Source: an uncultured Rickettsiales bacterium (GTDB lineage Bacteria > Pseudomonadota > Alphaproteobacteria > RF32 > CAG-239). Taken from it: a DNA stretch of 64,000 nt. The stretch is taken from assembly GCA_900551865.1 (NCBI GenBank), contig URXV01000001.1, forward strand, positions 94,743 through 158,742, in the 5' to 3' direction. Each line of letters opens with the position of its first letter. Within the stretch, counting starts at the first letter, position 1. Positions 1 through 64,000 of the stretch are shown here, one piece after another. Made by a program: the position numbers and the translations under genes. A model generated the notes under the pieces. That model ran no database searches. It was not told the DNA's origin and saw only the letters and a program-made list of their open reading frames with translations.

Positions 1-788
1 TGCAGGCTACGCCAAAGTATCTGGCGCTGATTTTGGAAAAGGTCCGGCCGGCTTTGCAAAGGCTGGCAGAACGGTTCCCCGGGCTGATTGGCGGGAATTT
101 GGAAGAGATGATAAAAGGCAATATCGGCAACGGCGTCAAGTTTGCCGGAGCATTGCTCAAAGGGCTGATTGCTAACGGGTTTGCGTTTATTAACCTGATT
201 TCATTGATTTTGATTACGCCTATCGTTACGTTTTATATGCTGCGGGACTGGGACACCTTTGTCCGTAAGTTTGAGGGACTGCTGCCGAAAAAGTCGAAAA
301 AAGGCATTATGGAAAGTATGAAAGAAATTAATGTCATTATTGCCGGATTTATCCGCGGCCAGCTGAGCGTATGCCTGATTTTGGGATTGTATTATTCCAT
401 CGGGCTGAAGCTGGTCGGTCTGGAACTTGGGCTGTTGGTCGGCTTTATTGCCGGCGTTATCTCGTTTATCCCGTATGTCGGGTCGATTACCGGATTTGTG
501 TTGGGAATTATTTTGGCTTTTGCCCAGTTTGGCGATGTGACACATGTTATGTATGTGGTGGCGGTTTTCCTCAGCGGGCAGTTCCTTGAAGGCAATTTTC
601 TGACGCCGAAACTGGTGGGAGACAGTGTCGGACTGCATCCGGTATGGGTTATGTTTGCCCTGTTGGCCGGCGGCGTCTTGCTGGGGTTCCTCGGTTTGAT
701 GTTGGCTGTTCCGGTAGCTGCGATTATCGGCGTTCTGGTTAGAAATATGATTAAACGCTATAAGCAGAGTTCGCTTTATTTGGAGTAA
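1..788 (+). CDS. AI-2E family transporter (PerM/YdiK-like), 5' end outside the window
   Basis: The frame stays open back to nt 3. The protein is multi-TM with the typical AI-2E segment (FINLISLILITPIVTFYMLRDWD). It stops at TAA 786-788. Confidence 0.75.
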   Translation, partial: QATPKYLALILEKVRPALQRLAERFPGLIGGNLEEMIKGNIGNGVKFAGALLKGLIANGFAFINLISLILITPIVTFYMLRDWDTFVRKFEGLLPKKSKKGIMESMKEINVIIAGFIRGQLSVCLILGLYYSIGLKLVGLELGLLVGFIAGVISFIPYVGSITGFVLGIILAFAQFGDVTHVMYVVAVFLSGQFLEGNFLTPKLVGDSVGLHPVWVMFALLAGGVLLGFLGLMLAVPVAAIIGVLVRNMIKRYKQSSLYLE

Positions 789-791
789 AAA

Positions 792-1298
792 ATGTTTTTT
801 GTAAATCTGAGCGGACCAATAAATGCGGGGAAGACAACGGTAGGAAGACTGCTACCGGAGATGATTGGAAATGCGGTTTTTGTTGATGTGGACGAGCTTC
901 TGCCCGATGAGGAGCAGATGCAACTTGGATTAGGATTTCAAGAGGGGATAGCTTTGAGGCTGGATAGATTGGACAGCCTGATTGAGCGGGAAAAGCGTTT
1001 GCGCAGATATAGATATTTATTTTTTGCGTATCCGATGAGTTGGGGCAATTTTCGCAGGTGGAAAGCGTGGGAGAACGGTACGGACAGAGTTATTTGCATT
1101 ACTCTTTCTCCCAGTTTTGAAATCTGTATTGGTAATCGGGGCGGGCGGGAGCTTTCTGCCTGGGAGATAAAACGTATCGGTGAAATGTATAAGCAGGGAT
1201 ATCATAATCCAGAATGTTCAGATTTGGTCATCTGCAATGATAAGCAGTCTCCGAAAGAAACGGCAGAAGAAATACGAAAGTTTTTGTTTCTGTTTTGA
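792..1298 (+). CDS. P-loop NTPase / kinase-like hypothetical protein
   Basis: Walker A motif GPINAGKTT sits near the N-terminus. The ORF is 168 aa and starts immediately after the upstream stop. Confidence 0.5.
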   Translation: MFFVNLSGPINAGKTTVGRLLPEMIGNAVFVDVDELLPDEEQMQLGLGFQEGIALRLDRLDSLIEREKRLRRYRYLFFAYPMSWGNFRRWKAWENGTDRVICITLSPSFEICIGNRGGRELSAWEIKRIGEMYKQGYHNPECSDLVICNDKQSPKETAEEIRKFLFLF

Positions 1299-1305
1299 TT
1301 TTATC

Positions 1306-1743
1306 TTAGAGCGTTTTAACCATACGGATAAAGTTAATGCCTTTTTCTTCAAACAAATCACCGTCTTGTCTGAAGCCAAGCTTTTCGTAAAAGCCGACGA
1401 CGGAGAGCATGGCGTGCATGACCATACGGGAGTAGCCGATTTCTTTGGCAGTCTTTTCGGCGTATCCAATCAGTTTTTTACCGATGCCTTCGCCTTGGCG
1501 CGTATCGTCCACGGCGACCTGCATGATGCGGATTTCCTCATTGTCGACCGGAACCATAATCAAGCCGCCAATGAGCTTGTCGCTGACGGAATCTATGCAT
1601 CCGATGTGGAGAAAGCCTGCTTCCTGTTCGCGGAAAGAGTCAAGAAATTTTAACCCGAGGGGCTGCAGCAGAATTCTGTAGCGCAAATCCAACAGTTCCT
1701 GATAACGGCCGGAGCCGAATTCGACATCAATAAACTTAATCAT
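1306..1743 (-). CDS. GNAT family N-acetyltransferase
   Basis: Acetyl-CoA binding motif RQGEGIGKKLI is present. I moved the start to an internal Met because GGAGG lies 6 nt upstream of ATG 1743. Confidence 0.8.
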   Translation of the reverse strand: MIKFIDVEFGSGRYQELLDLRYRILLQPLGLKFLDSFREQEAGFLHIGCIDSVSDKLIGGLIMVPVDNEEIRIMQVAVDDTRQGEGIGKKLIGYAEKTAKEIGYSRMVMHAMLSVVGFYEKLGFRQDGDLFEEKGINFIRMVKTL

Positions 1744-1960
1744 GACAGCCTCCGTAATGAGCAAAATAATTTTATGCCTTATATTTAAGCACAGTTTTAT
1801 AAGAGTTGCAACAGGAAAGTATAAAATCTGTTGCGTTCCGGCAAAAATTCGTTTATGTAGGAAGATAAGTTTTGTGTGCAACCGGGGCTGCAGGAAGCAG
1901 GGATATCCGGCGCACAATCAGCAAGTCAGAAAAAATGTTGTAATAAGGAAAGTTAGATAG

Positions 1961-3763
1961 ATGCAGGATTTGGCCAAAATCAGAAATTTTGCGATTATTG
2001 CCCATATTGACCACGGTAAATCGACGATTGCCGACCGTATTATCGAAACCTGCGGCGGACTTGAACGCCGGGAGATGTCGGAACAGGTTTTGGATTCGAT
2101 GGATATTGAGCGCGAACGGGGGATAACGATTAAGGCGCAAACGGTGCGGCTTAAATACAAGGCGCAAGACGGGCAGGAATATCTGTTGAACCTGATTGAT
2201 ACGCCGGGGCATGTGGATTTTTCTTATGAGGTTTCGCGTTCTCTGGCGGCTTGCGAAGGATCGGTTTTGGTTGTGGACGCAACGCAGGGCGTGGAAGCGC
2301 AGACGCTGGCTAACGTTTATCTGGCGATTGACAACAATCATGAGATTGTACCGGCGCTTAATAAGGTGGATTTGCCGTCGGCAGATGTGGAAAAAGTCAA
2401 AGCTCAGATTGAAGACGTTATCGGGATTGATGCAAGCGGTGCGGTGGAAACTTCGGGTAAAACAGGACTGGGAATAAACGAGCTGTTGGAAGCAATCGTG
2501 CATCAGCTGCCGGCACCGCAGGGAGATGTCGGTGCGCCGTTGAAAGCCCTATTGATTGACAGCTGGTATGATTCGTATTTGGGGGTGGTTATCCTTGTCA
2601 GGATTAAAGATGGGACTTTGCGCAAAAAGCAGACTATCCGGATGATGAGCAGCAATGCTGTTTATACGGTTGACCGAATCGGCGTGTTTACGCCTAAAAT
2701 GCAAGAAGTTGAAGAATTGTCCGCCGGGGAAGTCGGCTATATTACCGCCAGCATTAAAAGTGTCGGCGATTGCCGGGTCGGCGATACGATTACGGATAAC
2801 AAGCGTCCTTGCACTGAAGCTCTTTCCGGATTTAAACCTTCTATCCCGGTCGTTTTCTGTTCAATCTTTCCGGTAGACAGCAGCCAATACGAAGCGTTGA
2901 AAGACGCTCTGGCAAAGTTAAAGCTCAATGATGCGAGCATAGACTATCAAAATGAAAATTCCGCAGCGTTGGGACTCGGCTTTCGCTGCGGGTTCCTCGG
3001 ATTGCTGCATATGGAAATCATACAGGAGCGAATCGGGCGCGAGTTTGATTTGGATATTATTACGACGGCACCGTCCGTGGCGTATAAAATCAATTTGACC
3101 AAAGGTGAAACGATAATGCTGCATAATCCGGCGGATATGCCAGACCTGTCGACGGTAGCTTCAATTGAGGAACCGATGGTCAGGGCGACAATTCTGGTGC
3201 CGGACACTTATCTGGGCGCCGTGTTGAAACTTTGCACGGAGCGTCGCGGCGTACAGCAGGAATTGACCTATGTCGGGTCGCGGGCGATGGTTGTGTATCA
3301 GATTCCGCTGAATGAAATCGTGTTTGATTTTTATGACCGGTTGAAATCCATTACGAGCGGATATGCAAGTTTTGACTATGAACTGACAGGGTACGAGCAA
3401 TCAGATTTGGTTAAAGTACAGATTTTAATTAACGAAGAACCTGTTGACGCGCTGGCTTTTTTATGCCACAGAAGCGAGGCGGAATCGAGGGGACGGCAGA
3501 TTTGCGAGCGTTTGAAAGATTTGATTCCAAGGCATTTGTTTAAAATTCCGATACAAGCGGCCATCGGCGGGCGCGTTGTGGCACGGGAGACGATTTCGGC
3601 CATGCGCAAGGATGTTACGGCGAAATGTTATGGCGGCGATGTTACCCGTAAGCGCAAGCTGCTGGACAAGCAGAAGAAAGGCAAGCAAAGAATGCGGCAG
3701 TTTGGCAAGGTGGAAGTGCCGCAGTCGGCATTTATTGAAGCGTTGCGAATCGGCGATGACTAA
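1961..3763 (+). CDS. lepA: Elongation factor 4 (LepA)
   Basis: 600 aa. GTPase G1 motif AHIDHGKST, the DTPGHVDF motif and the conserved LepA C-terminal domain are all present. Confidence 0.97.
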
Positions 3764-3940
3764 TGTTTCGCCATCATGAATGGCAATTTATCAAAGTGGA
3801 ACTCCGTCGCCTCATTTGGAACGGGCTTAGGAGCGCTTCGGGCGGATAAAGCGGGTTCGGCTCCTTTTGCCGGGGGGCGGACAGCCGTTTGGCAGACGGA
3901 AGAAAATTCGGCGCAGACAAAAATGTTTATTTAAAGATGT

Positions 3941-4750
3941 TTATTTTACTTCAAAACGCCGCAGTGAGTTGGCTTTGGCAAGCGCTTCTTCTTGCTCGGG
4001 ATTGGCTGGAAATTTTCCTCGGCGTTGAAGAACGCGCATTTCCAAGCCGTAAAGAGCGTATCGTTGTTTAAATTTTGGCAGTTTGGCGTCCGGATATGGA
4101 ATTGCCTGAAGCAGTTCATTCAGACTTTTGCGGTGCAACTGCTCCAGGGGTGATGCGTCTGGTGCGGCAGCAAGGAGTGGTTTGGGCGTTGCTGCCTGAA
4201 CCGTTATATTTTCATCAAGTTTATATTTTTGCAGTTTAGATGCAATTTCGGCGCTGTCGGGAGAGGGAAGCCGGGTATCCGCAGCGGTTTCGTTTTTTGC
4301 CGGAGATGAGTTTGGCATATCGGCTTTTGCAACAGGATTGGCGGAGATTTTTTTGATGGTAACAATTTTCTTTTCGACAACGGGCAAGGTGTATTGCGGT
4401 TCAGATGCCTTAGGGGCAGAGAATGCAGAAGATGACGTTACAGAAGGATTTTCCGCGAAAGTTTTGGCGGCAGCGGAAGCTGGAATAGAATCGGAAGAAG
4501 AGACGGAATTGGAAGAAAAATCAGCTGTGCTGCGGCGTTTGGGAGATGAAACAGCGGCGGAGGATTCTGACTCTTCGTCCGGTTTGGCATATCTGGGTTT
4601 CATTAAACGGATATCCTGGACACGGGTATTTTGCTGAAAGACGCCTCCCGGGATAAAAAAAGCATATTGCAAAGAGTGGGTTTCCGCAGATAAAGGCTTA
4701 TATGTAAAAAGGCTGGACAAGGCCAGACAGATAATATACAGATAGTTCAT
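3941..4750 (-). CDS. Secreted Ser/Ala/Pro-rich hypothetical protein
   Basis: Signal peptide MNYLYIICLALSSLF. GGAGG precedes ATG 4750. The central region is low complexity. Confidence 0.5.
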   Translation of the reverse strand: MNYLYIICLALSSLFTYKPLSAETHSLQYAFFIPGGVFQQNTRVQDIRLMKPRYAKPDEESESSAAVSSPKRRSTADFSSNSVSSSDSIPASAAAKTFAENPSVTSSSAFSAPKASEPQYTLPVVEKKIVTIKKISANPVAKADMPNSSPAKNETAADTRLPSPDSAEIASKLQKYKLDENITVQAATPKPLLAAAPDASPLEQLHRKSLNELLQAIPYPDAKLPKFKQRYALYGLEMRVLQRRGKFPANPEQEEALAKANSLRRFEVK

Positions 4751-4794
4751 GGGGAGCCTCCGTGCCAAAGATGTTTATCTGGAGAGTATTATAG

Positions 4795-5517
4795 ATGAAA
4801 AAAGTTTTTTTTGCATTAATTTTAGGGTTAGCGGGTGTTAATTCTGCGCAGGGAGATGACGGGAGGGAAAGGTATGTTGAGGAATGCCTCTCCGTTATTG
4901 GACGGCCAACGGTTATGGTTACATCATCTTACGGAAAACTGAAATATAATTTTGACAAAGACGGAGCTTATCTGCGCCGGGAGACGGAGAAAAAATATCA
5001 GGAATCGGGGCAGCAGATGCCGCAAGACCTGGTACCGGTCGGCTTGACTAAAGTCAGGGACGGGTTTGACTTTAATATGACGGTGGGTCATATTGAAATC
5101 AGCCACGGGTATTCGTGCCTTTATCCGCAGGAAATTAACGCGCATTTGGGATATTATGTTCCGACAATTTATATTTTGAAGGATTTACAGAAAGGTACCT
5201 GCCTGTATGAAGTGGCTCTGCGCCATGAAAAGACACATATGCAAATTTATATCGAGGCGTTGGACTATTTTCTGCCGGAGTTTAAAAAAGCAGCCGCCGG
5301 GCAGTTTGACAAGATAGGCGTGCGCGTTGTCGGGCCGGGCGAATCGGCAGACGCTGCGGCGCAGGAACTTAACGAAGCTTATCTTAATGATATGAAAGAA
5401 AAAGTGGAACACTGGCGCAGAGAAGTTGAACAGGAGCAGATGAAGTTTGACACGCCGCAAAATTATATTTTGGAGAGTAAACTCTGTGAAGGGAAAGATA
5501 AGCCGGTTTCCGAGTAG
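4795..5517 (+). CDS. Secreted protein with HExxH (HEKTH) motif, putative zinc metallopeptidase (DUF922-like)
   Basis: Signal peptide MKKVFFALILGLAGVNSA and an HEKTH motif. The DUF922 assignment is from memory and not verified. Confidence 0.45.
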   Translation: MKKVFFALILGLAGVNSAQGDDGRERYVEECLSVIGRPTVMVTSSYGKLKYNFDKDGAYLRRETEKKYQESGQQMPQDLVPVGLTKVRDGFDFNMTVGHIEISHGYSCLYPQEINAHLGYYVPTIYILKDLQKGTCLYEVALRHEKTHMQIYIEALDYFLPEFKKAAAGQFDKIGVRVVGPGESADAAAQELNEAYLNDMKEKVEHWRREVEQEQMKFDTPQNYILESKLCEGKDKPVSE

Positions 5518-5631
5518 CGGAAACCGGCAGATTTGTTCGGGGCTTAAATTTTAAGCAAAATCCGGCACAGCGGTTGCCCGTGTCGTACTGCGTTCATCAG
5601 GCTGTGCCGCTTATGGGATATTATTGTGGGA

Positions 5632-6300
5632 TTAACAGCCGTAATCTTTTTTCAGGCCGGCAATGCATTCCTCAATTCCTTTGTATGCCGAATCGATAAA
5701 GGGCATATCCTTAGCCGAATTATTGCCGTAATAAATGCGGATTGTGGTCATGCCGCATTGTTTGGCAAAATCCAAATTGGAATAGCTGTCGTCTACAAAA
5801 ATGCATTCCTGAGGATTAACGCCTATGGTCTGGCACAGCCGGGCGTATACGTCAGGGCTTTCGTTCTTCTTATACACGTCAAAATCTTCTACGGAATAGA
5901 ATCTGTCGGCAAAGAAATCATACAGCCCGATATGTTTCAGAATTTTTTCGCAGATATCTTTGGAAGATGTGGAAAAGACGTACTGCGGACACTGAAGGCT
6001 CTTCAGGTTTTCAAGCAATCCTTCATACGGAGCAATGGTTTTTACCAGTTCGCTTTTGTAATTATGGTAGGAAACGTACAGGTCTTTGTGCGGAATGCCA
6101 TATTCACGGGAAAATATTTCCAATCCGTCCCGGTATGTCGCGTAAGATTCTTTTACTTTTTCCGTAGCTTCCTTAAAGTCAAGCGGAACGTTGAACTCTT
6201 TGATGGCGGCTGCGGCTGTGGCTTCATTAAGTTTGTTTTTATATTCTTCCGTTTCAAAATAAAGGGTATTGTCCAGATCCCAAATTATGGTTTTGCGCAA
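5632..6300 (-). CDS. HAD-superfamily hydrolase (pyrimidine 5'-nucleotidase-like)
   Basis: HAD motif I DLDNTLY near the N-terminus and a downstream FVDDS motif. Confidence 0.8.
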   Translation of the reverse strand: MRKTIIWDLDNTLYFETEEYKNKLNEATAAAAIKEFNVPLDFKEATEKVKESYATYRDGLEIFSREYGIPHKDLYVSYHNYKSELVKTIAPYEGLLENLKSLQCPQYVFSTSSKDICEKILKHIGLYDFFADRFYSVEDFDVYKKNESPDVYARLCQTIGVNPQECIFVDDSYSNLDFAKQCGMTTIRIYYGNNSAKDMPFIDSAYKGIEECIAGLKKDYGC

Positions 6301-6594
6301 CTTTATCTCTCCCTGAAATTTAATCCGTCAAATATAATATAGGCGTATAAAAGCAAGGTCAATCTTTTTGTGTTAAAAAAATCGTTTTGGCAGAAATTAA
6401 AATTTTAAAAAGCTGTTAGTAACAGGTTTAAAATTTTTGGCAGCGCGGTTATAGACCCTTTAAAAAAAAAAAAGTGTTTTAATTTTAGGGGGATATGCAA
6501 ATTTAAAAAAAAACGGGGGATGACGACTTGTCAAAAGGAGTGTTTTTTTTAAGATAGGGGCAGTTGAAGCGTTGGCGCTTTAAAGAGTATTTTT

Positions 6595-6641
6595 ACTACA
6601 TCTTGTATATCTTTACGGTTTGTTAATACTATATGTAGTAG
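6595..6641 (+). promoter_or_regulatory. Candidate NrdR boxes upstream of nrdD
   Basis: Imperfect palindrome ACTATATGTAGT at 6628-6639 resembles the NrdR box consensus. A weaker partner ACTACATCTTGTAT lies about 33 bp upstream. Confidence 0.35.
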
Positions 6642-6701
6642 GGTGCTGTTAAGGGCGAGACCCATAAACTTACTAAATAAAGAGAAGGGAAGAATAATAA
6701 A

Positions 6702-8762
6702 ATGGCAAATAACGAGTTGCAGATGCCGACGGCAAAAAAATATAAAATGCCGTTTAAAAGCATAACAAAAAGAGACGGAACCCTCGCTGATTTTGACGGC
6801 GATAAAATTTATAATGCAATATTGCGGGCCGGCGAGATTACTTCTGAATTTGACGGCGACGATGCGTGGCTTCTGACAGCTCAGGTGATGAAAATTTTAT
6901 CACACAAGTTTGACGAATCCCTGCCTTCGGTAGAAGATATTCAGGACGTTGTCGAACAGGTGCTTATTTCTTCCAACTATTTTAAGACGGCGAAATCCTA
7001 TATTCTGTATCGCGATAAGAGAAACAGAATGCGCGGCGACGGCAAAACCGTTATTGACGTGGAAAGCTCCATTAACGAATATCTGGAAAATCTGGACTGG
7101 AGAATTAAGGAGAATGCAAATCAGGGGTATTCCAACGGCGGATTGATTTTAAACGTTTCCGGCAAGGTTACGGCCAACTACTGGCTGTCGCACGTTTATC
7201 CGGCGGAAGTCGGCGAAGCACACAGAAACGGCGATATTCATATTCACGATTTAAGCATGCTGGCGGCATACTGTGCCGGCTGGTCACTGAAAAACCTGCT
7301 GCGCGAGGGATTTAACGGCGTGCCGGGAAAAGTTGAGGCCGGGGCTCCGAAGCATTTGTCTTCCGCCGTCGGGCAGATGGTAAACTTTATGGGAACGCTG
7401 CAGAATGAATGGGCCGGAGCGCAGGCTTTTTCTTCGGTCGATACGTATCTGGCTCCTTATGTTCGGAATGACAAGCTGACATACGAACAGGTTGAACAGA
7501 GCATGCAGGAGCTGATTTACAACCTGAACGTTCCGTCCCGCTGGGGCTCGCAGACTCCGTTTACGAACTTTACTTTCGACTGGGTCTGCCCGGAAGATTT
7601 GCGCGATCAGCACCCGATTATTGCCGGCGTGGAACAGGATTATACCTACGGCGATTTGGGCGAGGAAATGGCGATGATTAACAAAGCCTATATCAATGTT
7701 ATGATGGGCGGCGATGTTAAAGGGCGGCCGTTTACGTTTCCGATTCCGACCTACAATATGACGTGGGATTTTCCGTGGGAAGACGAGAATACGGAATTGC
7801 TGTTTGAGATGACGGCCAAGTACGGTTTGCCTTATTTTCAGAATTTCCTGAATTCGTCGTTGAAACCGGGACAGATTCGTTCGATGTGCTGCCGTTTGCA
7901 GCTGGATTTGAGAGAGTTGTTGGCCAGAGGAAACGGATTGTTCGGGTCGGCCGAGCAGACGGGGTCGGTTGGCGTGGTTACGATTAACTGCGCGCGACTC
8001 GGGTATGTTTACAAAGGCAATGAAGCAGGGTTGTTTGCTCGGGTTGACGAGCTGATGAACATTGCGCGCTCTTCGCTGGAAATCAAACGTAAGGTTATTC
8101 AGCGGTTAATTGATAACGGGCTGTTTCCGTTTACCAAAAGGTATCTGGGCACGTTGCGCAATCACTTCTCGACCATCGGTGTCAACGGTATGAACGAGAT
8201 GATTCGGAACTTTACCAATGACGAGCATAACATTGCCGATACATGGGGACAGGCGTTTGCCGAGAAATTTCTGGATTTCGTCCGCGACAGGCTGGTGAAA
8301 TTTCAGGAAGAAACCGGGCATATGTATAATCTGGAGGCGACTCCGGCGGAAGGGGCGACGACCAGATTTGCAAGAGAAGACAAAAAGCGTTATATCGGCA
8401 TTATTCAGGCCGGTACGCCCGATGCCCCGTTTTATACGAATTCTTCACAGCTTCCGGTCGGTTATACCGATGATCCGTTTGAAGCGCTGGATTTGCAGGC
8501 GCGCCTGCAGTCCAAATATACCGGCGGTACGGTGCTTCACCTTTATATGAACCAGCGTATTTCGTCCGCAAAAGTTTGTCGTGATTTCATCAAGAAGGTT
8601 CTGGCAAATTACCGCCTTCCGTATATCACGATTACTCCGACGTTTTCCGTATGTCCGAAACACGGTTATATTGCCGGGGAACATGAGTTCTGTCCGATTT
8701 GCGATCAGGAAAAGAAGGCAGAAAAGTTAAAAATGCTTGCAAAAAAGCAAGAAGTAGCGTAG
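6702..8762 (+). CDS. nrdD: Anaerobic ribonucleoside-triphosphate reductase NrdD (class III RNR), terminated by an in-frame TAG before the glycyl-radical motif
   Basis: N-terminal ATP-cone (ITKRDGTLADFDGDKIYNAILRA), NrdD catalytic body, and a C-terminal Cys segment CPKHGY...FCPICDQ. It ends at TAG 8760-8762. Confidence 0.9.
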   Translation: MANNELQMPTAKKYKMPFKSITKRDGTLADFDGDKIYNAILRAGEITSEFDGDDAWLLTAQVMKILSHKFDESLPSVEDIQDVVEQVLISSNYFKTAKSYILYRDKRNRMRGDGKTVIDVESSINEYLENLDWRIKENANQGYSNGGLILNVSGKVTANYWLSHVYPAEVGEAHRNGDIHIHDLSMLAAYCAGWSLKNLLREGFNGVPGKVEAGAPKHLSSAVGQMVNFMGTLQNEWAGAQAFSSVDTYLAPYVRNDKLTYEQVEQSMQELIYNLNVPSRWGSQTPFTNFTFDWVCPEDLRDQHPIIAGVEQDYTYGDLGEEMAMINKAYINVMMGGDVKGRPFTFPIPTYNMTWDFPWEDENTELLFEMTAKYGLPYFQNFLNSSLKPGQIRSMCCRLQLDLRELLARGNGLFGSAEQTGSVGVVTINCARLGYVYKGNEAGLFARVDELMNIARSSLEIKRKVIQRLIDNGLFPFTKRYLGTLRNHFSTIGVNGMNEMIRNFTNDEHNIADTWGQAFAEKFLDFVRDRLVKFQEETGHMYNLEATPAEGATTRFAREDKKRYIGIIQAGTPDAPFYTNSSQLPVGYTDDPFEALDLQARLQSKYTGGTVLHLYMNQRISSAKVCRDFIKKVLANYRLPYITITPTFSVCPKHGYIAGEHEFCPICDQEKKAEKLKMLAKKQEVA

Positions 8763-8789
8763 AATATTATATTAGTGAAAGGGAGAAAG

Positions 8790-9020
8790 ATGAGCAATAT
8801 TATTAATATTGATGATGTTAAATTAGACGATTCTGAAAGACAGCGTTGCGAAGTCTATACCAGAGTTATGGGATATATCCGCCCGACGACAGAATTTAAT
8901 GTCGGCAAGAAAGGCGAATATAAGTCCCGCTTGTGTTTCTGCGAAGAGAAGGCCGTTATGGGATGCGAAGCCCGTGAATGCGTCTGCAGAGACAATACGA
9001 TGGCTTTGGCTGCTGAATAA
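8790..9020 (+). CDS. Small ORF encoding the NrdD glycyl-radical module, in frame with nrdD
   Basis: TRVMGYIRPTTEFNVGKKGEYKSR matches the class III RNR glycyl-radical signature. The RBS AAAGGGAGAAAG precedes ATG 8790. It lies 9 codons downstream of the nrdD TAG in the same frame. Confidence 0.6.
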   Translation: MSNIINIDDVKLDDSERQRCEVYTRVMGYIRPTTEFNVGKKGEYKSRLCFCEEKAVMGCEARECVCRDNTMALAAE

Positions 9021-9055
9021 GCGGTTACACGGGGTTTAACCAGTTTAGCGGTCTG

Positions 9056-9760
9056 TTGATGAATGCTATTAGAATCGGCGGTATTGAGAAATTCAGTATC
9101 GTCGATTTTCCTAACCGGATGTCTGCTGTTGTCTTTATGCAGGGGTGTCCGTGGCGTTGTCCTTTCTGTCATAATACGCATCTTCAGGATGTGAATGCCG
9201 AGACGAATATCGTCTGGCAGAAGTTTACGGATTTCCTTGAGCAAAGAAAGGGAATGCTTGATGCTGTGGTTTTTTCCGGCGGAGAACCTTTGGTTCAAGA
9301 TACCCTGGGGGCGGCAATGGACGAGGTGAAAGCTTTGGGATATCTGGTCGGGCTGCATACCGGAGGATATCGTCCGGCACGCTTTAAGGAGGTTCTTGCC
9401 AAGACCGACTGGGTCGGATTTGACATTAAAGCACCGTTGGAGGCCGAGCGGTATAAAGAGGTTACCGGGGGAATCGCAGATGTGGAGAAGGTTCGGGAAA
9501 GCCTGCATCTGCTGATTGATTCCGGGGTGCCGTTTGAGTGCCGGACGACTTGCGACCCGCGTTTTCTTTCGGTTAAAGATATTTATACGATTGCAGATAC
9601 TTTGAAGGGGCTTGGCGTTAAGGAGTATTATCTGCAAAAATACCGAAAAGTTCCTTCCGATACGGATACGACGGAGAGTCAATGCCTGGCATTGGTGGAA
9701 GACTCTGCGCTGCTGGCATATTTACAGGGATGCTTTGACGTTTTTGATGTGCGAAAATAA
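9056..9760 (+). CDS. nrdG: Anaerobic RNR activating protein NrdG (radical SAM)
   Basis: Radical-SAM cluster motif CPWRCPFCHN. It sits immediately downstream of nrdD. Confidence 0.9.
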   Translation: MMNAIRIGGIEKFSIVDFPNRMSAVVFMQGCPWRCPFCHNTHLQDVNAETNIVWQKFTDFLEQRKGMLDAVVFSGGEPLVQDTLGAAMDEVKALGYLVGLHTGGYRPARFKEVLAKTDWVGFDIKAPLEAERYKEVTGGIADVEKVRESLHLLIDSGVPFECRTTCDPRFLSVKDIYTIADTLKGLGVKEYYLQKYRKVPSDTDTTESQCLALVEDSALLAYLQGCFDVFDVRK

Positions 9761-9821
9761 GGGAAATTTCGTTTTGAATTGCGGAAAAGTTTTTTAATCT
9801 TTTTGTTAAAAATTGAATGTC

Positions 9822-9859
9822 AACGCTGCCGGAGGGGTAATTCGGCAGCGTTATTTTTT
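9822..9859 (+). terminator. Rho-independent terminator after nrdG
   Basis: AACGCTGCCG / loop / CGGCAGCGTT followed by TTATTTTTT. Confidence 0.7.
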
Positions 9860-10197
9860 GCGTGATATGTAAAATCGTTTTTTCGTAATGTTGATTTTAA
9901 TTTGCAAAAGTATATAACATATTATTCTTTACGTAATGATATTTACTAAATGTTAAGCGAGGGTGCTTTAGTCTCAAGCTGGAATGTCCGGTGGACATTT
10001 CGGGGTTTGAAAGCCTCTCTAATGACGCACTATGTAAAGGCGAAACTTTACATGCCTTCAGTCGTGGACTGGAAGGCGGTAAAATAAGCCTCAGCGGTGA
10101 ATATACCGCGCTGTTCATTAGCAGACTTTCAACTTCCAGTCATCTTCTAGTCAAGATGGCTTTTTCTTTAACCATTGGGAAAAAAGGGAAGTATGAT

Positions 10198-10881
10198 ATG
10201 AGAAAGTTTTTGCTCTTGTCCGGAGTCTTTTTCGGTCTAATTTGCGGCTCTGCGCGGGCGGAGTATTATCGTCAGCCTGGAACGCGTGTTGTTTCTCGAA
10301 CAGCGACGGCGAATTATGTACGCCCGTTGCCGAGGACGGAAACGCAATATCCGCGCTATACTCTGGGGCTGGATGTCGGCAGAAATCATCTTGATTTGGA
10401 GAAGGAAGGAAATTTTAAGTATAAAAGTATAGCTGAAACTGAATATAATTTTTTTAAACCGACGCTGGGATTTCGCTTTAATAAGAAAGTCGGAATGGAA
10501 CTTTTTTATCAGCAGGCGGGAAAAGAGAATAAAGGGACACGTTTTAATGGCGCTAACATTGATGTCGGTGTAAAATATGCGGCGTACGGGGTGGATTTTT
10601 TGTTTTATCAGCCAATAGACAAACAATTGGATATTTTGATGTCATTGGGTGGCGCGTATTATGATTTTGATATAAATCTTGCGGCAAATGTATTGGGATA
10701 TAGTGTTAATGGCAACGTTAAAGAAGAGCCGTTTGGCATGCGTACCGGGTTGGGGCTGCAGTTTAATTTGAACAGGAACTGGGCCGTTCGGGCGATGGCG
10801 CATTATGTTACGATGACCGGCAGCAATGATTATGTTAAAAACATTATGGAGATGTCTCTGGGACTCCGTTACTCGTTTTAG
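10198..10881 (+). CDS. Outer-membrane beta-barrel protein (OmpA/OmpW-like porin family)
   Basis: Signal peptide MRKFLLLSGVFFGLICGSARA, alternating beta-strand pattern, C-terminal ...LRYSF. I moved the start to internal ATG 10198. Confidence 0.7.
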   Translation: MRKFLLLSGVFFGLICGSARAEYYRQPGTRVVSRTATANYVRPLPRTETQYPRYTLGLDVGRNHLDLEKEGNFKYKSIAETEYNFFKPTLGFRFNKKVGMELFYQQAGKENKGTRFNGANIDVGVKYAAYGVDFLFYQPIDKQLDILMSLGGAYYDFDINLAANVLGYSVNGNVKEEPFGMRTGLGLQFNLNRNWAVRAMAHYVTMTGSNDYVKNIMEMSLGLRYSF

Positions 10882-11117
10882 GTGTTTGCTGTCTGGTAAT
10901 TTTGTTGCTGATTTAGCGTTGGTTTGAGTGTCTAAACAATGTTTCGTTCAGGCTGGCTGAGTGTTATAAATTGGCACTTTTTTATGTTGCTTTGTATATT
11001 TGAAGAATAGATAGCAAAGATGTAAACATAAATCGTTTGAAGAGGTGCCTTTTTTGTTGATAACCCTGATGTTTTTGTAAATTTTGCTTGGTAAAATCTG
11101 CGGGTGTGCTATATTAA

Positions 11118-13595
<2,478 letters not shown>

Positions 13596-13630
13596 CCGGT
13601 TTATTTTGAACTGTATGGTTAAGAGGGAGC

Positions 13631-13656
13631 AGCTGGCTCCCTTTTTTGATGGAAAA
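13631..13656 (+). terminator. Terminator after gyrB
   Basis: GGGAGC-AGCTG-GCTCCC hairpin followed by TTTTTT. Confidence 0.6.
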
Positions 13657-13754
13657 TGGAAACACGGAGAAAGGAAACCGGAAAAATAAAAACTCCTGAT
13701 TTCAGGAGTTTTTATCAGATGATAACGATACGGAGCAATTTGCAGGTTGAAAGA

Positions 13755-14129
13755 TTAGTAAATGGAGAATTTAACGGCAAAATAAACCATTACCCAGACC
13801 AGAAGCATACAGATAAAAGCGAGGACTTTGCTTTTTTCGTATTCTTTGTACGTGTTCCACATTCCGACGATACAAACGACGGAATAGGTCAGTACGGCCA
13901 AAAACGCTGCGGTATAAAAGCACAGCCAGGTAAAAGCTGCCGGATTCATGCTCAGAAGGGAAATGTTGTTCCATAGAACCTGCAGATAACGGGTTTCATA
14001 TCCTGCCGACTGCTTCAGAAATATCATTAAAAGACGGGTAACAAAACCGGAAACGGCAAGACCCAGAAATGAAAATTTCCAAAATGCTTCGGCTAAAGAG
14101 CATTGTCCGTAAAAAAAACGTCCGAACAT
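13755..14129 (-). CDS. Hypothetical small integral membrane protein
   Basis: 124 aa with three or four hydrophobic helices. Confidence 0.45.
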   Translation of the reverse strand: MFGRFFYGQCSLAEAFWKFSFLGLAVSGFVTRLLMIFLKQSAGYETRYLQVLWNNISLLSMNPAAFTWLCFYTAAFLAVLTYSVVCIVGMWNTYKEYEKSKVLAFICMLLVWVMVYFAVKFSIY

Positions 14130-14196
14130 TAATCAATCTCCTTAAAAAGTATCTGTCGTATTTATATCGTATCGCTTTGCGGCATGCAACCGCTTT

Positions 14197-15915
14197 TTAG
14201 AAGAAACTTACAATATTCTTATATTTCTTTAACCCAAGTTGTTTGTGGGTGGCGGCGATATATTCATGAAGCTCGCCCCAAGATGTGTTTTCTTCAATGT
14301 ATTGCCGCGCTTTTTGCGGGGATTTAGAGAGCTGAATGTCAATAACTTTAGTCAGCAGCTCATACATTGCCGGGCTTACTTTGGCAAAGTCGATATGCAG
14401 CAACCTGTTAGCGTCGAATGTTACGGCACCGTGTTTCAAAAGGGTGTTAAATTCTATTAAGTCGACTATTTTGTAGGTTTCGGTCGGGAATATCGGTTTG
14501 GCGCGCAGCAGGAGGCGAAAAATCCAAGTGGTGTAGATTTGTTTTAACCTTTCCTCGCTGAGAATGCCCTGTTTGACATATTCCGGCATGAAAGCGATTG
14601 AAATCGTGTCGGCTTTGTTTTCTTCAATAATGGATTTGCAAATACCCGGGGAGTTCTGGTATTCGCTGTTCGGCCCTAAAGAATGTCCGTTTTCGTGTCC
14701 GATAACAAACAGATGGTCGGCTTCCAAATCGTAATATTTGTGAAAATCGGGGTGAAGAAAGGCGTCCAGCATCTTTTGCGTCCGTTCGGGGTCGTGTCCC
14801 TGGCGTACTTGCCGATGATAGACGTTGCGCCGTCCGCCGCCGGTTTTGATGGCAAGCTTGTCGTTGTTCGGCAGATTTTGAGCAACGGTAATACCGCCGC
14901 GGCATTGGGCGTAATCTCCGGTCAGGCTGATTAAGTCAACGTCAACCATGGTTTGCTTTAAATCTGCGTTGGCGTTGATGCTTTGCACGTATTTGTCGGC
15001 GTAAGGCATAAGGGCGCTCAATTTGGGCATCATATCCCTGAATTGCAGCAGCAGTTTAGTTCCTTCACGGTTGACAATGCCGACCCGGGCGCCAAGCATA
15101 TCTTTGGCGATAACATCAATATTATGCTGTTTAATCAAGGCGGCAAGCTGCGGATTTTCCAAGACTGTCGGCGTCATTTCATCATCGTAGTTTTCACGGC
15201 TGATGGTAAATTCAAGAGGCGAATCCTGCATCATGGCCCAGTGTTTATCGGCCAGCATATCCATATCTTCGTTGTTTTGCAGCAAGGCTTGTGCCTGCCA
15301 TGACAAAAATTCACGAAACAAATCGTCAGAGCAGTAGTGGGCGGCGACTTCCAGTTCGTTTGCCATAGCGGAGAATTCTTTTTTGAAGTATTCGGTGTAA
15401 TCAACGGCTTTTAATTTTGCACCGTTGCGGACAACCATGGTTCGGGCAGACAAAATGCGGGCAATTTCTTCGGATTCTCCGCCAGCGAACATGTTTAACA
15501 GGATTTGATGAAATTCGTCAACGGTCAAGTCCTGCGGATAGAAATTTTTTCCGGCGGATGTTGTCAGGCCTTTGAACAGGCAGATTGGGGCAGCGTCAAT
15601 TCCGTTTAAGCCGGATACGCCGTTCAGGGAATTAAACATTTTTAAAGTCAATGCAGCTTGTTCATCGTCTTTTGCAGCTTGTTCAAGCGCTTGTTTCAAA
15701 GAAATATTGTGCGGGTTGTCCTGTTGCAGGCAGACGTCGTTCAGTATCTTGGCGGCTTGCACCAGATGCTGCAGCGCTTTGCGGTCTCCTTCGGAAAGAG
15801 CCAGCCATGCAGGTGAGGTTTCTGACAGCAGCGTAATGTCGGTCATTTCTTCGGTGGTCATTTTTTTTAGTTCGTCAGTTGAATAATTTAATGCGAATCC
15901 GTTATATGTTGTCAT
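14197..15915 (-). CDS. Putative zinc metallopeptidase, M49 (dipeptidyl-peptidase III)-like
   Basis: HENGH (HExxH) followed about 30 aa later by EENKAD, which resembles the M49 second motif EExR/KAE/D. I applied this by eye only. Confidence 0.55.
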   Translation of the reverse strand: MTTYNGFALNYSTDELKKMTTEEMTDITLLSETSPAWLALSEGDRKALQHLVQAAKILNDVCLQQDNPHNISLKQALEQAAKDDEQAALTLKMFNSLNGVSGLNGIDAAPICLFKGLTTSAGKNFYPQDLTVDEFHQILLNMFAGGESEEIARILSARTMVVRNGAKLKAVDYTEYFKKEFSAMANELEVAAHYCSDDLFREFLSWQAQALLQNNEDMDMLADKHWAMMQDSPLEFTISRENYDDEMTPTVLENPQLAALIKQHNIDVIAKDMLGARVGIVNREGTKLLLQFRDMMPKLSALMPYADKYVQSINANADLKQTMVDVDLISLTGDYAQCRGGITVAQNLPNNDKLAIKTGGGRRNVYHRQVRQGHDPERTQKMLDAFLHPDFHKYYDLEADHLFVIGHENGHSLGPNSEYQNSPGICKSIIEENKADTISIAFMPEYVKQGILSEERLKQIYTTWIFRLLLRAKPIFPTETYKIVDLIEFNTLLKHGAVTFDANRLLHIDFAKVSPAMYELLTKVIDIQLSKSPQKARQYIEENTSWGELHEYIAATHKQLGLKKYKNIVSFF

Positions 15916-17182
15916 TTAAATTTATCTCCACTGTTTTAAATTTGTAAAATTTCATCTGGTCGTTATGATAATCTGGATTTAATCCTGACTGCAACTGCAA
16001 AAAGCGGAAAATTTCGGCGTTGTCGGCAGAAGCCGGAATCGGTTGGCGGCGCCGGGCAGCGAGGCTTTTGCGGAAGGCTGCGATTTCCTGAGGAAGAAGC
16101 AAGTTCTCACGGGAACCAAAGCGAAACATCAGCCCCTCGTCAGGCATCAACATTGTTTGCGGCGTTATTTCAACGGCTGACGTCAACAGGCTTAATCGGA
16201 GCGGCGTTTGGCCGGGGGGCAGCCGGTGCAGAGCGGTTTTAAGATTCTTTTCCAATGATGCGTTTAAATCAAGGCTGCAAGCGGTTTTTTCACGGGCGGT
16301 CAGGCAAAGCGGAGCATTTTGCAGCAGCAGATTGTCGGTTGAAAATCTGGGGGAAATAGCAGAGGAGGCGCTAGCGGCGGGGATATTTGCGACGGGAGAA
16401 TTGGCAACAAAAGAACCGGCAACGGAAGAATTGGCGGTTGGAAGGCCGGCGGTCAGAGAGAGGGTTGCGAGCAGTTCTTTTTTATGTTCAAAAGCAAAGC
16501 TGCGGAGGGCGTTCTGTTCAGCGGCAAGTTTTCCCTGCGGTTTTTGGGGGAGGGGAAATAAACGGTCAAGCAACGGTTTTACCAAAGAGAAGGCCTTTGA
16601 TGTTTTAAGTTTTTTGAGTGCGGTGGTGTAATTAATGGTATGCGGGTAGAGATTTTGTGCAGATATGACAGCGTTTACGGCATTGATGTCTGATGAAACG
16701 ATGATTGAGCGCGGGACGGAAGGTTCGGTATTCAATGGCACCGTATCCGGCTGTTTTACTGTGGCGGGGCTGCTTTCGGCTATGCGGCAGGCGGGGGCGA
16801 AAATTTGTATCAGGGACAAAAGAGCCGAGGTTTCCTTTATTTCGGGAGTAAACTGAACTTCTGTCGTGTCTGATACAATTTGAGAAAAGGCCTGTGCTGT
16901 GGTTATAAAATTCTGTCGGTTTGCAACAGCAGGAATGAGAATAACTGCCGGTGCGGTATCGGCAGCGGAAGTGAAAGTGAACAAAGTAACTGGTGCCGCG
17001 TGTTCATATTCTCCGGCCATGGACGGACGGGGATGATAAGTCAGGAGAGTTTTGTCCGTCTGGTGCAGCGCTGTGGAAAAGTGCGTGCAGTTTAATATGA
17101 CGAATAAAACGGCTGCTACCGTTAGAGCGGCAATTTTAATTCTCCGCCGCTTTTGTTTTTTCTTGTCTATATATAACAGCAT
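15902..17182 (-). CDS. Hypothetical membrane-anchored low-complexity protein
   Basis: N-terminal KKKQKRRR then a TM helix, followed by Ala/Ser/Pro-rich regions. It overlaps the downstream peptidase gene by 14 nt, suggesting an operon. Confidence 0.5.
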   Translation of the reverse strand: MLLYIDKKKQKRRRIKIAALTVAAVLFVILNCTHFSTALHQTDKTLLTYHPRPSMAGEYEHAAPVTLFTFTSAADTAPAVILIPAVANRQNFITTAQAFSQIVSDTTEVQFTPEIKETSALLSLIQIFAPACRIAESSPATVKQPDTVPLNTEPSVPRSIIVSSDINAVNAVISAQNLYPHTINYTTALKKLKTSKAFSLVKPLLDRLFPLPQKPQGKLAAEQNALRSFAFEHKKELLATLSLTAGLPTANSSVAGSFVANSPVANIPAASASSAISPRFSTDNLLLQNAPLCLTAREKTACSLDLNASLEKNLKTALHRLPPGQTPLRLSLLTSAVEITPQTMLMPDEGLMFRFGSRENLLLPQEIAAFRKSLAARRRQPIPASADNAEIFRFLQLQSGLNPDYHNDQMKFYKFKTVEINLNDNI

Positions 17183-17202
17183 GGCAGCTCCTTAAATATC
17201 GG

Positions 17203-17832
17203 CTATTTTTTTATACGAACCCGGCATTTTTTCATATTTTCACGCGAGAGGGAGATAATGGCATTTTCCAAATCCGATAGAATTTTTTCGCCTATTTCGG
17301 CAATCAACGGTTTCTTTTGCAGTGCCATCTTATAGTATTCTGCGCCGTTTTCGCAAAGCTTCCAATACCGAACGTCGCCGTCTTTGTATTGGTTGGCCTG
17401 GAGATTGGCTTCCAATTTATCTAAAGCGGAAACGATTTTAGCCTCCAACGTTTCTTTCTTTTCGTATTCCTGATATAAGTCATAAATTTTATGGTTCAAC
17501 GGTGTCGGAAGCAGGCTTTTCAGTTCTTTTATTGCAGCTTCTTCTTTTTGCTTTTTTTCTTTTTTCAGTTCGGGATTGACAATCTGGTTAGCGGCGGTGT
17601 AGTCACCGACCTTGCCTTCGGCTATATCGTGAACCAGTGCCATTTCCAACATTCTGGTATAATCTACCTTGCTTTTCAGATAAGGGGAAATGAGCATAAC
17701 GAGAAACGAGAGTTTGAAAATATGCATGGCATCATTTTCGGTTGAGCCTTCATACAGCAGTACGTCCCTTTTTACGATGCAGACTTCTTCCAATGCCCGC
17801 ATAAAACTGATGATTTTTTCAATTCTTTTCAT
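17203..17832 (-). CDS. HD-domain phosphohydrolase (YfbR-like 5'-deoxynucleotidase family)
   Basis: HD motif ...MHIF...LVHDIAEGKVGD. Confidence 0.8.
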   Translation of the reverse strand: MKRIEKIISFMRALEEVCIVKRDVLLYEGSTENDAMHIFKLSFLVMLISPYLKSKVDYTRMLEMALVHDIAEGKVGDYTAANQIVNPELKKEKKQKEEAAIKELKSLLPTPLNHKIYDLYQEYEKKETLEAKIVSALDKLEANLQANQYKDGDVRYWKLCENGAEYYKMALQKKPLIAEIGEKILSDLENAIISLSRENMKKCRVRIKK

Positions 17833-17958
17833 GGCTCTCCGAAGGTGTTAAAAGAGTTATATTTCAGGAAAGGTTGCCGGAGCTAGGGCGTCTGGGCTGG
17901 TGCTGCCCAATTGCCTGTGCGGCCGGAGCTTTGGGACTCCGGCCGGGCAACAAGGAAA

Positions 17959-19248
17959 TCAGCGGGCATTTTTGCCGATGAATTTTTTGCCGTTCATATA
18001 AGGCTGGAGTTTTTCCGGAATACGGACGGTAAAGTCAGCCTGCTGGTGGTTTTCCATAAACGGAGCCAGAATACGCGGTGTGGCGATGCCGGTATTGTTC
18101 AGCGTATGGGCAAATTTGACTTTGCCGTCTTTGTTGTCGCGGTATCTCAGATTGGTGCGCCGAGCCTGCCATTCGGTAATGTTGGAGCAGGAGTGGGTTT
18201 CGCGGTAGCAGTTCTGCGAAGGCGTCCACGCTTCCAAATCATACTGACGGTATTTGGGAGCGCCCATATCGCCGGTGCAGATTTCCAATACCTGATAAGG
18301 CAATTCCAAATCCTGCAATACTTCTTCAGAAATAGCCAGCAGGGTTTTGTGCCATTTTTCGCTTTCGGCAATGTCATTTTTGCAAATAACGAACTGTTCG
18401 GTTTTCAGAAACTGGTGGACGCGAACCAAACCGCGCGTATCTTTTCCGGCGGCTCCGGCTTCGCGGCGGAAACAGGGGGAGAATCCGGCATAGAGCACCG
18501 GCAGGTCATTTTCGGAAAGAATTTCATCGGCTCGCAGCGAATTGAGCACCAGTTCGGCCGTGCCGGAGAGGTAAAGGTCGTCGGCCGGCATATAATAGAC
18601 TTCGTCCTGAGAAAACGGCAGATAGCCCATTCCATATAACGGTTTTTGTTTGGAAAGCGAGGGAACGGTAATCGTGGTGAAACCGTGCGCAGCCAGTTTG
18701 TCCAGCACCAGCATATGCATAGCGAGTTCCAGTCGGGAAAGTTCGTTTTTGATAGCATAAGTTCTGGCGCCGGAAACTTTGGCAATGCGTTCCATTTCCG
18801 ACCAGTCGTTTAGTTCCATCAGTTCTACATGGTCTTTGGGCGTGAAATCAAATTTTGTCGGTTCGCCGACTTTTTTGATGACGACATTGCCGGACTCGTC
18901 CGGGGCGACGGGAGATTCCGGACTCGGGAGATTAGGCATGCGCCACATTATGCTGTCATATTTCTGCTGTTCTTCGGCCAGCTGTTCCTGTTCTTTTTTC
19001 AATTCTTCACCGATTTCCCTGCTCTTGGCGATAATGGCGGGACGTTCGTCAGCCGATGCGGATTTGATGGAATTGCTCAGGCGGTTTTTTTCTTCTGCCA
19101 GTGCCTGGGTGGAGGTTTTTAACTTGTTGACGTCTTTGTGCAGAGCAATCAGGGCGTCTATGTCAATCTGTTCGGGCGTGTATCCTTTTTTGGCGAGACC
19201 TTCTTTAACCAATTCAGGGTTGTCGATAATGAATTTAATATCCAACAT
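17959..19248 (-). CDS. serS: Seryl-tRNA synthetase
   Basis: 429 aa with an N-terminal coiled-coil arm and the class II core. Confidence 0.95.
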   Translation of the reverse strand: MLDIKFIIDNPELVKEGLAKKGYTPEQIDIDALIALHKDVNKLKTSTQALAEEKNRLSNSIKSASADERPAIIAKSREIGEELKKEQEQLAEEQQKYDSIMWRMPNLPSPESPVAPDESGNVVIKKVGEPTKFDFTPKDHVELMELNDWSEMERIAKVSGARTYAIKNELSRLELAMHMLVLDKLAAHGFTTITVPSLSKQKPLYGMGYLPFSQDEVYYMPADDLYLSGTAELVLNSLRADEILSENDLPVLYAGFSPCFRREAGAAGKDTRGLVRVHQFLKTEQFVICKNDIAESEKWHKTLLAISEEVLQDLELPYQVLEICTGDMGAPKYRQYDLEAWTPSQNCYRETHSCSNITEWQARRTNLRYRDNKDGKVKFAHTLNNTGIATPRILAPFMENHQQADFTVRIPEKLQPYMNGKKFIGKNAR

Positions 19249-19351
19249 TGCTGATTATCCTTTTTTATATAAAATTATTTGCAAAAATCTGAAAACAAGG
19301 TTATCAATATTTAAAATTAAAAACAACACAAATTTGAAAGGCAGACACAAA

Positions 19352-20359
19352 ATGATAGAGGGAAAAAGGGTTCTGACCGGGGTTAAGCCGACCGGCAAGC
19401 CGCATTTGGGAAATTATCTGGGAGCAATCAAGCCGGCGATTGAAATGGGGAACACGGCAAAGCAGCACATTATGTTTATTGCCGATTATCATGCGATTAA
19501 TGCCGAGAAAAACGTGGAAATTCTGAATAAAGAGATAAAAGAAATAGCATGCATTTATCTGGCGGCAGGGCTTAACCCAGACAAGAGCATTTTTTACCGC
19601 CAGTCCGATGTGCCGGAAATTTTTGAAATAACGACGATTTTAACGGCATTTACGCCGAAAGGGTTTATGAATAAGGCGCATGCGTACAAAGCGGCGGTTG
19701 ACAGGAATATTGCCGCGGAAAAACCGCATGACGACGGGATTAATATGGGGCTGTATACATATCCGATTTTAATGGCGGCGGATATTCTTTCTTTTGACAC
19801 GGATATCGTGCCGGTCGGAAAAGACCAGGTGCAGCATGTGGAAATTGCCAGAGATATTGCCGGAGCCATTAACGCTTTTTACGGTGAAGAAATCCTGGTG
19901 CAGCCGAAAGCCGCGTTTGACGACAACATTGCGGTAATACCGGGAATTGACGGGCGTAAAATGAGCAAGTCATACGGTAATGTCATTCCGATGTTTGAAG
20001 ATGACAAGACACTGAAAAAGGCGGTGTTTTCGGTTAAGACCGACTCTAAACCGATTGAAGAGCCGAAAAATCCCGACGAGGTTTTGGTTTATGAAATTTA
20101 CAAGGCGGTAGCTCCGGCGGACAAAGTTCTGGAGATGGCCGAAGGACTTAAAAACGGTAAGCTTGGATACGGACACGTTAAAAATATGCTGTTGGAAGCC
20201 ATTATTGAGAAAACCGGGCAGGAACGGGAGGTTTATAATTATTATATGAACCACTTTGATGAGGTTGAAAAAATTCTGGCGGTCGGTGCAGAAAAGGCCA
20301 GAGCAATTGCCGGGCGGACATTACAACGTTTAAAGAGTGCCGTTTTCGGCGGTTTTTGA
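19352..20359 (+). CDS. trpS: Tryptophanyl-tRNA synthetase
   Basis: HIGH motif TGKPHLGNY and KMSKS motif KMSKS. The start is at ATG 19352; the longer ORF is an upstream artefact. Confidence 0.95.
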   Translation: MIEGKRVLTGVKPTGKPHLGNYLGAIKPAIEMGNTAKQHIMFIADYHAINAEKNVEILNKEIKEIACIYLAAGLNPDKSIFYRQSDVPEIFEITTILTAFTPKGFMNKAHAYKAAVDRNIAAEKPHDDGINMGLYTYPILMAADILSFDTDIVPVGKDQVQHVEIARDIAGAINAFYGEEILVQPKAAFDDNIAVIPGIDGRKMSKSYGNVIPMFEDDKTLKKAVFSVKTDSKPIEEPKNPDEVLVYEIYKAVAPADKVLEMAEGLKNGKLGYGHVKNMLLEAIIEKTGQEREVYNYYMNHFDEVEKILAVGAEKARAIAGRTLQRLKSAVFGGF

Positions 20360-20383
20360 GCGTGTATGATGTTTGAAAAAAAT

Positions 20384-20410
20384 AAAGCTCCCTGTCGCGG
20401 GAGCTTTTTT
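20384..20410. terminator. Bidirectional terminator between trpS and the convergent gene
   Basis: AAAGCTCCC-TGTCGC-GGGAGCTTT hairpin flanked by A-run and T-run. Confidence 0.65.
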
Positions 20411-20849
20411 AAGATTTATTAGGGGTTGCCTTTTTGTTCAGGACGTTTTCTCTTGCTTTGCGGGCTTTTTCGGAGAGGCTTTCCTGTGCCGCCGGCTTTG
20501 CGTCGGCGTTTTGCTGCGGCTGCTCTTTTTTTTTTAACGCCGCGGCGTAGGCGTGCAGGATTTCATTTTCTGCTTCGGGGTTTTCATTGTATTTCATTTC
20601 ACAAACATACAGGACGCTGAGTTTTTTTAATTTTTCGATGGCATCAGGAAGAAGCCCCTCAATAAGGACAATGTCGTTCTTACTGCGCGACAATTCTATC
20701 AACCGGTTTGTTTCGTCCAAGGCAAAAGACGGATTCTGCGGAGTTCCTTCGCCGGCAAAAAGCAGAACCATAACTTCTCCGTCGTCGTTTTCCATCAATT
20801 CGTAAACATTTTGCGGATCCTGTTTTTCAGGTTGTGATGTTTCAGTCAT
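20409..20849 (-). CDS. Hypothetical acidic protein
   Basis: 146 aa with no recognisable motif. Confidence 0.4.
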   Translation of the reverse strand: MTETSQPEKQDPQNVYELMENDDGEVMVLLFAGEGTPQNPSFALDETNRLIELSRSKNDIVLIEGLLPDAIEKLKKLSVLYVCEMKYNENPEAENEILHAYAAALKKKEQPQQNADAKPAAQESLSEKARKARENVLNKKATPNKS

Positions 20850-21014
20850 TATTATATCCTTTAGAGTATTATCTGTGACGAGTGTAGAGCGAAAGTTCTT
20901 AAAAATCGGTTACGAACCTAAAAATGATGCATATTTTTTGTTGCAATCTAAAAAAAATGTGGTATAAGGCTCTAAAATATTAACCGACAGAGAAATAGAA
21001 AAGAGGTGATTTAA

Positions 21015-21221
21015 GTGGTTCAGGTTACTGTTATCGGCAATGATGTGGCTCAATCTTTGAAGATTTTGAAGAAAAAGATGCAGCGCGAAGGTATTTTTCG
21101 CGAGATGAAGCTCAGACGCTGCCATGAAAAGAATTCTGAGAAGAAGGCTCGCCGTCAGGCTGAGGCTGTCAGAAGAGCAAGAAAGCAGTTGCGCAAGCGC
21201 TTAGATACTGAAGGATTCTAA
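21015..21221 (+). CDS. rpsU: 30S ribosomal protein S21
   Basis: GTG start after AAAGAGGTGA. Basic C-terminus [20 protein letters not shown] is typical of S21. Confidence 0.85.
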
Positions 21222-21370
21222 TCCTGCTGTTTTGATTAAGAAGGGGCTCTGTCCGGGGCTCCTTTTTTTGTGCTTTATGGATGTGCTAATGGGAGATTTT
21301 TTCTGTAAAATGGCATAAAATAAAGCCCTCCTGGAGGGCTTATTATACTTGTGGTGTTTTCGTCGTTTTA

Positions 21371-21904
21371 TCAGGCTATTTTTTCTACTTGTCCGAATTC
21401 CAGTTCTACCGGCGTATAGCGTCCAAAAATAGAAACGGAAACTTTCAGGCGTGACTTTTCATTATCAACTTCTTCAACAACGCCGACAAATGAAGCAAAA
21501 GGTCCGTCCGTAACGCGAATCTGTTCGCCAATTTCGAAATATACTTCCGTCGAAGGACGCTCAACGCCTTCTTCTATCTGCGTCATGATGCGTTTTACTT
21601 CAGCTTCGCTTATAGCCTGAGGCTTGTTATGGCTGCCGAGGAAGCCGCTGACACGCGGCGTATCTTTTACAATATGCCATGCGTCATCGCTCATTTCCAT
21701 TTTGACCAAGATATAACCGGGGAAGAACTTGTGCGTGGCATTTACTTTTGCACCTTTTCGAACTTCGACAACCTGTTCGGTAGGAACCAAAACCTCAAGG
21801 ATGCGGTCGTCCATCTTTTTCAAAACAGCTTGCTCACGAATGGATTCAGCAACTTTATTCTCTGAACCGGAATATACATTTACGACATACCAACGAGCGG
21901 TCAT
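21371..21904 (-). CDS. nusG: Transcription termination/antitermination factor NusG
   Basis: NGN domain (WYVVNVYSGSE...) and KOW domain (FEIGEQIRVTDGPFASF). Confidence 0.95.
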   Translation of the reverse strand: MTARWYVVNVYSGSENKVAESIREQAVLKKMDDRILEVLVPTEQVVEVRKGAKVNATHKFFPGYILVKMEMSDDAWHIVKDTPRVSGFLGSHNKPQAISEAEVKRIMTQIEEGVERPSTEVYFEIGEQIRVTDGPFASFVGVVEEVDNEKSRLKVSVSIFGRYTPVELEFGQVEKIA

Positions 21905-21913
21905 GGGTAACTC

Positions 21914-22105
21914 CTAATATTTGAAGATTGAACTGACTATGGCGGCAAAAATCATGTCGACAAAGAAGAAAAACGTCGAGGCAATTGCAACAATTACCAT
22001 CACCATAATCGTTGCGCGCATTACTTCTTTTTTAGACGGCCAGGTAACTTTTTTTACTTCTTGCTTAACTTGTCTAAAAAATTGTATCGGACTTGTATTT
22101 CCCAT
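21914..22105 (-). CDS. secE: Preprotein translocase subunit SecE
   Basis: 63 aa with a single TM helix, conserved FxxVKxEVKKVTWP motif, located upstream of nusG. Confidence 0.85.
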   Translation of the reverse strand: MGNTSPIQFFRQVKQEVKKVTWPSKKEVMRATIMVMVIVAIASTFFFFVDMIFAAIVSSIFKY

Positions 22106-22137
22106 AGCTCAACCATTTCAATAACATTGATAAAAAC

Positions 22138-22213
22138 TGGCAGGGGCGGAAGGATTCGAACCCTCGACATTCGGTTTTGGAGACCGACGCTCTACCAACT
22201 GAACTACACCCCT
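22138..22213 (-). tRNA. tRNA-Trp (anticodon CCA)
   Basis: Hand-folded cloverleaf AGGGGTGTAGTTCAGTTGGTAGAGCGTCGGTCTCCAAAACCGA...CCGCCCCTGCCA with anticodon loop CTCCAAA and encoded CCA. It sits upstream of secE as in many bacteria. Confidence 0.9.
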
Positions 22214-22344
22214 ATTAAAAACGGCTTTGTTTCGTTTACTTCAACCTTGATACACGTTTAGAAACAATAAATCAAGTATTTTTTATATCTGTCAATAAAA
22301 TAAAACCGTTTTTGCAATCTGTTTAGAGAAAAAGCAGCTCTTTT

Positions 22345-22689
22345 TCAGTTTTTGCGCATTTCTGCGACAGAATTCCACATCTTTTCCAGATTATAGAATT
22401 CGCGAACTTCCGGGCAGAAGATGTGTATAATGACGTCGAAAGCGTCTATCAGTACCCAGTTGGCTTTTTCTTCGCCTTCGGAAGAGGCCTTGAAACCACG
22501 CTGTTTCAGTTCATATTTCAGCTTGTCGGCCAGAGAGGCGACGTGGCGGTTTGACGTTCCGCTGGCGATGACCATATAATTGGCGATGGACGTTTTGCCT
22601 TTGAGGTCAATCGTTACGATGTCTTCGGCTTTGTTATCGTCCAGGACTTTTGTAACCAGTTCAAGCAATGTTGTATCGTTGGCGTTCAT
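22345..22689 (-). CDS. rsfS: Ribosomal silencing factor RsfS (Iojap)
   Basis: 114 aa with conserved motif DIVTIDLKGKTSIANYMVIASGTS. Confidence 0.9.
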   Translation of the reverse strand: MNANDTTLLELVTKVLDDNKAEDIVTIDLKGKTSIANYMVIASGTSNRHVASLADKLKYELKQRGFKASSEGEEKANWVLIDAFDVIIHIFCPEVREFYNLEKMWNSVAEMRKN

Positions 22690-22705
22690 TCTATGCTCCT
22701 TAAAA

Positions 22706-23794
<1,089 letters not shown>

Positions 23795-23913
23795 TTATGC
23801 CTGCCTGTTATTTGGTATTTTCCGGAAAACTGCCGAGAATTGTATGTATCCTGCTTTTTTGAAAAATAAAGGGGATGATTGCCACCCCCGTTATTCTTTT
23901 TATGTTCGTTTAA

Positions 23914-24171
23914 TTATTCGGCCGGGACTACAGAAACATAGGTTCTGTCATTGGCTTTGGTCTTAAACTCAACTTTGCCTTCGGCAGTTGCAAAAATGGT
24001 ATGATCCTTACCCATGCCAACATTCTCGCCCGGGTGGAATTTTGTTCCGCGCTGACGGATAATAATGTTGCCGGAGATTACGGATTCACCGCCGAATTTT
24101 TTTACACCCAGACGACGTCCGATAGAATCGCGTCCGTTTGCCGAGCTACCGCCTGATTTCTTATGTGCCAT
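23914..24171 (-). CDS. rpmA: 50S ribosomal protein L27
   Basis: [16 protein letters not shown]... is canonical L27. Confidence 0.95.
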
Positions 24172-24192
24172 TTTTAAATCTCCTAGTTATTC

Positions 24193-24492
24193 TTATTTAC
24201 ACAAATCGGTAATTTTGACGATTGTGATGTTCTGTCTGTGTCCGTTCTTACGACGATAGTTCTGTCTTCTTTTCTTTTTGAAAACGATAACTTTAGCGTC
24301 TTTGGCCTGTTTGACAATCGTTCCTTTTACGCTGGCACCGGCTACCAACGGCGTACCGACGGTGTCGTCCATTGCCAGCACTTCATTAAAAACTACTTCG
24401 CTTCCGGCTTCGCCAGCAATCTTTTCAATCTTGATAACGTCATTGGACGCTACTTTATATTGCTTGCCGCCTGTTTTAATTACTGCATACAT
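24193..24492 (-). CDS. rplU: 50S ribosomal protein L21
   Basis: MYAVIKTGGKQYKV... is canonical L21. Confidence 0.95.
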   Translation of the reverse strand: MYAVIKTGGKQYKVASNDVIKIEKIAGEAGSEVVFNEVLAMDDTVGTPLVAGASVKGTIVKQAKDAKVIVFKKKRRQNYRRKNGHRQNITIVKITDLCK

Positions 24493-24590
24493 TTTAAATC
24501 ACCTGTTTTTTATTGAATTTAAACATAACTTTTTTGTGCACTATACATAACTTTTTAAAGGTGTCAATAAGAATCTGCGGTAAATTTAAA

Positions 24591-25220
24591 TTAATTTGCG
24601 GAACTTTGCTTTTTCTGCTGGTATTTTAACAGGCGGAACAGGCGCGGGTGCATAAAGATACCGTTCCAGATGCCGGTTCGGCTGCGGCGGGCTTGAGCTT
24701 CTTCGGCGGCATAGGCGCTTTCCAGATAAACGACGGCGTTGCCCGAGCGAATCATTTCGGCGTTCAGGTCGGTGTTTCCGACATAACAGGTGCAGAGGTC
24801 GCGCTTGTATTTGTCCTGTTTGTGTATCCGGCAGGTTACGATTTTACCTTCGGTCAGCGTTTTAAGATAATCGGCGGCAAGCTTCCCGCAGGGGTAAAGC
24901 GTTCCGTCGCCTCTTTTGCAGAATTGGTCGTATTCCGGGGCGTCAATCCCCATAAGGCGGATACGACGGGAGCCGATTTCAAGGCTGTCGCCGTCTACGG
25001 CAATTGCCGGCGCGGCGGGTGAGGAAATAATTTTCCCGTTTTCTTCGGCAGGAGACGGAGCGTGTTCGGAAACGCCCGCCGGAGCGGTTTTTCGGTGCGA
25101 AGAGGCGGCGTATGCTTCCGATACCGGCAGGACGGAAACGATATACAACAGGGCGAGTGCGGCAAACAGGCCTGACGACCGCAGACAAGATGTGCATATT
25201 TTTGACAATTTTCTTTCCAT
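24591..25220 (-). CDS. Thermonuclease (SNase) family secreted nuclease
   Basis: Signal/TM segment, then VDGDSLEI...IRLMGIDAPE, the SNase active-site region. Confidence 0.8.
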   Translation of the reverse strand: MERKLSKICTSCLRSSGLFAALALLYIVSVLPVSEAYAASSHRKTAPAGVSEHAPSPAEENGKIISSPAAPAIAVDGDSLEIGSRRIRLMGIDAPEYDQFCKRGDGTLYPCGKLAADYLKTLTEGKIVTCRIHKQDKYKRDLCTCYVGNTDLNAEMIRSGNAVVYLESAYAAEEAQARRSRTGIWNGIFMHPRLFRLLKYQQKKQSSAN

Positions 25221-25287
25221 TGCCGGACTTTCAATATAAATTTTCCTTAAACAGCATATACTTAAATTTGTTTAAAGGTTAGTTAGC

Positions 25288-26586
25288 GTGCGGAAGAAAA
25301 TATTTTTGAAGCTGTGTCTGGCGGCGGGGACGATAGGCCTTGCCTCCTGTTCCAATACGTCGTCGTGGTGGAACGGCGGCGAATATGAATATACGACGGA
25401 GGTCAACGACAGTATGTTTGACGGGCAGTATATGTCTGCTGCCGACGCCCAGTTTCTGGCCGACAATCCCCGCGAGGCCGCGCGCGTTTACAATAAACGC
25501 GTGCCGCCGCTCAATTCGCTGGTCGTCTGCCGCGCCAAGCAGTGCGCTCCGGCAGATTTGTCCATGTCCCGCGAATATATCTTTAACGCTTTGGCGCATA
25601 TCGTTGACAACAATCTTGACGCGACGGCTTTGCTGTGCGAGGCCAATCCGCAGGCACACGTTTGTACGAATCCGTATCTGACGGTGCCGGCGAAAGTCGG
25701 AGTAACGCCGGCGTATGTCTTTTTTGACGGGGTGAAGATTGTTGATGCGTCGGTGGTTAAGGGCAAGACGGCGCTTAATCTGGCGCTGGGGTATAATTTG
25801 AGCTACAACGGGCAGACGCCGACGGTTTGCAAGCCGGATACGGCGATGATGTACGTTAAGAGCAATAACGATGTTGTTTTGAACGGCAATGGGTTTAAAT
25901 GCGAGATGACCAGCGTCGGAACGACAACTATCCGGGTTATGTTTGATATTGACTATATTGATTTGGACTACGGGTATATCGGCGGGTATTATTCGATTGG
26001 GTTGTCGGGTCCGGCAAATGGCGGTGGGTCGGGGTACGGGCTTATCCGGCTGCCCAAAGACGCGCATCCGCTGAATCCGGAACTGACGAATAAAGGCGAA
26101 ACGGAGAATGCCGGGACGCCGAAGCCGGTTATTAAGCCGCAGATTGATGCCGAAGCTTTGAAAGTCCGGGCGGAGGAAAAAACGAATGCGGCGGCAGAAG
26201 ACGCTTTAGATGGCGGGCAGGGCACGGACCGAGAAGCTGTTGCATCCGGTATGGCAAAAGAACGAAACGGTGAGGAGGCGTCTGCTCCGCGTGAAAAGGT
26301 GTCTGCTCCACGTGAAAAGCTGAAGCTTCCGGATGAGGCTGTTGCGGACAGTGAAAGGGTTGTTGCAAGATCAGCGGAAAAAACATTTGAAAATTCCAGC
26401 GTCAGGCAGAATGCCAATGCGGCTCAGCCGATACGTATTACTCCGGATACGATTGTAAAGTCGGACAGGGTTATTTTGAAACCCGAGGAACCTCAGGAAC
26501 TGCGTCCGTATGAGGTAAACAGCGAGGAATATGAGCCGAAATTTGAAGAGATTTATGTTGATGATTTGGACGAGTATATCAAATAA
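25288..26586 (+). CDS. Hypothetical lipoprotein
   Basis: GTG start with lipobox LASC. The C-terminal half is acidic and low complexity and carries a 19-nt tandem duplication (SAPREK x2). Confidence 0.55.
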   Translation: MRKKIFLKLCLAAGTIGLASCSNTSSWWNGGEYEYTTEVNDSMFDGQYMSAADAQFLADNPREAARVYNKRVPPLNSLVVCRAKQCAPADLSMSREYIFNALAHIVDNNLDATALLCEANPQAHVCTNPYLTVPAKVGVTPAYVFFDGVKIVDASVVKGKTALNLALGYNLSYNGQTPTVCKPDTAMMYVKSNNDVVLNGNGFKCEMTSVGTTTIRVMFDIDYIDLDYGYIGGYYSIGLSGPANGGGSGYGLIRLPKDAHPLNPELTNKGETENAGTPKPVIKPQIDAEALKVRAEEKTNAAAEDALDGGQGTDREAVASGMAKERNGEEASAPREKVSAPREKLKLPDEAVADSERVVARSAEKTFENSSVRQNANAAQPIRITPDTIVKSDRVILKPEEPQELRPYEVNSEEYEPKFEEIYVDDLDEYIK

Positions 26587-26686
26587 ATTTTAAGGATTGT
26601 GTTTTATCGTGAAAAAGCTTCAAATACGGGTTTGGAGCTTTTTTGCGGGTTAAAGGAAAGTATGACAGACTAGGCAAGAGGTAATA

Positions 26687-27343
26687 ATGAATAAGAAATT
26701 TGTGATTTCACTTATCGGGGCACCGGCATCGGGCAAAGGGTACATTGCAGCATCGCTGATTAAAAGGCTGAAGAATGACTATGGTTTTGAGGAAAGCGAT
26801 ATTGCCGCGATATCTGTGGGCGCTATGATACGGCAGGAATTGAAAGATAAGACTCCGCTGGGCGAGAGGCTGGCGGCCAGTATGAAAGAGGGCGGGCTGG
26901 CTCCCGACAGCATTGTCAATGAGATGTTAAGCGAAACGCTGGAAAACATAAAAGCGAAGATTTTGATTTTGGACGGGTATCCGCGGACGGTCGGGCAGGT
27001 AAAAGAGTTTGACAAGCTGGTGGCAAAATACAACAGCGCGGTTATTTTCCGCGATACGCCAGTTGATTTGATTCTTGAACGGGTGAAAAACCGGAGGATT
27101 TGCGAGAAATGCGGTATGGCTCACGACATCGGCGACGGCGCCTGCCCGTGCGGCGGACGGCTGGTTAAGCGCAAGGACGACGAAGTGCTGCCGGAACGTC
27201 TGGCCGAGTATGAGGAAATGACCAAGCCGGCGGTTATTGAACTTAAAAACGAGGGAAACAATTTCTTCTGGTATGAAGGAACTGCCGAGGGAGAAGATAT
27301 CGCCAGAGAATTTCTGGAAGCGAATGAGAGATATCTGCGATAA
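26687..27343 (+). CDS. adk: Adenylate kinase with zinc-binding lid
   Basis: P-loop LIGAPASGKG, LILDGYPRT, and lid CEKCG...CPCGGRLVKRKDD. It stands alone, not in the ribosomal cluster. Confidence 0.85.
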   Translation: MNKKFVISLIGAPASGKGYIAASLIKRLKNDYGFEESDIAAISVGAMIRQELKDKTPLGERLAASMKEGGLAPDSIVNEMLSETLENIKAKILILDGYPRTVGQVKEFDKLVAKYNSAVIFRDTPVDLILERVKNRRICEKCGMAHDIGDGACPCGGRLVKRKDDEVLPERLAEYEEMTKPAVIELKNEGNNFFWYEGTAEGEDIAREFLEANERYLR

Positions 27344-27421
27344 TTTTTACCGAGGAATACGGGGAAGTGCGAAACGCTGTAATGTCGGTTTTAAGCAGGA
27401 GAAAAACGGAAAGGATATGTT

Positions 27422-28123
27422 ATGAAATTTTTATTTTATAGCGATGAAAATGAGGAAGCGGCAGTTTTGTCGGAAATGCTTTCAGGGTGGAGCGGCGTTT
27501 CTGTTGAGTCCAGGGCAAAACAGTACGGCATTCCTGCTGACGTGGCAGCTTTATGTGGATGCCAAAAAGAGGTTCCGTTGCGGTTGAGAGATTTTTTGCA
27601 TGAAAAATATGTCTTGTATGCGGCGGAACTGAAGCAGTCATTGATGTTTCATACGGCATTTTGGGATAATGAAGGCCGCGGTTATGTTGAGGCGGCGGAA
27701 AAAATTATGCAGGTTCGTTTTCCTGATTATAAAGTCCGACTGTCGGTTCAGCTGGGCGGCATATCGGATTGGAAAGGTACTCGTATTGCCGCCAATGCGT
27801 TTTGTTATCTCTATGCCAATAAATCAGAACATATCAGAATTGTTTTATGGGAAACGATTTTATCGCAGACTTTTCAGATTATCCGGAGCAGGTATCCGGC
27901 GGAGATTATTTGCGATGAGGCGGTATGGGGAATTTCCGAGCTGACGGCGTTGCTTATTCTCGGCGAAATTCTTGGGCTGAATGTTGATGCAGGGTTTGGC
28001 GATTATGTACAACTCAATCCGTATATTCCGGCTTTTAAGGATTTTTATCAAAAGCGAAGGGATTTTAACGATTATATTGACAAGACGGTTCAGCATATGC
28101 GGCAGAATCCTTTATCCCTCTGA
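27422..28123 (+). CDS. Hypothetical protein
   Basis: 233 aa with no recognisable motif. Confidence 0.4.
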   Translation: MKFLFYSDENEEAAVLSEMLSGWSGVSVESRAKQYGIPADVAALCGCQKEVPLRLRDFLHEKYVLYAAELKQSLMFHTAFWDNEGRGYVEAAEKIMQVRFPDYKVRLSVQLGGISDWKGTRIAANAFCYLYANKSEHIRIVLWETILSQTFQIIRSRYPAEIICDEAVWGISELTALLILGEILGLNVDAGFGDYVQLNPYIPAFKDFYQKRRDFNDYIDKTVQHMRQNPLSL

Positions 28124-28188
28124 ATAAAAGGCTTTGCCGGTAGGCTTAAAAAGGCTTTTATCGGCAGGCTTATCGTATAGAACTGCAG

Positions 28189-28218
28189 AAAAAAGCCCGG
28201 GAAATTCCCGGGCTTTTT
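28189..28218. terminator. Bidirectional terminator (pnp and convergent gene)
   Basis: AAAAAA-GCCCGGGAA-ATT-CCCGGGC-TTTTT perfect palindrome. Confidence 0.7.
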
Positions 28219-28234
28219 GTAAGCGCTTTGTGGA

Positions 28235-30349
28235 TTAAGCGTCTTCACCAGTTTCCTGATTGACGCGTTTGGCGGACAGGCGGATTTTGCCGCGGTTGTC
28301 CGTTCCCAGACATTTAACCCAAATCTGGTCGCCTTCTTTGTAGAAGTCGCAAACCGAGGCGATACGCTCGTTTTTGATTTCCGAGATGTGTACCAAGCCT
28401 TCGGTAGACCCCAGGAAGCGGACAAATGCCCCGAAATCCATAATTTTGGTAATGGTTCCGTGGTAGTTTTTGCCTTCTTCGGGGACGGCGACGATGCCGT
28501 TGATGATTTCAATGGCGGCGTCTGCGTCTTTCTTGTCAACAGCGGCAACATTTACCGTTCCGTCATCGTCAATGTCAATTTTGGTATTGGTCTTTTCAAT
28601 GATTTCACGGATAACCTTGCCGCCAGTGCCGATGACTTCGCGAATCTTGTCTACCGGGATTTTGATAGAAATGATACGCGGTGCACGCGGAGAAATCTCT
28701 TCACGCGGTGCAGGCAGGGCTTTGGCCATTTCGCCTAAAATGTGAATACGGCCTTCATGTGCCTGCGACAGGGCGTTTTTCATAATCTCCTTGGTAATGG
28801 AGGTGATTTTAATATCCATCTGCAAAGCGGTAACGCCGTCTTTGGTTCCGGCTACCTTGAAGTCCATATCGCCGAGGTGGTCTTCATCGCCCAGAATGTC
28901 GGTCAGGATGGCGACCCTGCCGTCGTCTTCCTTAATCAGTCCCATGGCAATACCGGCAACCGGCTTTTTGAGCGGAACGCCGGCGTCCATCAAGGAAAGA
29001 ACCGAACCGCAGACTGTGGCCATAGATGATGAACCGTTGGATTCCATAATGTCGGATACGACACGTACAGTGTATGGAAATTCGCTTTTTTCTTTCGGCA
29101 TCATCGGGTGAATGGCGCGCCATGCCAGTTTGCCGTGTCCGATTTCACGACGCCCCGGAGAACCGAGCCTGCCGCACTCGCCGACGGAAAACGGCGGGAA
29201 GTTGTAGTTTAACATAAATTCCTGACGTTCTTCATCCATCAGTCCGTCAATAATTTGAGAGTCTTCTGCCGTACCGAGCGTGGTGGCGACAAGCGCCTGC
29301 GTTTCGCCGCGGGTAAACAAAGCGGAACCATGTGTTGTCGGCAAGAGACCGACTTCGCAGGTAATCGGGCGGACGGTTTTGGTGTCGCGGCCGTCAATAC
29401 GTCTGCCGGTTGACAACACCTTTTCGCGCATAACCGAATGCATTAGCTTTTCAATCGCATCCAGAGCATAACGGACTTCCAGTTCGTTTTCCTGATCAAT
29501 TGTTGCGTTTACTTCAGCACTCAGTTCTCCGAGACGGGTAGAGCGCTTCTGCTTGTCAACCTCGTTGAAAGCCTCTTCATATTTGGAGCGGAAGCCTTTT
29601 TCAATCCGGCTGTAGAGTTCATCAAATTCCGGCGGGAATACCGGTGCTTCCCAGGGTTCTTTGCCTGCTTCGGCCTTTAGTTCGTTGATTAAGTCAATGA
29701 CCCCCTGGAAATTTTCAAAACCGAACATAACAGCGTTCAACATCGTTTCTTCCGAAAGTTCGTTGGCTTCGGATTCAACCATCAGGACGCCCTCTTTGGT
29801 TCCGGCTACGGTTAATTCCAACTCGGAATTTTTCAACTCTTCAACTGTCGGGTTTAAAACATACTGCCCGTTGATGTAGCCAACTTTGGCGGCACCAATC
29901 GGCCCCAGGAACGGAATACCGGAAACGGCGAGCGCGGCTGAGGCCGCAACCATTGCCAGAATGTCCGAATCCGTCTTTTTGTCGTGGGCGACGGTCGTGC
30001 AGATGATCTGAACTTCGTTTTTGAACGCATCAGGAAACAGCGGGCGAATCGGCCTGTCAATCAGGCGGGACACCAGAACTTCGTGTTCCGAGGGTTTGCC
30101 CTCGCGTTTCATAAAGCCGCCGGGGATTTTGCCGGTAGCATAATATTTTTCCTGATAGTTAACAGTTAAAGGGAAAAAATCCTGGTCAGCTTTTGCTTCT
30201 TTTGCAGCGACAACCGTGGCAACAACTACCGTATCTCCATAACTTGCATAAACGGCACCGGTTGCCTGTTTTGCGATTTTACCTGTTTCTAAAACTAATT
30301 TGCGGCCGCCCCATTCCATTTCTTTGCGGCACACATTCCAATTGACCAT
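28235..30349 (-). CDS. pnp: Polynucleotide phosphorylase
   Basis: Two RNase PH domains, KH and S1 domains. The start MVNWNV... aligns with PNPase N-termini, so the start is at 30349 rather than the longer ORF. Confidence 0.95.
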
Positions 30350-30444
30350 ATTTTTTACCTTTCCTATAAAATACCTCACCCGGCAGAATACCGGGATTTT
30401 TGCAAATAGCGGAGCCCCATTGCCCCGCTATTTGTTCTCAAACA

Positions 30445-30714
30445 TTACTTACGCAAGTCTAACTTCTTAATCAATGTCTGATATCTTTCTTCGCTGGTTG
30501 CCCGCAAGTGGTCGAGCAAGTGGCGGCGACGGCTTACCATCTTCATCAGACCCAGACGGGAGTGCAGGTCTTTTTTGTGGGTGTTAAAGTGCTCAATCAA
30601 AGAGTTGATGCGGTAGGTCCAGATTGCAATCTGAACTTCCGGAGAACCCGTATCACCCGGTTTGGTGCCGTATTGTGCAATAATTTCCTGTTTTTTTTCA
30701 TTTGTAATCGACAT
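30445..30714 (-). CDS. rpsO: 30S ribosomal protein S15
   Basis: 89 aa canonical S15, upstream of pnp. Confidence 0.95.
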
Positions 30715-30738
30715 CTGTTTTTCCTTATTACATAGTGT

Positions 30739-31641
30739 TTAAAGATTAAAAACCCGAATCGGAGAAATTATGTTTTCTTTATTTTCGATAAGGGCGATAA
30801 GCTTATTTTTCAAACAGGCTGCCGCGATACCGGCGAAGGGGGTAACCCCTTGTGCAGGAAGGGTTTGCCCGTTTTTAAGCTTAAGAGCATCCTCTGCCGT
30901 CAAAGCAATAACCGTGATGTCGCACAGAAATGTTTCAACAGGCAGGAGAGGAGAAACTCCGTCGTCCTTATATAACATATTTTTTAAATTATCCAGTAAA
31001 ATCGTATTCGAAAGGTCAAAAAATCCGTTTTTGGTGCGGCGGAGCGCGGTCAGGTGGCCGCAAGTGCCCAAAGATTCGGCAATGTCATGGCCGAGCGTGC
31101 GGACGTAGGTGCCTTTGGAGCAGGTTACGGAGAAACGGGATTCCGCCGTATCGGGGCTGTGTGAGAGGAGCTTTAGTTCCTTTATGGTTACCTGGCGCGC
31201 GGGAATGTCAAAATTTTCTCCACTGCGGGCGAGTTCGTAGGCTCTTTTGCCGTTGATATGGATGGCGGAAAACTTGGGCGGAATTTGGGTGATTGTTCCG
31301 GTGAAACGGGGAATTATGCCGTTGACAGCTTCGGCGTCGGGCAGGTGTGAGGAAACGGCGCAGACTTCGCCTTCGGTGTCGTCTGTGGTTGTGCCCGTGC
31401 CGAATTTCAGGGTAAATTCGTAAGTCTTTTCGCTTCCTTCCAGATATGGGATTAATTTGGTCGCTTCGCCGAAGGCCATGGGCAAGACACCGGTGGCGAA
31501 AGGATCCAGCGTTCCGATGTGTCCGGCTTTTTTTGCATGCAACATATATTGGATTTTGCGTAATGCCTGGTTGGAACTCATTCCCTGCGGCTTGTCCAAC
31601 ACAATCCAGCCGTTGACATTTTGATTATAGTGCGAACTCAT
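30739..31641 (-). CDS. truB: tRNA pseudouridine(55) synthase TruB
   Basis: Catalytic Asp motif GHIGTLDPFATGVL, in the truB-rpsO-pnp order. Confidence 0.9.
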   Translation of the reverse strand: MSSHYNQNVNGWIVLDKPQGMSSNQALRKIQYMLHAKKAGHIGTLDPFATGVLPMAFGEATKLIPYLEGSEKTYEFTLKFGTGTTTDDTEGEVCAVSSHLPDAEAVNGIIPRFTGTITQIPPKFSAIHINGKRAYELARSGENFDIPARQVTIKELKLLSHSPDTAESRFSVTCSKGTYVRTLGHDIAESLGTCGHLTALRRTKNGFFDLSNTILLDNLKNMLYKDDGVSPLLPVETFLCDITVIALTAEDALKLKNGQTLPAQGVTPFAGIAAACLKNKLIALIENKENIISPIRVFNL

Positions 31642-32375
31642 ATGAATAATTCCATTTGCTGGTTGCGGGTCAGGTTTTTCAGGGCTTCTCTAATAATCGG
31701 TACGGATACGGCGCGCCCGTTGGTCCATGAAATCTCATCGATTTCCGCAATCAGACGCGATACGAATTCAAAAGAGCGTTCGGTATGCTTTAAGATATAG
31801 TCAAGGATTTCCTGACCGATAATAATCTGACGGTCGTTGAACAGCTTGGCTATCAACGCGGTCAGCATTTCGTCATCGGGCTGCATAATTTCGACGCAGG
31901 GAACGATGTTCAGGCGCGATTTCAAATCCGGCAGGCGGAGCGGCAGTTTGGCCAATGGCTGTTCGGCGGTGAACAGGACGTATTTTCCGGGGACATTATA
32001 AAAATTATAAAGGTGAAAGAAAGCTTCTTCGTTAATTTCGGCGTCCATATCTTCAATAACCAAAAAATCATTTTCATGGGCGAGTTTGTTAACGTTTTTC
32101 ATATTGACGCGGTGGGCGGGAAGTATCGGAACAGGTATCGGGCGGGGCAGGCTTTTTTGTATCCGGTCGACCCAGATATGTGCCAGATGGGATTTGCCGC
32201 AGCTCCGGGGGCCATAAACACATAGGGAAAAGTGCTGCCAGTACGGCCAAATTTTGACGGCGCGGTAGGCTGTTTCATTGCAGGCGGCCACCATAAAATC
32301 TTCTTCGCCGAGATAATTTCGGGGAGAAAACTTGAGCATATACTGTCCGGTTTTATGGTTGAAGCGGTTGTCCAT
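31638..32375 (-). CDS. hdaA: DnaA-related regulatory inactivator (HdaA-like AAA+ protein)
   Basis: Short AAA+ protein with Walker A GPRSCGKSHLAHIW and Walker B LVIEDMD, about 240 aa as in HdaA. Confidence 0.65.
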   Translation of the reverse strand: MDNRFNHKTGQYMLKFSPRNYLGEEDFMVAACNETAYRAVKIWPYWQHFSLCVYGPRSCGKSHLAHIWVDRIQKSLPRPIPVPILPAHRVNMKNVNKLAHENDFLVIEDMDAEINEEAFFHLYNFYNVPGKYVLFTAEQPLAKLPLRLPDLKSRLNIVPCVEIMQPDDEMLTALIAKLFNDRQIIIGQEILDYILKHTERSFEFVSRLIAEIDEISWTNGRAVSVPIIREALKNLTRNQQMELFI

Positions 32376-35029
32376 TACGATTTCATGACCTCATATACTT
32401 TTTGGGTTAAATCGCTTAAGCTGAAAGGTTTGGGGATAAAAGACAAATTGTCGATGTCGGTAAATTCGCCTTTTAAAATGTCTTCCGAATAGCCGGACGC
32501 AAGAATTATCTTTATGTCAGGCAGCATTTCCAAGACCTGACGCGACAACTCGATGCCGTTTTGTCCGGGCATGACCATATCTGTAATCAGAAGCTGGAAA
32601 TTCTTATCGTTTTCAAGTGTTTCGAGCGCATTTTCAGCAGAACTGCAACCGACGACGTCGTAGCCTTTTTTGCGGAGCGCCCGCAGGGCAAATGTCCGGA
32701 CAGAGTTTTCGTCATCAACCAGCAGGATACGGGTATTTTCAATGTTTTCCGGCATCTGTGCCAAGTCGTCGGCTGCAGACAGGCTGAGCCCTAAAATGAC
32801 TTTATCGCTGTCGGTTTGCGGCGATTTGATTTCCGCAGGGGTCAGGACGGCGCGGCCGCGTTTGTCGTTCAAAACGCGGCGGGTGAGGGCTGCGTCAACT
32901 TTGCGCGGGGCTGTTTCGGCCGGGTAAGCGGGCAGGTAGACCGAAAAGGTGGTGCCGACGTTAACAGTGCTTTTTACTTTGATAAAACCTTCCATCTGGC
33001 GGACGATACCGTAGACGGTGGCCAGGCCGAGCCCGGTTCCGGAACCGACGACATTTTGTTTGGTGGAGAAGAAGGGTTCAAAGATGCGTGACATATTTTC
33101 CAAGGGGATGCCACAGCCAGAGTCGGTAACGTCCATGCGGATAAAGCTGCCGCTTTCTATCGTTTCGGCGCCGAAACGGTATGGTTCAAGCAATGTTTCT
33201 TTCTGAGTGGAGATGGTAAGAGAGCCCTTTTTGTTCATTGCGTCTTTGGCATTGACGCAGAGGTTCAGGACGACCTGAAGAAACTGGACTTTGTCAACTT
33301 TAATGCAGTCGAGGTTTTCGCCGTGGCGGAATTTTAGTTCGATTTGTTCGCCGACGGTTCTTTTCAGCAGCGGTGTATAGTTGACGAGAATGTCGGTTAT
33401 GTCGCTCAGTTCCGGCTGCAAAGGCTGCTTGCGCGAGAATTGCAGCAGCTGGCGCACCAGTTCGGCGGCGCAGTTGGCATTTTGCTTAATCTGGATGATG
33501 TCGGCAAATGACGAATCGCCGATGCTGTGCTTTTGCAACAGCAAATCGCAGAAACCTATCATTGCGGTCAGAAGATTGTTGAAGTCATGGGCTATGCCGC
33601 CGGCCAGCTGTCCCATTGCCTGCATCTTCTGAGCTTGCGCAAACTGAGTTTCAAGGTTCTTCTGTTCAGTCGTGTCCAGGCAGAAAAGAATAATGCCGCG
33701 GATGTTTTCCCTGATTTGAACCGGAGAGGAAAACAGCGGGCAGATGTATAAACGGAGTATCCGATTTTTGTTTTTTTCTTTGAGGTTAAGGTCAAAATAA
33801 GCAGGTTGCAACTTATCGGTTTCGGAAACAAACGCGGCCAACTGTTTTTTTATTTTTCCGATGCTGTCTTCGTCCAGATAGTTTGACAGGTAGTTATCTA
33901 GCGGTTGGGAGGATGAGGGGATGCCGAGAATGTCCATAAATCGCTGGTTGATGCGTTTGATAACCAGCTCGGTGTCAAGCAACATCATTCCGAATGGGGA
34001 AAGGTTAAAAATGCTGTTGGTTTCGGAAACGGCCTCTTCGTATGCCTGTTTCAGGCCGGCATCGGTCGGGATGCCACCGATAACTGCGCCGCGGGTTTGG
34101 ACTTCGCTTCCCTGTTTAAAGCGGTCGACTTTTACAAGGTATTCACAAATGCCGCCGTCAGTACTGCGGACATATGCCGTGTATTGGGAACAGGCGTTGT
34201 TCAGGCGCTGTTCGCCTTCGGCACTTTGCGGCAGAAAATCCGTGATGCCTTTTCCGAGAATGTTCTCTTTGGGCGTATTTAACATACGGCTTAATGTTTT
34301 ATTGACATATTCGACTTTGCCCTTGGCATTGAGGACATACAATCCGATGGGCATAAAATTCAGAAAATTATAAAAAGCGCGCCGTTCTTCCTGAAAAATG
34401 GCGTCCATGGTTTTTTCCGAAGTGATGTTTTCGAGGCTCCACAGGAGATAAATGTTGTATTTGAGGTCGAATCCGGAAGCGCGGTCTATTTCTTCGCCGC
34501 CGTCGGCATTGAGGCTGATTGGGCGAAGGCTGACCCGATACCATTCCTGCCCGGAAAAGACCGTAGAGGTATCAAATTTAAGCGTTACTTCCAGCCGGTC
34601 TTCCTTCAAATGTTCGGCGGAAGTGCGAAGCTGTTTCAGCTTTTGGCGGTTGTTTTCGTCATTGACGAGGTGCGTTTCCAAAAAGTCCAGAACGGGAAGC
34701 CCTTGCAGAAAGTTTTTTGCCAGCTCGTTTTGCAAGACGGTTTTGCCGTCGGCATTGACGATTGTATAGCATATTTTACGGTTTTTGAGGATTTCGTTGG
34801 CCAAACCGCCATAAAGAATTGCTGTTTCGCCTGACTGGAGAATCGTAATGGCAATATAAATACTCAGGATTATAAAGATGAATACAGCCAGAATTACCGG
34901 ACGGAGATATGCCGGATAGGCAAATAAAAAACCTATGCTTACAATGGTTGCAGTAAGCATAAAGACGAGAAGAAGAAGACGTTCTTCCAAAATTTTGTCC
35001 GGGCGGATATCCTGGTCGTTTTTGAACAT
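32375..35029 (-). CDS. Hybrid sensor histidine kinase / response regulator with PAS domains (CckA-like)
   Basis: Two N-terminal TM helices, PAS repeats, H-box IAHDFNNLL, ATPase boxes (NAKDAM, DSGCGI, GSGTGLGL), and a C-terminal REC domain (LLVDDENSVR...LLITDMVMP). Confidence 0.85.
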   Translation of the reverse strand: MFKNDQDIRPDKILEERLLLLVFMLTATIVSIGFLFAYPAYLRPVILAVFIFIILSIYIAITILQSGETAILYGGLANEILKNRKICYTIVNADGKTVLQNELAKNFLQGLPVLDFLETHLVNDENNRQKLKQLRTSAEHLKEDRLEVTLKFDTSTVFSGQEWYRVSLRPISLNADGGEEIDRASGFDLKYNIYLLWSLENITSEKTMDAIFQEERRAFYNFLNFMPIGLYVLNAKGKVEYVNKTLSRMLNTPKENILGKGITDFLPQSAEGEQRLNNACSQYTAYVRSTDGGICEYLVKVDRFKQGSEVQTRGAVIGGIPTDAGLKQAYEEAVSETNSIFNLSPFGMMLLDTELVIKRINQRFMDILGIPSSSQPLDNYLSNYLDEDSIGKIKKQLAAFVSETDKLQPAYFDLNLKEKNKNRILRLYICPLFSSPVQIRENIRGIILFCLDTTEQKNLETQFAQAQKMQAMGQLAGGIAHDFNNLLTAMIGFCDLLLQKHSIGDSSFADIIQIKQNANCAAELVRQLLQFSRKQPLQPELSDITDILVNYTPLLKRTVGEQIELKFRHGENLDCIKVDKVQFLQVVLNLCVNAKDAMNKKGSLTISTQKETLLEPYRFGAETIESGSFIRMDVTDSGCGIPLENMSRIFEPFFSTKQNVVGSGTGLGLATVYGIVRQMEGFIKVKSTVNVGTTFSVYLPAYPAETAPRKVDAALTRRVLNDKRGRAVLTPAEIKSPQTDSDKVILGLSLSAADDLAQMPENIENTRILLVDDENSVRTFALRALRKKGYDVVGCSSAENALETLENDKNFQLLITDMVMPGQNGIELSRQVLEMLPDIKIILASGYSEDILKGEFTDIDNLSFIPKPFSLSDLTQKVYEVMKS

Positions 35030-35066
35030 GAGCCTGCCTTTTTCTGAAAGATTATTTTGCCTGCTG

Positions 35067-36686
35067 TCAGGTAACGATGTCCGGCTGCTCTTTGCCGGTG
35101 CGTGAAGTTATTTCGGAAATTTCCCTTGAAACGCGGCAGAGTTCCCGAAGCATATCTTCAGGGTCTTCCTCAAGTTTGTCGGTAACATAGCGTTCAATAT
35201 AGGTGCGCAGTGTAGCGCCGTTGGTTCCGGTTCCGGACAGGCGATAGACAATGCGCGAACCGTCGGTGAAATGTACAATCAGCCCGTTTTGGGTTGAAGT
35301 ATGGTCAACAGGGTCATTATAAACGAACGGATAAGCGTCGGAAACAGTGAAATTCCCGAAAGATTTTCCAGAAAGGGCGGGCAGTTTGGCTTTCAAATCA
35401 GCCATAAGCCTGTCAGCGGTTTCCTGCGGGATGCCTTCAAAGTCGTTGCGGAGATAGTAGCTTCTGCCATATTTCCGCCAGTGATCCAATGCAATTTCCT
35501 TTACGGATTTTCCGGTTTCGGCAATTATGCTGAGCCAGAACAGGGTAGCCCAAATGCCGTCTTTTTCACGGATATGGGCGGCTCCGGCGCCGAAACTTTC
35601 TTCTCCGCAGAAAGTAATGCGGTTGGAATCCATCAGGTGAATAAAGTATTTCCAGCCGGTCGGAACTTCGTAGTAGCCGATTTTCAAAGCATCGGCGACC
35701 CTTTTGACCGCCATTGACGTTGCGGCGGATTTTGCAACGCCGTAAATGCCGTTTTTATATGCGGGAATGAGCTTATAGTTATCGGTTAAAACAGCCAGGC
35801 AGTCGCTGGGGCTGACAAAGAAACCGGAACCGAGAATCATATTGCGGTCGCCGTCTCCGTCATTGGCTGCAGCAAAGTCAGGCGCCGCTTCCGAATACAT
35901 CAGGTCAACGAGGTGTTTGGCATAAATAAGGTTGGGGTCGGGGTGCAGGCCTCCAAAATCCTCCAGCGGAACAGCATTGATAACCGACCCGGCAGGCGCG
36001 CCGAGAATTTCTTCAAAAATTTTTTTGCCGTAAGGGCCGGTAACGCCGTTCATGGCGTCAAAGACAAAACGGAAATCCGATGTCAGCAGTTCTTTCAATT
36101 TGGCGAAATCAAAAATTCCTTCCATCATTTCAATATAGTCGGCAAAAGGGTCAATGACTTCAATTTCCGTATTTTCGCAGCGGGCAGTTCCGACGGTTGA
36201 CAAGTCTATGTCTGGACAGTCGGAAATCCTGTACTCCCTGATGGACAGCGTCTGCTCCTGAATAGCCTGACTTTCCGCCGGCTGGCACTGGCCGCCGGTT
36301 GCCGTGGCATATTTGATGCCGAAGTCGCCGTCAATGCCGCCCGGATTATGCGAGGCGGTCAGGATAAGCCCTCCGTCGAGTTTGTTTTTCAGGATAATGT
36401 GGGAGCCGGCGGGGGTTGACACCAGGCCGTTTTGTCCGACATACAGCTTTTTAACGTTATTGGCTGCCGCTATTTTGATAATTTTTTGGATTGCGGCTTT
36501 ATTCAGGTAACGCCCGTCGCCGCCGACCAGAAAAGATTTTTCCGACAAGTCGGGAATCGTATTGAAAATACTTTGCAGAAAATTTTCAATATAGTTTTCC
36601 TGCATAGCAATCCGGGTCTTTTTCCGCAGGCCTGCGGTACCCATTTTTTGGTCGGTATACGGAGAGGTGGAAACAATTTTTATCAT
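35067..36686 (-). CDS. pgm: Phosphoglucomutase (alpha-D-glucose phosphate-specific)
   Basis: Active-site loop TASHNPGG, 539 aa. Confidence 0.9.
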   Translation of the reverse strand: MIKIVSTSPYTDQKMGTAGLRKKTRIAMQENYIENFLQSIFNTIPDLSEKSFLVGGDGRYLNKAAIQKIIKIAAANNVKKLYVGQNGLVSTPAGSHIILKNKLDGGLILTASHNPGGIDGDFGIKYATATGGQCQPAESQAIQEQTLSIREYRISDCPDIDLSTVGTARCENTEIEVIDPFADYIEMMEGIFDFAKLKELLTSDFRFVFDAMNGVTGPYGKKIFEEILGAPAGSVINAVPLEDFGGLHPDPNLIYAKHLVDLMYSEAAPDFAAANDGDGDRNMILGSGFFVSPSDCLAVLTDNYKLIPAYKNGIYGVAKSAATSMAVKRVADALKIGYYEVPTGWKYFIHLMDSNRITFCGEESFGAGAAHIREKDGIWATLFWLSIIAETGKSVKEIALDHWRKYGRSYYLRNDFEGIPQETADRLMADLKAKLPALSGKSFGNFTVSDAYPFVYNDPVDHTSTQNGLIVHFTDGSRIVYRLSGTGTNGATLRTYIERYVTDKLEEDPEDMLRELCRVSREISEITSRTGKEQPDIVT

Positions 36687-36766
36687 TTGGCTGCCTTTGC
36701 GTTAAAAAAATGTCAAATTTCGGTGCACACGATAAAACAAAAAGCACCGCTTGTAAAGATTATTTA

Positions 36767-37450
36767 TTAGCTGAAAATAAATTCTGCAAGTTTTAAAATT
36801 TCCCGTTTGGCACATATATCTTCATAAGTCAGCTGTTTTGCCAGCTCTGGAAAAATTTGGGGAGAGAGGGCTCTGTCCTGTGCGGATATGCCGGAAACGG
36901 CGTTTTGGTATGGCTGGCGGAAATTCAGCGGCGGCGCGGCACGAAATCCGTAGAGGCGGGACATTTGTGCCAGTTCTGCCGATTGTCGGAGAGGCAGAGA
37001 ACTGTCAGGATTGTTTTCGCAGACAACCCAATTCAGGCTGTGCCTCCGTGTGGCCGCTATGCGTTTTTTTAACTCCCAAACGTCGTTAAGATATGCCTTG
37101 TTTTGTTGAAATTTTTTAATACCGCTTCGGCTATGGCGCAGCAGGGTGATGAACGTTGCCGCATTATCTGCCAATTCATCGGTTGCGGATATTTCCGGGA
37201 TTATTACGGCATCATACGGTGCGGCGGCGAGGGGGAAACTGTTTCGTTCCAGTATGTCCGGCTGGGGCAGGGTTGGAAATTTTTGCCGGCGGTTATTGAA
37301 TGTCTGGCGCAGAGGCGAGTCTTCGTTCAGCAGGACTGCAGTTTTCTGCCGGTTGTAGAGCAACACCAAGGCCAATTCCAAGCATACAGTCTTACGTCCG
37401 GTGTCTTTTTCACCGTTTATGACGACAATGTACGGAATATGTTCGCTCAT
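36767..37450 (-). CDS. ParA/MinD-superfamily-like protein with degenerate Walker A
   Basis: IVVINGEKDTGRKTV occupies the position of the deviant Walker A motif, 227 aa. Confidence 0.4.
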   Translation of the reverse strand: MSEHIPYIVVINGEKDTGRKTVCLELALVLLYNRQKTAVLLNEDSPLRQTFNNRRQKFPTLPQPDILERNSFPLAAAPYDAVIIPEISATDELADNAATFITLLRHSRSGIKKFQQNKAYLNDVWELKKRIAATRRHSLNWVVCENNPDSSLPLRQSAELAQMSRLYGFRAAPPLNFRQPYQNAVSGISAQDRALSPQIFPELAKQLTYEDICAKREILKLAEFIFS

Positions 37451-37456
37451 GACTGA

Positions 37457-38362
37457 CTAACGGCGATATCCTGCCGAAGCGTGGTTGTATGCGGTTTTGG
37501 TTTTTTCGCCGCGCAGAGAACTGTTAATAGCGCTGCGTAGGCTTGCCGTATTAATATTGGGATTCTTTTGCATATAATTTAATGATATTTCCATCATTTT
37601 AGAAATGTTTTCATCCCTCTCTTTGACTTTTTTATGTCCCAGCGTAACGGCGATGACGCGATAGTTTCCCTGCTGGGCGGAGGTCAAAATGTTAAACCCG
37701 GAAGCGGCGGTGTAGCCTGTTTTCATGCCGTCCGTTCCCAGCGAATCGTTTAAGAGGTAGTTGTGGGTTTTGTATGTCATGCCGTTGTATTGAAATTCGT
37801 TTAAAGAGAAGAGGTGATAGTACTGCGGGAAGTGGTGGTATACGGCGGCGCCTAAGATGGCAAGATCTTTGGCGGTTGTTTTTTGAGCGGAGTTCGGCAG
37901 GCCGGAAGCGTTTTTGAATGTTGTGCGGTACATGCCGAGTTTGCGTGCCGTTTTGGTCATCAGTTTGGCAAATTCGGCTTCGCTGGGGCTCAGGGCTTCC
38001 GCTAATACGGTGGCGCAGTCGTTGGCTGATTTGACAATCAGCGCTTCAACGGCTGTCTTGACGTCAATGTATGAACCGGCGGGCATTCCGAGTTTTGACG
38101 GCGAGCGCGACGCAGCGGTGGAAGATACTTTTAATTTGTCGGAAAATTTCAGCTTTCCGGTTTCCAGCGCATTAAACGTTATATAGAGTGTCATCAATTT
38201 GGTCAGAGATGCCGGGTAACGAAGCTCTTCGGCCTTGTCGGCATACAGTACGTTTCCGCTTTGGGCGTCAATAACAATTGAAGACGTGCCTCCGGCTGCA
38301 TTTGCTGCGGTCGCACATCCCAAAGACAACAGAGCTATACATAACGTTTTTAATGCGTTCAT
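37457..38362 (-). CDS. D-alanyl-D-alanine carboxypeptidase (serine peptidase S11)
   Basis: Signal peptide plus SxxK (ASLTK), SxN (SAN) and KTG (KTGYT) motifs. Confidence 0.85.
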   Translation of the reverse strand: MNALKTLCIALLSLGCATAANAAGGTSSIVIDAQSGNVLYADKAEELRYPASLTKLMTLYITFNALETGKLKFSDKLKVSSTAASRSPSKLGMPAGSYIDVKTAVEALIVKSANDCATVLAEALSPSEAEFAKLMTKTARKLGMYRTTFKNASGLPNSAQKTTAKDLAILGAAVYHHFPQYYHLFSLNEFQYNGMTYKTHNYLLNDSLGTDGMKTGYTAASGFNILTSAQQGNYRVIAVTLGHKKVKERDENISKMMEISLNYMQKNPNINTASLRSAINSSLRGEKTKTAYNHASAGYRR

Positions 38363-38517
38363 TTTATGGCGAATCCTTTCATTGTCGTGACTTTCTATAT
38401 AATAGAGATGAAAAAGAAAATAAATTGTTAATTTTATGTTATGAATAAAAAAAAATTGTGTTTTTTTAGCTTGACTTTATAAATAATTGTATGTAAAAGT
38501 TCCAAAGCAAAGTTGAT

Positions 38518-38594
38518 GGCGGACGTAGCTCAGTTGGTAGAGCCCCGGTTTGTGGTACCGGTTGTCGTCGGTTCGAGCCCGATCGTCCGCCCCA
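38518..38594 (+). tRNA. tRNA-His (anticodon GTG) with encoded G-1 and CCA
   Basis: Hand-folded: GGCGGACG acceptor arm with extra 5' G pairing C73, anticodon loop TTGTGGT, T-loop GGTTCGAGC. Confidence 0.9.
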
Positions 38595-39237
38595 TTCTTT
38601 TTTTATAATCCTACATCTTCAAGCCTTTGAAATTGTTTTGTTTCTTTTGGTGGGAGCGAAACAGCGTTTAAACGTATCTGTACAGTAAAGAATCTTGATA
38701 TTATGCAAAGTTTTTTTGTCCCTTAATTGCTCCTAAACTTTTGGAAATAATACGTATTCACTATTTTTTGCGAGTGTTAAAAGCAATCTCATTAGCCGTG
38801 TTAGCCTCACTAGGTTTTGGCTTTTTTCGCCCTGCCCCCTTATTTTCGCCCGCGTTGGGTTAAATGTCCACACTTATTGCGTTAACCCTTTGAAAGTTTG
38901 GGATAGTTTTGTTTTCTTTCAAATAAGTTTTTGATAGTTTGAACTATTGATTGCTTTTTGACGATATTTGCGTTAAAGTTTTCTTGGGTGCGGGAAACTA
39001 CACCCTGAGTGCCTTTTTTAGGTGCAAGAGAGCTGTCGTAAGCTCAAATTGGTGTCGGTGTTAGGATATAACATCGTCAAATTATCGGCTATTCGTGAAT
39101 GGCTGATAGTTAATATATCCCCGATTCATAGCGATATGGTCGGGGAGCTTTTAGCGTATGTCCAAGAACCATATCTTTATCTTTGAAAATATGGTTCTAA
39201 AGGTTAGAAGAATCATTGGCACCAATATGATTTACGA

Positions 39238-39285
39238 ACTCTCCGACCACCTTATAAAAAGGTGGTTATTTTTTAATCGGAGAGT
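39238..39285 (+). promoter_or_regulatory. Nested leader hairpin sequestering the RBS of the downstream lipoprotein gene
   Basis: Outer 9-bp stem ACTCTCCGA/TCGGAGAGT contains the SD GGAGAG. Inner 7-bp stem CCACCTT/AAGGTGG plus TTATTTTTT forms an intrinsic-terminator-like element. Confidence 0.45.
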
Positions 39286-39290
39286 GAAAA

Positions 39291-39935
39291 ATGAATATTG
39301 AAGGATATAAAAGCAAATTAACTGAAACAAAAAAGTCGATAAAGTATAGATATTTTTTGCTATTATCGCTAACACTGTTGTTGGCAGGATGTGAAAGTTT
39401 TAATAATTTTAATGATAAAATTGGCAATCTTAGCAATAAAGTCCAACAAGCATTTAAAACACCATGTGACAGATTAAGTGCTAAAAAGTTTTTAGAACAA
39501 GAATATGAAACAAATGATGTTTTTGCATACTATCGCAAGTTTCAATTAAAATATTCCATAAATTCTGCATATGCTTTGGATACAAGAAATGGCTATTCTT
39601 ATTGCATCATAAATCTTGATTATTCAAGTAATCGGACTGTTTCAAAAATGGTCAATTCTATATTAGGTTCAAAACTTTCAGTAATAAATAGAGGTTTTGG
39701 CGGAATCGACTTGAAATATCAAGAAGATGCCTTAGGCAAAATATACTTTGATGCAGAAAATCCAAGTGATAACTCCTCTTATTTCAAAGATTTTGACAGA
39801 CATTTACGTATGCTTGACCTAAAGCTGAAAAATCAAACTTGTGATTTAGCATATCAGTTTAGATTAGCCGGCGTTGATATAAAAGAAGTCAATGAAAAAT
39901 ATGGATATAAAAATAAATGCACGATTTATGAATAG
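39291..39935 (+). CDS. Hypothetical lipoprotein in a low-GC islet
   Basis: Lipobox LLAGC, about 28-30% GC against roughly 50% background. Confidence 0.55.
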   Translation: MNIEGYKSKLTETKKSIKYRYFLLLSLTLLLAGCESFNNFNDKIGNLSNKVQQAFKTPCDRLSAKKFLEQEYETNDVFAYYRKFQLKYSINSAYALDTRNGYSYCIINLDYSSNRTVSKMVNSILGSKLSVINRGFGGIDLKYQEDALGKIYFDAENPSDNSSYFKDFDRHLRMLDLKLKNQTCDLAYQFRLAGVDIKEVNEKYGYKNKCTIYE

Positions 39936-40031
39936 CGTTGTTTCTTTATTTGCACGATAAGAAACAGCAATTTTGCTCTGGCAATAACAAGACTAATTTT
40001 ATGCAGGTAATTTAGAAAAGGAGAAGTAAAT

Positions 40032-40616
40032 ATGTTAACATTACTTTTGATATTTGGTTTTGTAATAAGTTGTTTTATTATTCCGCCTATGGGACCAATA
40101 GTTTACCTTATTGTTCTTATTATATTTATGGCAGTGTCAAAGATTTTAAAAATTTCCGCATCAACCTCTGCTCACGCATTGAAGACAGTAGCTGATAAAA
40201 CTTCAGAAATGCCAACATGGTTGCCTCTTGCATTGGGGATACCCCTGTTTTTAGGTTTTAATGCTTATTTTTCCTATTTAGGAGCTGATGAAAGTATGGT
40301 TATTTTATCATTCTTCTTTTCGTGCATCATAATTTATCTTGTTAATTGTATTTATAAAAGGCACCTTAGAACGGCATATAATAAATTTCTCTATTCTGCC
40401 ATCGAAGAGCATTTTGACACCCTATCTGCAAAATACAAAGAGTTAGTTTGTGTAGGGGATTATGGTGAAACAATATACGATAAATGGTATAATGAAATAG
40501 AACGCTTTATTGATGGTGTCATAAAAAAACAAAAATCCGGAATTACCCTGTCTGATGAAGAATTAAAGAAATATATTATTGATGAAATTAATATACAACA
40601 CCTTGAACAAAAATAA
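40032..40616 (+). CDS. Hypothetical membrane protein in a low-GC islet
   Basis: Four N-terminal TM helices plus a cytoplasmic C-terminal domain, low GC. Confidence 0.55.
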   Translation: MLTLLLIFGFVISCFIIPPMGPIVYLIVLIIFMAVSKILKISASTSAHALKTVADKTSEMPTWLPLALGIPLFLGFNAYFSYLGADESMVILSFFFSCIIIYLVNCIYKRHLRTAYNKFLYSAIEEHFDTLSAKYKELVCVGDYGETIYDKWYNEIERFIDGVIKKQKSGITLSDEELKKYIIDEINIQHLEQK

Positions 40617-40644
40617 ATTTTCCGTTTTCCGACTCTCTTTGTAA

Positions 40645-40675
40645 CGCGTCACCTTTCTGACGCGCTTTTTATTTT
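40645..40675 (+). terminator. Terminator after the islet genes
   Basis: CGCGTCA-CCTTTC-TGACGCG followed by CTTTTTATTTT. Confidence 0.7.
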
Positions 40676-40738
40676 GTGTATTGATATTGGCTTTACAGGA
40701 TGCGGCAGAACCGGCATATGGGTTTCGGGCTGGTGAGT

Positions 40739-40996
40739 TCAGGTGCCATTTTCTTTTTCTATGTTTTTGATAATGTCGGCCAGTTGGATGTTCAAAGTGT
40801 CTGCAATCATTTTCAGCGTGTAAAGCGTCGGCCTGCGTTCGTGCCGCTCTATGTAACTCAGGGCCGCTTCGGTGATGCCGCATTCTTTGGCCAGCCGATA
40901 ACGGCTGATGTTTTGCCTTATTCTTTCCTGAACAAGCAAATCAACTACTTCATCACTAAATGTCTGGGCTTCGCGTATTTTCATGACGGTTATCAT
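40739..40996 (-). CDS. XRE-family HTH transcriptional regulator
   Basis: HTH segment ISRYRLAKECGITEAALSYIERHERRPTLYTLKMIADTL, 85 aa. Confidence 0.8.
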   Translation of the reverse strand: MITVMKIREAQTFSDEVVDLLVQERIRQNISRYRLAKECGITEAALSYIERHERRPTLYTLKMIADTLNIQLADIIKNIEKENGT

Positions 40997-41004
40997 AAAT
41001 CATC

Positions 41005-41038
41005 TTGACAAATACTATTACTTAACTATAGTTAAGTA
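41005..41038 (+). promoter_or_regulatory. Sigma70-like promoter (TTGACA-16-TATAGT) overlapping a perfect 20-bp palindromic operator
   Basis: TACTTAACTATAGTTAAGTA at 41019-41038 is perfectly self-complementary. The -35 element TTGACA is at 41005-41010. Confidence 0.6.
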
Positions 41039-41091
41039 TATTTTCACCGGTACGAAGTGCCGGTGCGGGACTTTTGGAGGACGGGCTTGCC

Positions 41092-41652
41092 ATGCGGTTG
41101 TATGAAAAAATAAGATGTTTCTTTTTAGGCAGTACGGATATGCTGCTAAAAGATGGGAGATTTGTCATTGATGAATTGTTTTTTAATCGCCGGCTTAAAT
41201 TTCGTGCGTTGAAGCGTTATGAGCTGGGTACGATGAGAGTCGGAAATATAAAATACGGTTCCGGCGCGACAGGGCGTCCGTTAAATGAAGTTTCTCCTTT
41301 TAAATATTTGTTGGGCGATACAGCCGGCTATGACAACTATTGCCGCATGCACAGGCAGGCGCTTCATTATGAGGAAATGGTACCGGAAAAGTACGACGCT
41401 CTTATAAAGAGCATTGAAAATGACGGTTTTGATACAAAATTTGTGATTATTACGGATTTTGACGGAGTTGTGAAAGACGGACAACATCGTTCCTGCTATC
41501 TTTTGTATAAATACGGAGCAGACTATGAGGTTCCTGTATTGAAACTTGAACTGGGCCGGCGCAGCTGGTTTAATAAAGTTATGCGCTATATTTATAAGAA
41601 AAGCGTTGGGTTTGGCCAAAATCAGAAAGCTAGAACGACGGATAGTCGGTAA
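41092..41652 (+). CDS. ParB/sulfiredoxin-like nuclease-domain protein (putative)
   Basis: VIITDFDGVVKDGQHRSCYLL resembles the ParB N-terminal DGxHR motif. GGAGG lies 11 nt upstream of ATG 41092. Confidence 0.45.
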   Translation: MRLYEKIRCFFLGSTDMLLKDGRFVIDELFFNRRLKFRALKRYELGTMRVGNIKYGSGATGRPLNEVSPFKYLLGDTAGYDNYCRMHRQALHYEEMVPEKYDALIKSIENDGFDTKFVIITDFDGVVKDGQHRSCYLLYKYGADYEVPVLKLELGRRSWFNKVMRYIYKKSVGFGQNQKARTTDSR

Positions 41653-42082
41653 TGGTGGGTTGGAGGTTGGGCTGTACGGCCGAGCTGATATCTTTGAGCG
41701 GAATTGATTGAACGTCAATCAAACGGGTTCCTTCCTGATAGATTGTATTTTCAATTTTGTTCTGATAATCCAAAGGGTTCATATCGCGCGGATTGACGGA
41801 TGAGGACTGGCTAACCAAGGGGATTTCAGCCGTATCGGAGATTGGTTCCGAAATATTTGGAATAGCAGGAGGGGTGGCAGAGGGAGCGGAATTTGCCGCT
41901 GGCGATTGGAATTGCGAATTTGGCGAGGGGGCGACATAACCAAAAGGGTTTGGTGCATTTTGGGGCTGCTCGACAGTGATTTCGTTGCGCCCGCCGTCCG
42001 GCGTTGCGGCTGTTCCGATTATTTCGGTCGGTTCGCCCGGAGCGGCGGTAAGAATGATTGAAGTTAAAAGAATTGTCAACAT
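41630..42082 (-). CDS. Hypothetical secreted Pro/Ser-rich protein
   Basis: Signal peptide MLTILLTSIILTAAPG followed by a Pro-rich low-complexity region. Confidence 0.4.
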   Translation of the reverse strand: MLTILLTSIILTAAPGEPTEIIGTAATPDGGRNEITVEQPQNAPNPFGYVAPSPNSQFQSPAANSAPSATPPAIPNISEPISDTAEIPLVSQSSSVNPRDMNPLDYQNKIENTIYQEGTRLIDVQSIPLKDISSAVQPNLQPTITDYPSF

Positions 42083-42463
42083 ATGAATCCCCCGGTTTAT
42101 GCAGTTTGATGTTGCATAATAAATAATAGCTGCCGTTTTAAAATAAAGTGTGTTTTGGCAATTAGCGGCTAAAAAACAGAAAACCGTGTATTTTGTCTAA
42201 ATGTGCATAATCCGAATCTTTGTGCGGGGTTTAAAAGCAAAAATAAATGAATTTTTTTGATTTTTTGTGCATTTTTTTATTGCAATTATAAAATTTAAAT
42301 GTTACAAAGGCAACGCAACAAATGTTAAGGAAGTGTTAACTTTCTTGCGAAACAAATATAACCCATAATGCAGGCTGGTTGTTGCAAAAGTCTGCAGTAA
42401 TTTTTTAAATGGCAAGGCCCATAGCGGTGTTATTTGCCATTTAGTTATAGGAAAAGTGTTAAA

Positions 42464-42775
42464 ATGATGGATACACAAAACATAAGAATCCGCCTCAAGG
42501 CTTTTGACCATCGCCTGCTCGATTTGTCGACAAAGGAGATTGTTCATACGGCTAAAAGAACCGGGGCAAATGTCAGAGGGCCCATCCCTCTTCCGACTAA
42601 AATCGAGAAGTTTACGGTAAACCGTTCTCCTCACGTTGACAAAAAGTCGCGCGAGCAGTTTGAAATCCGTACTCACAAAAGGCTTCTTGATATTGTAGAT
42701 CCTACACCGCAGACCGTTGATGCGCTGATGAAATTAGACTTGGCGGCCGGCGTGAACGTAGAAATTAAGTTATAA
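42464..42775 (+). CDS. rpsJ: 30S ribosomal protein S10
   Basis: [14 protein letters not shown] is canonical S10. Confidence 0.95.
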
Positions 42776-42831
42776 TTTTAATGTTGGTTTTTGAAAGATA
42801 AAATCAACCTATTGAAAAGGAAAAAATAATA

Positions 42832-43554
42832 ATGCGTACTGGTCTTATCGCAAAAAAACTTGGAATGACAAGGATTTTTGAAGCTGACGGCACTCATGTT
42901 CCGGTAACGGTTCTGGCGGTCGAGGGCTTGAAAGTCGTTAATGTCAGAACAAACGAAAAAGACGGATACAGCGCTGTTCAGCTTGGAACAGGAGCTGTGA
43001 AAGCGAAGAATTTGTCGAAGCCGCTGAAGGGCTATTTTACCAAGGTTAATGTTGAGCCGAAGAAGAAAATGGCTGAATTCAGGGTTTCCGAAGACTGTCT
43101 GCTGTCGGTTGGCGACGAATTGTCCGCCGAACATTTTGTGCCGGGGCAATATGTTGATGTATGTGCTAATTCCATCGGTAAAGGATTTGCCGGTGTTATG
43201 AAGCGTCATAACTTTGCCGGTTTGGAAGCGACGCACGGCGTTTCTCTGACGCACCGTTCGCACGGTTCTACGGGACAAAGACAGGATCCGGGCAAGGTAT
43301 TTAAGGGCAAGAAAATGGCCGGGCATATGGGTGATGAACGCGTAACCGTTCAGAACCTGAAAGTTGTTTCGGTTGACGCTTCCCGCGGTTTAATTATGGT
43401 AAAAGGCGGCGTTCCTGGTGCTGAAAATGCATGGGTTCGCGTTACCGATGCCATTAAAAAAACTGCAGACGTCAAACTGCCGATGCCTGCCGGTTTGAAA
43501 AAGGTTGATGAACCTGTTGCAGTTAAAGCTGAAGAAACAGCTGATAATGCATAA
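42832..43554 (+). CDS. rplC: 50S ribosomal protein L3
   Basis: [16 protein letters not shown]... is canonical L3. Confidence 0.95.
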
Positions 43555-43574
43555 GAGATTAAGGAATTTTGAAT

Positions 43575-44195
43575 ATGAAACAGGACATCTTAAATTTAAA
43601 TAATGAAAATGTCGGAAGCATTGAATTAAACGATGCTATTTTCGGGCTTGAAGTCCGTGCCGATGTTTTGCACCGCGTGGTTAATTGGCAGCTTGCCATG
43701 CGCCAGTGCGGCAACCACCAGACCAAAGGGCGTTCCGACGTTGCTTTGACGCCTGCAAAGCCGTTTAAGCAAAAGGGTTCCGGCAACGCACGTCAGGGCA
43801 GCCGCAAAGGTACCCAGTTCAGAAAAGGTGGTATAGTGTTCGGACCGGTTGTCAGAGATCATTCTCATGACCTGACGAAAAAGTTCAGAAAACTTGGTCT
43901 GAAGACAGCTCTTTCGGCAAAAGCCAAAGAAGGAAACCTGATCGTTATTGACGAGGCAAAGCTTGAAAACGCAAAGACGAAAGATTTACTGGCTAAATTG
44001 AACGTCTGCGGTTTGAAAAACTGCCTGTTTATTGACGGTAAGGAAGTTGATGTTAATTTCGCATTGGCAAGCCGCAATATTGCCGGAGTTGACGTACTGC
44101 CGACAATCGGTGCCAATGTGTACGATATTTTGAAGAAAGAGAAGTTGGTATTAACTAAAGAGGCTGTTGCTTGCTTGGAGGAAAGATTACAATGA
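43575..44195 (+). CDS. rplD: 50S ribosomal protein L4
   Basis: L4 family. Its stop overlaps the rplW start (ATGA). Confidence 0.9.
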
Positions 44196-44509
44196 AAAAA
44201 TCAGATAATGCAAACAATGTAACTGCAGCTATGTATGATACATTACTTCGTCCGGTAATTACCGAAAAGTCGATGATGTCTTCCGAAAACGGCAAAGTGG
44301 TCTTTATGGTTCCGCTGTCTGCTACGAAAGAAGATGTTAAAGCGGCTGTTGAAGCTATCTTTAACGTAAAGGTAAACAAGGTAAATACCGTGAAACAAGC
44401 CGGTAAGGTAAAACGTTTCAGAGGTTTTCAGGGCGTCCGTTCTGATTACAAAAAGGCCGTTATTACGCTTGCCGAAGGTCAAAATATTGATGTTACAGCA
44501 GGAATTTAG
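44192..44509 (+). CDS. rplW: 50S ribosomal protein L23
   Basis: L23 family, start at internal ATG 44192. Confidence 0.9.
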
Positions 44510-44511
44510 CC

Positions 44512-45348
44512 ATGGCTTTGAAAACATATAAACCTGCCACTCCGGGTCTTCGTCAGCTGATTATCGTTGACAGAAGTGAGCTTTATAAAGGCAATCCGGA
44601 AAAGAGTCTGACCGTTGGTCTGACCAAAAGCGGCGGGCGTGATAATTTCGGACACGTCACAAGTCGGAGAATCGGCGGCGGACACAAACGCAAGTACCGT
44701 GTTATCGACTTTAAGCGTAATAAATTTGATTGTGAAGCAACCGTCGAGAGAATCGAATATGATCCTAACCGCACGTCTTTTATTGCATTAATCAATTATG
44801 AAGACGGCGAAAAGGCTTATATTCTGGCTCCGCAAAGACTGAAAGCCGGCGATAAGGTCATTTCTTCGGAAAAGGCCGATATTAAGCCGGGCAATGCAAT
44901 GCCTTTGAAGAGTATGCCGGTTGGTACGATTGTACACAACGTTGAGTTGAAAGTTGGCAAAGGCGGACAGTTGGTTCGTTCTGCCGGCTGTTATGCTCAG
45001 GTTGTCGGTAAAGATGCAGGCTATGCACAGTTGAAACTTTCTTCCGGCGAGTTGAGAATCGTCCGCGAAGAATGTCTGGCTACGGTTGGAGCTGTTTCCA
45101 ATCCGGATAACCAGAACGTTTCTCTGGGTAAGGCCGGCCGCGCAAGATGGCTGGGCGCACGTCCGGTATCCCGCGGTGTTGCGATGAACCCTGTTGACCA
45201 CCCGCACGGCGGTGGTGAAGGCCGTACTTCCGGCGGACGCCATCCGGTTACGCCGTGGGGCAAGCCAACCAAGGGTGCCAAAACTCGTTCTAACAAGAAG
45301 ACAGATCGCTTTATTATGAGATCTCGTCATGAAAACAAAAAGAAATAA
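44512..45348 (+). CDS. rplB: 50S ribosomal protein L2
   Basis: 278 aa canonical L2. Confidence 0.95.
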
Positions 45349-45360
45349 GGAGGTAAACAG

Positions 45361-45639
45361 ATGACTCGTTCCGTATGGAAAGGACCTTTTGTAGATGGTT
45401 ATCTTCTTAAGAAAGCTGATGCAGCAAGAGCATCTACTCGTAATGAAGTGATTAAAATCTGGTCTCGCCGTTCGACGATGTTGCCGCAGTTTGTCGGTCT
45501 GACATTCGGCGTGCACAACGGCCACAAGTTTATCCCGGTACTGGTTACCGAGGAAATGGTTGGCCACAAGTTCGGCGAATTTGCTCCGACACGTACCTTC
45601 TATGGTCACGCTGCAGATAAAAAAGTTAAGAGAGGTTAA
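45361..45639 (+). CDS. rpsS: 30S ribosomal protein S19
   Basis: Canonical S19. Confidence 0.95.
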
Positions 45640-45641
45640 TT

Positions 45642-46016
45642 ATGGGAAAAACTAAAGATACAAGAAGACTTGCCGACAACCAGGCGATGGCTGTATGCAA
45701 TTCTATCCGTTCCAGCTCTCGTAAATTAAACCTTGTTGCTCAGACAATCAGAGGCTTAAGCGCCGAGAAAGCTGTTGCAGAACTTAGCTTTTCTAAGAAG
45801 AGAATTGCAAAAGTTGCTTTAGAAGTGTTGAAATCGGCTATTGCCAATGCTGAAAACAACCACAAGCTCAACATTGACAAGCTTGTTGTTGCCGAAGCCT
45901 ATACCGGCAATGGCATTGTTATGAAACGTATGCATGCACGCGGTCGCGGCAGAGGCGCAAGGGTTTTGAAACCTTTCTCGAAGCTGACCATCGTTGTTGC
46001 AGAACGTGGGGAGTAA
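45642..46016 (+). CDS. rplV: 50S ribosomal protein L22
   Basis: Canonical L22. Confidence 0.95.
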
Positions 46017-46021
46017 GTTAA

Positions 46022-46690
46022 ATGGGACAGAAAGTTAATCCGATCAGTCTTCGTTTAGGCGTTAACCGCACATGGGATTCTCGTTGGTATGCCGACGAGA
46101 AGTTCACGGACTATCTCCACGAAGATCTGAAAATCAGAAAGTTTTTGAAGGAAAAGTTGGCTCAGGCCGGTATCAGCAAGGTTGTTATTGAACGCCCTGC
46201 CAAGAAAGCCAGAGTCACTATTCATTCAGCAAGACCGGGTGTTGTAATTGGCAAGAAAGGTCAAGACATTGAGCTGTTGAGAAAAGACATTCAAAAGTTG
46301 ACCGATTCCGAAGTCCAGTTAAACATTCTGGAAGTCAGAAAGCCGGAACTGGATGCACAGCTGGTTGCAGATTCCGTTGCGCAGCAGCTGGAAAGACGCG
46401 TTGCTTTCCGCCGTGCAATGAAGAGAGTTATGCAGTCTGCCCTGCGTCTGGGTGCCGAAGGTATCAAGGTTTGCTGTTCGGGTCGTCTCGGCGGTGCCGA
46501 AATTGCAAGAACCGAGTATTACCGTGAAGGCAGAGTGCCTTTGCACACTCTCCGCGCCGATATTGACTATGCTACTTCAACTGCTCACACCACTTATGGT
46601 GCCTGCGGCGTTAAGGTTTGGATTTACAAAGGTGAGATTATGGCTCACGATCCAATGGCACAAGACAAGAAATTGGCTGAACAAAAGTAA
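46022..46690 (+). CDS. rpsC: 30S ribosomal protein S3
   Basis: KH domain plus S3 C-terminus. Confidence 0.95.
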
Positions 46691-46705
46691 GAATGAGGTT
46701 TTAAG

Positions 46706-47134
46706 ATGTTAAGTCCAAAACGTGTAAAGTTCCGCAAGCAGCATAAAGGCCGTATTCACGGCGTTGCCAAAGGCGGTGCTGAATTGAGTTTCGGTTCATA
46801 CGGATTGAAAGCTCTTTCACCGGAGCGCGTTACCGCACGCCAGATTGAGGCTGCCCGCCGCGCTATCACCCGTGAAATGAAAAGAGCCGGCCGTTTATGG
46901 ATCAGAATTTTCCCGGATGTTCCTGTGTCAGACAAGCCTGCCGAGGTTCGTATGGGTAAAGGTAAAGGTGCTCCTGAATTTTGGGTAGCAAGAGTTAAAC
47001 CCGGACGCATTATGTTTGAAATTGGCGAGGTAGACGAAGATACCGCGCGCAGAGCATTTGCGCTGGGTGCAGCAAAATTGCCCGTTAAGAGCAAATTTGT
47101 TAAACGCTTGAATTCTGATAATGGAGAAGCATAA
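46706..47134 (+). CDS. rplP: 50S ribosomal protein L16
   Basis: [16 protein letters not shown] is canonical L16. Confidence 0.95.
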
Positions 47135-47331
47135 TGGTGAAAATTAAAGATTTGAGAGCTATGAGCGTTGACGAGCTCGAAGCAAGACTCGTAGAATGCA
47201 AGAAAGAGCAATTAAGTTTGCGCATTCAGCAGGCTACCGGTCAGCTGCAGAACCCGTCGGCTATCTCTAAAGTTCGTAAAGAAGTAGCTCAAATCAATAC
47301 GCTTTTAACAGAGCGTAAGAAGAATAGTTAG
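47134..47331 (+). CDS. rpmC: 50S ribosomal protein L29
   Basis: 65 aa L29. Confidence 0.9.
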
Positions 47332-47342
47332 GAGAAAAACAG

Positions 47343-47585
47343 ATGCCTAAAAGAATTCTTCAGGGCGTTGTTGTAAGCGCCAAACAGGATAAGACCGTCG
47401 TTGTCAGCGTTGAGCGTCAGGTTATGCATCCTGTTTACAAGAAGATCGTTAAGAGAAGCAAGAAGTTTGCCGCTCATGACGAAAACAACCAGTTCAAAGA
47501 AGGGGATCAGGTTTCGATTATTGAATCCAAACCTTATTCCAAAACCAAGACTTGGACTGTAATCAGTAATAATGAAAATGCCTAA
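47343..47585 (+). CDS. rpsQ: 30S ribosomal protein S17
   Basis: Canonical S17. Confidence 0.95.
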
Positions 47586-47602
47586 TTAGGAAGGAATGAA
47601 TT

Positions 47603-47971
47603 ATGATACAGATGCAAACCAACCTAGATGTTGCGGATAATTCTGGAGCACGTCAGGTGCAGTGCATTAAAGTTCTTGGCGGTTCCAAGAGAATGCATGC
47701 TTCAGTCGGTGACATTATTATCGTTTCCGTAAAAGATGCAATGCCTAAAGGGCGTGTAAAGAAAGGCGACGTTCAGCGCGCGGTTATCGTCAGAACGGCG
47801 AGCGACATCAGACGCAAGGACGGAAGCGTTATCCGTTTTGACAGCAATGCGGCGGTTCTGGTCAACAAAGACGGCGAGCCTATCGGCACCCGTATCTTTG
47901 GCCCGGTTACCAGAGAGTTGCGTGCGAAAAAATTTATGAAGATAATTTCTTTAGCGCCGGAGGTTTTGTAA
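47603..47971 (+). CDS. rplN: 50S ribosomal protein L14
   Basis: [17 protein letters not shown] is canonical L14. Confidence 0.95.
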
Positions 47972-48285
47972 TGAGCAAAATGAAAATCAAAAAAGGTGAT
48001 AAAGTAATCGTTATTGCGGGTGATGACAAAGGCAAAACCGGCGAAGTCTTGAAGGCTATGCCGAAAGAAGGCAAAGTTGTCGTTCAGGGCGTCAACCTGG
48101 TTAAAAGACACACGAAGCCGAGCCAGACCAACCCCGGCGGTATTGTTACCAAAGAAGCGGCTATTCAGGTTTCTAACGTAGCGGCCGTAACGGCTGAAGG
48201 CAAGCCCTCAAAGGTTGGCTATAAGGTTGTTGACGGCATTAAGAAGCGTGTTGCCCGGAAATCCGGTGAAGTAATCGATAATTAG
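47971..48285 (+). CDS. rplX: 50S ribosomal protein L24
   Basis: KOW domain, L24. Confidence 0.95.
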
Positions 48286-48293
48286 GAGATAAT

Positions 48294-48836
48294 TTGATGA
48301 CAAATTTTGAAACATTATATAATGATGTCATTAAGAAAGCTCTTGTGGAAAAGTTCGGTTACAAGAACCCGCATGAGATTCCGAAGTTGACAAAGATTGT
48401 TCTGAATATGGGCGTCGGCGATGCCATTACAGACAAGAAAAAGCTGAACAATGCCGTTGAGGAAATGGCGATGATTGCCGGTCAGAAACCGGTAGTTACT
48501 TCCGCCAGAAAATCAATCGCAACCTTTAAGCTGAGAGAAGGCATGCCGATCGGCTGCAAGGTTACGCTGCGTTCAGACAGAATGTATGAATTCCTTGAGC
48601 GCTTGGTTAATATGGCCCTTCCGCGCATCAGAGACTTTCACGGCATTTCGGGAAAGAACTTTGACGGAAGAGGGAACTTTGCTTTTGGCATTAAAGAGCA
48701 GATTATTTTCCCTGAAATTAACTATGAAAAGGTTGAACAGGTCAGAGGTATGGATATTGTTATCTGCACTTCGGCCAAGACGGACGAAGAAGCCAAGTTT
48801 CTTCTGACATCTTTCAACTTACCATATAAGAAATAA
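48294..48836 (+). CDS. rplE: 50S ribosomal protein L5
   Basis: Canonical L5. Confidence 0.95.
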
Positions 48837-48850
48837 GCGGAGATTTTACT

Positions 48851-49156
48851 ATGTCAAAAACAAGTTCAGTATACAGAAACTTGAAAAGAGTGAAGATGGT
48901 TGCGAAATATGCGAACATCCGCTCCAAGTTAAAGGCCATTGCCGATGACAAAAACGCTCCTGAAGAAGAAAGATTTCAGGCGAATTTGAAGTTGGCAGCG
49001 TTGCCGCGCAATTCTTCAAAGGTCAGAGTAAGAAACCGTTGCAGAATTACGGGACGCTCTCGTAGTGTTAGCAGGAAGTTCGGAGTAAGCCGCGTTGAAT
49101 TGAGACAGATGGCAAGCTTCGGCGAAATTCCTGGTTTGGTAAAATCAAGCTGGTAA
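48851..49156 (+). CDS. rpsN: 30S ribosomal protein S14
   Basis: 101-aa long-form S14. Confidence 0.95.
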   Translation: MSKTSSVYRNLKRVKMVAKYANIRSKLKAIADDKNAPEEERFQANLKLAALPRNSSKVRVRNRCRITGRSRSVSRKFGVSRVELRQMASFGEIPGLVKSSW

Positions 49157-49168
49157 GGAGATGATATT

Positions 49169-49567
49169 ATGTCTATGACTGATCCTTTGGGCGATATGCT
49201 CACACGCATTAGAAACGCACAAAGAGCGAAGAAAAGTGATGTTGTATCACCGGCCTCTCGCCTGCGTGAAAATGTTTTGGAAGTTCTGAAAAGAGAAGGC
49301 TACATTGCCGGTTATGAAAAGGCCAATGTACGTCCGGGCGTTGACGAACTTCGTATTCAATTAAAGTATCATGAGGGTACAAGTGTTATTACTGAAATTT
49401 ACCGCGTTTCCACTCCGGGACGCCGCGTATATTCCAGTGTAAGAGACCTGCCTAGAGTTTACAACGGCCTCGGCATTTCCATCGTTTCAACCCCGAAAGG
49501 CGTTATGAGCGATAACGAAGCCAGAAAAGCAAACGTCGGCGGCGAAATCTTGTGCCAGGTTTTCTAG
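49169..49567 (+). CDS. rpsH: 30S ribosomal protein S8
   Basis: Canonical S8. Confidence 0.95.
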
Positions 49568-49578
49568 GGAGATAGCGG

Positions 49579-50115
49579 ATGTCAAGAGTTGGAAAATATC
49601 CCGTAATTATCCCGGAAGGCGTTAGCGCGTCCGTTAACGGCAATGTTGTTAACGTTAAAGGAAAATTGGGTGAATTAAGCTTTGCTTATGATGATTCTCA
49701 TGTAAATGTAGAAATTAACGATGGTAAAATTGTGGTTACGCCGCACTCTCAGAGCCGTACGGCACGGACGTTGTGGGGCACGACCAGAGCCCAGATCAAT
49801 TCTCTGGTAAAAGGCGTCAGCGCCGGCTACAGCAAGAGCATTGAACTGAACGGCGTTGGTTACAAAGCCCGTATGGACGGCAAGAATCTGGTTCTGACGC
49901 TGGGCTTTTCGCACGATGTACCGTTTGAAACCCCGAAAGGCATTACCATTGTCTGCGAAAGCCAGACGACCCTTAAGGTCAGCGGCGTTGACAAGCAGCT
50001 GGTAGGTCAGGTTGCGGCTGAAATTCGCAAATACAGAAAGCCTGAACCTTATAAAGGAAAAGGCATTCGCGTAGACGGCGAATATGTACGTCGTAAAGAA
50101 GGCAAGAAGAAATAG
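49579..50115 (+). CDS. rplF: 50S ribosomal protein L6
   Basis: Canonical L6. Confidence 0.95.
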
Positions 50116-50126
50116 GATGTAAAGCA

Positions 50127-50489
50127 ATGAATACACCAAGAAAATTATATGAGAAGAGAAAAGCCCGTGTTAGAACGGCTTTGAAAGCCGCAGCGAATGG
50201 AAAGATGAGACTGTCTGTATTTCGCAGCGGAAAGCATATTTATGCGCAGGTTATTGACGATGCAAAAGGTGCTACAGTTGCTTCTGCTTCTACCTTGGAT
50301 AAGGAAGTAAGAGACAATATTGCGAAGTCTTCAAATATTGAAGCTGCGCAGTATGTCGGCAAAGTAGTTGCTGAACGCGCCGTTAAAAACGGCGTCAGCG
50401 AAGTTGTGTTTGACCGTGGCGGTTATGTTTATCATGGCCGGGTGAAGGCTCTGGCGGATTCTGCCCGCGAAGCCGGATTGAAGTTTTAG
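50127..50489 (+). CDS. rplR: 50S ribosomal protein L18
   Basis: Canonical L18. Confidence 0.95.
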
Positions 50490-50495
50490 GAGGTT

Positions 50496-51065
50496 ATGAT
50501 GGCACAATCTTTAGATCGTCACAATAAGACGGACAAGAAAGAAGAACTGGTTGAGAAACTGGTTTTCGTTAACCGCGTAGCCAAGACCGTTAAAGGCGGA
50601 CGCACAATGTCTTTTGCCGCTTTGGTAGTTGTTGGTGACCAGAAAGGCCGCATCGGCTTTGGTTCCGGCAAAGCAGCCGAAGTTCCGGAAGCTATTGTTA
50701 AGGCTACAAACGAAGCGAAAAAGAATATGGTTCGCATTCCGCTTCGCGAAGGCAGAACGCTGCATCACGACATCAGCGGCAGATTTGGCGCCGGAAAAGT
50801 CGTCTTGAGAACAGCTCCTGCCGGTACCGGCGTGATTGCCGGCGGCCCGATGCGTGCAGTATTTGAAGTGCTGGGCGTTCAGGACGTTGTTGCAAAATCG
50901 CTCGGTTCCAACAACCCTTACAATATGATTAAAGCGACGTTTGCGGCTTTGCTGGCTATCAACAGCCCGCGTATGGTTGCGGCGAAGCGCGGCAAGAAAG
51001 TCGGTGATATTGTAAGCCGTCGCGAAAATACTTCTAACGTTAAGATGGACAAAGAGGAGGCTTAA
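50496..51065 (+). CDS. rpsE: 30S ribosomal protein S5
   Basis: Canonical S5. Confidence 0.95.
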
Positions 51066-51067
51066 TC

Positions 51068-51253
51068 ATGGCTAATAAAAAGACAGTTAAGGTTACTCAG
51101 GTAAAGAGTTCCATCGGCCACGGCAAAGAGCAGATTGCTACTTTGAAAGGTTTGGGCTTGAATAAAGTCGGCAGAACTTCCGTTTTGGAAGATACTCCGG
51201 CCGTTAGAGGAATGATTAATAAGGTAGCTCACCTCATTAAAGTTGAAGAATAA
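51068..51253 (+). CDS. rpmD: 50S ribosomal protein L30
   Basis: 61 aa L30. Confidence 0.9.
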
Positions 51254-51370
51254 TTGTTCAGGGGCAGCAACGGGCAGGTGTAAATCTGCCCAGCCCCGAC
51301 GGTTTGAGGTTGGGGTATCCCGAACAAGAAATTTTTGATTTTAAGTTGAGTTGAAGAAAAGGTGATAAAA

Positions 51371-51826
51371 ATGAAACTGAATGAATTAAGAGATAACGAA
51401 GGCGCCACGAAGAGCCGTATCCGCGTTGGTCGCGGCATCGGCAGCGGCAAGGGCAAAACCGGCGGCCGCGGCGTTAAAGGTCAGAAATCTCGTTCCGGCG
51501 TTTCTATTCACGGTTTTGAAGGCGGTCAGATGCCGATTTACCGCAGATTGCCGAAACGCGGTTTTAAGAATCCGTTCGCGAAGACTTTTGCCGTTATTAA
51601 TCTGGATACAATCCAGAAGGCTATTGATGCCGGCAAATTAAATGCCAATGACATCAATAAGGAAAGTTTGGTTGCTTCCAACCTGATTTCCAAAGAGTTG
51701 GACGGTATTCGCCTGTTGGCAAGAGGCGCGTTGACGGCATCTATCAATATTACGGTAGATTCTGCGTCTAAGGCGGCTGTTGCAGCGGTTGAAAAAGCCG
51801 GCGGCAAAGTTACCGTTAATGCCTAA
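51371..51826 (+). CDS. rplO: 50S ribosomal protein L15
   Basis: [30 protein letters not shown] is canonical L15, with ATG at 51371 after GAAAAGGTGA. Confidence 0.95.
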
Positions 51827-51847
51827 TCGGGTATGAAAGAAAGCAAA

Positions 51848-51873
51848 GGCAGGCTGAGAGGCCTGCCTTTTTT
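51848..51873 (+). terminator. Rho-independent terminator immediately after rplO
   Basis: GGCAGGC-TGAGAG-GCCTGCC followed by TTTTTT. Confidence 0.75.
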
Positions 51874-51944
51874 ATGGGGTGGTGGTAGGGGCTGTTGTTT
51901 GGAAGATGAATTTGAGAAGGTTAATTTAGGAAGATGGGTTTTTA

Positions 51945-52110
51945 GGTCTATGGGGGCGTTTCTGAGGGGATTTTGACGTTTGGAGAGTGGGATATCGGTA
52001 GCTGTTTTTGGGGAGAGATAGGGGCGTTTGAAGAGTAAAATGCCGATAGCCGCTTTGGGGGAGGGATTGGGGCGTAAAATATCAATAGCTGTTGGGAAGA
52101 GGGACGGTTG
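51945..52110 (+). repeat. G-rich degenerate tandem repeat (about 45-50 nt period, 3-4 copies)
   Basis: Recurring units ...GATAGC(T/C)G(T)TTTGGGGAG(A/G)GAT(A/T)GGGGCGT(TT/AA)... It is non-coding; the minus-strand ORF here is Pro-rich nonsense. Confidence 0.5.
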
Positions 52111-52142
52111 CCGGCGGAGGTGTGAGCGGGAGGGAAAACGAC

Positions 52143-52580
52143 CTATTCGGCGAAAGTAGTCCATTGTGGCATATTGAGCAGCGTGTTCAACCGGCTGCAA
52201 AAGTTTTCACCCAAGCTGAAAGAATTAAGAAGTTTAGCATTACGTTCTGTCAGCAGAATAAAACTGAAACGGTTGGGGTTTTGCCGGTCTTTGACACATA
52301 AGTACGGATAAGTCTGGGCGACGACGTTTCTTCTTTTCCATTTATACGCCCGGCCCTCATAAATCTTATAGGGGAGCCGGGGGCAGGCATAGGGAGAACG
52401 GGCAGGTTGAATTAGGGTGTCGCTGATTTTTTCTTTTTGCCATTCGGGGAAAGTCTGAATCAATGTGTAGCATGATATGACATCGTCTTCGGAAATTTTT
52501 TCAACGGAAACCGCAGGCCGGGAAAAAACGGGAAGCAGACAGAGAGTTATGATGAGGAATATACAGTTGTGTTTTTTCAT
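52143..52580 (-). CDS. Hypothetical secreted protein
   Basis: Signal peptide MKKHNCIFLIITLCLLPVFSRPAVS. I moved the start to internal ATG 52580. Confidence 0.45.
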   Translation of the reverse strand: MKKHNCIFLIITLCLLPVFSRPAVSVEKISEDDVISCYTLIQTFPEWQKEKISDTLIQPARSPYACPRLPYKIYEGRAYKWKRRNVVAQTYPYLCVKDRQNPNRFSFILLTERNAKLLNSFSLGENFCSRLNTLLNMPQWTTFAE

Positions 52581-53108
52581 GCGAATAGCCCTTTTTGCTT
52601 TAAATGTCCTGAATACAGAAAAACCACCTGAGAGGTGGCCGGGAAGTTCGCAAATCAAATACGATTAAATGATTCTCTAGGCTTTTAAAGTCTGAGACTT
52701 CTGGACATATCCTAAAGCTCCCCGACCTTTTGCAGTCGGGGATATAATCAATTATCAGCCGATTTCAGGCTGGTAATTTTACGATGTTATATCCTGAACA
52801 CCGAATCGTATTAGAGGCTTGCGACAGCCCGCACCGTCTCCGGCACTTGCAGATGTTGCCATCTGCTGTTTGTATATTACCGGGTATTGAATTTTGTGCA
52901 AGTTTTTTTTGCAGGGCGGGTAATAACTTGGTAAAGAAATTGCTTGACAGGCCGAGGTCGGCCTGATATTTTGCTTATGAGCTTGGCAAACGCTCGGAAT
53001 GTCCGCCAAAGGATTCATTGCCATAATGTTTTTTTACATAGATTTCTTGAGACGGCTTATTCAGCCCATCGGGCAGGCGATAAGGTAAGTTGTCGGAAAG
53101 GAATTGCC

Positions 53109-54503
53109 ATGAGCGAATATGTTGAAGTCTTCCGGGTGGAAGCAAAATCTTTGTTAAAAAATTTCCGGAAAAATGAAAAAGAGGCAATTGCCAGATGCGA
53201 AAGGGTGTTTGGCGATAGGCGCGATTTGTCGTTGATGAATATGCAGCACGTTGTCGCCAAAGAGTACGGGTTTGACAGTTGGAACGAACTGGTCAAGGCA
53301 GAGCGCTGGCAGTTGGCGAAAGCTTTGACTGCGACGAAAAATAAAACACTGCATACGTCGCTTTATATCAGCGGGCACAAGGAGGCAAAGTATCCGTTTG
53401 CTGACGGGAAAAGTACCGTTGGGTTGAGACGGGAACGTGAAGGCGTGGATTTGGTCAATTTTCAAAGGATATATGCAAATGGTTCAACGTCTCCGTATTT
53501 GCCTTTGGATGCGATGGATTTGTCGCAGTATGATTTGTCAAAGCTTAATGTTTTGCGGGCGGATTATGACGACTATACGTTGTGGCCGGAAGAAGCAGCC
53601 AAGAGGCCGGAAGGTTTTGAACCGGCGGAATTTTTGGAAAAAAGGAAAAATCCCGGTTTGGGGATAAGGGCGCTGCATAAGCAGGGAATTGACGGCAGAA
53701 ATCGGGCTGCGGCGGTGATTGATGGTTTTTTGCTATGTGACCATTTGGAATATCATGACAATTTGAAGTGGTATGAACGGGTGGATTCCGGTGAATCACG
53801 GTATGGAAATGCTGGCGGGGAACTTGTTTCTGCATTGGCCGGGAAAACGTGCGGCGTGGTGCCGAAAGCAGACATATATTATTTTTCAGCTTTGCAGACG
53901 GAAAACAAGCAGCGGACGCAGCGGTATTATGCGCAAGCTCTGGAAAAAATATGTGATTTGCACGAAGAACGGCGGAAAGAGGGCAAAAACGGCATTGACG
54001 TCGTATGCATTTTGTGGGGCATAACGAGCGAGTTGTTTCAAAATGATGACGGAGCGGCGGAGATGCGGACAGCCATAAAACGGGCAGCGGATTTGGAAAT
54101 CTGGGTTAACTCCGGGCATCCGGATTTTGCCGGAAATGAGCTGTGGCGTGAAAGCCGGGTATGTTGCAAGGCAGACGGAGATTTGGATAATCCTGACGAT
54201 TATACGGTTATGTTGCATGAATTAGATATGGCAAAGTTTCCGGAGCTGACAAGGAATACGTTGTGTTTTCCGGGTGGCGGAAGAACGGTTGCCGGTTCTG
54301 TCCGGTTGGATGCCTATCGTTTTTCGGCACCGGGATTTTCGCTTAAGCCTTATGAATGCGGTTTGTTTGTGCTGGCGCGGAGCGTCAAGCCGGATTTGAC
54401 GGCGGAAGAATTCTGGCGTGTCGGGCTGGAGACCGGCGATTTTCGTGACGGTATCGGCGTGATTGTCAATCCGCGGCGGCTGATTGCGGCGCTGCGGGGT
54501 TAA
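53109..54503 (+). CDS. Hypothetical protein (weak subtilase-like Asp-box, catalytic His apparently absent)
   Basis: AAAVIDGFLLCDHLEYHDNL resembles the S8 AVIDTG...HPDL region, but no clear HGTH or GTSxA motifs follow. 464 aa. Confidence 0.45.
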   Translation: MSEYVEVFRVEAKSLLKNFRKNEKEAIARCERVFGDRRDLSLMNMQHVVAKEYGFDSWNELVKAERWQLAKALTATKNKTLHTSLYISGHKEAKYPFADGKSTVGLRREREGVDLVNFQRIYANGSTSPYLPLDAMDLSQYDLSKLNVLRADYDDYTLWPEEAAKRPEGFEPAEFLEKRKNPGLGIRALHKQGIDGRNRAAAVIDGFLLCDHLEYHDNLKWYERVDSGESRYGNAGGELVSALAGKTCGVVPKADIYYFSALQTENKQRTQRYYAQALEKICDLHEERRKEGKNGIDVVCILWGITSELFQNDDGAAEMRTAIKRAADLEIWVNSGHPDFAGNELWRESRVCCKADGDLDNPDDYTVMLHELDMAKFPELTRNTLCFPGGGRTVAGSVRLDAYRFSAPGFSLKPYECGLFVLARSVKPDLTAEEFWRVGLETGDFRDGIGVIVNPRRLIAALRG

Positions 54504-54555
54504 TATGGGCGGGAGAGGCGCAAAACCTCTCCCAGATTTGCGGAGATTTGACGAA

Positions 54556-55035
54556 ATGAATAAAAATGTAGAAATTTTGATTGCAGCGGCGGAAGATGCG
54601 GGAGATATCGCGCGGCTGTCGTATCAGGTCGGGAAAATGCACGACGAGGCATTGCCGGATTATTTTAAGCCGACGACGGAAGCGGAACATCTGGAGATTG
54701 TCCGCAAAATGGCGGCGGATGACAAAACGGTTTTGCTTAAGGCGGTTTGCGAGGGGAAAATTTGCGGCTTTATCTGCCTTTTTATGCAGGAAACGCCGCG
54801 AAAAGGATATGTACATTCAAAAATCGGCTATATTTATAATTTCGGCGTTGATGAGATGTGCCGGGGGCAGGGAGTTGGTTCACTTTTGTTGAAAAAAGCG
54901 GAAGTTTTTTTGCGAGACAGGGGCGTTGAAGCAATAGAGTTGAGCGTGTTCTGTTTTAACCGGCGGGCTATCGGATTTTATGAGCGAAACGGTTATCAGG
55001 CTTTAGAGGTAAATCTGCATAAGGTTTTGCAGTAA
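54556..55035 (+). CDS. GNAT family N-acetyltransferase
   Basis: RGQGVGSLLLKKAE...FYERNGY contains the acetyl-CoA binding motifs. Confidence 0.8.
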   Translation: MNKNVEILIAAAEDAGDIARLSYQVGKMHDEALPDYFKPTTEAEHLEIVRKMAADDKTVLLKAVCEGKICGFICLFMQETPRKGYVHSKIGYIYNFGVDEMCRGQGVGSLLLKKAEVFLRDRGVEAIELSVFCFNRRAIGFYERNGYQALEVNLHKVLQ

Positions 55036-55121
55036 CGAGGAAAAGCGGCAGCGTAAATTCGGGTAAAAAATTGGCGATATAATTCGGTTGAAGTTGTTAT
55101 TGTTTGTGGAGGTAAAAATAG

Positions 55122-55805
55122 ATGTCCGGGATTGTGGAAAAGGCTTTAACATTTGCAAGGGAATGCCACAGTGGCGATAATTCCGGACATGATTTTGAGC
55201 ATATCCGGCGGGTTTTGGCCAATGCAGAGAAGATAGCGGCGGAAACGCCGGAGGCTGACGCTGAGGTTGTACGGTTGGCGGCGGTTTTGCATGACATTGA
55301 CGATTATAAGCTGCATAACGGAGGAGCAAGGGCGGAGCTTTTTCTGCGGGAAGCCGGCGCGGCGGACGAAGTGCGGGAAAAGGTTCTGGCGGTTATAGAA
55401 GCAATCGGCTTTTCCAAATCGGGGAGCAAGCCGCGTTTTACGATGATTGAACAGGCGGTGGTTTCCGACGCGGACAAGCTGGATGCGATGGGAGCGGTCG
55501 GCGTATGCCGGACGGTTATGTATTCGGCGGCGACGGGACGGGAATTGTTTAATGAGAGGGAATTTCCGAAAGAAAACCTGACGGCGGCGGAATATAAGGA
55601 CAAGAACCGCTCTGGCAACCATTCCGTAAACCATTTTTTCGATAAGTTGCTGAAACTTAAGGGAGCAATGCAGACGGTGGCAGGAAGATGCGAGGCGGAA
55701 CGGCGCCACGAGTTTATGGTGATGTTTTTACAGGAGTTTTTTGACGAGGTGCGGGCGCCGGAATGGCGGGCGTATCTGGGTGATTACCTGAAACGCGCGG
55801 AGTAG
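55122..55805 (+). CDS. HD-domain phosphohydrolase
   Basis: H...HD signature: HDFEHIRRV...AVLHDIDD...DADKLDAMG. Confidence 0.8.
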   Translation: MSGIVEKALTFARECHSGDNSGHDFEHIRRVLANAEKIAAETPEADAEVVRLAAVLHDIDDYKLHNGGARAELFLREAGAADEVREKVLAVIEAIGFSKSGSKPRFTMIEQAVVSDADKLDAMGAVGVCRTVMYSAATGRELFNEREFPKENLTAAEYKDKNRSGNHSVNHFFDKLLKLKGAMQTVAGRCEAERRHEFMVMFLQEFFDEVRAPEWRAYLGDYLKRAE

Positions 55806-56102
55806 CGGCAAGGCGGGGATGAGGCAGGGGAAGCGAGAGGGGGATACCGGGGATTTACGGAGCCGACGATGTTGACGGTGTTTGCGAAAGCGGCAGAATC
55901 TTTTAAACGAATCGGGGTTGACTAGAGGTGAAAAATATGGTATACTTCTCTTGTTTACCATATTATTGTTCCTATAGATTTGAATACCGTTCTTTAGAGC
56001 TCATTGCTTTGGGGAAGGTTCGGGTTTTGGCGCTTTAATTTGGTGAGCCGTTAAGGGGAAAATCTTCTTAATGTATTTCTTAAAATTTAATTTTTTTTAT
56101 TT

Positions 56103-57698
56103 ATGAGAACAAACATTTTTTTGCAGCTGTTTGCTGCAATTGTGAGAAATTTTTTCCCGGGTTGGGCAGTAAGGCATTTTACCTGTAAAGGGAATCCGAA
56201 CGTCAGGCTGTATCTTCCCAGAAGTGTTGAAAAACAGCTTCGTCTGATTGACAAACTGAAGTTTGACACGGATGAACTCCGCGAACGCGAATGGTGGACA
56301 GAAACAAAGGTGGTTCTTCTTCTCAAGGGGAATTACAGTTTGCTGCCTGAAATCAGGACTGAGCAGGAGTTTGAAGCTATCGTGGACTCGGCGGATGTTG
56401 AGCGTGTAGCGCAGGCGATGAAGTATTATACGCCAAACAAGGCGGGTATGCTTCGTCTGCTGAACCGATACGGGTTGGAAACGGTGGAGTTGATTAAGGC
56501 TGTGCCGTCGGCTTTTGATTCTCTGATGCCGTGGGAAGTCCTTGGCGTCAGGGTGGATGAAGCCGCTTCCGTTGACGACAAACGCTGGGCATTGGCTGAG
56601 GCTCTGGTTTCTGCGAAATCTTCCTGGGCGCCCAAGTTTATGTTGGAGCTGCGCAAGATTGTTCCGCAACAGTTGAGCGAAATCGAAAAAGGGCGTTTTG
56701 AGCACTTTTTCAATCGGGCTTTTGACGCCAGAGAAGACATCTCGGAGTTAATGCCGTATATGGCGGTGTTCTTTTCGGAGTTGTACGCCAAAGTGCGGGA
56801 AAATTATTACAGGTACGATGATTTTTCACCGTATTTTCGTATGATGTTTCCGCAGCGGCGCAAATACCTGAGAGGCCATAATGAGGTGAAAGACCTGCGT
56901 GTGGCAGCAGTATCAGGCCAGTTGGAAGACTGGGCGGATGCCTATGCGTGGTTATCAATCGGTGTCAGCCGGTTGGGTAACGCACGGGTTTACGGCTGTA
57001 TTCTGTCTTTTTTGACGCAGTTGAAAGAACTGCTGTCAACGGAGGCTTACATCCAGTTATTCGGCTTAATGGCTGATAATGTCAAATTGGCGCATGATGT
57101 TGAAATATTAATGAATTGCGGTGAGGAGGCATATCGGACAAAGCTTCGTGAGAAATTGGTCGAGTGCGGCACATCGACGTTTTTGCGGAATCAATTTCCG
57201 TTTGCGGGCTGGGATGAAAAGCTGGCGAAGGATGCGCTTGCCGTTCTGGCCAGCGGTGATATGATTCCGGTACAACGATTGAATGAGTTGACGCCGGTTT
57301 TGCAAAAAGCCGCGGCTGACATTATGGAAGCCAGAGCACAGATTGCGGCAGTTCGGGCAGATGCTTTTGCTGCCGTAGAGTACCATCTGTGCCCGGCGGC
57401 TGAAAGCGTGCTGTTTTCGCTGGATTTTCGCAGCCAGAAGTATAAACTTCTTTATATTGACAAATACAAAATTGCGGATATGACGTTTTTGTATATGCTG
57501 AATAAGGAGTTTAACTACGTTGAAGACAAGGGAAACCTGTATGAACTGGTCGGCGCTTATGCCCGTAAGTGGGGTTTGACCCGTGAGCAGTATCTGGCTA
57601 TTTTACAAAGCAAAATCAAAGAGAATGCACTTTCTCTTAAAAGCTTTGTAAAAGACGAGGAACCGGAACGTGGCGTCGGCGGCGAGAGTACGCTGTAA
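56103..57698 (+). CDS. Hypothetical protein, likely all-alpha
   Basis: 531 aa with no recognisable motif and a weak RBS, so the start is uncertain. Confidence 0.45.
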   Translation: MRTNIFLQLFAAIVRNFFPGWAVRHFTCKGNPNVRLYLPRSVEKQLRLIDKLKFDTDELREREWWTETKVVLLLKGNYSLLPEIRTEQEFEAIVDSADVERVAQAMKYYTPNKAGMLRLLNRYGLETVELIKAVPSAFDSLMPWEVLGVRVDEAASVDDKRWALAEALVSAKSSWAPKFMLELRKIVPQQLSEIEKGRFEHFFNRAFDAREDISELMPYMAVFFSELYAKVRENYYRYDDFSPYFRMMFPQRRKYLRGHNEVKDLRVAAVSGQLEDWADAYAWLSIGVSRLGNARVYGCILSFLTQLKELLSTEAYIQLFGLMADNVKLAHDVEILMNCGEEAYRTKLREKLVECGTSTFLRNQFPFAGWDEKLAKDALAVLASGDMIPVQRLNELTPVLQKAAADIMEARAQIAAVRADAFAAVEYHLCPAAESVLFSLDFRSQKYKLLYIDKYKIADMTFLYMLNKEFNYVEDKGNLYELVGAYARKWGLTREQYLAILQSKIKENALSLKSFVKDEEPERGVGGESTL

Positions 57699-57881
57699 TG
57701 TATTCTGAACCGGGAACGGTATATGATAAGGGATGACGAAAGTCGTCCCTTTTTTGTGTGTCGGGAAAAGGCAATTCGTAATTTTTCCTTTTAAATAAAA
57801 TATTTATTGATTTATTCAATTTTTAGTATAAGATGTAATAGATATGTTAATTTTTTTAGAATTTATTCTAGAGGAGGAGAT

Positions 57882-58115
57882 ATGTTAGACAGGTCAGACT
57901 TATTAGATGCAAAGCATTTAAGGCGGCGCAGTATGTTTTATTACCAGTCAATCCGACCCTGTGTGTATAAAGAGAGCACATTCGGCCATAATTGCGGAAC
58001 GGATATGTATTTTGTGGAGCAGCGGGCATTGCGCAGCGGTTATCGTAATTCGCGTGCCGGCGTTGTCGACGGGACAGTCGGCAGAATGACTGCCCTGCCT
58101 CCGATTTACTGGTGA
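57882..58115 (+). CDS. Small ORF (77 aa) with consensus RBS, candidate exported peptide or regulatory leader peptide
   Basis: GAGGAGGAG lies 5 nt upstream of ATG in an AT-rich promoter-like region. The ORF is followed at once by a terminator. It has two Cys. Confidence 0.35.
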   Translation: MLDRSDLLDAKHLRRRSMFYYQSIRPCVYKESTFGHNCGTDMYFVEQRALRSGYRNSRAGVVDGTVGRMTALPPIYW

Positions 58116-58120
58116 TTTTT

Positions 58121-58144
58121 GCGGCGTCGGCGCCGTTTTTTTTG
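58121..58144 (+). terminator. Rho-independent terminator after the small ORF
   Basis: CGGCG-TCGG-CGCCG followed by TTTTTTTTT. Confidence 0.6.
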
Positions 58145-58170
58145 TATTATCTCCGTAAACAAGCAATGAA

Positions 58171-58240
58171 CCGAAAAAAAAGCCGTATTAACTATGATAA
58201 ATATGACCCGAAAAAACGTATTAACTATGGTAAATATTGG
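58171..58240 (+). repeat. Two tandem 33-bp direct repeats upstream of an ABC exporter gene
   Basis: CCGAAAAAA(AG)CCGTATTAACTATG(A/G)TAAATAT occurs twice with 33-nt phasing. Confidence 0.5.
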
Positions 58241-58376
58241 CGGGGCTGTATGGGCACGGTGCGGTTTTTGAATCCGGGAAGTGCCTGGTACGGCGTGCTT
58301 TCGGCGTAAAGATTTATGCTGGACACCGTGCAAATTTTATGGTATCATTTTCATATGGGAAAACGGAGATTTGGCA

Positions 58377-60647
58377 ATGGCGAAAGAAAAAGACAATAAA
58401 ATTCCCAATTTTGCGGAGTATGAACGGAAACGGCTGCTGGAACTGGCCGGACAAGCGCGCAAAGCAGTACTGGAACTGAAAAAAACTAAAGAGTCCGGGA
58501 ACAGGACAGATGGAGACGGCGGCGGCATTTTGAGTGGTGCGGAAGGGAAGGCCAAAGAACAGGGAACGCTTAAAACGGTATGGGGCGTTTTTCAGGAAGC
58601 CTGGCACAAAACCGGAAAGGATTTCAAGAAGTCTGTCGGATTTAAGATGGGAGAGTCGGTTTTTGCCGGGTTAAACCCTTATTGTCAGAACTTGCTGTTC
58701 GGTTCGCTGCCGGGACTTGTCAATGGTGCGGGCGGCGCGGCGGCAAAGTTTTTTGGCGCTGCGATTTTGGAGATTACCCGCAAAAGGCTGTCTAACTTTT
58801 GCCGGTTTAAGGCAAAAATGGCGTCAATTGTTTTGAACGATACGCACGCCAATGCCGCGTCGAGTTCCATTTATGAAGATATTTTGCATAAACCGCGTCC
58901 GTATTTTAAAGACAATGCTCCGGCGGCGTTAGGCGGGATTACCGGGGAAATTGCTTCGGCGAAGAATACGCTTTTGAATACGTCGGTTGAGTGTTTGTCA
59001 AAAGCCGTCATATTCGGTATCAGCTCCGCCAGCCTGTTGGCCGTGGATCCGATGCTGGCGGCGGGCGTTCTCGGCGTAACGGCGGTGACTGCGGAATTCG
59101 GCGGGTTTATGAATAACGCTTACCGGAAATTAAACAGCAAAATGCGTTCGTTTGGCAACCGTATCAGGAAAGATAACAGCGATTCAATAAAAAATACGCC
59201 GCTGGTTCAGGATACGAACCGGGTTGAGGAGGAAACGCGGCTGATGCGCAGCAGGCTTGACCATTCATCGGGGATTACGCAGAAAATCACTTATGAAAAG
59301 AGCAAGGCGTATCTGAAAATGCAGACGGCAATCAGTATCGGAATGGAGGGGCTGATTATGGCGGCGGCGTTTGCCGATGTGGTTAAGACCGGGGATATCG
59401 GGCGGTTTGCCCTTATCAGCTCGGCATCTTGGCAAATGATGATGTCGGGCAGTATGCTTTCAGAGTTGTGGAACGAAATGCAGGCCGGAACGCACCGCTT
59501 GATTGACGCTTCCAAAAAGCTGATTACGCCGAAGGAACTGGAACGCGTTACAGGCAATGAAAAACTGTCGGAACGAGATACCAAAATCAGCGTGCAGAAT
59601 GTCAGTTTTGCGTATCCGCTGATTAAGGACGTTACGGATATGAGCCTGGTTGAGGCAATGGACAGAGACGGTGAAATCAGGCGGACGGAGAATGTCCTCA
59701 AAAATATGAGCGTTGAATTTGACAAAGGCGGTTTGACGGCAGTGGTCGGAACTTCCGGCAACGGAAAATCAACGCTGATGAGCCTGATACGGCATGATTA
59801 TGACGTGCAGGAGGGGAAAATATTTATCGGCGACAAGGAAATACGCGAACTTTCCGACCGGGAGTTGAACGCGCAGATAACGTTTGTTGACCAGAAAGTT
59901 CACTTTTTTGACGATACGGTGGGATATAACCTTAAATATTTTAAGCCCGGAGCGACGGAAGAAGAGCTGATGGAAGCCTGCCGCAAAGCCGGTTTTGACA
60001 GGGATGTTGAAAAGTTTAAAGACGGGCTCTCGCATAGAATCGGACAAGACGGCGCCAAACTTTCGGGCGGGCAGCAGCAGCGTCTGGCTTTGGCGCGCGC
60101 TTTTCTGACGGACAAGCCGATTGTTATTATGGACGAACCGACGACGGGGCTTGACGGGCAGCTCAGCCTGAAAGTTATGAAAGCGCTTAAGGAGATGGCA
60201 AAGGAAAAAACGGTCATTATGGTTACGCATAATCCGGCGGAAGTCGCCCTTTCCGACCGGGTGGTCGTGGTGGAAAAAGGGGAAATCTCAGCGGACGGGA
60301 AGCCGCAGGATTTGATAAAATCAAATGAGTTTCTGCGTTCGTTCCTGACCAAAGACGACATTAAGACGAAGCGACAGTTGTATAATGTCAGCGTCAACGG
60401 CATCAATCCGAAGAAAGAGGCGGCGGAACTTTTGAATCAGGAAGCCGACGGCAGAGTTTTGAGCGATGCGGAGCGGGCGGAGAAACGCAAGCTGTTGGAA
60501 GCGCATAAACGGGCGTATGTCGGCGTGCGCAAAAATGCGATTAAGAGCGAGCGTGCCAAGGCAGGAAAAACGTTGCCGGAGAAAAAAGAACGCCGGCCTT
60601 TGCAGCCGGTACCGGCCGTTCCGGTCAAAGGCGGGGCGGAGATGTGA
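58377..60647 (+). CDS. ABC exporter, fused TMD-NBD, with N- and C-terminal extensions
   Basis: Walker A GTSGNGKST, signature LSGGQQQRL, Walker B VIMDEPTTGLD. The hydrophobic Ala/Gly-rich TMD is preceded by a charged segment of about 100 aa and followed by a Lys/Glu-rich tail of about 110 aa. Confidence 0.8.
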   Translation: MAKEKDNKIPNFAEYERKRLLELAGQARKAVLELKKTKESGNRTDGDGGGILSGAEGKAKEQGTLKTVWGVFQEAWHKTGKDFKKSVGFKMGESVFAGLNPYCQNLLFGSLPGLVNGAGGAAAKFFGAAILEITRKRLSNFCRFKAKMASIVLNDTHANAASSSIYEDILHKPRPYFKDNAPAALGGITGEIASAKNTLLNTSVECLSKAVIFGISSASLLAVDPMLAAGVLGVTAVTAEFGGFMNNAYRKLNSKMRSFGNRIRKDNSDSIKNTPLVQDTNRVEEETRLMRSRLDHSSGITQKITYEKSKAYLKMQTAISIGMEGLIMAAAFADVVKTGDIGRFALISSASWQMMMSGSMLSELWNEMQAGTHRLIDASKKLITPKELERVTGNEKLSERDTKISVQNVSFAYPLIKDVTDMSLVEAMDRDGEIRRTENVLKNMSVEFDKGGLTAVVGTSGNGKSTLMSLIRHDYDVQEGKIFIGDKEIRELSDRELNAQITFVDQKVHFFDDTVGYNLKYFKPGATEEELMEACRKAGFDRDVEKFKDGLSHRIGQDGAKLSGGQQQRLALARAFLTDKPIVIMDEPTTGLDGQLSLKVMKALKEMAKEKTVIMVTHNPAEVALSDRVVVVEKGEISADGKPQDLIKSNEFLRSFLTKDDIKTKRQLYNVSVNGINPKKEAAELLNQEADGRVLSDAERAEKRKLLEAHKRAYVGVRKNAIKSERAKAGKTLPEKKERRPLQPVPAVPVKGGAEM

Positions 60648-60695
60648 TTTTTCACTGAATGGCCGCGTTTGGGGGCAAGAGACGTGATTTTGCGT

Positions 60696-62630
60696 TTATG
60701 CGGAAAATGCACCTGACGTTTGCAGATTGTAAAGGCGGCGGAAAAGGCCGCTTTTGTTTTTGAGGAGTTTTTGCGGGGTTCCGTCTTCAACGACGATGCC
60801 GTTGTCCAGAACGATAATCCGGTCCATACGGCGCAGGGTGGAGAGGCGGTGGGCGACGGCGATGACGGTTTTGTGCTGCATAATATTCTGTAAAGCCTGC
60901 TGAATTGCGGTTTCAGATTCGCTGTCAAGCGCCGAGGTGGCTTCGTCCAGAATGAGAACCGGCGCATTTTTAAGGAGCGCTGCGGCTATGGCTATGCGCT
61001 GGCGTTCGCCGCCGGAAAGCTTGACGCCGCGTTCGCCGACAATGCTGTCGTATCCCTGGGGAAGTTTCATAATCGTGTCGTGAATACAGGCGAGCCGGGC
61101 GGCGGCGCGGACTTCTTCATCAGTGGCTTTGGGGCGGGCGAAACGGATGTTTTCCGAGATTGAACGGTTAAACAAAGCCGGTTCCTGCGCGATGAGGGAA
61201 ATGTTTTGATGCAGTGAGAACAAGGTTACGCCGGCGATGTCCTGTCCGGCAATGAGAATTTTGCCGCTTTGCAAATCATAGGCGCGGAGCAGCAGGTTGA
61301 CGAGGGTTGATTTTCCGGCGCCGGAAAGGCCGACGATACCGATTTTTTCTCCGGCGGCAATGTTCAGGTTCAGATTGGAGAATAGCGGTTTGTCCGGCGT
61401 GTAGGAGAAAGCGGCGTTTTGGAAAGATATGGAAGGAGGCATAGGCCGGAGTGTGGGGGTGGTGGCCGGGACGGCGGCATCGGATGCGGAGAGGGGAGTG
61501 TTTGTTGCAGGAGCGGCGGTACCGGGTGCGGAGAGGGGAGTGTTTGTGGTTGGGACGGAGGTACTGGGTGCGGAGAGGGGAACGTTTGCGGCAGGAGCGG
61601 CAGTGTCGGATTTGTCCGCAGGAAAGCGTTTGAGGACAAGCCGGCGGGCGTTTGGGGCGTCGGTTATTTCAAGCGGTTTGTACAGGAGGCTGAGCGCGTC
61701 TTCTACAGCGCCAAGTTGTTTTTGGAACCGGATAACGTTATCTCCGAACATTTCACAGGGGGTGTGCAACAGATTGATATAAGTCAGGGTAATCAGCGTC
61801 TGGGTCAGATTCAAATCTTTTATCTGCCAGTAATAGATAAGGATTGACAGGGAGGTCAGCCGGAGCGCCAGCGCTATCGTGATATTATAGCTGTGGGAGA
61901 TGCCTATTTCCTTTCCCCTTTGAATGCAGCTGCGAACCCATTTATTGACGGCTTTGGCGAGGCAGACGCGTTCGTGCGGAAAGGCAGCGCAGTTTTTGAC
62001 CAGGCGGGCGTTGGCTATGCTGTCCACCATAATTCCGGAAACGGCGGATTCAAGCCTGGCGGCGTCGCGGGAAACCGGTTTGAGTTTTCGGCAATGGGTG
62101 TAGTCTATAATTGATACGGCGATGCAGAAAACGAGCAGAGTGAGCGCCAGCCCGCCGTTAATCTGAAACAGAATCGGGAAAGCCACGGCATAGGGCACGA
62201 TGACACCTTCCAGAAAACCTTTGAATCTCCAAACAATATCGCGCGTGCTGTTTTCCAGACTGAGGATTTTATCGGATACGGTTCCGGACATTTCGGCGGC
62301 AAAATAAGCGGGGGAATGTTTGTGCGTTTGCCGGAACAGGCTGACAAGGAGATTTTTTTTGAGCCGGATATCCATACGGTATTCAAAAAAGGTGCGAACG
62401 CCGTCGGCAATGTTTGAGCCAAAATGGAGCGCGGCGTAGACGGCAAGCCAGGACAGGGCGGCAGAAGAAAACGCCTGCCCGGGGTGCGTGCCGATATATC
62501 CGAACAAGGCGGCGATGCAGTAATTGTCCAGATAAATGAGAACGCGGGAAAGGGCAAAAAGCCCGTAAGTGGCAAGCGTATAGTATTTTATTTTCCACAG
62601 GCTGCGGAAGATGAATTTGGCGGCGGTCAT
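60696..62630 (-). CDS. ABC exporter permease/ATP-binding protein (MsbA-like) with Pro/Thr/Ala repeat insert
   Basis: 6-TM domain then NBD (GLSGAGKST, LSGGERQRI, LILDEATSALD). A 14-aa x3 repeat lies between TMD and NBD. Confidence 0.9.
   Translation of the reverse strand: MTAAKFIFRSLWKIKYYTLATYGLFALSRVLIYLDNYCIAALFGYIGTHPGQAFSSAALSWLAVYAALHFGSNIADGVRTFFEYRMDIRLKKNLLVSLFRQTHKHSPAYFAAEMSGTVSDKILSLENSTRDIVWRFKGFLEGVIVPYAVAFPILFQINGGLALTLLVFCIAVSIIDYTHCRKLKPVSRDAARLESAVSGIMVDSIANARLVKNCAAFPHERVCLAKAVNKWVRSCIQRGKEIGISHSYNITIALALRLTSLSILIYYWQIKDLNLTQTLITLTYINLLHTPCEMFGDNVIRFQKQLGAVEDALSLLYKPLEITDAPNARRLVLKRFPADKSDTAAPAANVPLSAPSTSVPTTNTPLSAPGTAAPATNTPLSASDAAVPATTPTLRPMPPSISFQNAAFSYTPDKPLFSNLNLNIAAGEKIGIVGLSGAGKSTLVNLLLRAYDLQSGKILIAGQDIAGVTLFSLHQNISLIAQEPALFNRSISENIRFARPKATDEEVRAAARLACIHDTIMKLPQGYDSIVGERGVKLSGGERQRIAIAAALLKNAPVLILDEATSALDSESETAIQQALQNIMQHKTVIAVAHRLSTLRRMDRIIVLDNGIVVEDGTPQKLLKNKSGLFRRLYNLQTSGAFSA
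61486..61611 (-). repeat. 42-nt tandem repeat x3 within the ABC exporter coding sequence
   Basis: GCGGAGAGGGGAGTGTTTGT... recurs at 61486, 61528 and 61570 and encodes ...TNTPLSAPGTAAPA... repeats. Confidence 0.7.
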
Positions 62631-64000
62631 TGGTTTTCTCCATAAGTCAGGTAGCCGTTGTTTTGCATTTGGCAGAGTTTGCGGAAGATGCCGTTCGGGC
62701 GGCTGAGGAGTTCGGCGGGAGAGCCGTCTTCGGCGATTTTCCCGTTATCAAGAACGATAATCCGGTTCATGTGGCGCAAGGTGGAAAGGCGGTGGGCGAC
62801 GGCGATGACGGTTTTATCCTTAATCAGGTTTTGCAGGGCTTTTTCAATCAGGGATTCAGACTGGCTGTCAAGCGCGGAGGTTGCTTCGTCCAGAATGAGC
62901 ACGGGCGCGTTTTGCAAAATGGCGCGGGCAATCGCAATACGTTGCCTCTCGCCGCCGGAAAGCAAAACGCCGCGTTCGCCGACGATGCTGTCGTATCCCT
63001 GGGGAAGTTTCATAATCGTATCGTGAATGCAGGCGAGGCGGGCGGCAGCGCGGATTTGTTCCATTGAGGCTCTGGGACTGGCGATGCGCAGGTTTTCGGT
63101 TATGGAACGGTTGAGCAGCGACGTATCCTGCGGAACGACGGCGATGTTCCGATGCAGGGAACGGAGCGTCAAATCCCTGATGTCGTTATGGTTAATGAGG
63201 ATTTTGCCGTTGGTAACGTCATAGGAGCGCAGGAGCAGGTTGACGAGGGTGGATTTGCCGGAGCCTGAATGTCCGACGAGGCCGATTTTCTGTCCGGGTT
63301 CTATCTTCAGATTAAGGTTTTGGAATACGGGGCGGCCTTTGACATAGGAGAAACTGACGTTTTGGAACGTGATTGACGCTTTTGACGTGCGCAGGGTTTT
63401 GGCGTTTTCTTTTTCGGAAATGTCCGGCGGGAGATTTATGACGTCAAAATTGGCTTTCAGGCCGCCGAACAGGTCGGCGCAGAACTGGCTGAAATTGTTA
63501 ATCAGCATAATTGAGATTACCATACCGGAAAGCGTGGTATAGACATAGAAAAGATTGTCAAGCGCGATATTGTCGCGTTTGGCAAAAAAGAGGATGAGAA
63601 GAACGCTGACGCTCAGGAATACCGTGTCTGCGGCATGAAAGGCGAAACGGGAAAAAGTCTGGTATTTTCCCTGCGCGGCATGCAGGCGGTAGGCCTCTTT
63701 GAGATGTTTGTAGAAATACAGCTGTTCGGTAAAGAATGAACCGGAGTATTTGACAAGGCCGGCGTTGGCAATGCTGTCTACCAGTATGCCGCGGGCTTTG
63801 TTTTCGGCTTTTGTTTTGTCGTTACTGAGGGTGAAGAAGCGGCGGTTGACTTTATAAACGGCAAAGAAGTACGGAATGTTTAACGCCAGCAGGGAAAGGC
63901 TTAACGCCGGACTGAAAGCGGCGATAATGGCAAACGATACAATCAGCGTGCAGAGCGGGCGCACCAGCATATAACAGGTGTCCGTAAACGCAGAAACCAG
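62627..64000 (-). CDS. ABC exporter permease/ATP-binding protein, partner of the preceding gene, 5' end outside the window
   Basis: NBD motifs GHSGSGKST, LSGGERQRI, LILDEATSALD. The frame stays open past nt 64000. It overlaps the downstream gene by 4 nt (translational coupling). Confidence 0.85.
   Translation of the reverse strand: MVSAFTDTCYMLVRPLCTLIVSFAIIAAFSPALSLSLLALNIPYFFAVYKVNRRFFTLSNDKTKAENKARGILVDSIANAGLVKYSGSFFTEQLYFYKHLKEAYRLHAAQGKYQTFSRFAFHAADTVFLSVSVLLILFFAKRDNIALDNLFYVYTTLSGMVISIMLINNFSQFCADLFGGLKANFDVINLPPDISEKENAKTLRTSKASITFQNVSFSYVKGRPVFQNLNLKIEPGQKIGLVGHSGSGKSTLVNLLLRSYDVTNGKILINHNDIRDLTLRSLHRNIAVVPQDTSLLNRSITENLRIASPRASMEQIRAAARLACIHDTIMKLPQGYDSIVGERGVLLSGGERQRIAIARAILQNAPVLILDEATSALDSQSESLIEKALQNLIKDKTVIAVAHRLSTLRHMNRIIVLDNGKIAEDGSPAELLSRPNGIFRKLCQMQNNGYLTYGENQ

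Follow-up and report, generated by a model that had tools for sequence, protein, structure and literature searches.

The nrdD region of the window (the whole 64-kb stretch of DNA analysed here) very probably encodes a class III (anaerobic) RNR that is built from two separately translated chains and encoded with its activase in one operon, a reading that draws on domain content, gene order and conservation. Class III RNR is the textbook example of a glycyl-radical enzyme with the radical loop in the catalytic chain. The initial annotation had described an nrdD gene cut by a TAG, with the glycyl-radical signature left on a small ORF, and had offered three explanations: a small glycyl-radical subunit that stands alone and is translated from its own ribosome binding site, stop-codon readthrough, or a recent nonsense mutation or sequencing error. 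The features that it listed were all re-found in the sequence, and the first explanation is the alternative that the evidence supports. Comparison among relatives indicates that what had been taken for a cut is instead an old, conserved gene boundary and not damage.

Organization of the locus and of its two chains

All three genes lie on the forward strand, in the order nrdD-large, nrdD-small, nrdG. The large ORF (6702..8762, +; 686 aa) stops at TAG 8760-8762 and is followed by an AT-rich spacer of 27 nt (8763..8789, +), in which a Shine-Dalgarno-like GAAAGGGAG at 8777-8785 precedes ATG 8790 of the small ORF (8790..9020, +; 76 aa), the chain with the glycyl-radical hairpin. The downstream gene, nrdG (9059..9760, +), is intact as had been stated: it codes for a predicted radical-SAM activase of class III RNR of the NrdG2 type, matching TIGR02495 at E = 7e-59 as well as the Radical_SAM and Fer4_12 domains (Pfam, NCBIfam), and it lies directly 3' of the small ORF in 90 of 90 loci examined. 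No terminator was found between the large and the small ORF; the single one, an intrinsic-terminator-like 12-pair hairpin with a T run behind it (9822..9852, +), stands 3' of nrdG and closes the three genes. Upstream, two palindromic boxes (6595..6641, +) with centres about 32 bp apart, box 1 at 6595-6608 (ACTACATCTTGTAT) and box 2 at 6626-6641 (ATACTATATGTAGTAG), are kept in 11 relatives in which the flanking sequence has diverged. They look like the NrdR-box consensus, and we take them to be candidate NrdR operator sites. The single terminator and the conserved operator-like boxes indicate that the three genes form one operon.

By sequence, the large chain belongs to the NrdD family of class III RNR catalytic subunits (PF13597; NF006126/TIGR02487). 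Pfam recognized an ATP-cone (aa 20-108, + strand) and NRDD (PF13597 at E 8e-177), and the match to NF006126 reached 1108.8 bits for a cut-off of 548, covering model positions 3-653 of 684. The catalytic barrel contains the finger loop SMCCRL (aa 394-399; nt 7881-7898, +), which is of the MCCR type as described in PMC9669993. A predicted Zn ribbon, C651-x2-H...C664-x2-C667 (nt 8652-8702, +), follows, and its residues C651-P-K-H654 ... C664-P-I-C667 align to the CxxxHx6CxxC motif of T. maritima (PMC4493059). Between this ribbon and the TAG lies a basic tail, DQEKKAEKLKMLAKKQEVA (nt 8703-8759, +). Among 15 diverse split large chains, SMCCRL and the putative Zn ligands are invariant and the mean column identity is 75%. 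The glycyl-radical loop is absent from the large chain, whose ORF ends at NF006126 position 653 of 684; likewise, the alignment of T. maritima NrdD to the large chain stops just short of the Gly621 loop.

The small ORF spans NF006126 positions 649-681 of 684 and holds RCEVYTRVMGYIRPTTEFNVGKKGEYKSR, the class III RNR glycyl-radical loop, with Gly28 at 8871-8873. Judged by the model positions that the two ORFs cover, the cut lies precisely at the transition from Zn ribbon to Gly loop. The chain is laid out as an acidic head (aa 1-19), the hairpin ERQRCEVYTRVMG28YIRP...NVGKK, a helix, a Cys cluster and the end ...ALAAE. The Cys cluster, which had already been noticed as an extra element next to the radical signature, reads CFC..C..CVC (C49, C51, C59, C65 and C67; nt 8934-8990) and is lineage-specific, and residues C20, E21, R25, V26, M27, G28, Y29, P32, N37, G39, K40, E43 and R47 are invariant in small chains. 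A dN/dS of 0.04-0.15, head included, shows that strong purifying selection acts on the small ORF. An AF2 model of the small chain (127 sequences; mean pLDDT 70) placed G28 at the tip of a beta-hairpin (23-26/29-32). When this model was searched against the PDB by fold, no significant match was obtained, YfiD (6owr) appearing only at E = 7, and the small-chain profile found only a chance match among PDB sequences. PF01228 (Gly_radical) did not match the small chain, for which NRDD was the sole Pfam family found. The small-chain profile matches at least 8,000 90%-identity clusters, and every one of the best 120 of those clusters is 62-102 aa long.

Distribution of the split form in bacteria and phages

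An index of public assemblies holds the identical 76-aa protein in 10,111 blocks. Ten independent assemblies were read from these index blocks, and all 10 contain the 686-aa ORF, the 76-aa ORF and nrdG. One assembly, L003, shows a separate frameshift within the large ORF. The suggestion that related genomes be checked for conservation was borne out for the split, which is present in 80 of 80 loci of related GTDB species from several phyla, always ordered large ORF, small ORF, nrdG, and not for the TAG itself, which varies (TAA, TAG, TGA). Split loci span gut and rumen Alphaproteobacteria, Omnitrophota, Coriobacteriia and the cultured Dakarella massiliensis. Other NrdD lineages show the split too: it was seen in 30 of 78 metagenomic loci of NrdD, whose tails and heads fall into several distinct types, some of them coiled-coil-like, and the loop is missing in about 79 of 135 50%-cluster NrdD representatives. 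An NJ tree of 134 representatives gave at least 20 changes between split and fused states; because its sequences are intein-laden and partly covered, we limit the claim to the query clade and to the interleaving of the two forms. Within these limits, the tree indicates an almost uniformly split state for the query's own clade and an interleaving of split and fused forms elsewhere.

Phages carry the small ORF as well. In 73 of 80 IMG/VR phage loci it occurs without the large chain or NrdG inside the ±10 kb that were read around it, so that a more distant large gene is possible on the same phage, and in two loci (L283 and L284) the large gene is about 2.9 kb away. The neighbours of phage small ORFs include integrase, DNA polymerase, primase, helicase, endolysin and tape-measure genes. 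No stand-alone small ORF was found in GenBank phage isolates, the phage signal coming from IMG/VR contigs only. The residues of the radical loop, Gly included, are invariant in both host and phage small chains.

The gene boundary and alternative readings

At this locus the TAG is followed by nine in-frame codons (NIILVKGRK) and then by ATG 8790, and with no other stop between the two ORFs, readthrough or recoding at TAG 8760 could fuse them into one 772-aa NrdD. Among relatives, however, frame offsets of 0, 1 and 2 are all present, the gap measures anywhere between -4 and 269 nt and any of TAA, TAG and TGA can serve as the stop; even close relatives, with a spacer of 25-36 nt, have a variable stop codon and the small ORF at a +1 or +2 offset from the large one. 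A locus with proteins identical to those described here (L010) ends its large ORF with TAA, and strains that are 98% identical have an offset of +1. What is conserved instead is the SD and the ATG of the small ORF, present in nearly all loci despite the changing frame, gap and stop. TAG is moreover a normal stop in the window, as had been argued from gyrB: it closes 8 of the 35 long ORFs, gyrB (11154-13595) among them, and no Rfam element was found in the region. Since frame, gap and stop vary in this way, readthrough is excluded as a conserved mechanism, and for the present strain we consider it extremely improbable; the comparison points to the in-frame relation of the two ORFs as the sole chance element of the locus. 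A recent nonsense mutation, a sequencing error or a decaying pseudogene would fit the superficial look of an interrupted gene, and the frameshift in L003 could be quoted in its favour. Against this stand the identical small protein in 10,111 blocks, the split in every assembly and species locus read, the low dN/dS, the intact nrdG and a large chain with high column identity and invariant catalytic residues, which together leave damage a negligible probability.

The remaining alternatives accept two genes and question what their products do. Split enzymes carry about 36 residues that fused enzymes do not have, namely the large-chain tail and the small-chain head, and the two chains might be ligated once they have been translated, through a split intein (protein trans-splicing) or in some other way, given that NrdD relatives are rich in inteins and many representatives are 800-1900 aa long with 2-5 matched stretches. 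Yet a 19-aa tail and a head of about 19 aa are much below the size of a HINT fold, no Cys/Ser opens the tail, no His-Asn before a nucleophile closes the head, Pfam finds no intein domain and tails and heads are wholly different between lineages, so we give joining next to no credence. The charge of the tail is anticorrelated with that of the head (r = -0.42 over 94 pairs, uncorrected for phylogeny; +2 and -3 at this locus), which is not seen in Omnitrophota pairs, and the opposite charges may be a hint of docking. It is improbable, in our estimate, that the small protein is a GrcA-like spare part for a fused NrdD elsewhere and the 686-aa ORF a non-functional remnant. In favour of it, the small gene occurs by itself in phages, much as the GrcA homologue Y06I is found in T4 (PMC8683613), and a fused nrdD could sit in the genome beyond the 64 kb in view, but the large chain, though without a loop, shows high conservation and invariably lies immediately 5' of the small ORF and nrdG, and the invariance of its finger-loop, Zn-ribbon and ATP-cone residues across phyla is not expected of a remnant. 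The small protein could also act as a decoy or regulator, titrating NrdG for instance, and not as a catalytic radical carrier. That role would suit phage copies that are conceivably inhibitory; it is very improbable with a radical loop invariant in host and phage and a large chain that has no alternative radical site.

A proposed two-chain enzyme

In the two-chain enzyme that we propose, the large chain would supply the ATP-cone, the barrel with its MCCR-type finger loop and the Zn ribbon, and the small chain would supply Gly28, which NrdG would turn into the radical, by analogy with NrdD and with PFL/GrcA. On the same analogy, the hairpin would then enter the large-chain barrel beside Cys396/397, and the large-chain tail and the small-chain head may aid the docking of both chains. 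As the large chain is without any loop, the small protein would be an obligate subunit, and the radical-bearing chain, a separate protein, is probably exchangeable. An AF2 model of an in-frame fusion (large-X-linker-small) had a mean pLDDT of 48 and was unusable; its alignment was shallow, with 37 large homologues at 82-86% identity, and the model was built on these because MAFFT did not align the small proteins correctly once these had been pooled with large ones.

Oxygen cleaves glycyl-radical proteins at the glycine. Because cleavage occurs there, the cell could swap an 8.6-kDa piece and not the 78-kDa enzyme, and we infer from the analogy with GrcA a benefit of exchange and repair for a separate small chain. 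A radical chain that can be supplied in trans would also explain the many phages with the small gene alone. Tentatively, the small chain may even be a diffusible and consumable "radical cartridge", in which NrdG charges free copies that dock reversibly through tail and head and are swapped after damage by oxygen or radicals, with phages bringing the cartridge gene (50-100 aa) alone and so boosting or restoring anaerobic dNTP synthesis of the host during infection; we regard this extension as possible but rather doubtful. If true, RNRs would here gain their first radical subunit that serves as a spare part or is supplied in trans, and the phage copies would represent a new type of auxiliary metabolic gene.

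These observations bear on how the buried loop leaves the barrel toward the activase and how cells cope with its irreversible cleavage by oxygen. A natural and widespread two-chain form would allow loop and barrel to be handled apart, by activating the loop alone, titrating the components, exchanging them after damage and solving structures with and without the loop. For annotation, thousands of "hypothetical" proteins of 57-100 aa would be an essential radical subunit, loop-less "NrdD" genes should not be called pseudogenes, and surveys that demand a full-length NrdD would overlook or misjudge a large part of the MCCR-type enzymes. Abundant human-gut Alphaproteobacteria and Sutterellaceae are among the carriers of the two-chain form. 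The stand-alone phage copies suggest a new phage route to manipulate the nucleotide supply of the host.

Comparison with known systems

The canonical single-chain NrdD plus NrdG systems used for comparison were those of phage T4, E. coli, T. maritima and P. copri (PDB 1h78, 4coi/4u3e and 8p23). They share with this locus the ATP-cone, the barrel, the Zn ribbon, the motif RVxGY...N.GK and the adjacent radical-SAM activase (PMC4493059, PMC9669993), and the finger loop is here of the MCCR/SCCR type, as in T. maritima NrdD. Every solved or described enzyme, however, has its Gly loop at the C-terminal end of the catalytic polypeptide itself, whereas here the loop is a separate gene product, and fused relatives read CPxCGxxxEVYSRVVGY, without the tail or the head, each of about 19 aa, of the split chains. 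Coding sequence in pieces is also known from nrdD genes with introns, inteins or homing endonucleases (the T4 intron, Lactococcus phage 949, Clostridium phage c-st; PMC3653736), but those pieces rejoin by RNA or protein splicing or decay, while at this locus a 27-nt spacer with an SD parts two conserved proteins that would be translated independently. In the searchable full-text literature and in RNR/GRE reviews, a coverage that leaves RNRdb outside, we found neither a split NrdD nor a free-standing glycyl-radical protein of the NrdD type described.

Two systems come closest to the locus: GrcA/YfiD, which serves pyruvate formate-lyase, and the split class II enzyme NrdJa/NrdJb. The latter, from Pseudomonas aeruginosa and Thermus phage phiYS40, is likewise encoded by two adjacent genes with a C-terminal module on the smaller second chain (PMC9669993, PMC5704485, PMC3653736), and a 2022 analysis held split domains to be distinct to class II. 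It belongs, however, to the AdoCbl class, without a glycyl radical, whereas this locus falls in the NrdD family, and NrdJb is a Cys-rich reduction/oligomerisation domain of 150-220 aa, not a radical carrier, in contrast to a second chain that bears the Gly loop. GrcA/YfiD and T4 Y06I, the spare parts of PFL, are small autonomous glycyl-radical loop proteins like the one described here (PMC8683613, PMC13450708), presumably with the same scheme of a cognate activase and insertion into a large barrel protein, and phage copies occur in both; according to a 2026 review, formate lyases are the only enzymes with known spare-part proteins. GrcA shows homology to the C-terminus of PFL (Gly_radical), while the small chain matches NRDD only. 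The analogy drawn in the initial annotation thus holds for a small, separate radical protein and breaks down at its partner: PFL owns a loop that GrcA replaces after O2 cleavage to rescue the enzyme, whereas the large chain described here is loop-less and its small chain would be obligatory.

Organization of the nrdD locus

The large ORF (6702–8762, forward strand, as are all features of the locus) encodes a 686-aa protein recognized as NrdD by its ATP-cone and NRDD domains in Pfam and NCBIfam, and ends at a TAG codon (8760–8762). A 27-nt spacer holding the Shine–Dalgarno (SD)-like GAAAGGGAG at 8777–8785 separates it from the 76-aa small ORF (8790–9020), which starts at ATG 8790 and stops at TAA 9018–9020. 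Downstream lie nrdG (9059–9760) and, 3' of it, a strong terminator-like hairpin (9822–9852). The initial annotation had described both ORFs with the same TAG and ATG, and this description matches the window sequence; it was also right that TAG is a real stop here, as 8 of the 35 long ORFs in the window, gyrB among them, end with this codon. Model NF006126 matches the large ORF over positions 3–653 of 684 (1108.8 bits) and the small ORF over positions 649–681, so that the boundary falls exactly between the Zn ribbon (C651, H654, C664 and C667 of the large chain) and the glycyl-radical loop (RVMG28Y of the small chain). The alignment of the large chain with Thermotoga maritima NrdD likewise ends shortly N-terminal of the Gly621 loop.

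ATG 8790 is likely the start of the small ORF, since distant relatives begin at the matching position. An in-frame GTG (8775) lies five codons 5' of it (product MKGRK-MSNII) and falls within the SD; the equivalent ATG in relatives is taken as the start by some gene callers, giving 80–82-aa products. Upstream of nrdD, two palindromic boxes (6595–6608 and 6626–6641), with about 32 bp between their centers, are kept in 11 relatives while their flanks diverge, and presumably resemble the consensus of tandem NrdR operators, for which they are candidates.

Conservation of the two ORFs and alternative explanations

A scan with the large chain over one genome per GTDB species gave 80 loci of 68–100% identity, from gut and rumen Alphaproteobacteria, Omnitrophota, Coriobacteriaceae/Atopobiaceae, Burkholderiales (including the cultured Dakarella massiliensis), a Methylophaga metagenome-assembled genome (MAG) and others. 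The split is conserved in all 80: the [ST]R[VA]MGY loop is carried on its own ORF of 57–78 aa, 3' of a loop-less large ORF and followed by nrdG, with an SD-like site and ATG ahead of the small ORF in nearly all. Among the closest relatives the spacer varies from 25 to 36 nt and the stop is TAG or TAA, yet GAAAGGGAG-N4-ATG is kept. In the Methylophaga MAG (L077), the small ORF occurs as a tandem duplicate (about 3130–3303 and 3367–3549; 57 and 60 aa) between the large ORF and nrdG.

The in-frame TAG could be read as a sequencing error or recent nonsense mutation, or as a stop passed by readthrough, both of which had been put forward beside a separate small subunit. The identical 76-aa protein is present in 10,111 indexed blocks of the public assembly collection, and the 686-aa ORF, the 76-aa ORF and nrdG stand together in each of the ten assemblies that were read, which come from human-gut metagenomes and one NCBI MAG. 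This excludes an error or recent mutation; the large chain is also 100% identical in the MAG "Acetobacter sp. 46_36" (L041), an uncultured gut alphaproteobacterium. Moreover, strong purifying selection acts on the small ORF (dN/dS 0.04–0.15 against 16 relatives, head region included), and its loop residues are invariant across 127 homologues. Readthrough would suit the in-frame layout of the window strain. Across the 80 loci, however, all three frame offsets occur, the gap between the ORFs ranges from −4 to 269 nt, and the large ORF stops at TAA, TAG or TGA, which rules readthrough out and makes that layout coincidental. A separate small glycyl-radical subunit, encoded by a conserved ORF with its own SD and ATG, is thus the favored reading, with corrections to its proposed likeness to GrcA/YfiD. 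The architecture is secure, and the locus very probably represents a real two-chain variant of class III RNR that is widespread.

In one assembly (L003, 2914–4970; GCA_037071425.1) the large nrdD ORF was matched as two overlapping pieces and the gene was not called, probably owing to an assembly-specific frameshift that has nothing to do with the conserved split.

Spread beyond the query clade and in phages

When the large chain was run with HMMER against the full set of 1.84 billion cluster representatives, 7,661 matches were obtained, and the best 150 comprised, by C-terminus, about 79 without the Gly loop, about 56 fused and 16 fragments. Many of these 150 relatives (P0147–P0296) are 800–1900 aa long and match in 2–5 separate stretches, indicating multiple inteins. 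In a rough neighbor-joining tree, too weak for event counts, the query clade holds about 29 representatives, all split but for a single fused one, and the two states interleave elsewhere. A profile of diverse small chains matched at least 8,000 clusters at 90% identity, the best 120 all being 62–102 aa long. Other lineages were tested independently by running a profile of the C-terminus of "CPYPHTEE"-type NrdDs over metagenome contigs. Among 78 usable loci, 30 were split, with a small Gly-loop ORF 43–241 nt 3' of the large ORF, 43 were fused and 4 lacked any loop ORF. The split loci show several unrelated tail and head types, and the split is thus recurrent within MCCR-type class III RNRs. In one type (L118, L131, L139, L152 and L153), the large-chain tail and the small-chain head are both coiled-coil-like; the small chain has a long C-terminal extension and measures at least 64 aa, with 181–207 aa (also given as 180–207) in four of the five. 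L170 is a fused counterpart of this type with a long linker.

Small-chain relatives are also encoded in phages, which goes beyond what the initial annotation had noticed. In IMG/VR, the small-chain profile picked up 351 stretches that encode a relative. The best 80 loci, all metagenomic contig predictions, were read over ±10 kb, and 73 of them hold the small ORF but neither an NrdD large chain nor NrdG in that span. In these phage loci (L171–L326; for instance L278 9908–10165, L265 10001–10156 and L255 10001–10186), the ORF is about 53–125 aa with all loop residues intact, and the alphaproteobacterial head and ...AAE end are common. It is placed beside an integrase or inside replication or lysis modules, with neighbors such as DNA polymerase, primase/helicase, DNA helicase, endolysin, tape-measure protein and HNH endonuclease. 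The large-chain profile matched only 80 viral stretches (44 fused and 12 split NrdDs), and only six contigs were common to both sets. No stand-alone small gene was found in GenBank phage isolates. The phage loci parallel phage T4 Y06I, a GrcA-like spare part for PFL (PMC8683613), and argue for action of the small chain in trans, together with a large chain supplied by the host.

Chain ends, proposed mechanism and known systems

Fused relatives have about 6–10 residues between the last Zn ligand and the loop (CPxCGxxxEVYSRVVGY). Split forms have in addition a tail on the large chain and a head on the small one; at the window locus, the tail is DQEKKAEKLKMLAKKQEVA (net +2) and the head is MSNIINIDDVKLDDSERQ (net −3). 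Tail and head charges are anticorrelated over 94 distinct pairs, kinship ignored (r = −0.42), basic tails going with acidic heads and vice versa; the anticorrelation is absent from Omnitrophota pairs. These features fit an electrostatic or coiled-coil docking module. AlphaFold2, applied to the small chain alone (127-sequence alignment), yielded a model of moderate confidence (pLDDT 70) in which residues 23–26/29–32 form a β-hairpin and Gly28 lies at its tip, the predicted shape being that expected of a radical finger. After the loop, a Cys cluster, CFC..C..CVC (C49, C51, C59, C65 and C67; window 8934–8990, aa 49–67), is confined to the closest relatives, and C49 and C20 are nearly universal. 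Alphaproteobacterial small chains share the ...AAE end, those of other lineages frequently carry CxC or CC at the C-terminus, and CxxC or CC ends some large-chain tails. A redox or metal role of these motifs is conceivable because eight fused relatives (P0161, P0166, P0190, P0208, P0218, P0231, P0241 and P0251) bear a glutaredoxin/NrdH-like domain after the loop.

Two separately initiated, conserved ORFs and nrdG form one operon, and from established NrdD and PFL chemistry we infer the function of the arrangement. NrdG would abstract the H of Gly28, the hairpin would sit in the large-chain barrel beside the finger-loop cysteines (SMCCRL), and the catalytic steps would then match those of the single-chain enzyme; either formate or thioredoxin would suit the MCCR motif as reductant (PMC9669993). 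A cheap swap of the oxygen-cleavable piece and its supply in trans is a tentative account of the advantage, drawn from analogy and the phage data.

The small protein is named in databases "hypothetical protein" or, by default, "anaerobic ribonucleoside-triphosphate reductase", and matched no dedicated model in Pfam or NCBIfam. No description of a split NrdD was found in the searchable literature; an earlier notice may exist outside it. In the split nrdD genes reported from phages, the interruption is an intron, an intein or a homing endonuclease (PMC3653736). Split domains were considered distinct to class II in a 2022 survey of RNR extensions, and a 2026 review of glycyl-radical enzymes gives formate lyases as the only ones with known spare-part proteins. 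Compared with canonical NrdD, the catalytic body is that of a family member, but the defining C-terminal loop is off that chain. The analogy with GrcA/YfiD holds in that the small protein would work alike; it fails in that PF01228 is unmatched and the protein is obligate, whereas GrcA is a spare. The gene arrangement is similar to that of the split class II NrdJa/NrdJb, except that the module split off here is the one that carries the radical.

Follow-up and report, generated by a model that had tools for sequence, protein, structure and literature searches.

The window, that is, the whole stretch of 64,000 nucleotides analysed here, carries a low-GC islet directly 3' of a tRNA-His gene, in which a conserved non-coding block (module A), a promoter-like site, a leader RNA, two open reading frames (ORF1 and ORF2) and a terminator follow one another (Table 1). 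At 32.8% GC, against 46.9% for the window as a whole, the islet was the lowest of all 2,069-bp segments (mean 46.9%, sd 3.5%), with no segment elsewhere below 41.4%. The first-pass annotation, made from the sequence, had placed an islet 3' of tRNA-His at 38595-40700, within 35 bp of the bounds derived from the empty site (see below). The GC content of about 30% given there held for 39.1-40.6 kb (27-35%) and not for the first 500 bp (36-40%), and of the 700 bp described as highly structured only approximately 38986-39277 proved to be so (z = -8.1), the segment 38700-38930 giving z = 0.0. The two genes recognised at that stage, for a 214-aa lipoprotein with the lipobox LLAGC and for a 194-aa membrane protein, correspond to ORF1 (LLAG-C at residues 30-34) and ORF2 (three to four predicted TM segments), and the terminator said to close the islet was recovered as a stem followed by a T-tract.

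Table 1. Features at the tRNA-His locus and the second leader copy (positions in the window)
Feature	Position	Strand	Description and basis
tRNA-His (GTG)	38519-38594	+	ARAGORN; Rfam tRNA 62 bits
Islet	38597-40665	no strand	2,069 bp, 32.8% GC; bounds from empty site
Module A	38714-38919	+	Conserved non-coding backbone block
Promoter-like site	38951-38979	+	TTGCTT-17 nt-TAAAGT, read from sequence; predicted start ~38986
Leader RNA ('B')	38986-39277	+	Fold z = -8.1; nhmmer E = 4e-89; covariation
ORF1	39291-39935	+	214-aa predicted lipoprotein; clade-restricted orphan family
ORF2	40032-40616	+	194-aa predicted inner-membrane protein, 3-4 TM; orphan family
Hybrid terminator and right junction	40645-40676	+	Three-way comparison of window, L099 (island) and L019 (empty)
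Second leader copy	52612-52853	-	nhmmer E = 1.2e-34; in 32-sequence alignment

A polymorphic arm of an integrative-element family

The islet is foreign DNA, polymorphic within the species, and constitutes the tRNA-proximal arm of a family of integrative elements. In L019 (MNTT01000015.1), which represents this species in GTDB, the flanks were approximately 96% identical and exactly the islet segment was missing: positions 36001-38596 and 40666-44000 of the window aligned to this contig with a 28-bp gap between them, the contig holding, in place of the islet, 28 bp with the hairpin of the tRNA terminator. This hairpin was intact in the empty site and absent from the window, and the 196 bp to the left of the islet, tRNA included, were 100% identical in the two strains. 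The same empty arrangement was found in a second species (L047). Collinear copies of the islet (98.2-99.0% identity) were present in nine same-species metagenome contigs (L010-L018), which were retrieved by searching with the islet's own proteins. Across 18 related species the dacC-rpsJ interval ranged from 0.7 to 5.3 kb, and the interval between tRNA-His and rpsJ was compact in most related species. Compared for presence and absence across relatives, the islet was polymorphic, and the contrary case considered in the first-pass annotation, the same genes at the same place in all of them, was not found.

Intact relatives of the islet are islands of 7-9 kb in gut Alphaproteobacteria, parts of which were 75-83% identical to it at the DNA level even at another tRNA, though the core genes of those bacteria were only approximately 71% identical. 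Their order was full tRNA, module A, the leader RNA where present, cargo, DUF6150, PrimPol/D5-type helicase, a small ORF, a tyrosine integrase and a partial-tRNA repeat. Islands with both integrase and att repeats were located at tRNA-His (L040 and L043) and at tRNA-Trp (L001-L009 and L099). The att repeat of the tRNA-His type consisted of the 3' 49 nt of the tRNA, with the second copy at 2459-2411 in L040 and 599-552 in L043, and that of the tRNA-Trp type was 41 nt long (L001 and L007). The island integrase matched phrog_1 and the primase-helicase matched PHROG families, and a search of IMG/VR with the islands' PrimPol returned no related sequence. Integrases of the two types were 66% identical and used opposite halves of the tRNA, the His-type the 3' half and the Trp-type the 5' half; targeting of the 5' half is unusual in surveys of tRNA integration sites. 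Like the islet, the L001 island was low in GC (33.5%, versus approximately 50% in its host flanks). In the window, 38714-38910 matched L001 6321-6516 and 39307-40643 was 81% identical to L001 9303-10625; 38411-39291 was 75% identical to L040, and 38462-40579 was 75% identical to L103 (82% over the non-coding part). An independent integrase-less remnant at tRNA-Trp (L100-L102) had also kept ORF1-ORF2.

Module A was present in all islands of the family, at the end that has the full tRNA and lies away from the integrase, with 73-88% identity to L001, L007, L043, L099, L100 and L103 and 66% to L059. Its alignment showed conserved blocks and no codon periodicity, and a 30-bp motif (38785-38814, CTCATTAG...CTCACTAG) recurred in inverted orientation within the integrase genes. 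Module A is probably a set of protein-binding sites (an att arm, a regulatory region or an origin), and the match to the integrase genes is more likely a repeated, putative binding motif. An integrase pseudogene, considered on account of 53 nt matching the interior of the integrase gene, was rejected, module A being conserved in all intact islands and devoid of codon periodicity; a structured RNA was likewise rejected, as 38700-38930 folds no better than shuffles. The first-pass annotation had not recognised this part of the non-coding sequence as a conserved backbone of the islands.

In layout, the islands resemble tycheposons, the cargo-carrying tRNA-targeting elements of Prochlorococcus, which comprise a tyrosine integrase (approximately 1 kb), a primase/helicase replication module (2-4 kb) and variable cargo, target specific tRNA genes, lie between a full and a partial tRNA, have integrases that cluster by target tRNA, and leave degenerated remnants that accumulate in tRNA-linked islands (Hackl et al., bioRxiv 10.1101/2020.12.28.424599). 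Integrase, replication module, cargo, tRNA flanks, integrases grouped by target and remnants are all shared; however, the present islands come from gut Alphaproteobacteria, the likeness drawn here is one of layout, their cargo is envelope- or defence-like instead of serving nutrient acquisition, and the islet of the window retains none of the hallmark genes. P4-like satellites and PICIs are also small elements with an integrase, a primase-helicase and a variable cargo slot that is often anti-phage (Rousset et al. 2022, PMC9122126; PMC8628076). The gut islands are similarly small and integrative, with integrase, primase-helicase and a variable cargo slot, but lack Psu, Sid, Delta, AlpA, terS and capsid-remodelling genes as judged by Pfam and PHROG matches.

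Origin of the islet

The islet is very probably the immobilised tRNA-proximal remnant of a 7-9 kb integrase/primase element of this family, of which a single leader-driven operon was kept. Its DNA, directly 3' of tRNA-His, corresponded by homology and in order to the attL arm and the cargo of the intact members, and the left junction lay at the position of attL in intact elements. Descent from the family, together with the lack of integrase, attR and replication module, makes the islet a remnant of a member and not a functional member. In the window, tblastn detected no remnant of integrase, PrimPol or DUF6150 at E<0.1 (best integrase E = 5.9), the replication module (PrimPol and D5/DUF3987 helicase) that intact relatives have was absent, and no second tRNA-His 3' end (attR) was found, even with 3 mismatches or short-word BLAST. 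The earlier statement that neither an integrase nor an att repeat is visible was thus borne out by tblastn and by the relaxed search with the tRNA-His 3' end, and would be explained by their deletion. The further suggestion of an old, decayed insertion agrees with the same-species contig that lacks the segment and with the existence of intact integrase-bearing relatives with tRNA-derived att repeats.

In the proposed sequence of events, an element of the family would have integrated site-specifically into the 3' half of tRNA-His, and a later deletion would have brought the ORF2 terminator stem up against the T-tract left from the tRNA gene's original terminator. The deleted part would have comprised DUF6150, PrimPol, integrase and attR, together with the original hairpin, and with the integrase, attR and the replication genes gone the remnant would be immobile. 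The surviving transcription unit would consist of the promoter-like site, the leader of approximately 290 nt, ORF1, ORF2 and the hybrid terminator. In this terminator the stem (40645-40664) was island-derived and the T-tract from 40666 onwards chromosomal: island homology stopped at ...GCGCGC, and chromosome homology restarted at TTTTTATTTTG. Microhomology at the right junction was limited to C/TT plus similar T-runs, and is so scant that the mechanism of the deletion is not proven.

Import of the tRNA-His-islet segment in an already truncated form, by homologous or illegitimate recombination and without integration and deletion in situ, is an improbable alternative. It would fit the right junction, which is not site-specific, and the occurrence of integrase-less remnants elsewhere (L100-L102). 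It would also fit the mosaic nature of the islet, whose non-coding part was closest to L103 and whose genes were closest to L001, L099 and L100; none of the sampled elements had exactly the parental structure (tRNA-His type, with ORF1 and an unfused ORF2), so that relative to known relatives the islet is a mosaic, a point that counts against the proposed sequence of events. However, the left flank, identical over 196 bp including the tRNA to the strain with the empty site, bears no sign of import, and the left junction falls exactly where intact elements have attL. Either route yields the same end product and leads to the same functional conclusions.

The reading of the region as ancestral and merely AT-rich, with loss of the islet from L019 by deletion, is already contradicted and most improbable: all nine same-species contigs retrieved carry the islet (though they were found with the islet's own proteins as queries), but L019 keeps an intact tRNA terminator hairpin that the window lacks, another species (L047) has the same empty layout, the tRNA-His-rpsJ interval is compact in most related species, the islet is closer to integrase-bearing islands at another tRNA than the hosts are in their core genes, and its GC content is 14 points lower than that of the host.

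As a remnant, the islet itself is nothing out of the ordinary: the mobile element lost the genes for its mobility and kept its cargo. Boundaries defined to the base pair, an isogenic empty site and intact relatives nevertheless make it a clean example of how tRNA-linked variable regions build up, among gut bacteria that are still poorly known.

The leader RNA and its family

The segment 38986-39277 folded at -112.6 kcal/mol, against -70.9 +/- 5.1 kcal/mol for shuffles (z = -8.1). The fold comprised a 5' hairpin, a hairpin P0, a long closing helix P1 and a multi-way junction with helices P2, P3, an invariant P4 (AUCCCCGA/UCGGGGA) and P5, followed by an intrinsic terminator (39245-39267) with a U-tract, 24 nt before the ORF1 start codon. 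In the islet copy, CUCUCCGA (39238-39245) can pair with UCGGAGAG (39278-39285), covering the Shine-Dalgarno sequence of ORF1. By BLAST, the islet gave no match in the plasmid collection and a single 50-nt match in the phage collection, to the P4 region of the leader (MT837206.1). The promoter-like site upstream of the islet copy was a weak consensus match, present at the same position in L040 (TTGCTT...TACAGT); in most other members of the leader family the -35 and -10 elements were easier to recognise and lay 50-60 nt upstream of the RNA core.

Searches with nhmmer assembled a family of at least 100 members from gut metagenomes, a family to which the structured part of the islet had not been assigned in the first-pass annotation. 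Two members lie in the window, the second outside the islet, in DNA of ordinary GC and upstream of the gene for a 145-aa signal-peptide protein (52580-52143). Covariation was assessed on 5 sequences and then on 32 representatives, aligned with MAFFT and RNAalifold. Double changes occurred in 34 of the 69 scored pairs; 96.5% of cells were paired (34-46% in slid controls), double-change cells numbered 254 (22-45 in slid controls), and none of 500 shuffles matched the observed values. None of the 4,227 models of Rfam 15 matched the leader: at gathering thresholds the tRNA was the only hit in the window, nothing relevant was found in 38500-39400 at E <= 5, and 12 further leader-bearing loci gave no relevant match at E <= 1. 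A literature search likewise yielded no description of the RNA.

The position of the leader relative to genes was fixed, in the 5' UTR, on the same strand, with the intrinsic terminator directly 3' and then an ORF. A downstream ORF was called for 107 of 112 instances (none for five), and 100 of the 107 started 3-46 nt past the 3' end of the RNA, four others at 117-131 nt; only a Shine-Dalgarno sequence separated the leader from the start codons. The genes themselves were unrelated to one another, and encoded autotransporters, pilin-like proteins, lipoproteins, porins, BspA-LRR proteins, secreted nucleases and capsule glycosyltransferases.

In the islet and in most family members the gap between the leader terminator and the start codon is too short to contain a promoter. 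Expression of the downstream genes would therefore occur only by read-through, which would make the leader a conditional terminator (attenuator) for ORF1-ORF2, and the islet copy may additionally sequester the ribosome-binding site. A conserved secondary structure with compensatory changes is also found in terminator-type cis-regulatory leaders, among them the c-di-GMP riboswitches of adhesin and pilus genes, the put and EAR antitermination RNAs, and JUMPstart/ops of surface-polysaccharide operons. Like riboswitch and attenuator leaders, the RNA is structured, has conserved junction nucleotides and a terminator directly 3', and many of its copies precede surface or secreted genes. In contrast to them, its expression platform was nearly invariant, and with approximately 230-290 nt and a five-helix junction it is larger than c-di-GMP aptamers. 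The only antiterminator candidate was a 10-bp complementarity of GGUCGGGGAG with CUCUCCGACC, kept in 31 of the 32 representatives; both strands were invariant, hence showing no covariation, and forcing the pairing cost +15 to +20 kcal/mol in constrained folding, which is energetically unfavourable.

At somewhat less than even odds, the leader may represent a new attenuator class that responds to a signal, whether as a riboswitch or through factor-dependent antitermination, controls a surface and secreted regulon, and was captured by mobile islands and phage-like elements. The regulon would then take in autotransporters, pilins, porins, lipoproteins, secreted nucleases and capsule enzymes of uncultured gut Alphaproteobacteria, and capture of the leader would bring the cargo of these mobile elements under the surface-proteome control of the host. 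An independent small RNA gene with its own terminator, the downstream genes being expressed separately, appears unlikely. A strong intrinsic terminator with a U-tract was conserved in 32 of 32 representatives, and the folded, terminating form is the thermodynamic ground state, as such a gene would have it; but nearly all start codons follow on the same strand so closely that promoter room is lacking, and the RNA moves along with downstream genes that are unrelated to one another. One role need not preclude the other, since a leader that has terminated may in addition act in trans.

The leader is the more valuable result of the analysis, being a large, strongly covarying RNA without an Rfam entry that precedes genes deciding what gut Alphaproteobacteria display on their surface. 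If the riboswitch or antitermination reading were true, it would open a direct way into the regulation of surface proteins in a lineage that has not been cultured, and would add a new candidate RNA class.

ORF1, ORF2 and the function of the cargo

Residues 21-34 of the ORF1 product (YFLLLSLTLLLAGC) fit the lipobox [LVI][ASTVI][GAS]C within a hydrophobic segment (21-37); the lipobox Cys was invariant in all six homologs, and four Cys were conserved in the mature part. The Pfam LPAM_1 match remained sub-threshold (14.2 bits versus 20). The ORF2 product had hydrophobic segments at 1-44 and 85-109, a weaker one at 63-82, and a charged, helical C-terminal domain of approximately 85 aa. Neither protein matched Pfam, NCBIfam, PHROGs or PADLOC above threshold. 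A profile of ORF1 run exhaustively with HMMER against 1.84 billion representative proteins retrieved its own family only (3 matches), as did a word-index profile search with ORF2 (13 proteins). The AF2 model of ORF1 (pLDDT 63, pTM 0.55) had no PDB match in Foldseek at E <= 0.001, and that of ORF2 (pLDDT 44) was unusable. With dN/dS values of 0.19-0.31 for ORF1 and, between islands, 0.19-0.36 for ORF2, the two are, by sequence comparison, apparently clade-restricted orphans under purifying selection. Within the species, the ORF2 copies of the window and L010 differed by 14 substitutions, nearly all non-synonymous, and by a 9-bp deletion in the window copy; with changes of this kind ORF2 may be drifting and not maintained.

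The most likely, if tentative, interpretation is that ORF1-ORF2 may form an envelope-located protective module, providing exclusion of or immunity against phage, mobile DNA or toxins, which the host would have retained after the loss of the element's mobility genes. The small secreted-factor or immunity-type cargo put forward in the first-pass annotation would be equally conjectural. In F plasmid exclusion, TraT is an outer-membrane lipoprotein and TraS a small polytopic inner-membrane protein; further exclusion proteins include the phage lipoproteins Llp and Cor, and Imm and Sp of T4. ORF1-ORF2 similarly pair a lipoprotein of approximately 200 aa with a small multi-TM inner-membrane protein, adjacent to each other and as cargo of a mobile element, but without sequence or fold similarity to TraT/TraS, Llp, Cor or Imm/Sp. 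No homology of either protein to characterised exclusion proteins was found in PHROG, PADLOC or NCBIfam, or in the PDB fold search with ORF1; the NCBIfam matches to TrbK (13.7 bits versus a cut-off of 23) and TrsH/TraH (18.9 versus 150) covered the signal peptide/lipobox region only.

A somewhat less likely reading is that ORF1-ORF2 have no protective role and instead encode a secreted or surface colonisation factor, such as a lipoprotein for adhesion or envelope remodelling, together with its partner in the membrane, used by the host like the other genes behind the same leader. The lipobox and the four conserved Cys of ORF1 would suit such a factor, as would the occurrence of the same leader before genes for autotransporters, pilin-like proteins, porins, BspA-LRR proteins, secreted nucleases and capsule glycosyltransferases, which suggests a surface-proteome regulon. 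In the tRNA-Trp islands, however, ORF1-ORF2 lack the leader and lie beside an HTH regulator among defence-like cargo, and in all cases examined the family was found solely in island contexts. Cargo of the sister islands that would accord with the protective reading included a PD-(D/E)XK nuclease, a GHKL ATPase, a DEDDh exonuclease and ankyrin proteins, with weak PADLOC candidate matches. In L103, ORF2 was fused to SHOCT, an extra TM segment and ankyrin repeats.

Limits of the islet and its empty site

Relatives were scanned with the flanking D-Ala-D-Ala carboxypeptidase (dacC) as query, using one genome per species. The genome L019 (MNTT01000015.1, deposited as 'Acetobacter sp. 46_36' and belonging to a gut alphaproteobacterial MAG lineage) was 96% identical to the window on both sides of the AT-rich segment (blocks 36001-38596 and 40666-44000), and held between the two aligned blocks only 28 bp, the hairpin terminator for tRNA-His, which sets the islet at exactly 38597-40665. 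The same junctions were found in nine metagenome contigs carrying the islet, ~99% identical to the window. A presence/absence comparison among relatives had been proposed in the first-pass annotation, and this comparison showed the islet to be polymorphic within a species-level cluster. The empty layout was also found in another species (L047), and the dacC-rpsJ distance ranged from 0.7 to 5.3 kb among 18 related species, so that the compact state is ancestral and the 3' flank of tRNA-His an insertion hotspot.

With 32.8% GC, relative to 46.9% for the whole window, the islet was the most AT-rich part of the window (same-size windows: mean 46.9%, sd 3.5%; next-lowest region elsewhere, 41.4%), bearing out the earlier reading of a low-GC islet after tRNA-His. 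The lipoprotein gene, membrane protein gene and closing terminator had also been described accurately, as had the lack of a visible integrase or att repeat: no integrase was found within the window, and no second copy of the tRNA-His 3' end was recovered in it, relaxed matching included. Coordinates of all features are collected in the table.

The interval between the islet and rpsJ (40666-42400, 42.5% GC) contained three genes, all present in the empty-site genome. Those for the HTH_3 regulator and the 192-aa protein (which we take, as an impression only, to be ParB-nuclease-like) were absent from most related species, and the interval is probably an older layer of the same tRNA-His hotspot.

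Features of the islet, its surroundings and the comparison loci (window positions unless a locus is named)
Feature	Position	Strand	Remarks
tRNA-His(GTG)	38519-38594	+	ARAGORN, Rfam
Islet	38597-40665		2,069 bp; limits from alignment to empty-site L019
Module A	38714-38919		conserved 73-88% (66% in L059) in every island
Promoter-like site	38951-38979	+	TTGCTT-17-TAAAGT; conserved in L040
Structured (leader) RNA	about 38986-39277	+	ends in intrinsic terminator 39245-39267 and U-tract
ORF1	39291-39935	+	214 aa; signal peptide with lipobox LLAG|C at its end
ORF2	40032-40616	+	194 aa; hydrophobic 1-44, 85-109 (strong), 63-82 (weaker), then charged tail
Terminator	40645-40664	+	terminator scan; clean
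HTH_3 regulator	40739-40996	-	
192-aa protein	41074-41652	+	DGQHRS motif
150-aa protein	41630-42082	-	Pro/Ser-rich
Second leader RNA copy	52612-52853	-	profile E = 1e-34; ordinary-GC DNA
tRNA-Trp copies, Trp-type islands	L001 6074-6149 and 15257-15297; L007 8303-8378 and 15266-15306		
tRNA-His repeat, for comparison	L040 2411-2459		
Inverted motif in integrase coding sequences	L001 14658-14709; L007 14663-14722; L040 3021-3078; L043 1166-1216		
Leader RNA in IMG/VR and phage-labelled records	L227 (MT837206.1) 4903-5091; L224 9404-9592; L225 1822-2088; L226 3114-3302		

Related islands and proposed decay of the window copy

Homologs of ORF1 and ORF2 numbered 6 and 10-13, respectively, among 5.8 billion protein clusters, and their genes lay on small islands in other gut Alphaproteobacteria, hosts whose core genes shared only ~71% DNA identity with the window. 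Islands at tRNA-Trp (L001-L006 and L099) open with a full tRNA-Trp and a conserved non-coding block. A GHKL-ATPase-like protein or other genes follow, then an HTH regulator and the homologs of ORF1 and ORF2. Beyond these lie DUF6150 (labelled 'Septknot' in the precomputed annotation), a PrimPol + DUF3987 helicase and a small ORF, and the island ends with a tyrosine integrase and then a partial tRNA-Trp of 41 nt. Intact elements at tRNA-His (L040 and L043) were bounded by a second copy of the tRNA 3' 49 nt. The His-type integrases, which use these usual 3' 49 nt, were 66% identical to the Trp-type integrases, and the PrimPols 63%, so that the two types represent one element family with differing target specificities. 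The islands were AT-rich even where the host was GC-richer, the L001 island having 33.5% GC relative to ~50% in its host flanks; the genome carrying L040 has itself 34% GC.

In Trp-type islands it is the 5' 41 nt of tRNA-Trp that occur twice, the partial copy lying beside the integrase and the intact tRNA at the far end, a placement implying that the element sits 5' of the tRNA and supplies the tRNA 5' half and upstream region. The tRNA-Trp-secE-nusG locus of the window (22138-22213, minus strand), the target of these sister islands, was unoccupied, and in L001-type genomes tRNA-Trp was inverted relative to secE.

Directly 3' of tRNA-His in the island loci L103/L104, the DNA was collinear with window 38462-40579 at 75% identity (82% in the non-coding part), with DUF6150 and then PrimPol beyond the collinear DNA; the ORF1-ORF2 cassettes of L001, L099 and L100 matched window 39307-40643 at 81-83% identity. 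The window segment carries no integrase, att repeat or replication gene as hallmarks of a functional element, and is a remnant by descent of this island family. The main interpretation of the first-pass annotation, an old decayed insertion, was therefore right, given the same-species empty site and the intact integrase-bearing relatives.

The left junction is the normal attL, since the tRNA is followed at once by island DNA, just as it is in L040 and L103. On the right, the window is homologous to the islands (L099) across the ORF2 terminator stem (...GCGCGC) and no further, and from the next base onward it follows the chromosome of the empty-site strain (TTTTTATTTTGT...), in which this sequence is the T-tract of the tRNA-His terminator. 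Since island homology stops at a stem and the chromosome resumes at a T-tract, a single deletion between the two terminators is suggested, which would have joined their stem/T-tract boundaries, removed DUF6150, PrimPol, the integrase, attR and the original hairpin, and left a hybrid terminator. The breakpoint microhomology is short (C/TT plus similar T-runs), so this deletion is a proposed rather than a proven mechanism. Another species has, at tRNA-Trp, an independent remnant that likewise lacks an integrase (L100-L102) but keeps ORF1-ORF2-DUF6150, which suggests that cargo tends to outlive the element.

In its mode of action the island family is like the tycheposons and other tRNA-targeting islands of integrase, primase and cargo, which leave remnants (10.1101/2020.12.28.424599). 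A further likeness is to satellites of P4-like or PICI type that have cargo hotspots (PMC9122126); no helper-exploitation genes of such satellites were found in the islands.

The ~700-bp non-coding stretch of the islet comprised three parts, namely module A, the promoter-like site and the structured RNA. The earlier description of the whole stretch as highly structured held for the last ~290 nt (z = -8.1, 38990-39295) and failed for module A, which showed no fold signal (z = 0.0, 38700-38930) and no codon periodicity. Module A was always located at the full-tRNA end of the islands. A 30-bp motif within it (AAACCTCATTAGCCGCRTTAGCCTCATTAG, window 38785-38814) recurs, at ~30 bp, inverted inside the integrase ORF of each intact island, and in an excised circle the two copies would flank attP. 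We read module A as a set of putative sites for protein binding, with an att-arm, regulatory or origin function, that has since been orphaned.

The ORF1 and ORF2 proteins

Between islands, both ORF1 and ORF2 were under purifying selection (dN/dS 0.19-0.36), and thus encode real proteins; neither matched Pfam, NCBIfam, PHROGs or PADLOC. In the lipoprotein ORF1 the lipobox Cys was invariant and four Cys were conserved in the mature part. Scanned exhaustively with HMMER, 1.84 billion representative proteins yielded only members of the ORF1 family itself, and the mediocre AlphaFold2 model of ORF1 (pLDDT 63) had no PDB match. ORF2, a polytopic protein of the inner membrane, ends in a charged helical tail of ~85 residues on the cytoplasmic side, and its model was unusable (pLDDT 44); in L103 the ORF2 module forms a fusion with SHOCT, a further TM segment and ankyrin repeats.

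Relative to the same-species contig L010 (10001-10594), ORF2 carried 14 substitutions, nearly all non-synonymous (dN 0.030, dS 0.004), and the window copy had a 9-bp deletion (KIF) of three codons kept in all other homologs. ORF1 and the flanks differed from L010 by ~1%. In this small sample the sequence changes in ORF2 would fit either relaxed constraint or diversifying selection.

The cargo of sister islands looks defence-like, and includes PD-(D/E)XK nucleases and a DEDDh exonuclease, a GHKL-type ATPase, and ankyrin proteins for which PADLOC gave weak candidate hits. As a lipoprotein and a small inner-membrane protein borne by a mobile element, ORF1 and ORF2 may form an envelope exclusion or immunity module, our preferred but tentative reading, which we place short of probable and which presumes a likeness to TraT/TraS or phage Sie systems by analogy, with no homology.

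A leader RNA family

The islet itself is an ordinary kind of thing, characterised unusually cleanly, and the leader RNA inside it is the part deserving follow-up. No Rfam 15 model matched this RNA: at gathering thresholds the window gave tRNA alone, and no relevant hit came up over 38500-39400 at E <= 5, nor in 12 further RNA-bearing loci at E <= 1. It is a member of a large family uncatalogued in Rfam 15. Scanning for the invariant hairpin pattern identified at least 119 metagenome stretches, and a profile from five homologs gave 112 instances among the matches listed (E 1e-88 to 3e-6); confirmed instances among these were nearly all from human or animal gut samples. The second copy in the window adjoins the ribosomal-protein operon, just after it, has a promoter-like TTGCAC-17-TAATAT upstream, and precedes a gene (52580-52143, minus strand) for a 145-aa signal-peptide protein with no Pfam match.

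Alignment of 32 representatives (pairwise <90% identical) was resolved by RNAalifold into 69 pairs, comprising a long closing helix, a multi-way junction with four hairpins, and the terminator. Compensatory double changes occurred in 34 of the 69 pairs, and four consecutive pairs of helix P1 each showed 4-5 different Watson-Crick pair types. Paired cells amounted to 96.5%, relative to 34-46% with the partner column slid by 1-3 positions, double-change cells numbered 254 (22-45 slid, 78 shuffled), and none of 500 shuffles reached any observed measure. The secondary structure is real.

Among the matches listed, the start codon was located 3-46 nt past the RNA 3' end on the same strand for 100 of 107 scored ORFs, while four downstream ORFs were at 117-131 nt and no ORF was called for five instances. 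Autotransporters were the commonest downstream class among these matches, alongside an outer-membrane beta-barrel protein, lipoproteins, prepilin-like proteins, a BspA-type LRR protein, secreted PLD-type and SNase-type nucleases, an Ank-DUF805 membrane protein, capsule-type glycosyltransferases, an AlgX-like acetyltransferase, and a few cytoplasmic accessory proteins (DNA methylase, PD-(D/E)XK nucleases). By a crude hydropathy score, ~70% of distinct downstream proteins had a hydrophobic N-terminus, relative to 45% of long ORFs in the window. The main alternative to an exclusion or immunity module would place ORF1 and ORF2 in the same regulon as these other leader-bearing genes, as a surface or colonisation factor.

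The gap from leader terminator to start codon (24 nt for ORF1) has room for a Shine-Dalgarno only, so the downstream genes must be transcribed through the terminator, which points to a 5' leader with a conditional terminator; ORF1-ORF2 would be expressed by read-through. In its working the RNA resembles a terminator-type leader, yet no catalogued family includes it. The invariant CUCUCC that immediately precedes the terminator stem is, in the window copy, also able to pair with GGAGAG, the Shine-Dalgarno of ORF1. An antiterminator was also considered, as the invariant GGUCGGGGAG (P4 3' strand) is complementary to CUCUCCGACC in 31 of the 32 representatives; a fold forced to contain this helix lies +15 to +20 kcal/mol above the ground state, which makes for an unconvincing switch. 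The trigger may be a ligand, a protein or co-transcriptional kinetics.

In islands of both tRNA-His and tRNA-Trp types (L040, L103, L146) the leader RNA precedes the first cargo gene. Further copies occurred in three contigs of IMG/VR and in a faecal record of 7.5 kb labelled 'Bacteriophage sp.'; in this record the gene that follows the RNA encodes a PLD-type nuclease and has a large serine recombinase beside it. A palindrome, TTAATTGCAA(A)TTAA, was carried by many leader loci, chiefly those of the autotransporter type, and may be the operator of a common transcription factor; one copy overlaps the -35 region 5' of the leader (L135, L161, L210, L140, L117), and a second lies between leader terminator and Shine-Dalgarno (L211, L219, L135, L134).

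Follow-up and report, generated by a model that had tools for sequence, protein, structure and literature searches.

The region at positions 52143 to 64000 of the window (the whole 64,000-nucleotide stretch of DNA that was analysed) appears to be a patchwork of separately transcribed genes, and its interpretation in the initial annotation as a candidate peptide-export system is not supported. We consider it probable, with moderate confidence, that the region comprises separate units, among them a pseudo-subtilase paired with a GNAT acetyltransferase, an orphan gene (p531) that varies between strains as an allele, and a small constrained protein (p77). It would represent a vertically inherited, indel-prone stretch of the chromosome of an uncultured gut alphaproteobacterium, lying between rplO, where the S10-spc ribosomal operon ends, and the glycosyltransferase-groESL region, and divided into some six transcription units rather than forming a single system.

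Gene inventory and layout

The features of the region are as follows.

52143..52580, minus strand: p145, predicted small secreted protein of 145 aa (ORF; N-terminal signal-like hydrophobic segment)
52944..52972, plus strand: promoter-like site upstream of p464, TTGACA-17-TATTTT, TG-extended (consensus scan, 10/12 matches)
53109..54503, plus strand: p464, predicted pseudo-subtilase of 464 aa (homology to PF00082 proteins, alignment, AF2 model)
54556..55035, plus strand: GNAT acetyltransferase of 159 aa, putative partner of the pseudo-subtilase (PF00583, E = 7e-20)
55122..55805, plus strand: stand-alone HD phosphohydrolase of YedJ type (PF01966; YedJ/PRK10119-like)
55918..55946, plus strand: promoter-like site upstream of p531 in the 297-nt HD-p531 gap, TTGACT-17-TATACT, TG-extended
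56103..57698, plus strand: p531, all-alpha orphan of 531 aa (ORF; AF2 model; strain comparison)
57728..57751, plus strand: intrinsic-terminator-like hairpin after p531 and before p77 (10-bp stem, then T run)
57882..58115, plus strand: p77, small basic Tyr/Arg-rich protein of 77 aa (ORF; RBS; alignment)
58121..58136, plus strand: intrinsic-terminator-like hairpin after p77, retained in L010 and L024
58166..58237, no strand assigned: tandem direct repeat, 33 nt x 2.1 copies, in the p77-ABC spacer
58320..58348, plus strand: promoter-like site upstream of ABC756, TGGACA-17-TATCAT, TG-extended (consensus scan)
58377..60647, plus strand: ABC756, divergent ABCB-type half-transporter (PF00005; TIGR02203 over residues 250-682 of the 788-aa ORF)
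60696..62630, minus strand: ABC644, ABCB-type half-transporter, second gene of a coupled pair (PF00664 and PF00005)
62627..64000, minus strand: ABC586, first gene of the pair (PF00664 and PF00005; reading frame open through base 64000)

Every feature listed in the initial annotation was recovered at or near the place it had been assigned, and its gene inventory (p145, p464, GNAT, HD, p531, p77, tandem repeat and three ABC genes) is correct. Whether these features exceed chance is not at issue, because they are ordinary gene calls; dN/dS of 0.04 to 0.34 indicates purifying selection on every gene tested. The proteins described as hypothetical are truly unannotated: family searches returned no match for p145, for p531 (Pfam, NCBIfam, PADLOC or PHROG) or for p77 (searches including the same four collections), and a Pfam search returned none for p464.

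The promoters and terminators are consensus matches whose functional status is predicted only, and terminator-like sites are modestly enriched (24 observed vs 14.9 ± 4.6 expected). On these predictions p531, p77 and the 756-aa ABC gene would each have a promoter-like site or terminator of their own, and the -10 region before ABC756 is conserved in an alignment of relatives as the block TTTTATGGTATCAT.

The GNAT, HD and ABC proteins belong to generic families, but p464 and the GNAT are co-conserved. Conservation of the genes as a block, proposed initially as a check, thus holds in part: co-conservation goes beyond simple synteny for the pseudo-subtilase, the GNAT and an ABC half-transporter, and does not for HD, p531, p77 and p145. 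The entire block is seen only in loci of close relatives that are also syntenic from the ribosomal genes (rplO) to the glycosyltransferase-groES region; since HD, p531, p77 and p145 do not extend beyond this single narrow lineage with its rplO-groES synteny, nothing can be learned from finding them together. Gene content differs even among the syntenic loci: the window, L018 and L005 lack a 649-aa ABC gene, L005 lacks HD as well, and in L006-type loci other genes stand in place of p145.

p464 is a predicted pseudo-subtilase

The suggestion that p464 is a degenerate subtilase proved correct: it is 31-35% identical to PF00082 subtilases over ~70% of its length, and the proposed structure prediction and search returned a subtilisin-family fold (AF2 pLDDT 89, pTM 0.90; 216 PDB matches with E<=0.001, of which the 50 listed are subtilisin-family structures). 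In the model a helical N-terminal domain (~residues 1-78) is followed, after a low-confidence linker, by an S8 fold that has no catalytic His and Ser. Among 80 p464 homologues the triad Asp is retained in 59, the His in 1 and the Ser in 5, whereas all 29 active relatives in the comparison set carry the complete Asp-His-Ser triad; as judged from these residues, p464 is a pseudo-enzyme that has lost its catalytic residues. A hydropathy scan found no hydrophobic segment, and p464 is predicted to be cytoplasmic; its helical N-terminal domain occupies the place where active relatives carry a signal peptide.

The closest sequence relatives are secreted S8 subtilases (termed 'AprX' or 'S8/S53 family peptidase' in the sources; P0119-P0151), which are 28-35% identical and have the KNPGLGIRxLHxxGIxG block and the overall fold in common with p464, but which differ from it in their N-terminal signal or anchor, their intact triad and their gene neighbourhood, neither a GNAT nor an ABC gene being found beside nine active S8 relatives. 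CspC and CspA of Clostridioides difficile are subtilisin-like pseudoproteases of S8 fold that have lost triad residues and are thought to serve in binding or signalling, not proteolysis; the Csp proteins function in spore germination in Firmicutes, working with the active subtilase CspB (PMC7200643, PMC6636752). p464 may be likened to CspC and CspA in fold and residue loss; unlike them, it belongs to a Gram-negative alphaproteobacterium, carries at its N-terminus a helical domain unique to it, and has a GNAT as its putative partner rather than an active protease. Further protease-like genes adjoin the pseudo-subtilase in some relatives, e.g. an HExxH protein in L039.

Pairing of the pseudo-subtilase with a GNAT

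The GNAT scores below the cut-off of every NCBIfam equivalog, and its translation, read by eye, holds an RGQGVG acetyl-CoA motif. It adjoins the pseudo-subtilase in the window lineage, L005, L006-type loci, L019, L021, L034-L039, L043 and L046, in at least four genomic contexts: between rplO and groES; after HSP20 in reversed order (L019); before fba (L043); after a PPIase, with variable inserts between the two genes (L021, L034, L036, L039); and after a translational-GTPase-like gene, so judged by its N-terminal motif (L035). The link is with one GNAT subfamily, since the other GNAT that L019 encodes gives no match. Pairing is not obligatory, because the pseudo-subtilase stands alone in L020 and has no GNAT downstream in L040, where the upstream side ends at the contig end.

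An alternative explanation holds that no functional links exist at all, and that the adjacency is a leftover of shared ancestry in one family of gut Alphaproteobacteria. The pseudo-subtilase-type homologues do all belong to a single group (MAGs that bear the labels Alphaproteobacteria, Pseudomonadota or 'Acetobacter sp.'), and several of the contexts have nearby genes in common (an opp-like permease, accA, HSP20), so that the 'different' contexts are not fully independent samples; the solitary gene in L020 points the same way. However, the adjacency outlasts inversion of gene order (L019), unrelated insertions (L021, L036, L039), and moves beside rplO, HSP20, PPIase, the translational-GTPase-like gene and fba, and it persists while p464 identity drops to 38%. 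We therefore regard this explanation as unlikely, and the pseudo-subtilase/GNAT link, as judged from gene order, is real.

A divergent ABCB half-transporter of the 649-aa type accompanies the pair in several lineages. In L021, L039 and L043 the pair is adjoined by an ABC half-transporter, 39-44% identical, that belongs to the same subfamily as the 756-aa gene product and groups with the 649-type proteins (65% bootstrap in a simple NJ tree). The window strain has lost its apparent orthologue of the 649-type transporter and retains the pair only. We purely infer that the dead protease p464 would keep its peptide-binding cleft and serve the GNAT as a substrate-recognition partner; the GNAT would acetylate a peptide or protein amine, and the 649-type ABCB half-transporter, where present, would export the acetylated product.

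p77 is constrained and does not resemble a precursor peptide

The initial annotation had placed the 77-aa ORF at the centre of one RiPP, bacteriocin or effector export locus. In such a system p77 would be the precursor, modified by the GNAT and HD proteins (perhaps also by p464 and p531) and exported by the three ABC proteins. Several observations fit: a strong RBS (AGGAGGAG) precedes the ATG of the ORF by 6 nt, an ABC exporter gene follows directly, and p77 and ABC756 are neighbours wherever one of them is present; the vicinity also includes a protease-fold protein and an acetyltransferase and, in some relatives, additional protease-like genes of the kind seen in L039. The sequence of p77 itself argues otherwise. 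Its homologues (7 clusters) align ungapped across 77 aa, are 44-64% identical and share an IYW at the C-terminus that is invariant, dN/dS is 0.044, and the alignment shows no leader/core layout, no conserved Cys, no double-glycine leader and no hypervariable core. Terminator-like hairpins flank p77 on both sides and ABC756 has a separate promoter-like site; profile searches of the region's proteins detected neither a C39 peptidase domain nor an HlyD/TolC partner nor any enzyme of a RiPP class; and the 'protease' p464 is predicted to be catalytically dead. HD, p531 and p77 are missing wherever the pseudo-subtilase, GNAT and ABC trio sits outside the syntenic lineage, and the absence of HD from L005 and of the 649-aa ABC gene from the window, together with the solitary occurrence of p531 elsewhere, likewise speaks against one system. 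Nor do the tandem repeats mark an export locus: the window and L024 have two copies, L010 has one, and L005, L006 and L008 have none; as far as this comparison indicates, the repeat is a recent duplication. A single export system is thus very improbable.

Peptidase-containing ABC/RiPP loci (TIGR01193, TIGR03796) also have a small ORF before an ABCB-type half-transporter, and alignments to those models take in the NBD and a portion of the TMD; here, however, the scores are far below the cut-offs (154 vs 524 bits and 152 vs 853 bits), and the C39 domain, leader/core precursor and RiPP-class modifying enzyme of those loci are lacking. The reading that we prefer for p77 is that of a small, basic protein, strongly constrained according to the alignment and probably monocistronic, which would not be a precursor peptide.

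p531 behaves as an allelic orphan

The structure search proposed for p531 gave a confident all-alpha model (AF2 pLDDT 90, helices throughout), for which Foldseek against the PDB returned generic solenoid matches only (E>=0.015, TM<=0.29). The family numbers 119 representatives. Identity to L024 falls sharply in a drop that is limited to the p531 gene, where dS is 1.18 vs 0.04-0.10 in the flanking genes; from this pattern p531 appears to behave as an allelic cassette between strains. It occurs alone, with neither p77 nor ABC756, in L011 and L022, and homologues of 48-49% identity are flanked by an ABC-F gene on one side and an ankyrin-repeat gene on the other, the rest of the cluster being absent from the vicinity.

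These results bear on a further possibility, namely that the region contains two lineage-specific modules, one of pseudo-subtilase and GNAT (with ABC sometimes) and the other of p531, p77 and ABC756, in which p77 and/or p531 would serve the extended ABC756 as substrate, regulator or accessory subunit. The order and spacing of p531, p77 and ABC756 are constant in all ABC756 loci, down to 42% p531 identity; the ABC756 extensions, which the 649-type paralogue does not have, could dock a partner; and constraint in the region is strongest on p77 and ABC756. Since ABC756 is never seen without the other two, the three genes may be functionally linked. However, the adjacency has no independent weight, since all p531-p77-ABC756 loci are syntenic over >20 kb, and p531 is found elsewhere without the other two. 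The swapping of p531 alleles while p77 and ABC756 remain 99-100% identical argues against tight co-adaptation, as do the separate transcription signals of each gene against a common module. We consider this two-module arrangement improbable, and favor p531 as an independent all-alpha orphan gene that would be exchanged between strains as a divergent allele.

The ABC genes

Canonical Walker A, signature and Walker B motifs can be read in the translations of all three ABC genes. The proteins align to models and structures of the MsbA/ABCB type (type IV fold), but none reaches an equivalog cut-off. The first of them is real, although its start is most likely the conserved ATG at 58377 (756 aa) and not the GTG at 58281 (788 aa). 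ABC756 aligns with MsbA 3b5x over 165-649 and is 38-41% identical over its full length to L006_649 and L021_618, forming a sister clade to the 649-type in the NJ tree. It differs from MsbA-type proteins in a weakly hydrophobic TMD (2-3 distinct segments at a hydropathy threshold of 1.6, with no PF00664 match) and, compared with the 649-aa paralogue, in N- and C-terminal extensions of ~70-90 aa each, the C-terminal one charged. It would thus be a 649-type paralogue that has acquired extra terminal extensions and a promoter-like site of its own.

The convergent ABC pair reported initially is present, with a 4-nt overlap of stop and start codons (ATGA). ABC586 runs off the window end, and the full-length gene in L001 encodes 586 aa; ABC644 differs from MsbA-type proteins in a P/A/T-rich insertion between TMD and NBD that is encoded by a 42-nt x 3.1 tandem repeat (61472-61601). 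As two half-transporter genes with overlapping codons, the pair resembles heterodimeric exporters, and ABC586-ABC644 would most likely be a translationally coupled heterodimeric exporter of ABCB half-transporters.

HD and p145

The HD protein is probably encoded by the last gene of a p464-GNAT-HD unit and is not part of the conserved pseudo-subtilase/GNAT module, HD being found neither in L005 nor at any distant pseudo-subtilase locus. It aligns over nearly its full length with the YedJ (3gw7) and 5dqv group of ~210-230-aa HD proteins (E = 1e-17 to 2e-36; PDB relatives 3djb, 5dqv and 3gw7), but scores below the cut-off of the PRK10119/YedJ equivalog (81 vs 286 bits). This stand-alone YedJ-type group includes the (d)NTP pyrophosphohydrolase YpgQ of B. 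subtilis.

p145 has one hydrophobic segment, at its N-terminus (residues 6-24: MKKHNCIFLIITLCLLPVFS), is called as a gene in relatives (51-98% identity in L003, L005, L010 and L024) and has a dN/dS of 0.08; it would be a lineage-specific small secreted protein forming a separate unit. Autotransporters near the locus in relatives indicate a Gram-negative host.

Gene content and genomic setting of the segment

All genes and features listed in the initial annotation are present, as seen from the ORF listing, from the genes called on public contigs of identical or nearly identical sequence and from family scans.

Genes and features of the segment (window coordinates, strand, description; hypothetical proteins are named by their length in amino acids)
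52143-52580, minus strand: p145, with a signal-like N-terminus
53109-54503, plus strand: p464, subtilase-like
54556-55035, plus strand: GNAT, 159 aa, PF00583
55122-55805, plus strand: HD, PF01966, YedJ-like
56103-57698, plus strand: p531, without family match
57882-58115, plus strand: p77, RBS AGGAGGAG
58166-58237, strand not applicable: tandem repeat, 33 nt x 2.1
58377-60647, plus strand: ABC756, 756 aa
60696-62630, minus strand: ABC644, 644 aa
62627 to beyond 64000, minus strand: ABC586, which leaves the window (586 aa in the relative's locus L001)

The four hypothetical proteins p145, p464, p531 and p77 have no specific matches in scans of Pfam, NCBIfam, PADLOC and PHROGs. For defence systems, PADLOC gave no specific match to any cluster protein, returning generic ABC-ATPase matches and two marginal ones (E about 1e-3), to GNAT and HD. 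Identical p531 sequence is found on 23 public contigs; related loci occur in GTDB genomes labelled 'uncultured Alphaproteobacteria bacterium', 'Pseudomonadota bacterium' or 'Acetobacter sp. 46_36', and each metagenome match comes from a named human-gut assembly or has a JGI metagenome identifier (Ga...). In GTDB the organism belongs to order RF32. On one side of the segment all close relatives have rplO, here the final gene of the ribosomal operon with no secY after it, and on the other a glycosyltransferase-groES-groEL region. Because this rplO-groES position is constant in all relatives and no integrase-, transposase- or phage-specific matches were found among the scanned proteins (Pfam, PHROGs), the segment is chromosomal and vertically inherited, and a mobile island is ruled out.

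Several features of the surrounding sequence were also recorded. The ribosomal-protein operon stops at rplO (51362-51870), where a terminator-like hairpin is called on the minus strand; secY-adk-rpsM are absent after rplO, and the same breakpoint is seen in the relatives' loci L001, L005, L006 and L008. A G-rich non-coding spacer of ~300 nt (51870-52140) follows the rplO terminator; it has no Rfam match and contains repeats of 48 nt x 2.1 (51977-52075) and 14 nt x 2.8 (51898-51936). Scanning 51700-64000 against Rfam at E<=1 yielded no RNA element, only two matches below threshold. GC skew across 44000-64000 is strongly positive (+0.08 to +0.33) even over the minus-strand ABC genes, and thus reflects a strong compositional bias between the strands, whatever the orientation of the genes.

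The segment as an export locus

The initial annotation had proposed one uncharacterised secretion or peptide-export locus, of a bacteriocin/RiPP-like kind, around the 77-aa ORF. Judged by its sequence conservation p77 is a real gene: the alignment is ungapped across 77 columns, identity is 44-64% and the C-terminal IYW is invariant, and the dN/dS of p77, 0.044 against L010, the nearest species, is as low as that of rplO. The protein, a basic one with many Arg and Tyr residues, is nevertheless unlike a precursor peptide, because conservation extends along its entire length, neither Cys of the window copy is conserved, and a Gly-Gly leader motif is absent; with no leader/variable-core layout and so low a dN/dS, a role as RiPP or bacteriocin precursor is not supported. 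The adjacent 33-nt tandem repeat is duplicated only in the window and in the near-identical strain L024, is single in L010 and is absent from L005, L006 and L008; it is a recent duplication, unlikely to have a functional role. An operator or regulatory array is ruled out for this repeat, since it is not conserved.

In Pfam and NCBIfam scans the nine proteins show GNAT, HD and ABC families only, with no RiPP-class maturation enzyme or C39 peptidase domain, and neither the segment nor the genes flanking it in L001 encode an HlyD or OEP domain (type I secretion partners). GNAT and HD are generic proteins. GNAT scores 71.9 bits against PF00583 (cut-off 20.7), and its translation has the Q/R-x-x-G-x-G/A acetyl-CoA-binding motif as RGQGVG; it lies under all equivalog cut-offs (best, PRK03624, 53 vs 124 bits), and its best PDB relatives are uncharacterised proteins. 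HD scores 37.6 bits against PF01966 (cut-off 22) and 81 bits against PRK10119 (equivalog cut-off 286), and YedJ-type stand-alone HD hydrolases align with the entire protein, its PDB relatives including yedJ (3gw7).

The three ABC proteins are ABCB-type (type IV) half-transporters whose NBDs have Walker A, signature and Walker B motifs, an assignment that is weaker for ABC756 because its PF00664 match is absent and its hydropathy low. ABC644 and ABC586, a convergent pair with an ATGA overlap, contain both PF00664 and PF00005; ABC756 has PF00005 only and a weakly hydrophobic TMD, across which it aligns with the MsbA model and structure. All three score below every equivalog cut-off (MsbA/CydDC/glucan exporter), at less than half of these values (e.g., TIGR02203, 214-307 vs 602 bits), and far under the cut-offs of the HlyB, PrtD and LssB models; a peptidase domain is absent from each of them (Pfam, NCBIfam). 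The best start of ABC756 is the conserved ATG at 58377, rather than a GTG further upstream. The extensions noted earlier for this protein are indeed present at both the N- and the C-terminus, and the N-terminal one has no family matches. In ABC644 an in-frame repeat of 42 nt x 3.1 (61472-61601) forms a P/A/T-rich linker between TMD and NBD; its orthologues measure 626 aa in L010 and 581-582 aa in L005 and L006, and the linker insertion is therefore lineage-specific and variable in length.

A further, paralogous ABC half-transporter gene of 649 aa lies between GNAT and HD in L010 (6786-8967), in L026-L032 and in the group of loci resembling L006 (L006-type). It is cleanly absent from the window, where 86 nt are left (55036-55121). 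L018 and L005 lack it too, a pattern suggestive of repeated loss. Two other variants of the ABC genes were seen. Loci L013-L016 (~14450-19660) have a convergent array of three ABC half-transporter genes instead of two, the extra gene best matching ABC644 in L014-L016 (51-54% identity) and ABC586 in L013 (45%). In L007 (12149-14415) the ABC755 orthologue is split into ORFs of 575 and 180 aa by a frameshift or an assembly error (one MAG).

When the cluster proteins were mapped onto 57 loci, the complete gene set was found only in loci that are also syntenic for the ribosomal and groES flanks; conservation of the cluster as a block among relatives is therefore to be expected from shared descent by itself. 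Even within this syntenic lineage the gene content varies, as the 649-aa ABC gene, HD and p145 are each missing in some loci: HD in L005, and p145 in L006-type loci, where the interval instead holds AP endonuclease, MFS and bPH genes. Homologues of p531 with 48-49% identity (L011, L022) occur in another neighbourhood (ABC-F, a 184-aa gene, p531, cold-shock, ankyrin-repeat), with none of the other cluster genes within 8-10 kb wherever sequence is available, and no p77, p531 or HD was found at distant pseudo-subtilase loci. TG-extended promoter-like sites precede p464, p531 and ABC756, the -10 block upstream of the last being kept in relatives, and terminator-like sites (hairpin plus T-run) stand 3' of p531 and p77; these sites between the genes point to separate transcription. 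With precursor features, a maturation enzyme or C39 domain, and co-conservation beyond synteny all wanting, a RiPP/bacteriocin production and export locus is not supported, and the broader proposal of one secretion or peptide-export system is largely unsupported as well. The evidence does not bear out a new system for peptide export or secretion, and that part of the segment is ordinary, with generic ABC exporters, GNAT and HD standing beside orphan genes. What stays of interest is a new pseudo-subtilase family with a GNAT (sometimes also an ABC exporter) and the strain-variable orphan p531, both families being confined to an uncultured gut alphaproteobacterial group.

p464 is a pseudo-subtilase

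A word-indexed search with p464 returned ~85 close homologues without Pfam domains, followed by PF00082 subtilases at 28-35% identity across 65-85% of the query. Against Pfam p464 itself has no match at E<=0.01 and does not reach the gathering score for PF00082; in a profile search it matched PDB subtilases. The AF2 model (pLDDT 89, pTM 0.90) has 216 PDB matches at E<=0.001, and all 50 of those listed are subtilisin-family proteins, with target-normalised TM of about 0.55-0.65. The degenerate subtilase suspected in the initial annotation is thus confirmed in its fold: the subtilisin alpha/beta fold is present and the Asp-His-Ser triad is not intact, the alignment placing Ala at the His site and Phe, with a 2-residue deletion, at the Ser site. 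Of 80 p464 homologues, 59 retain the triad Asp, 1 the His and 5 the Ser, compared with 29/29 for each residue in the active S8 relatives (PF00082 proteins P0119-P0151). The active relatives start with signal or anchor sequences, and the pseudo-enzymes with a conserved helical domain of ~78 residues and no hydrophobic segment. From the loss of the catalytic His and Ser, the subtilisin fold and the helical N-terminus without a hydrophobic segment it follows that p464 is a cytoplasmic pseudo-subtilase. Its best-known bacterial parallels are the C. difficile pseudoproteases CspC and CspA (PMC7200643, PMC6636752).

The pseudo-subtilase is paired with one GNAT subfamily

Across deeper divergence and in varied surroundings one gene stays near the pseudo-subtilase, encoding a GNAT that shares 35-65% identity with that of the window; no other cluster gene retains a neighbour in this way beyond the syntenic lineage. 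Some of the differing contexts have nearby genes in common.

Positions of the pseudo-subtilase/GNAT pair in the window lineage and in relatives' loci
Window lineage, L005 and L006-type: 3' of rplO
L019: GNAT ahead of the pseudo-subtilase, behind HSP20
L021, L034, L036 and L039: behind a PPIase, the pair separated by unrelated inserted genes
L035: behind a translational-GTPase-like gene (identity from the N-terminal motif only)
L043: upstream of fba

The second GNAT of L019 gives no match, and the link is therefore specific to one GNAT subfamily. An ABC half-transporter accompanies the pair in L021, L039 and L043; it shares 39-44% identity with the 649-aa type and, over its full length, 38-41% with ABC756. 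With the 649-aa type and ABC756 the convergent pair ABC644/ABC586 has NBD similarity alone. In the NJ tree the 649-aa type groups with the pseudo-subtilase-linked transporters (bootstrap 65), the 756-aa type being the sister clade. The active S8 relatives have no GNAT or ABC neighbours. There are two exceptions to the pairing: in L020 the pseudo-subtilase stands alone, and in L040 the GNAT is absent downstream, the upstream side being cut by the contig end.

The genes inserted between pseudo-subtilase and GNAT encode a DUF4932 protein in L036 (11508-12455), a 314-aa protein with a HELGH zinc-peptidase-like motif in L039 (11438-12382), and in L021 (11551-12021) a 156-aa protein with a hydrophobic N-terminus, a charged remainder and no family match. 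A common third component is ruled out for these inserts, as those of L036 and L039, the two compared directly, are unrelated and that of L021 appears different again. Near the lone pseudo-subtilase of L020 lies a T4SS coupling-protein gene (2991-5210).

On this comparative sequence evidence the pairing is probably functional. The dead protease might then serve as a peptide-binding, substrate-recognition partner of the acetyltransferase, and the product might be exported by the ABC protein where that gene occurs. The full reading, in which the pseudo-subtilase with its dedicated GNAT, and with the divergent ABC half-transporter where present, would be a so far undescribed module for peptide sensing, or for peptide acetylation and export, that is restricted to uncultured gut Alphaproteobacteria, and in which, separately, p531 would be a new all-alpha family of highly divergent within-species alleles, is considered unlikely. 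Literature searches returned no description of a pseudo-subtilase/GNAT module. If functional, the pairing would be a bacterial example of a dead protease reused as an acetyltransferase partner, and a first handle on the lineage-specific biology of these common, uncultured bacteria.

p531 varies between strains as an allelic cassette

The AF2 model of p531 is all-helical (pLDDT 90); in the PDB, Foldseek matched it to nothing beyond generic solenoids of HEAT/ARM type (E>=0.015, TM<=0.29), and a profile search against PDB sequences found no solved relatives. An exhaustive profile search yielded a family of 119 representatives, mostly of 480-620 aa; a scan of 33 distant members found no Pfam domain in any of them. 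When the window was compared with the near-identical strain L024 in 150-nt bins, nucleotide identity was 59-76% within the gene (window 56000-57800; L024:3960-5760) and mostly 95-100% in the flanks, with sharp edges near 56.0 and 57.8 kb. p531 has a dS of 1.18 and a dN/dS of 0.25, the dS of the flanking genes being 0.04-0.10; a closer allele, with 80% amino-acid identity, is found in the more distant species L010 (10001-11584). The sharp borders, the high dS and the closer allele in L010 together bear the signature of recombinational exchange between divergent alleles, and not that of rapid positive selection. By this signature p531 is an allelic cassette between strains, marking a locus on which more than ordinary vertical descent has acted, for instance inter-strain recombination, and its allele divergence may fit a protein involved in host, phage or competitor interaction.

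Large ankyrin/MORN-repeat proteins are encoded near the lone p531 homologues (L011:12701-15613, L022:6805-9711). Ankyrin/MORN-repeat proteins and T4SS genes are typical features of host-associated bacteria.
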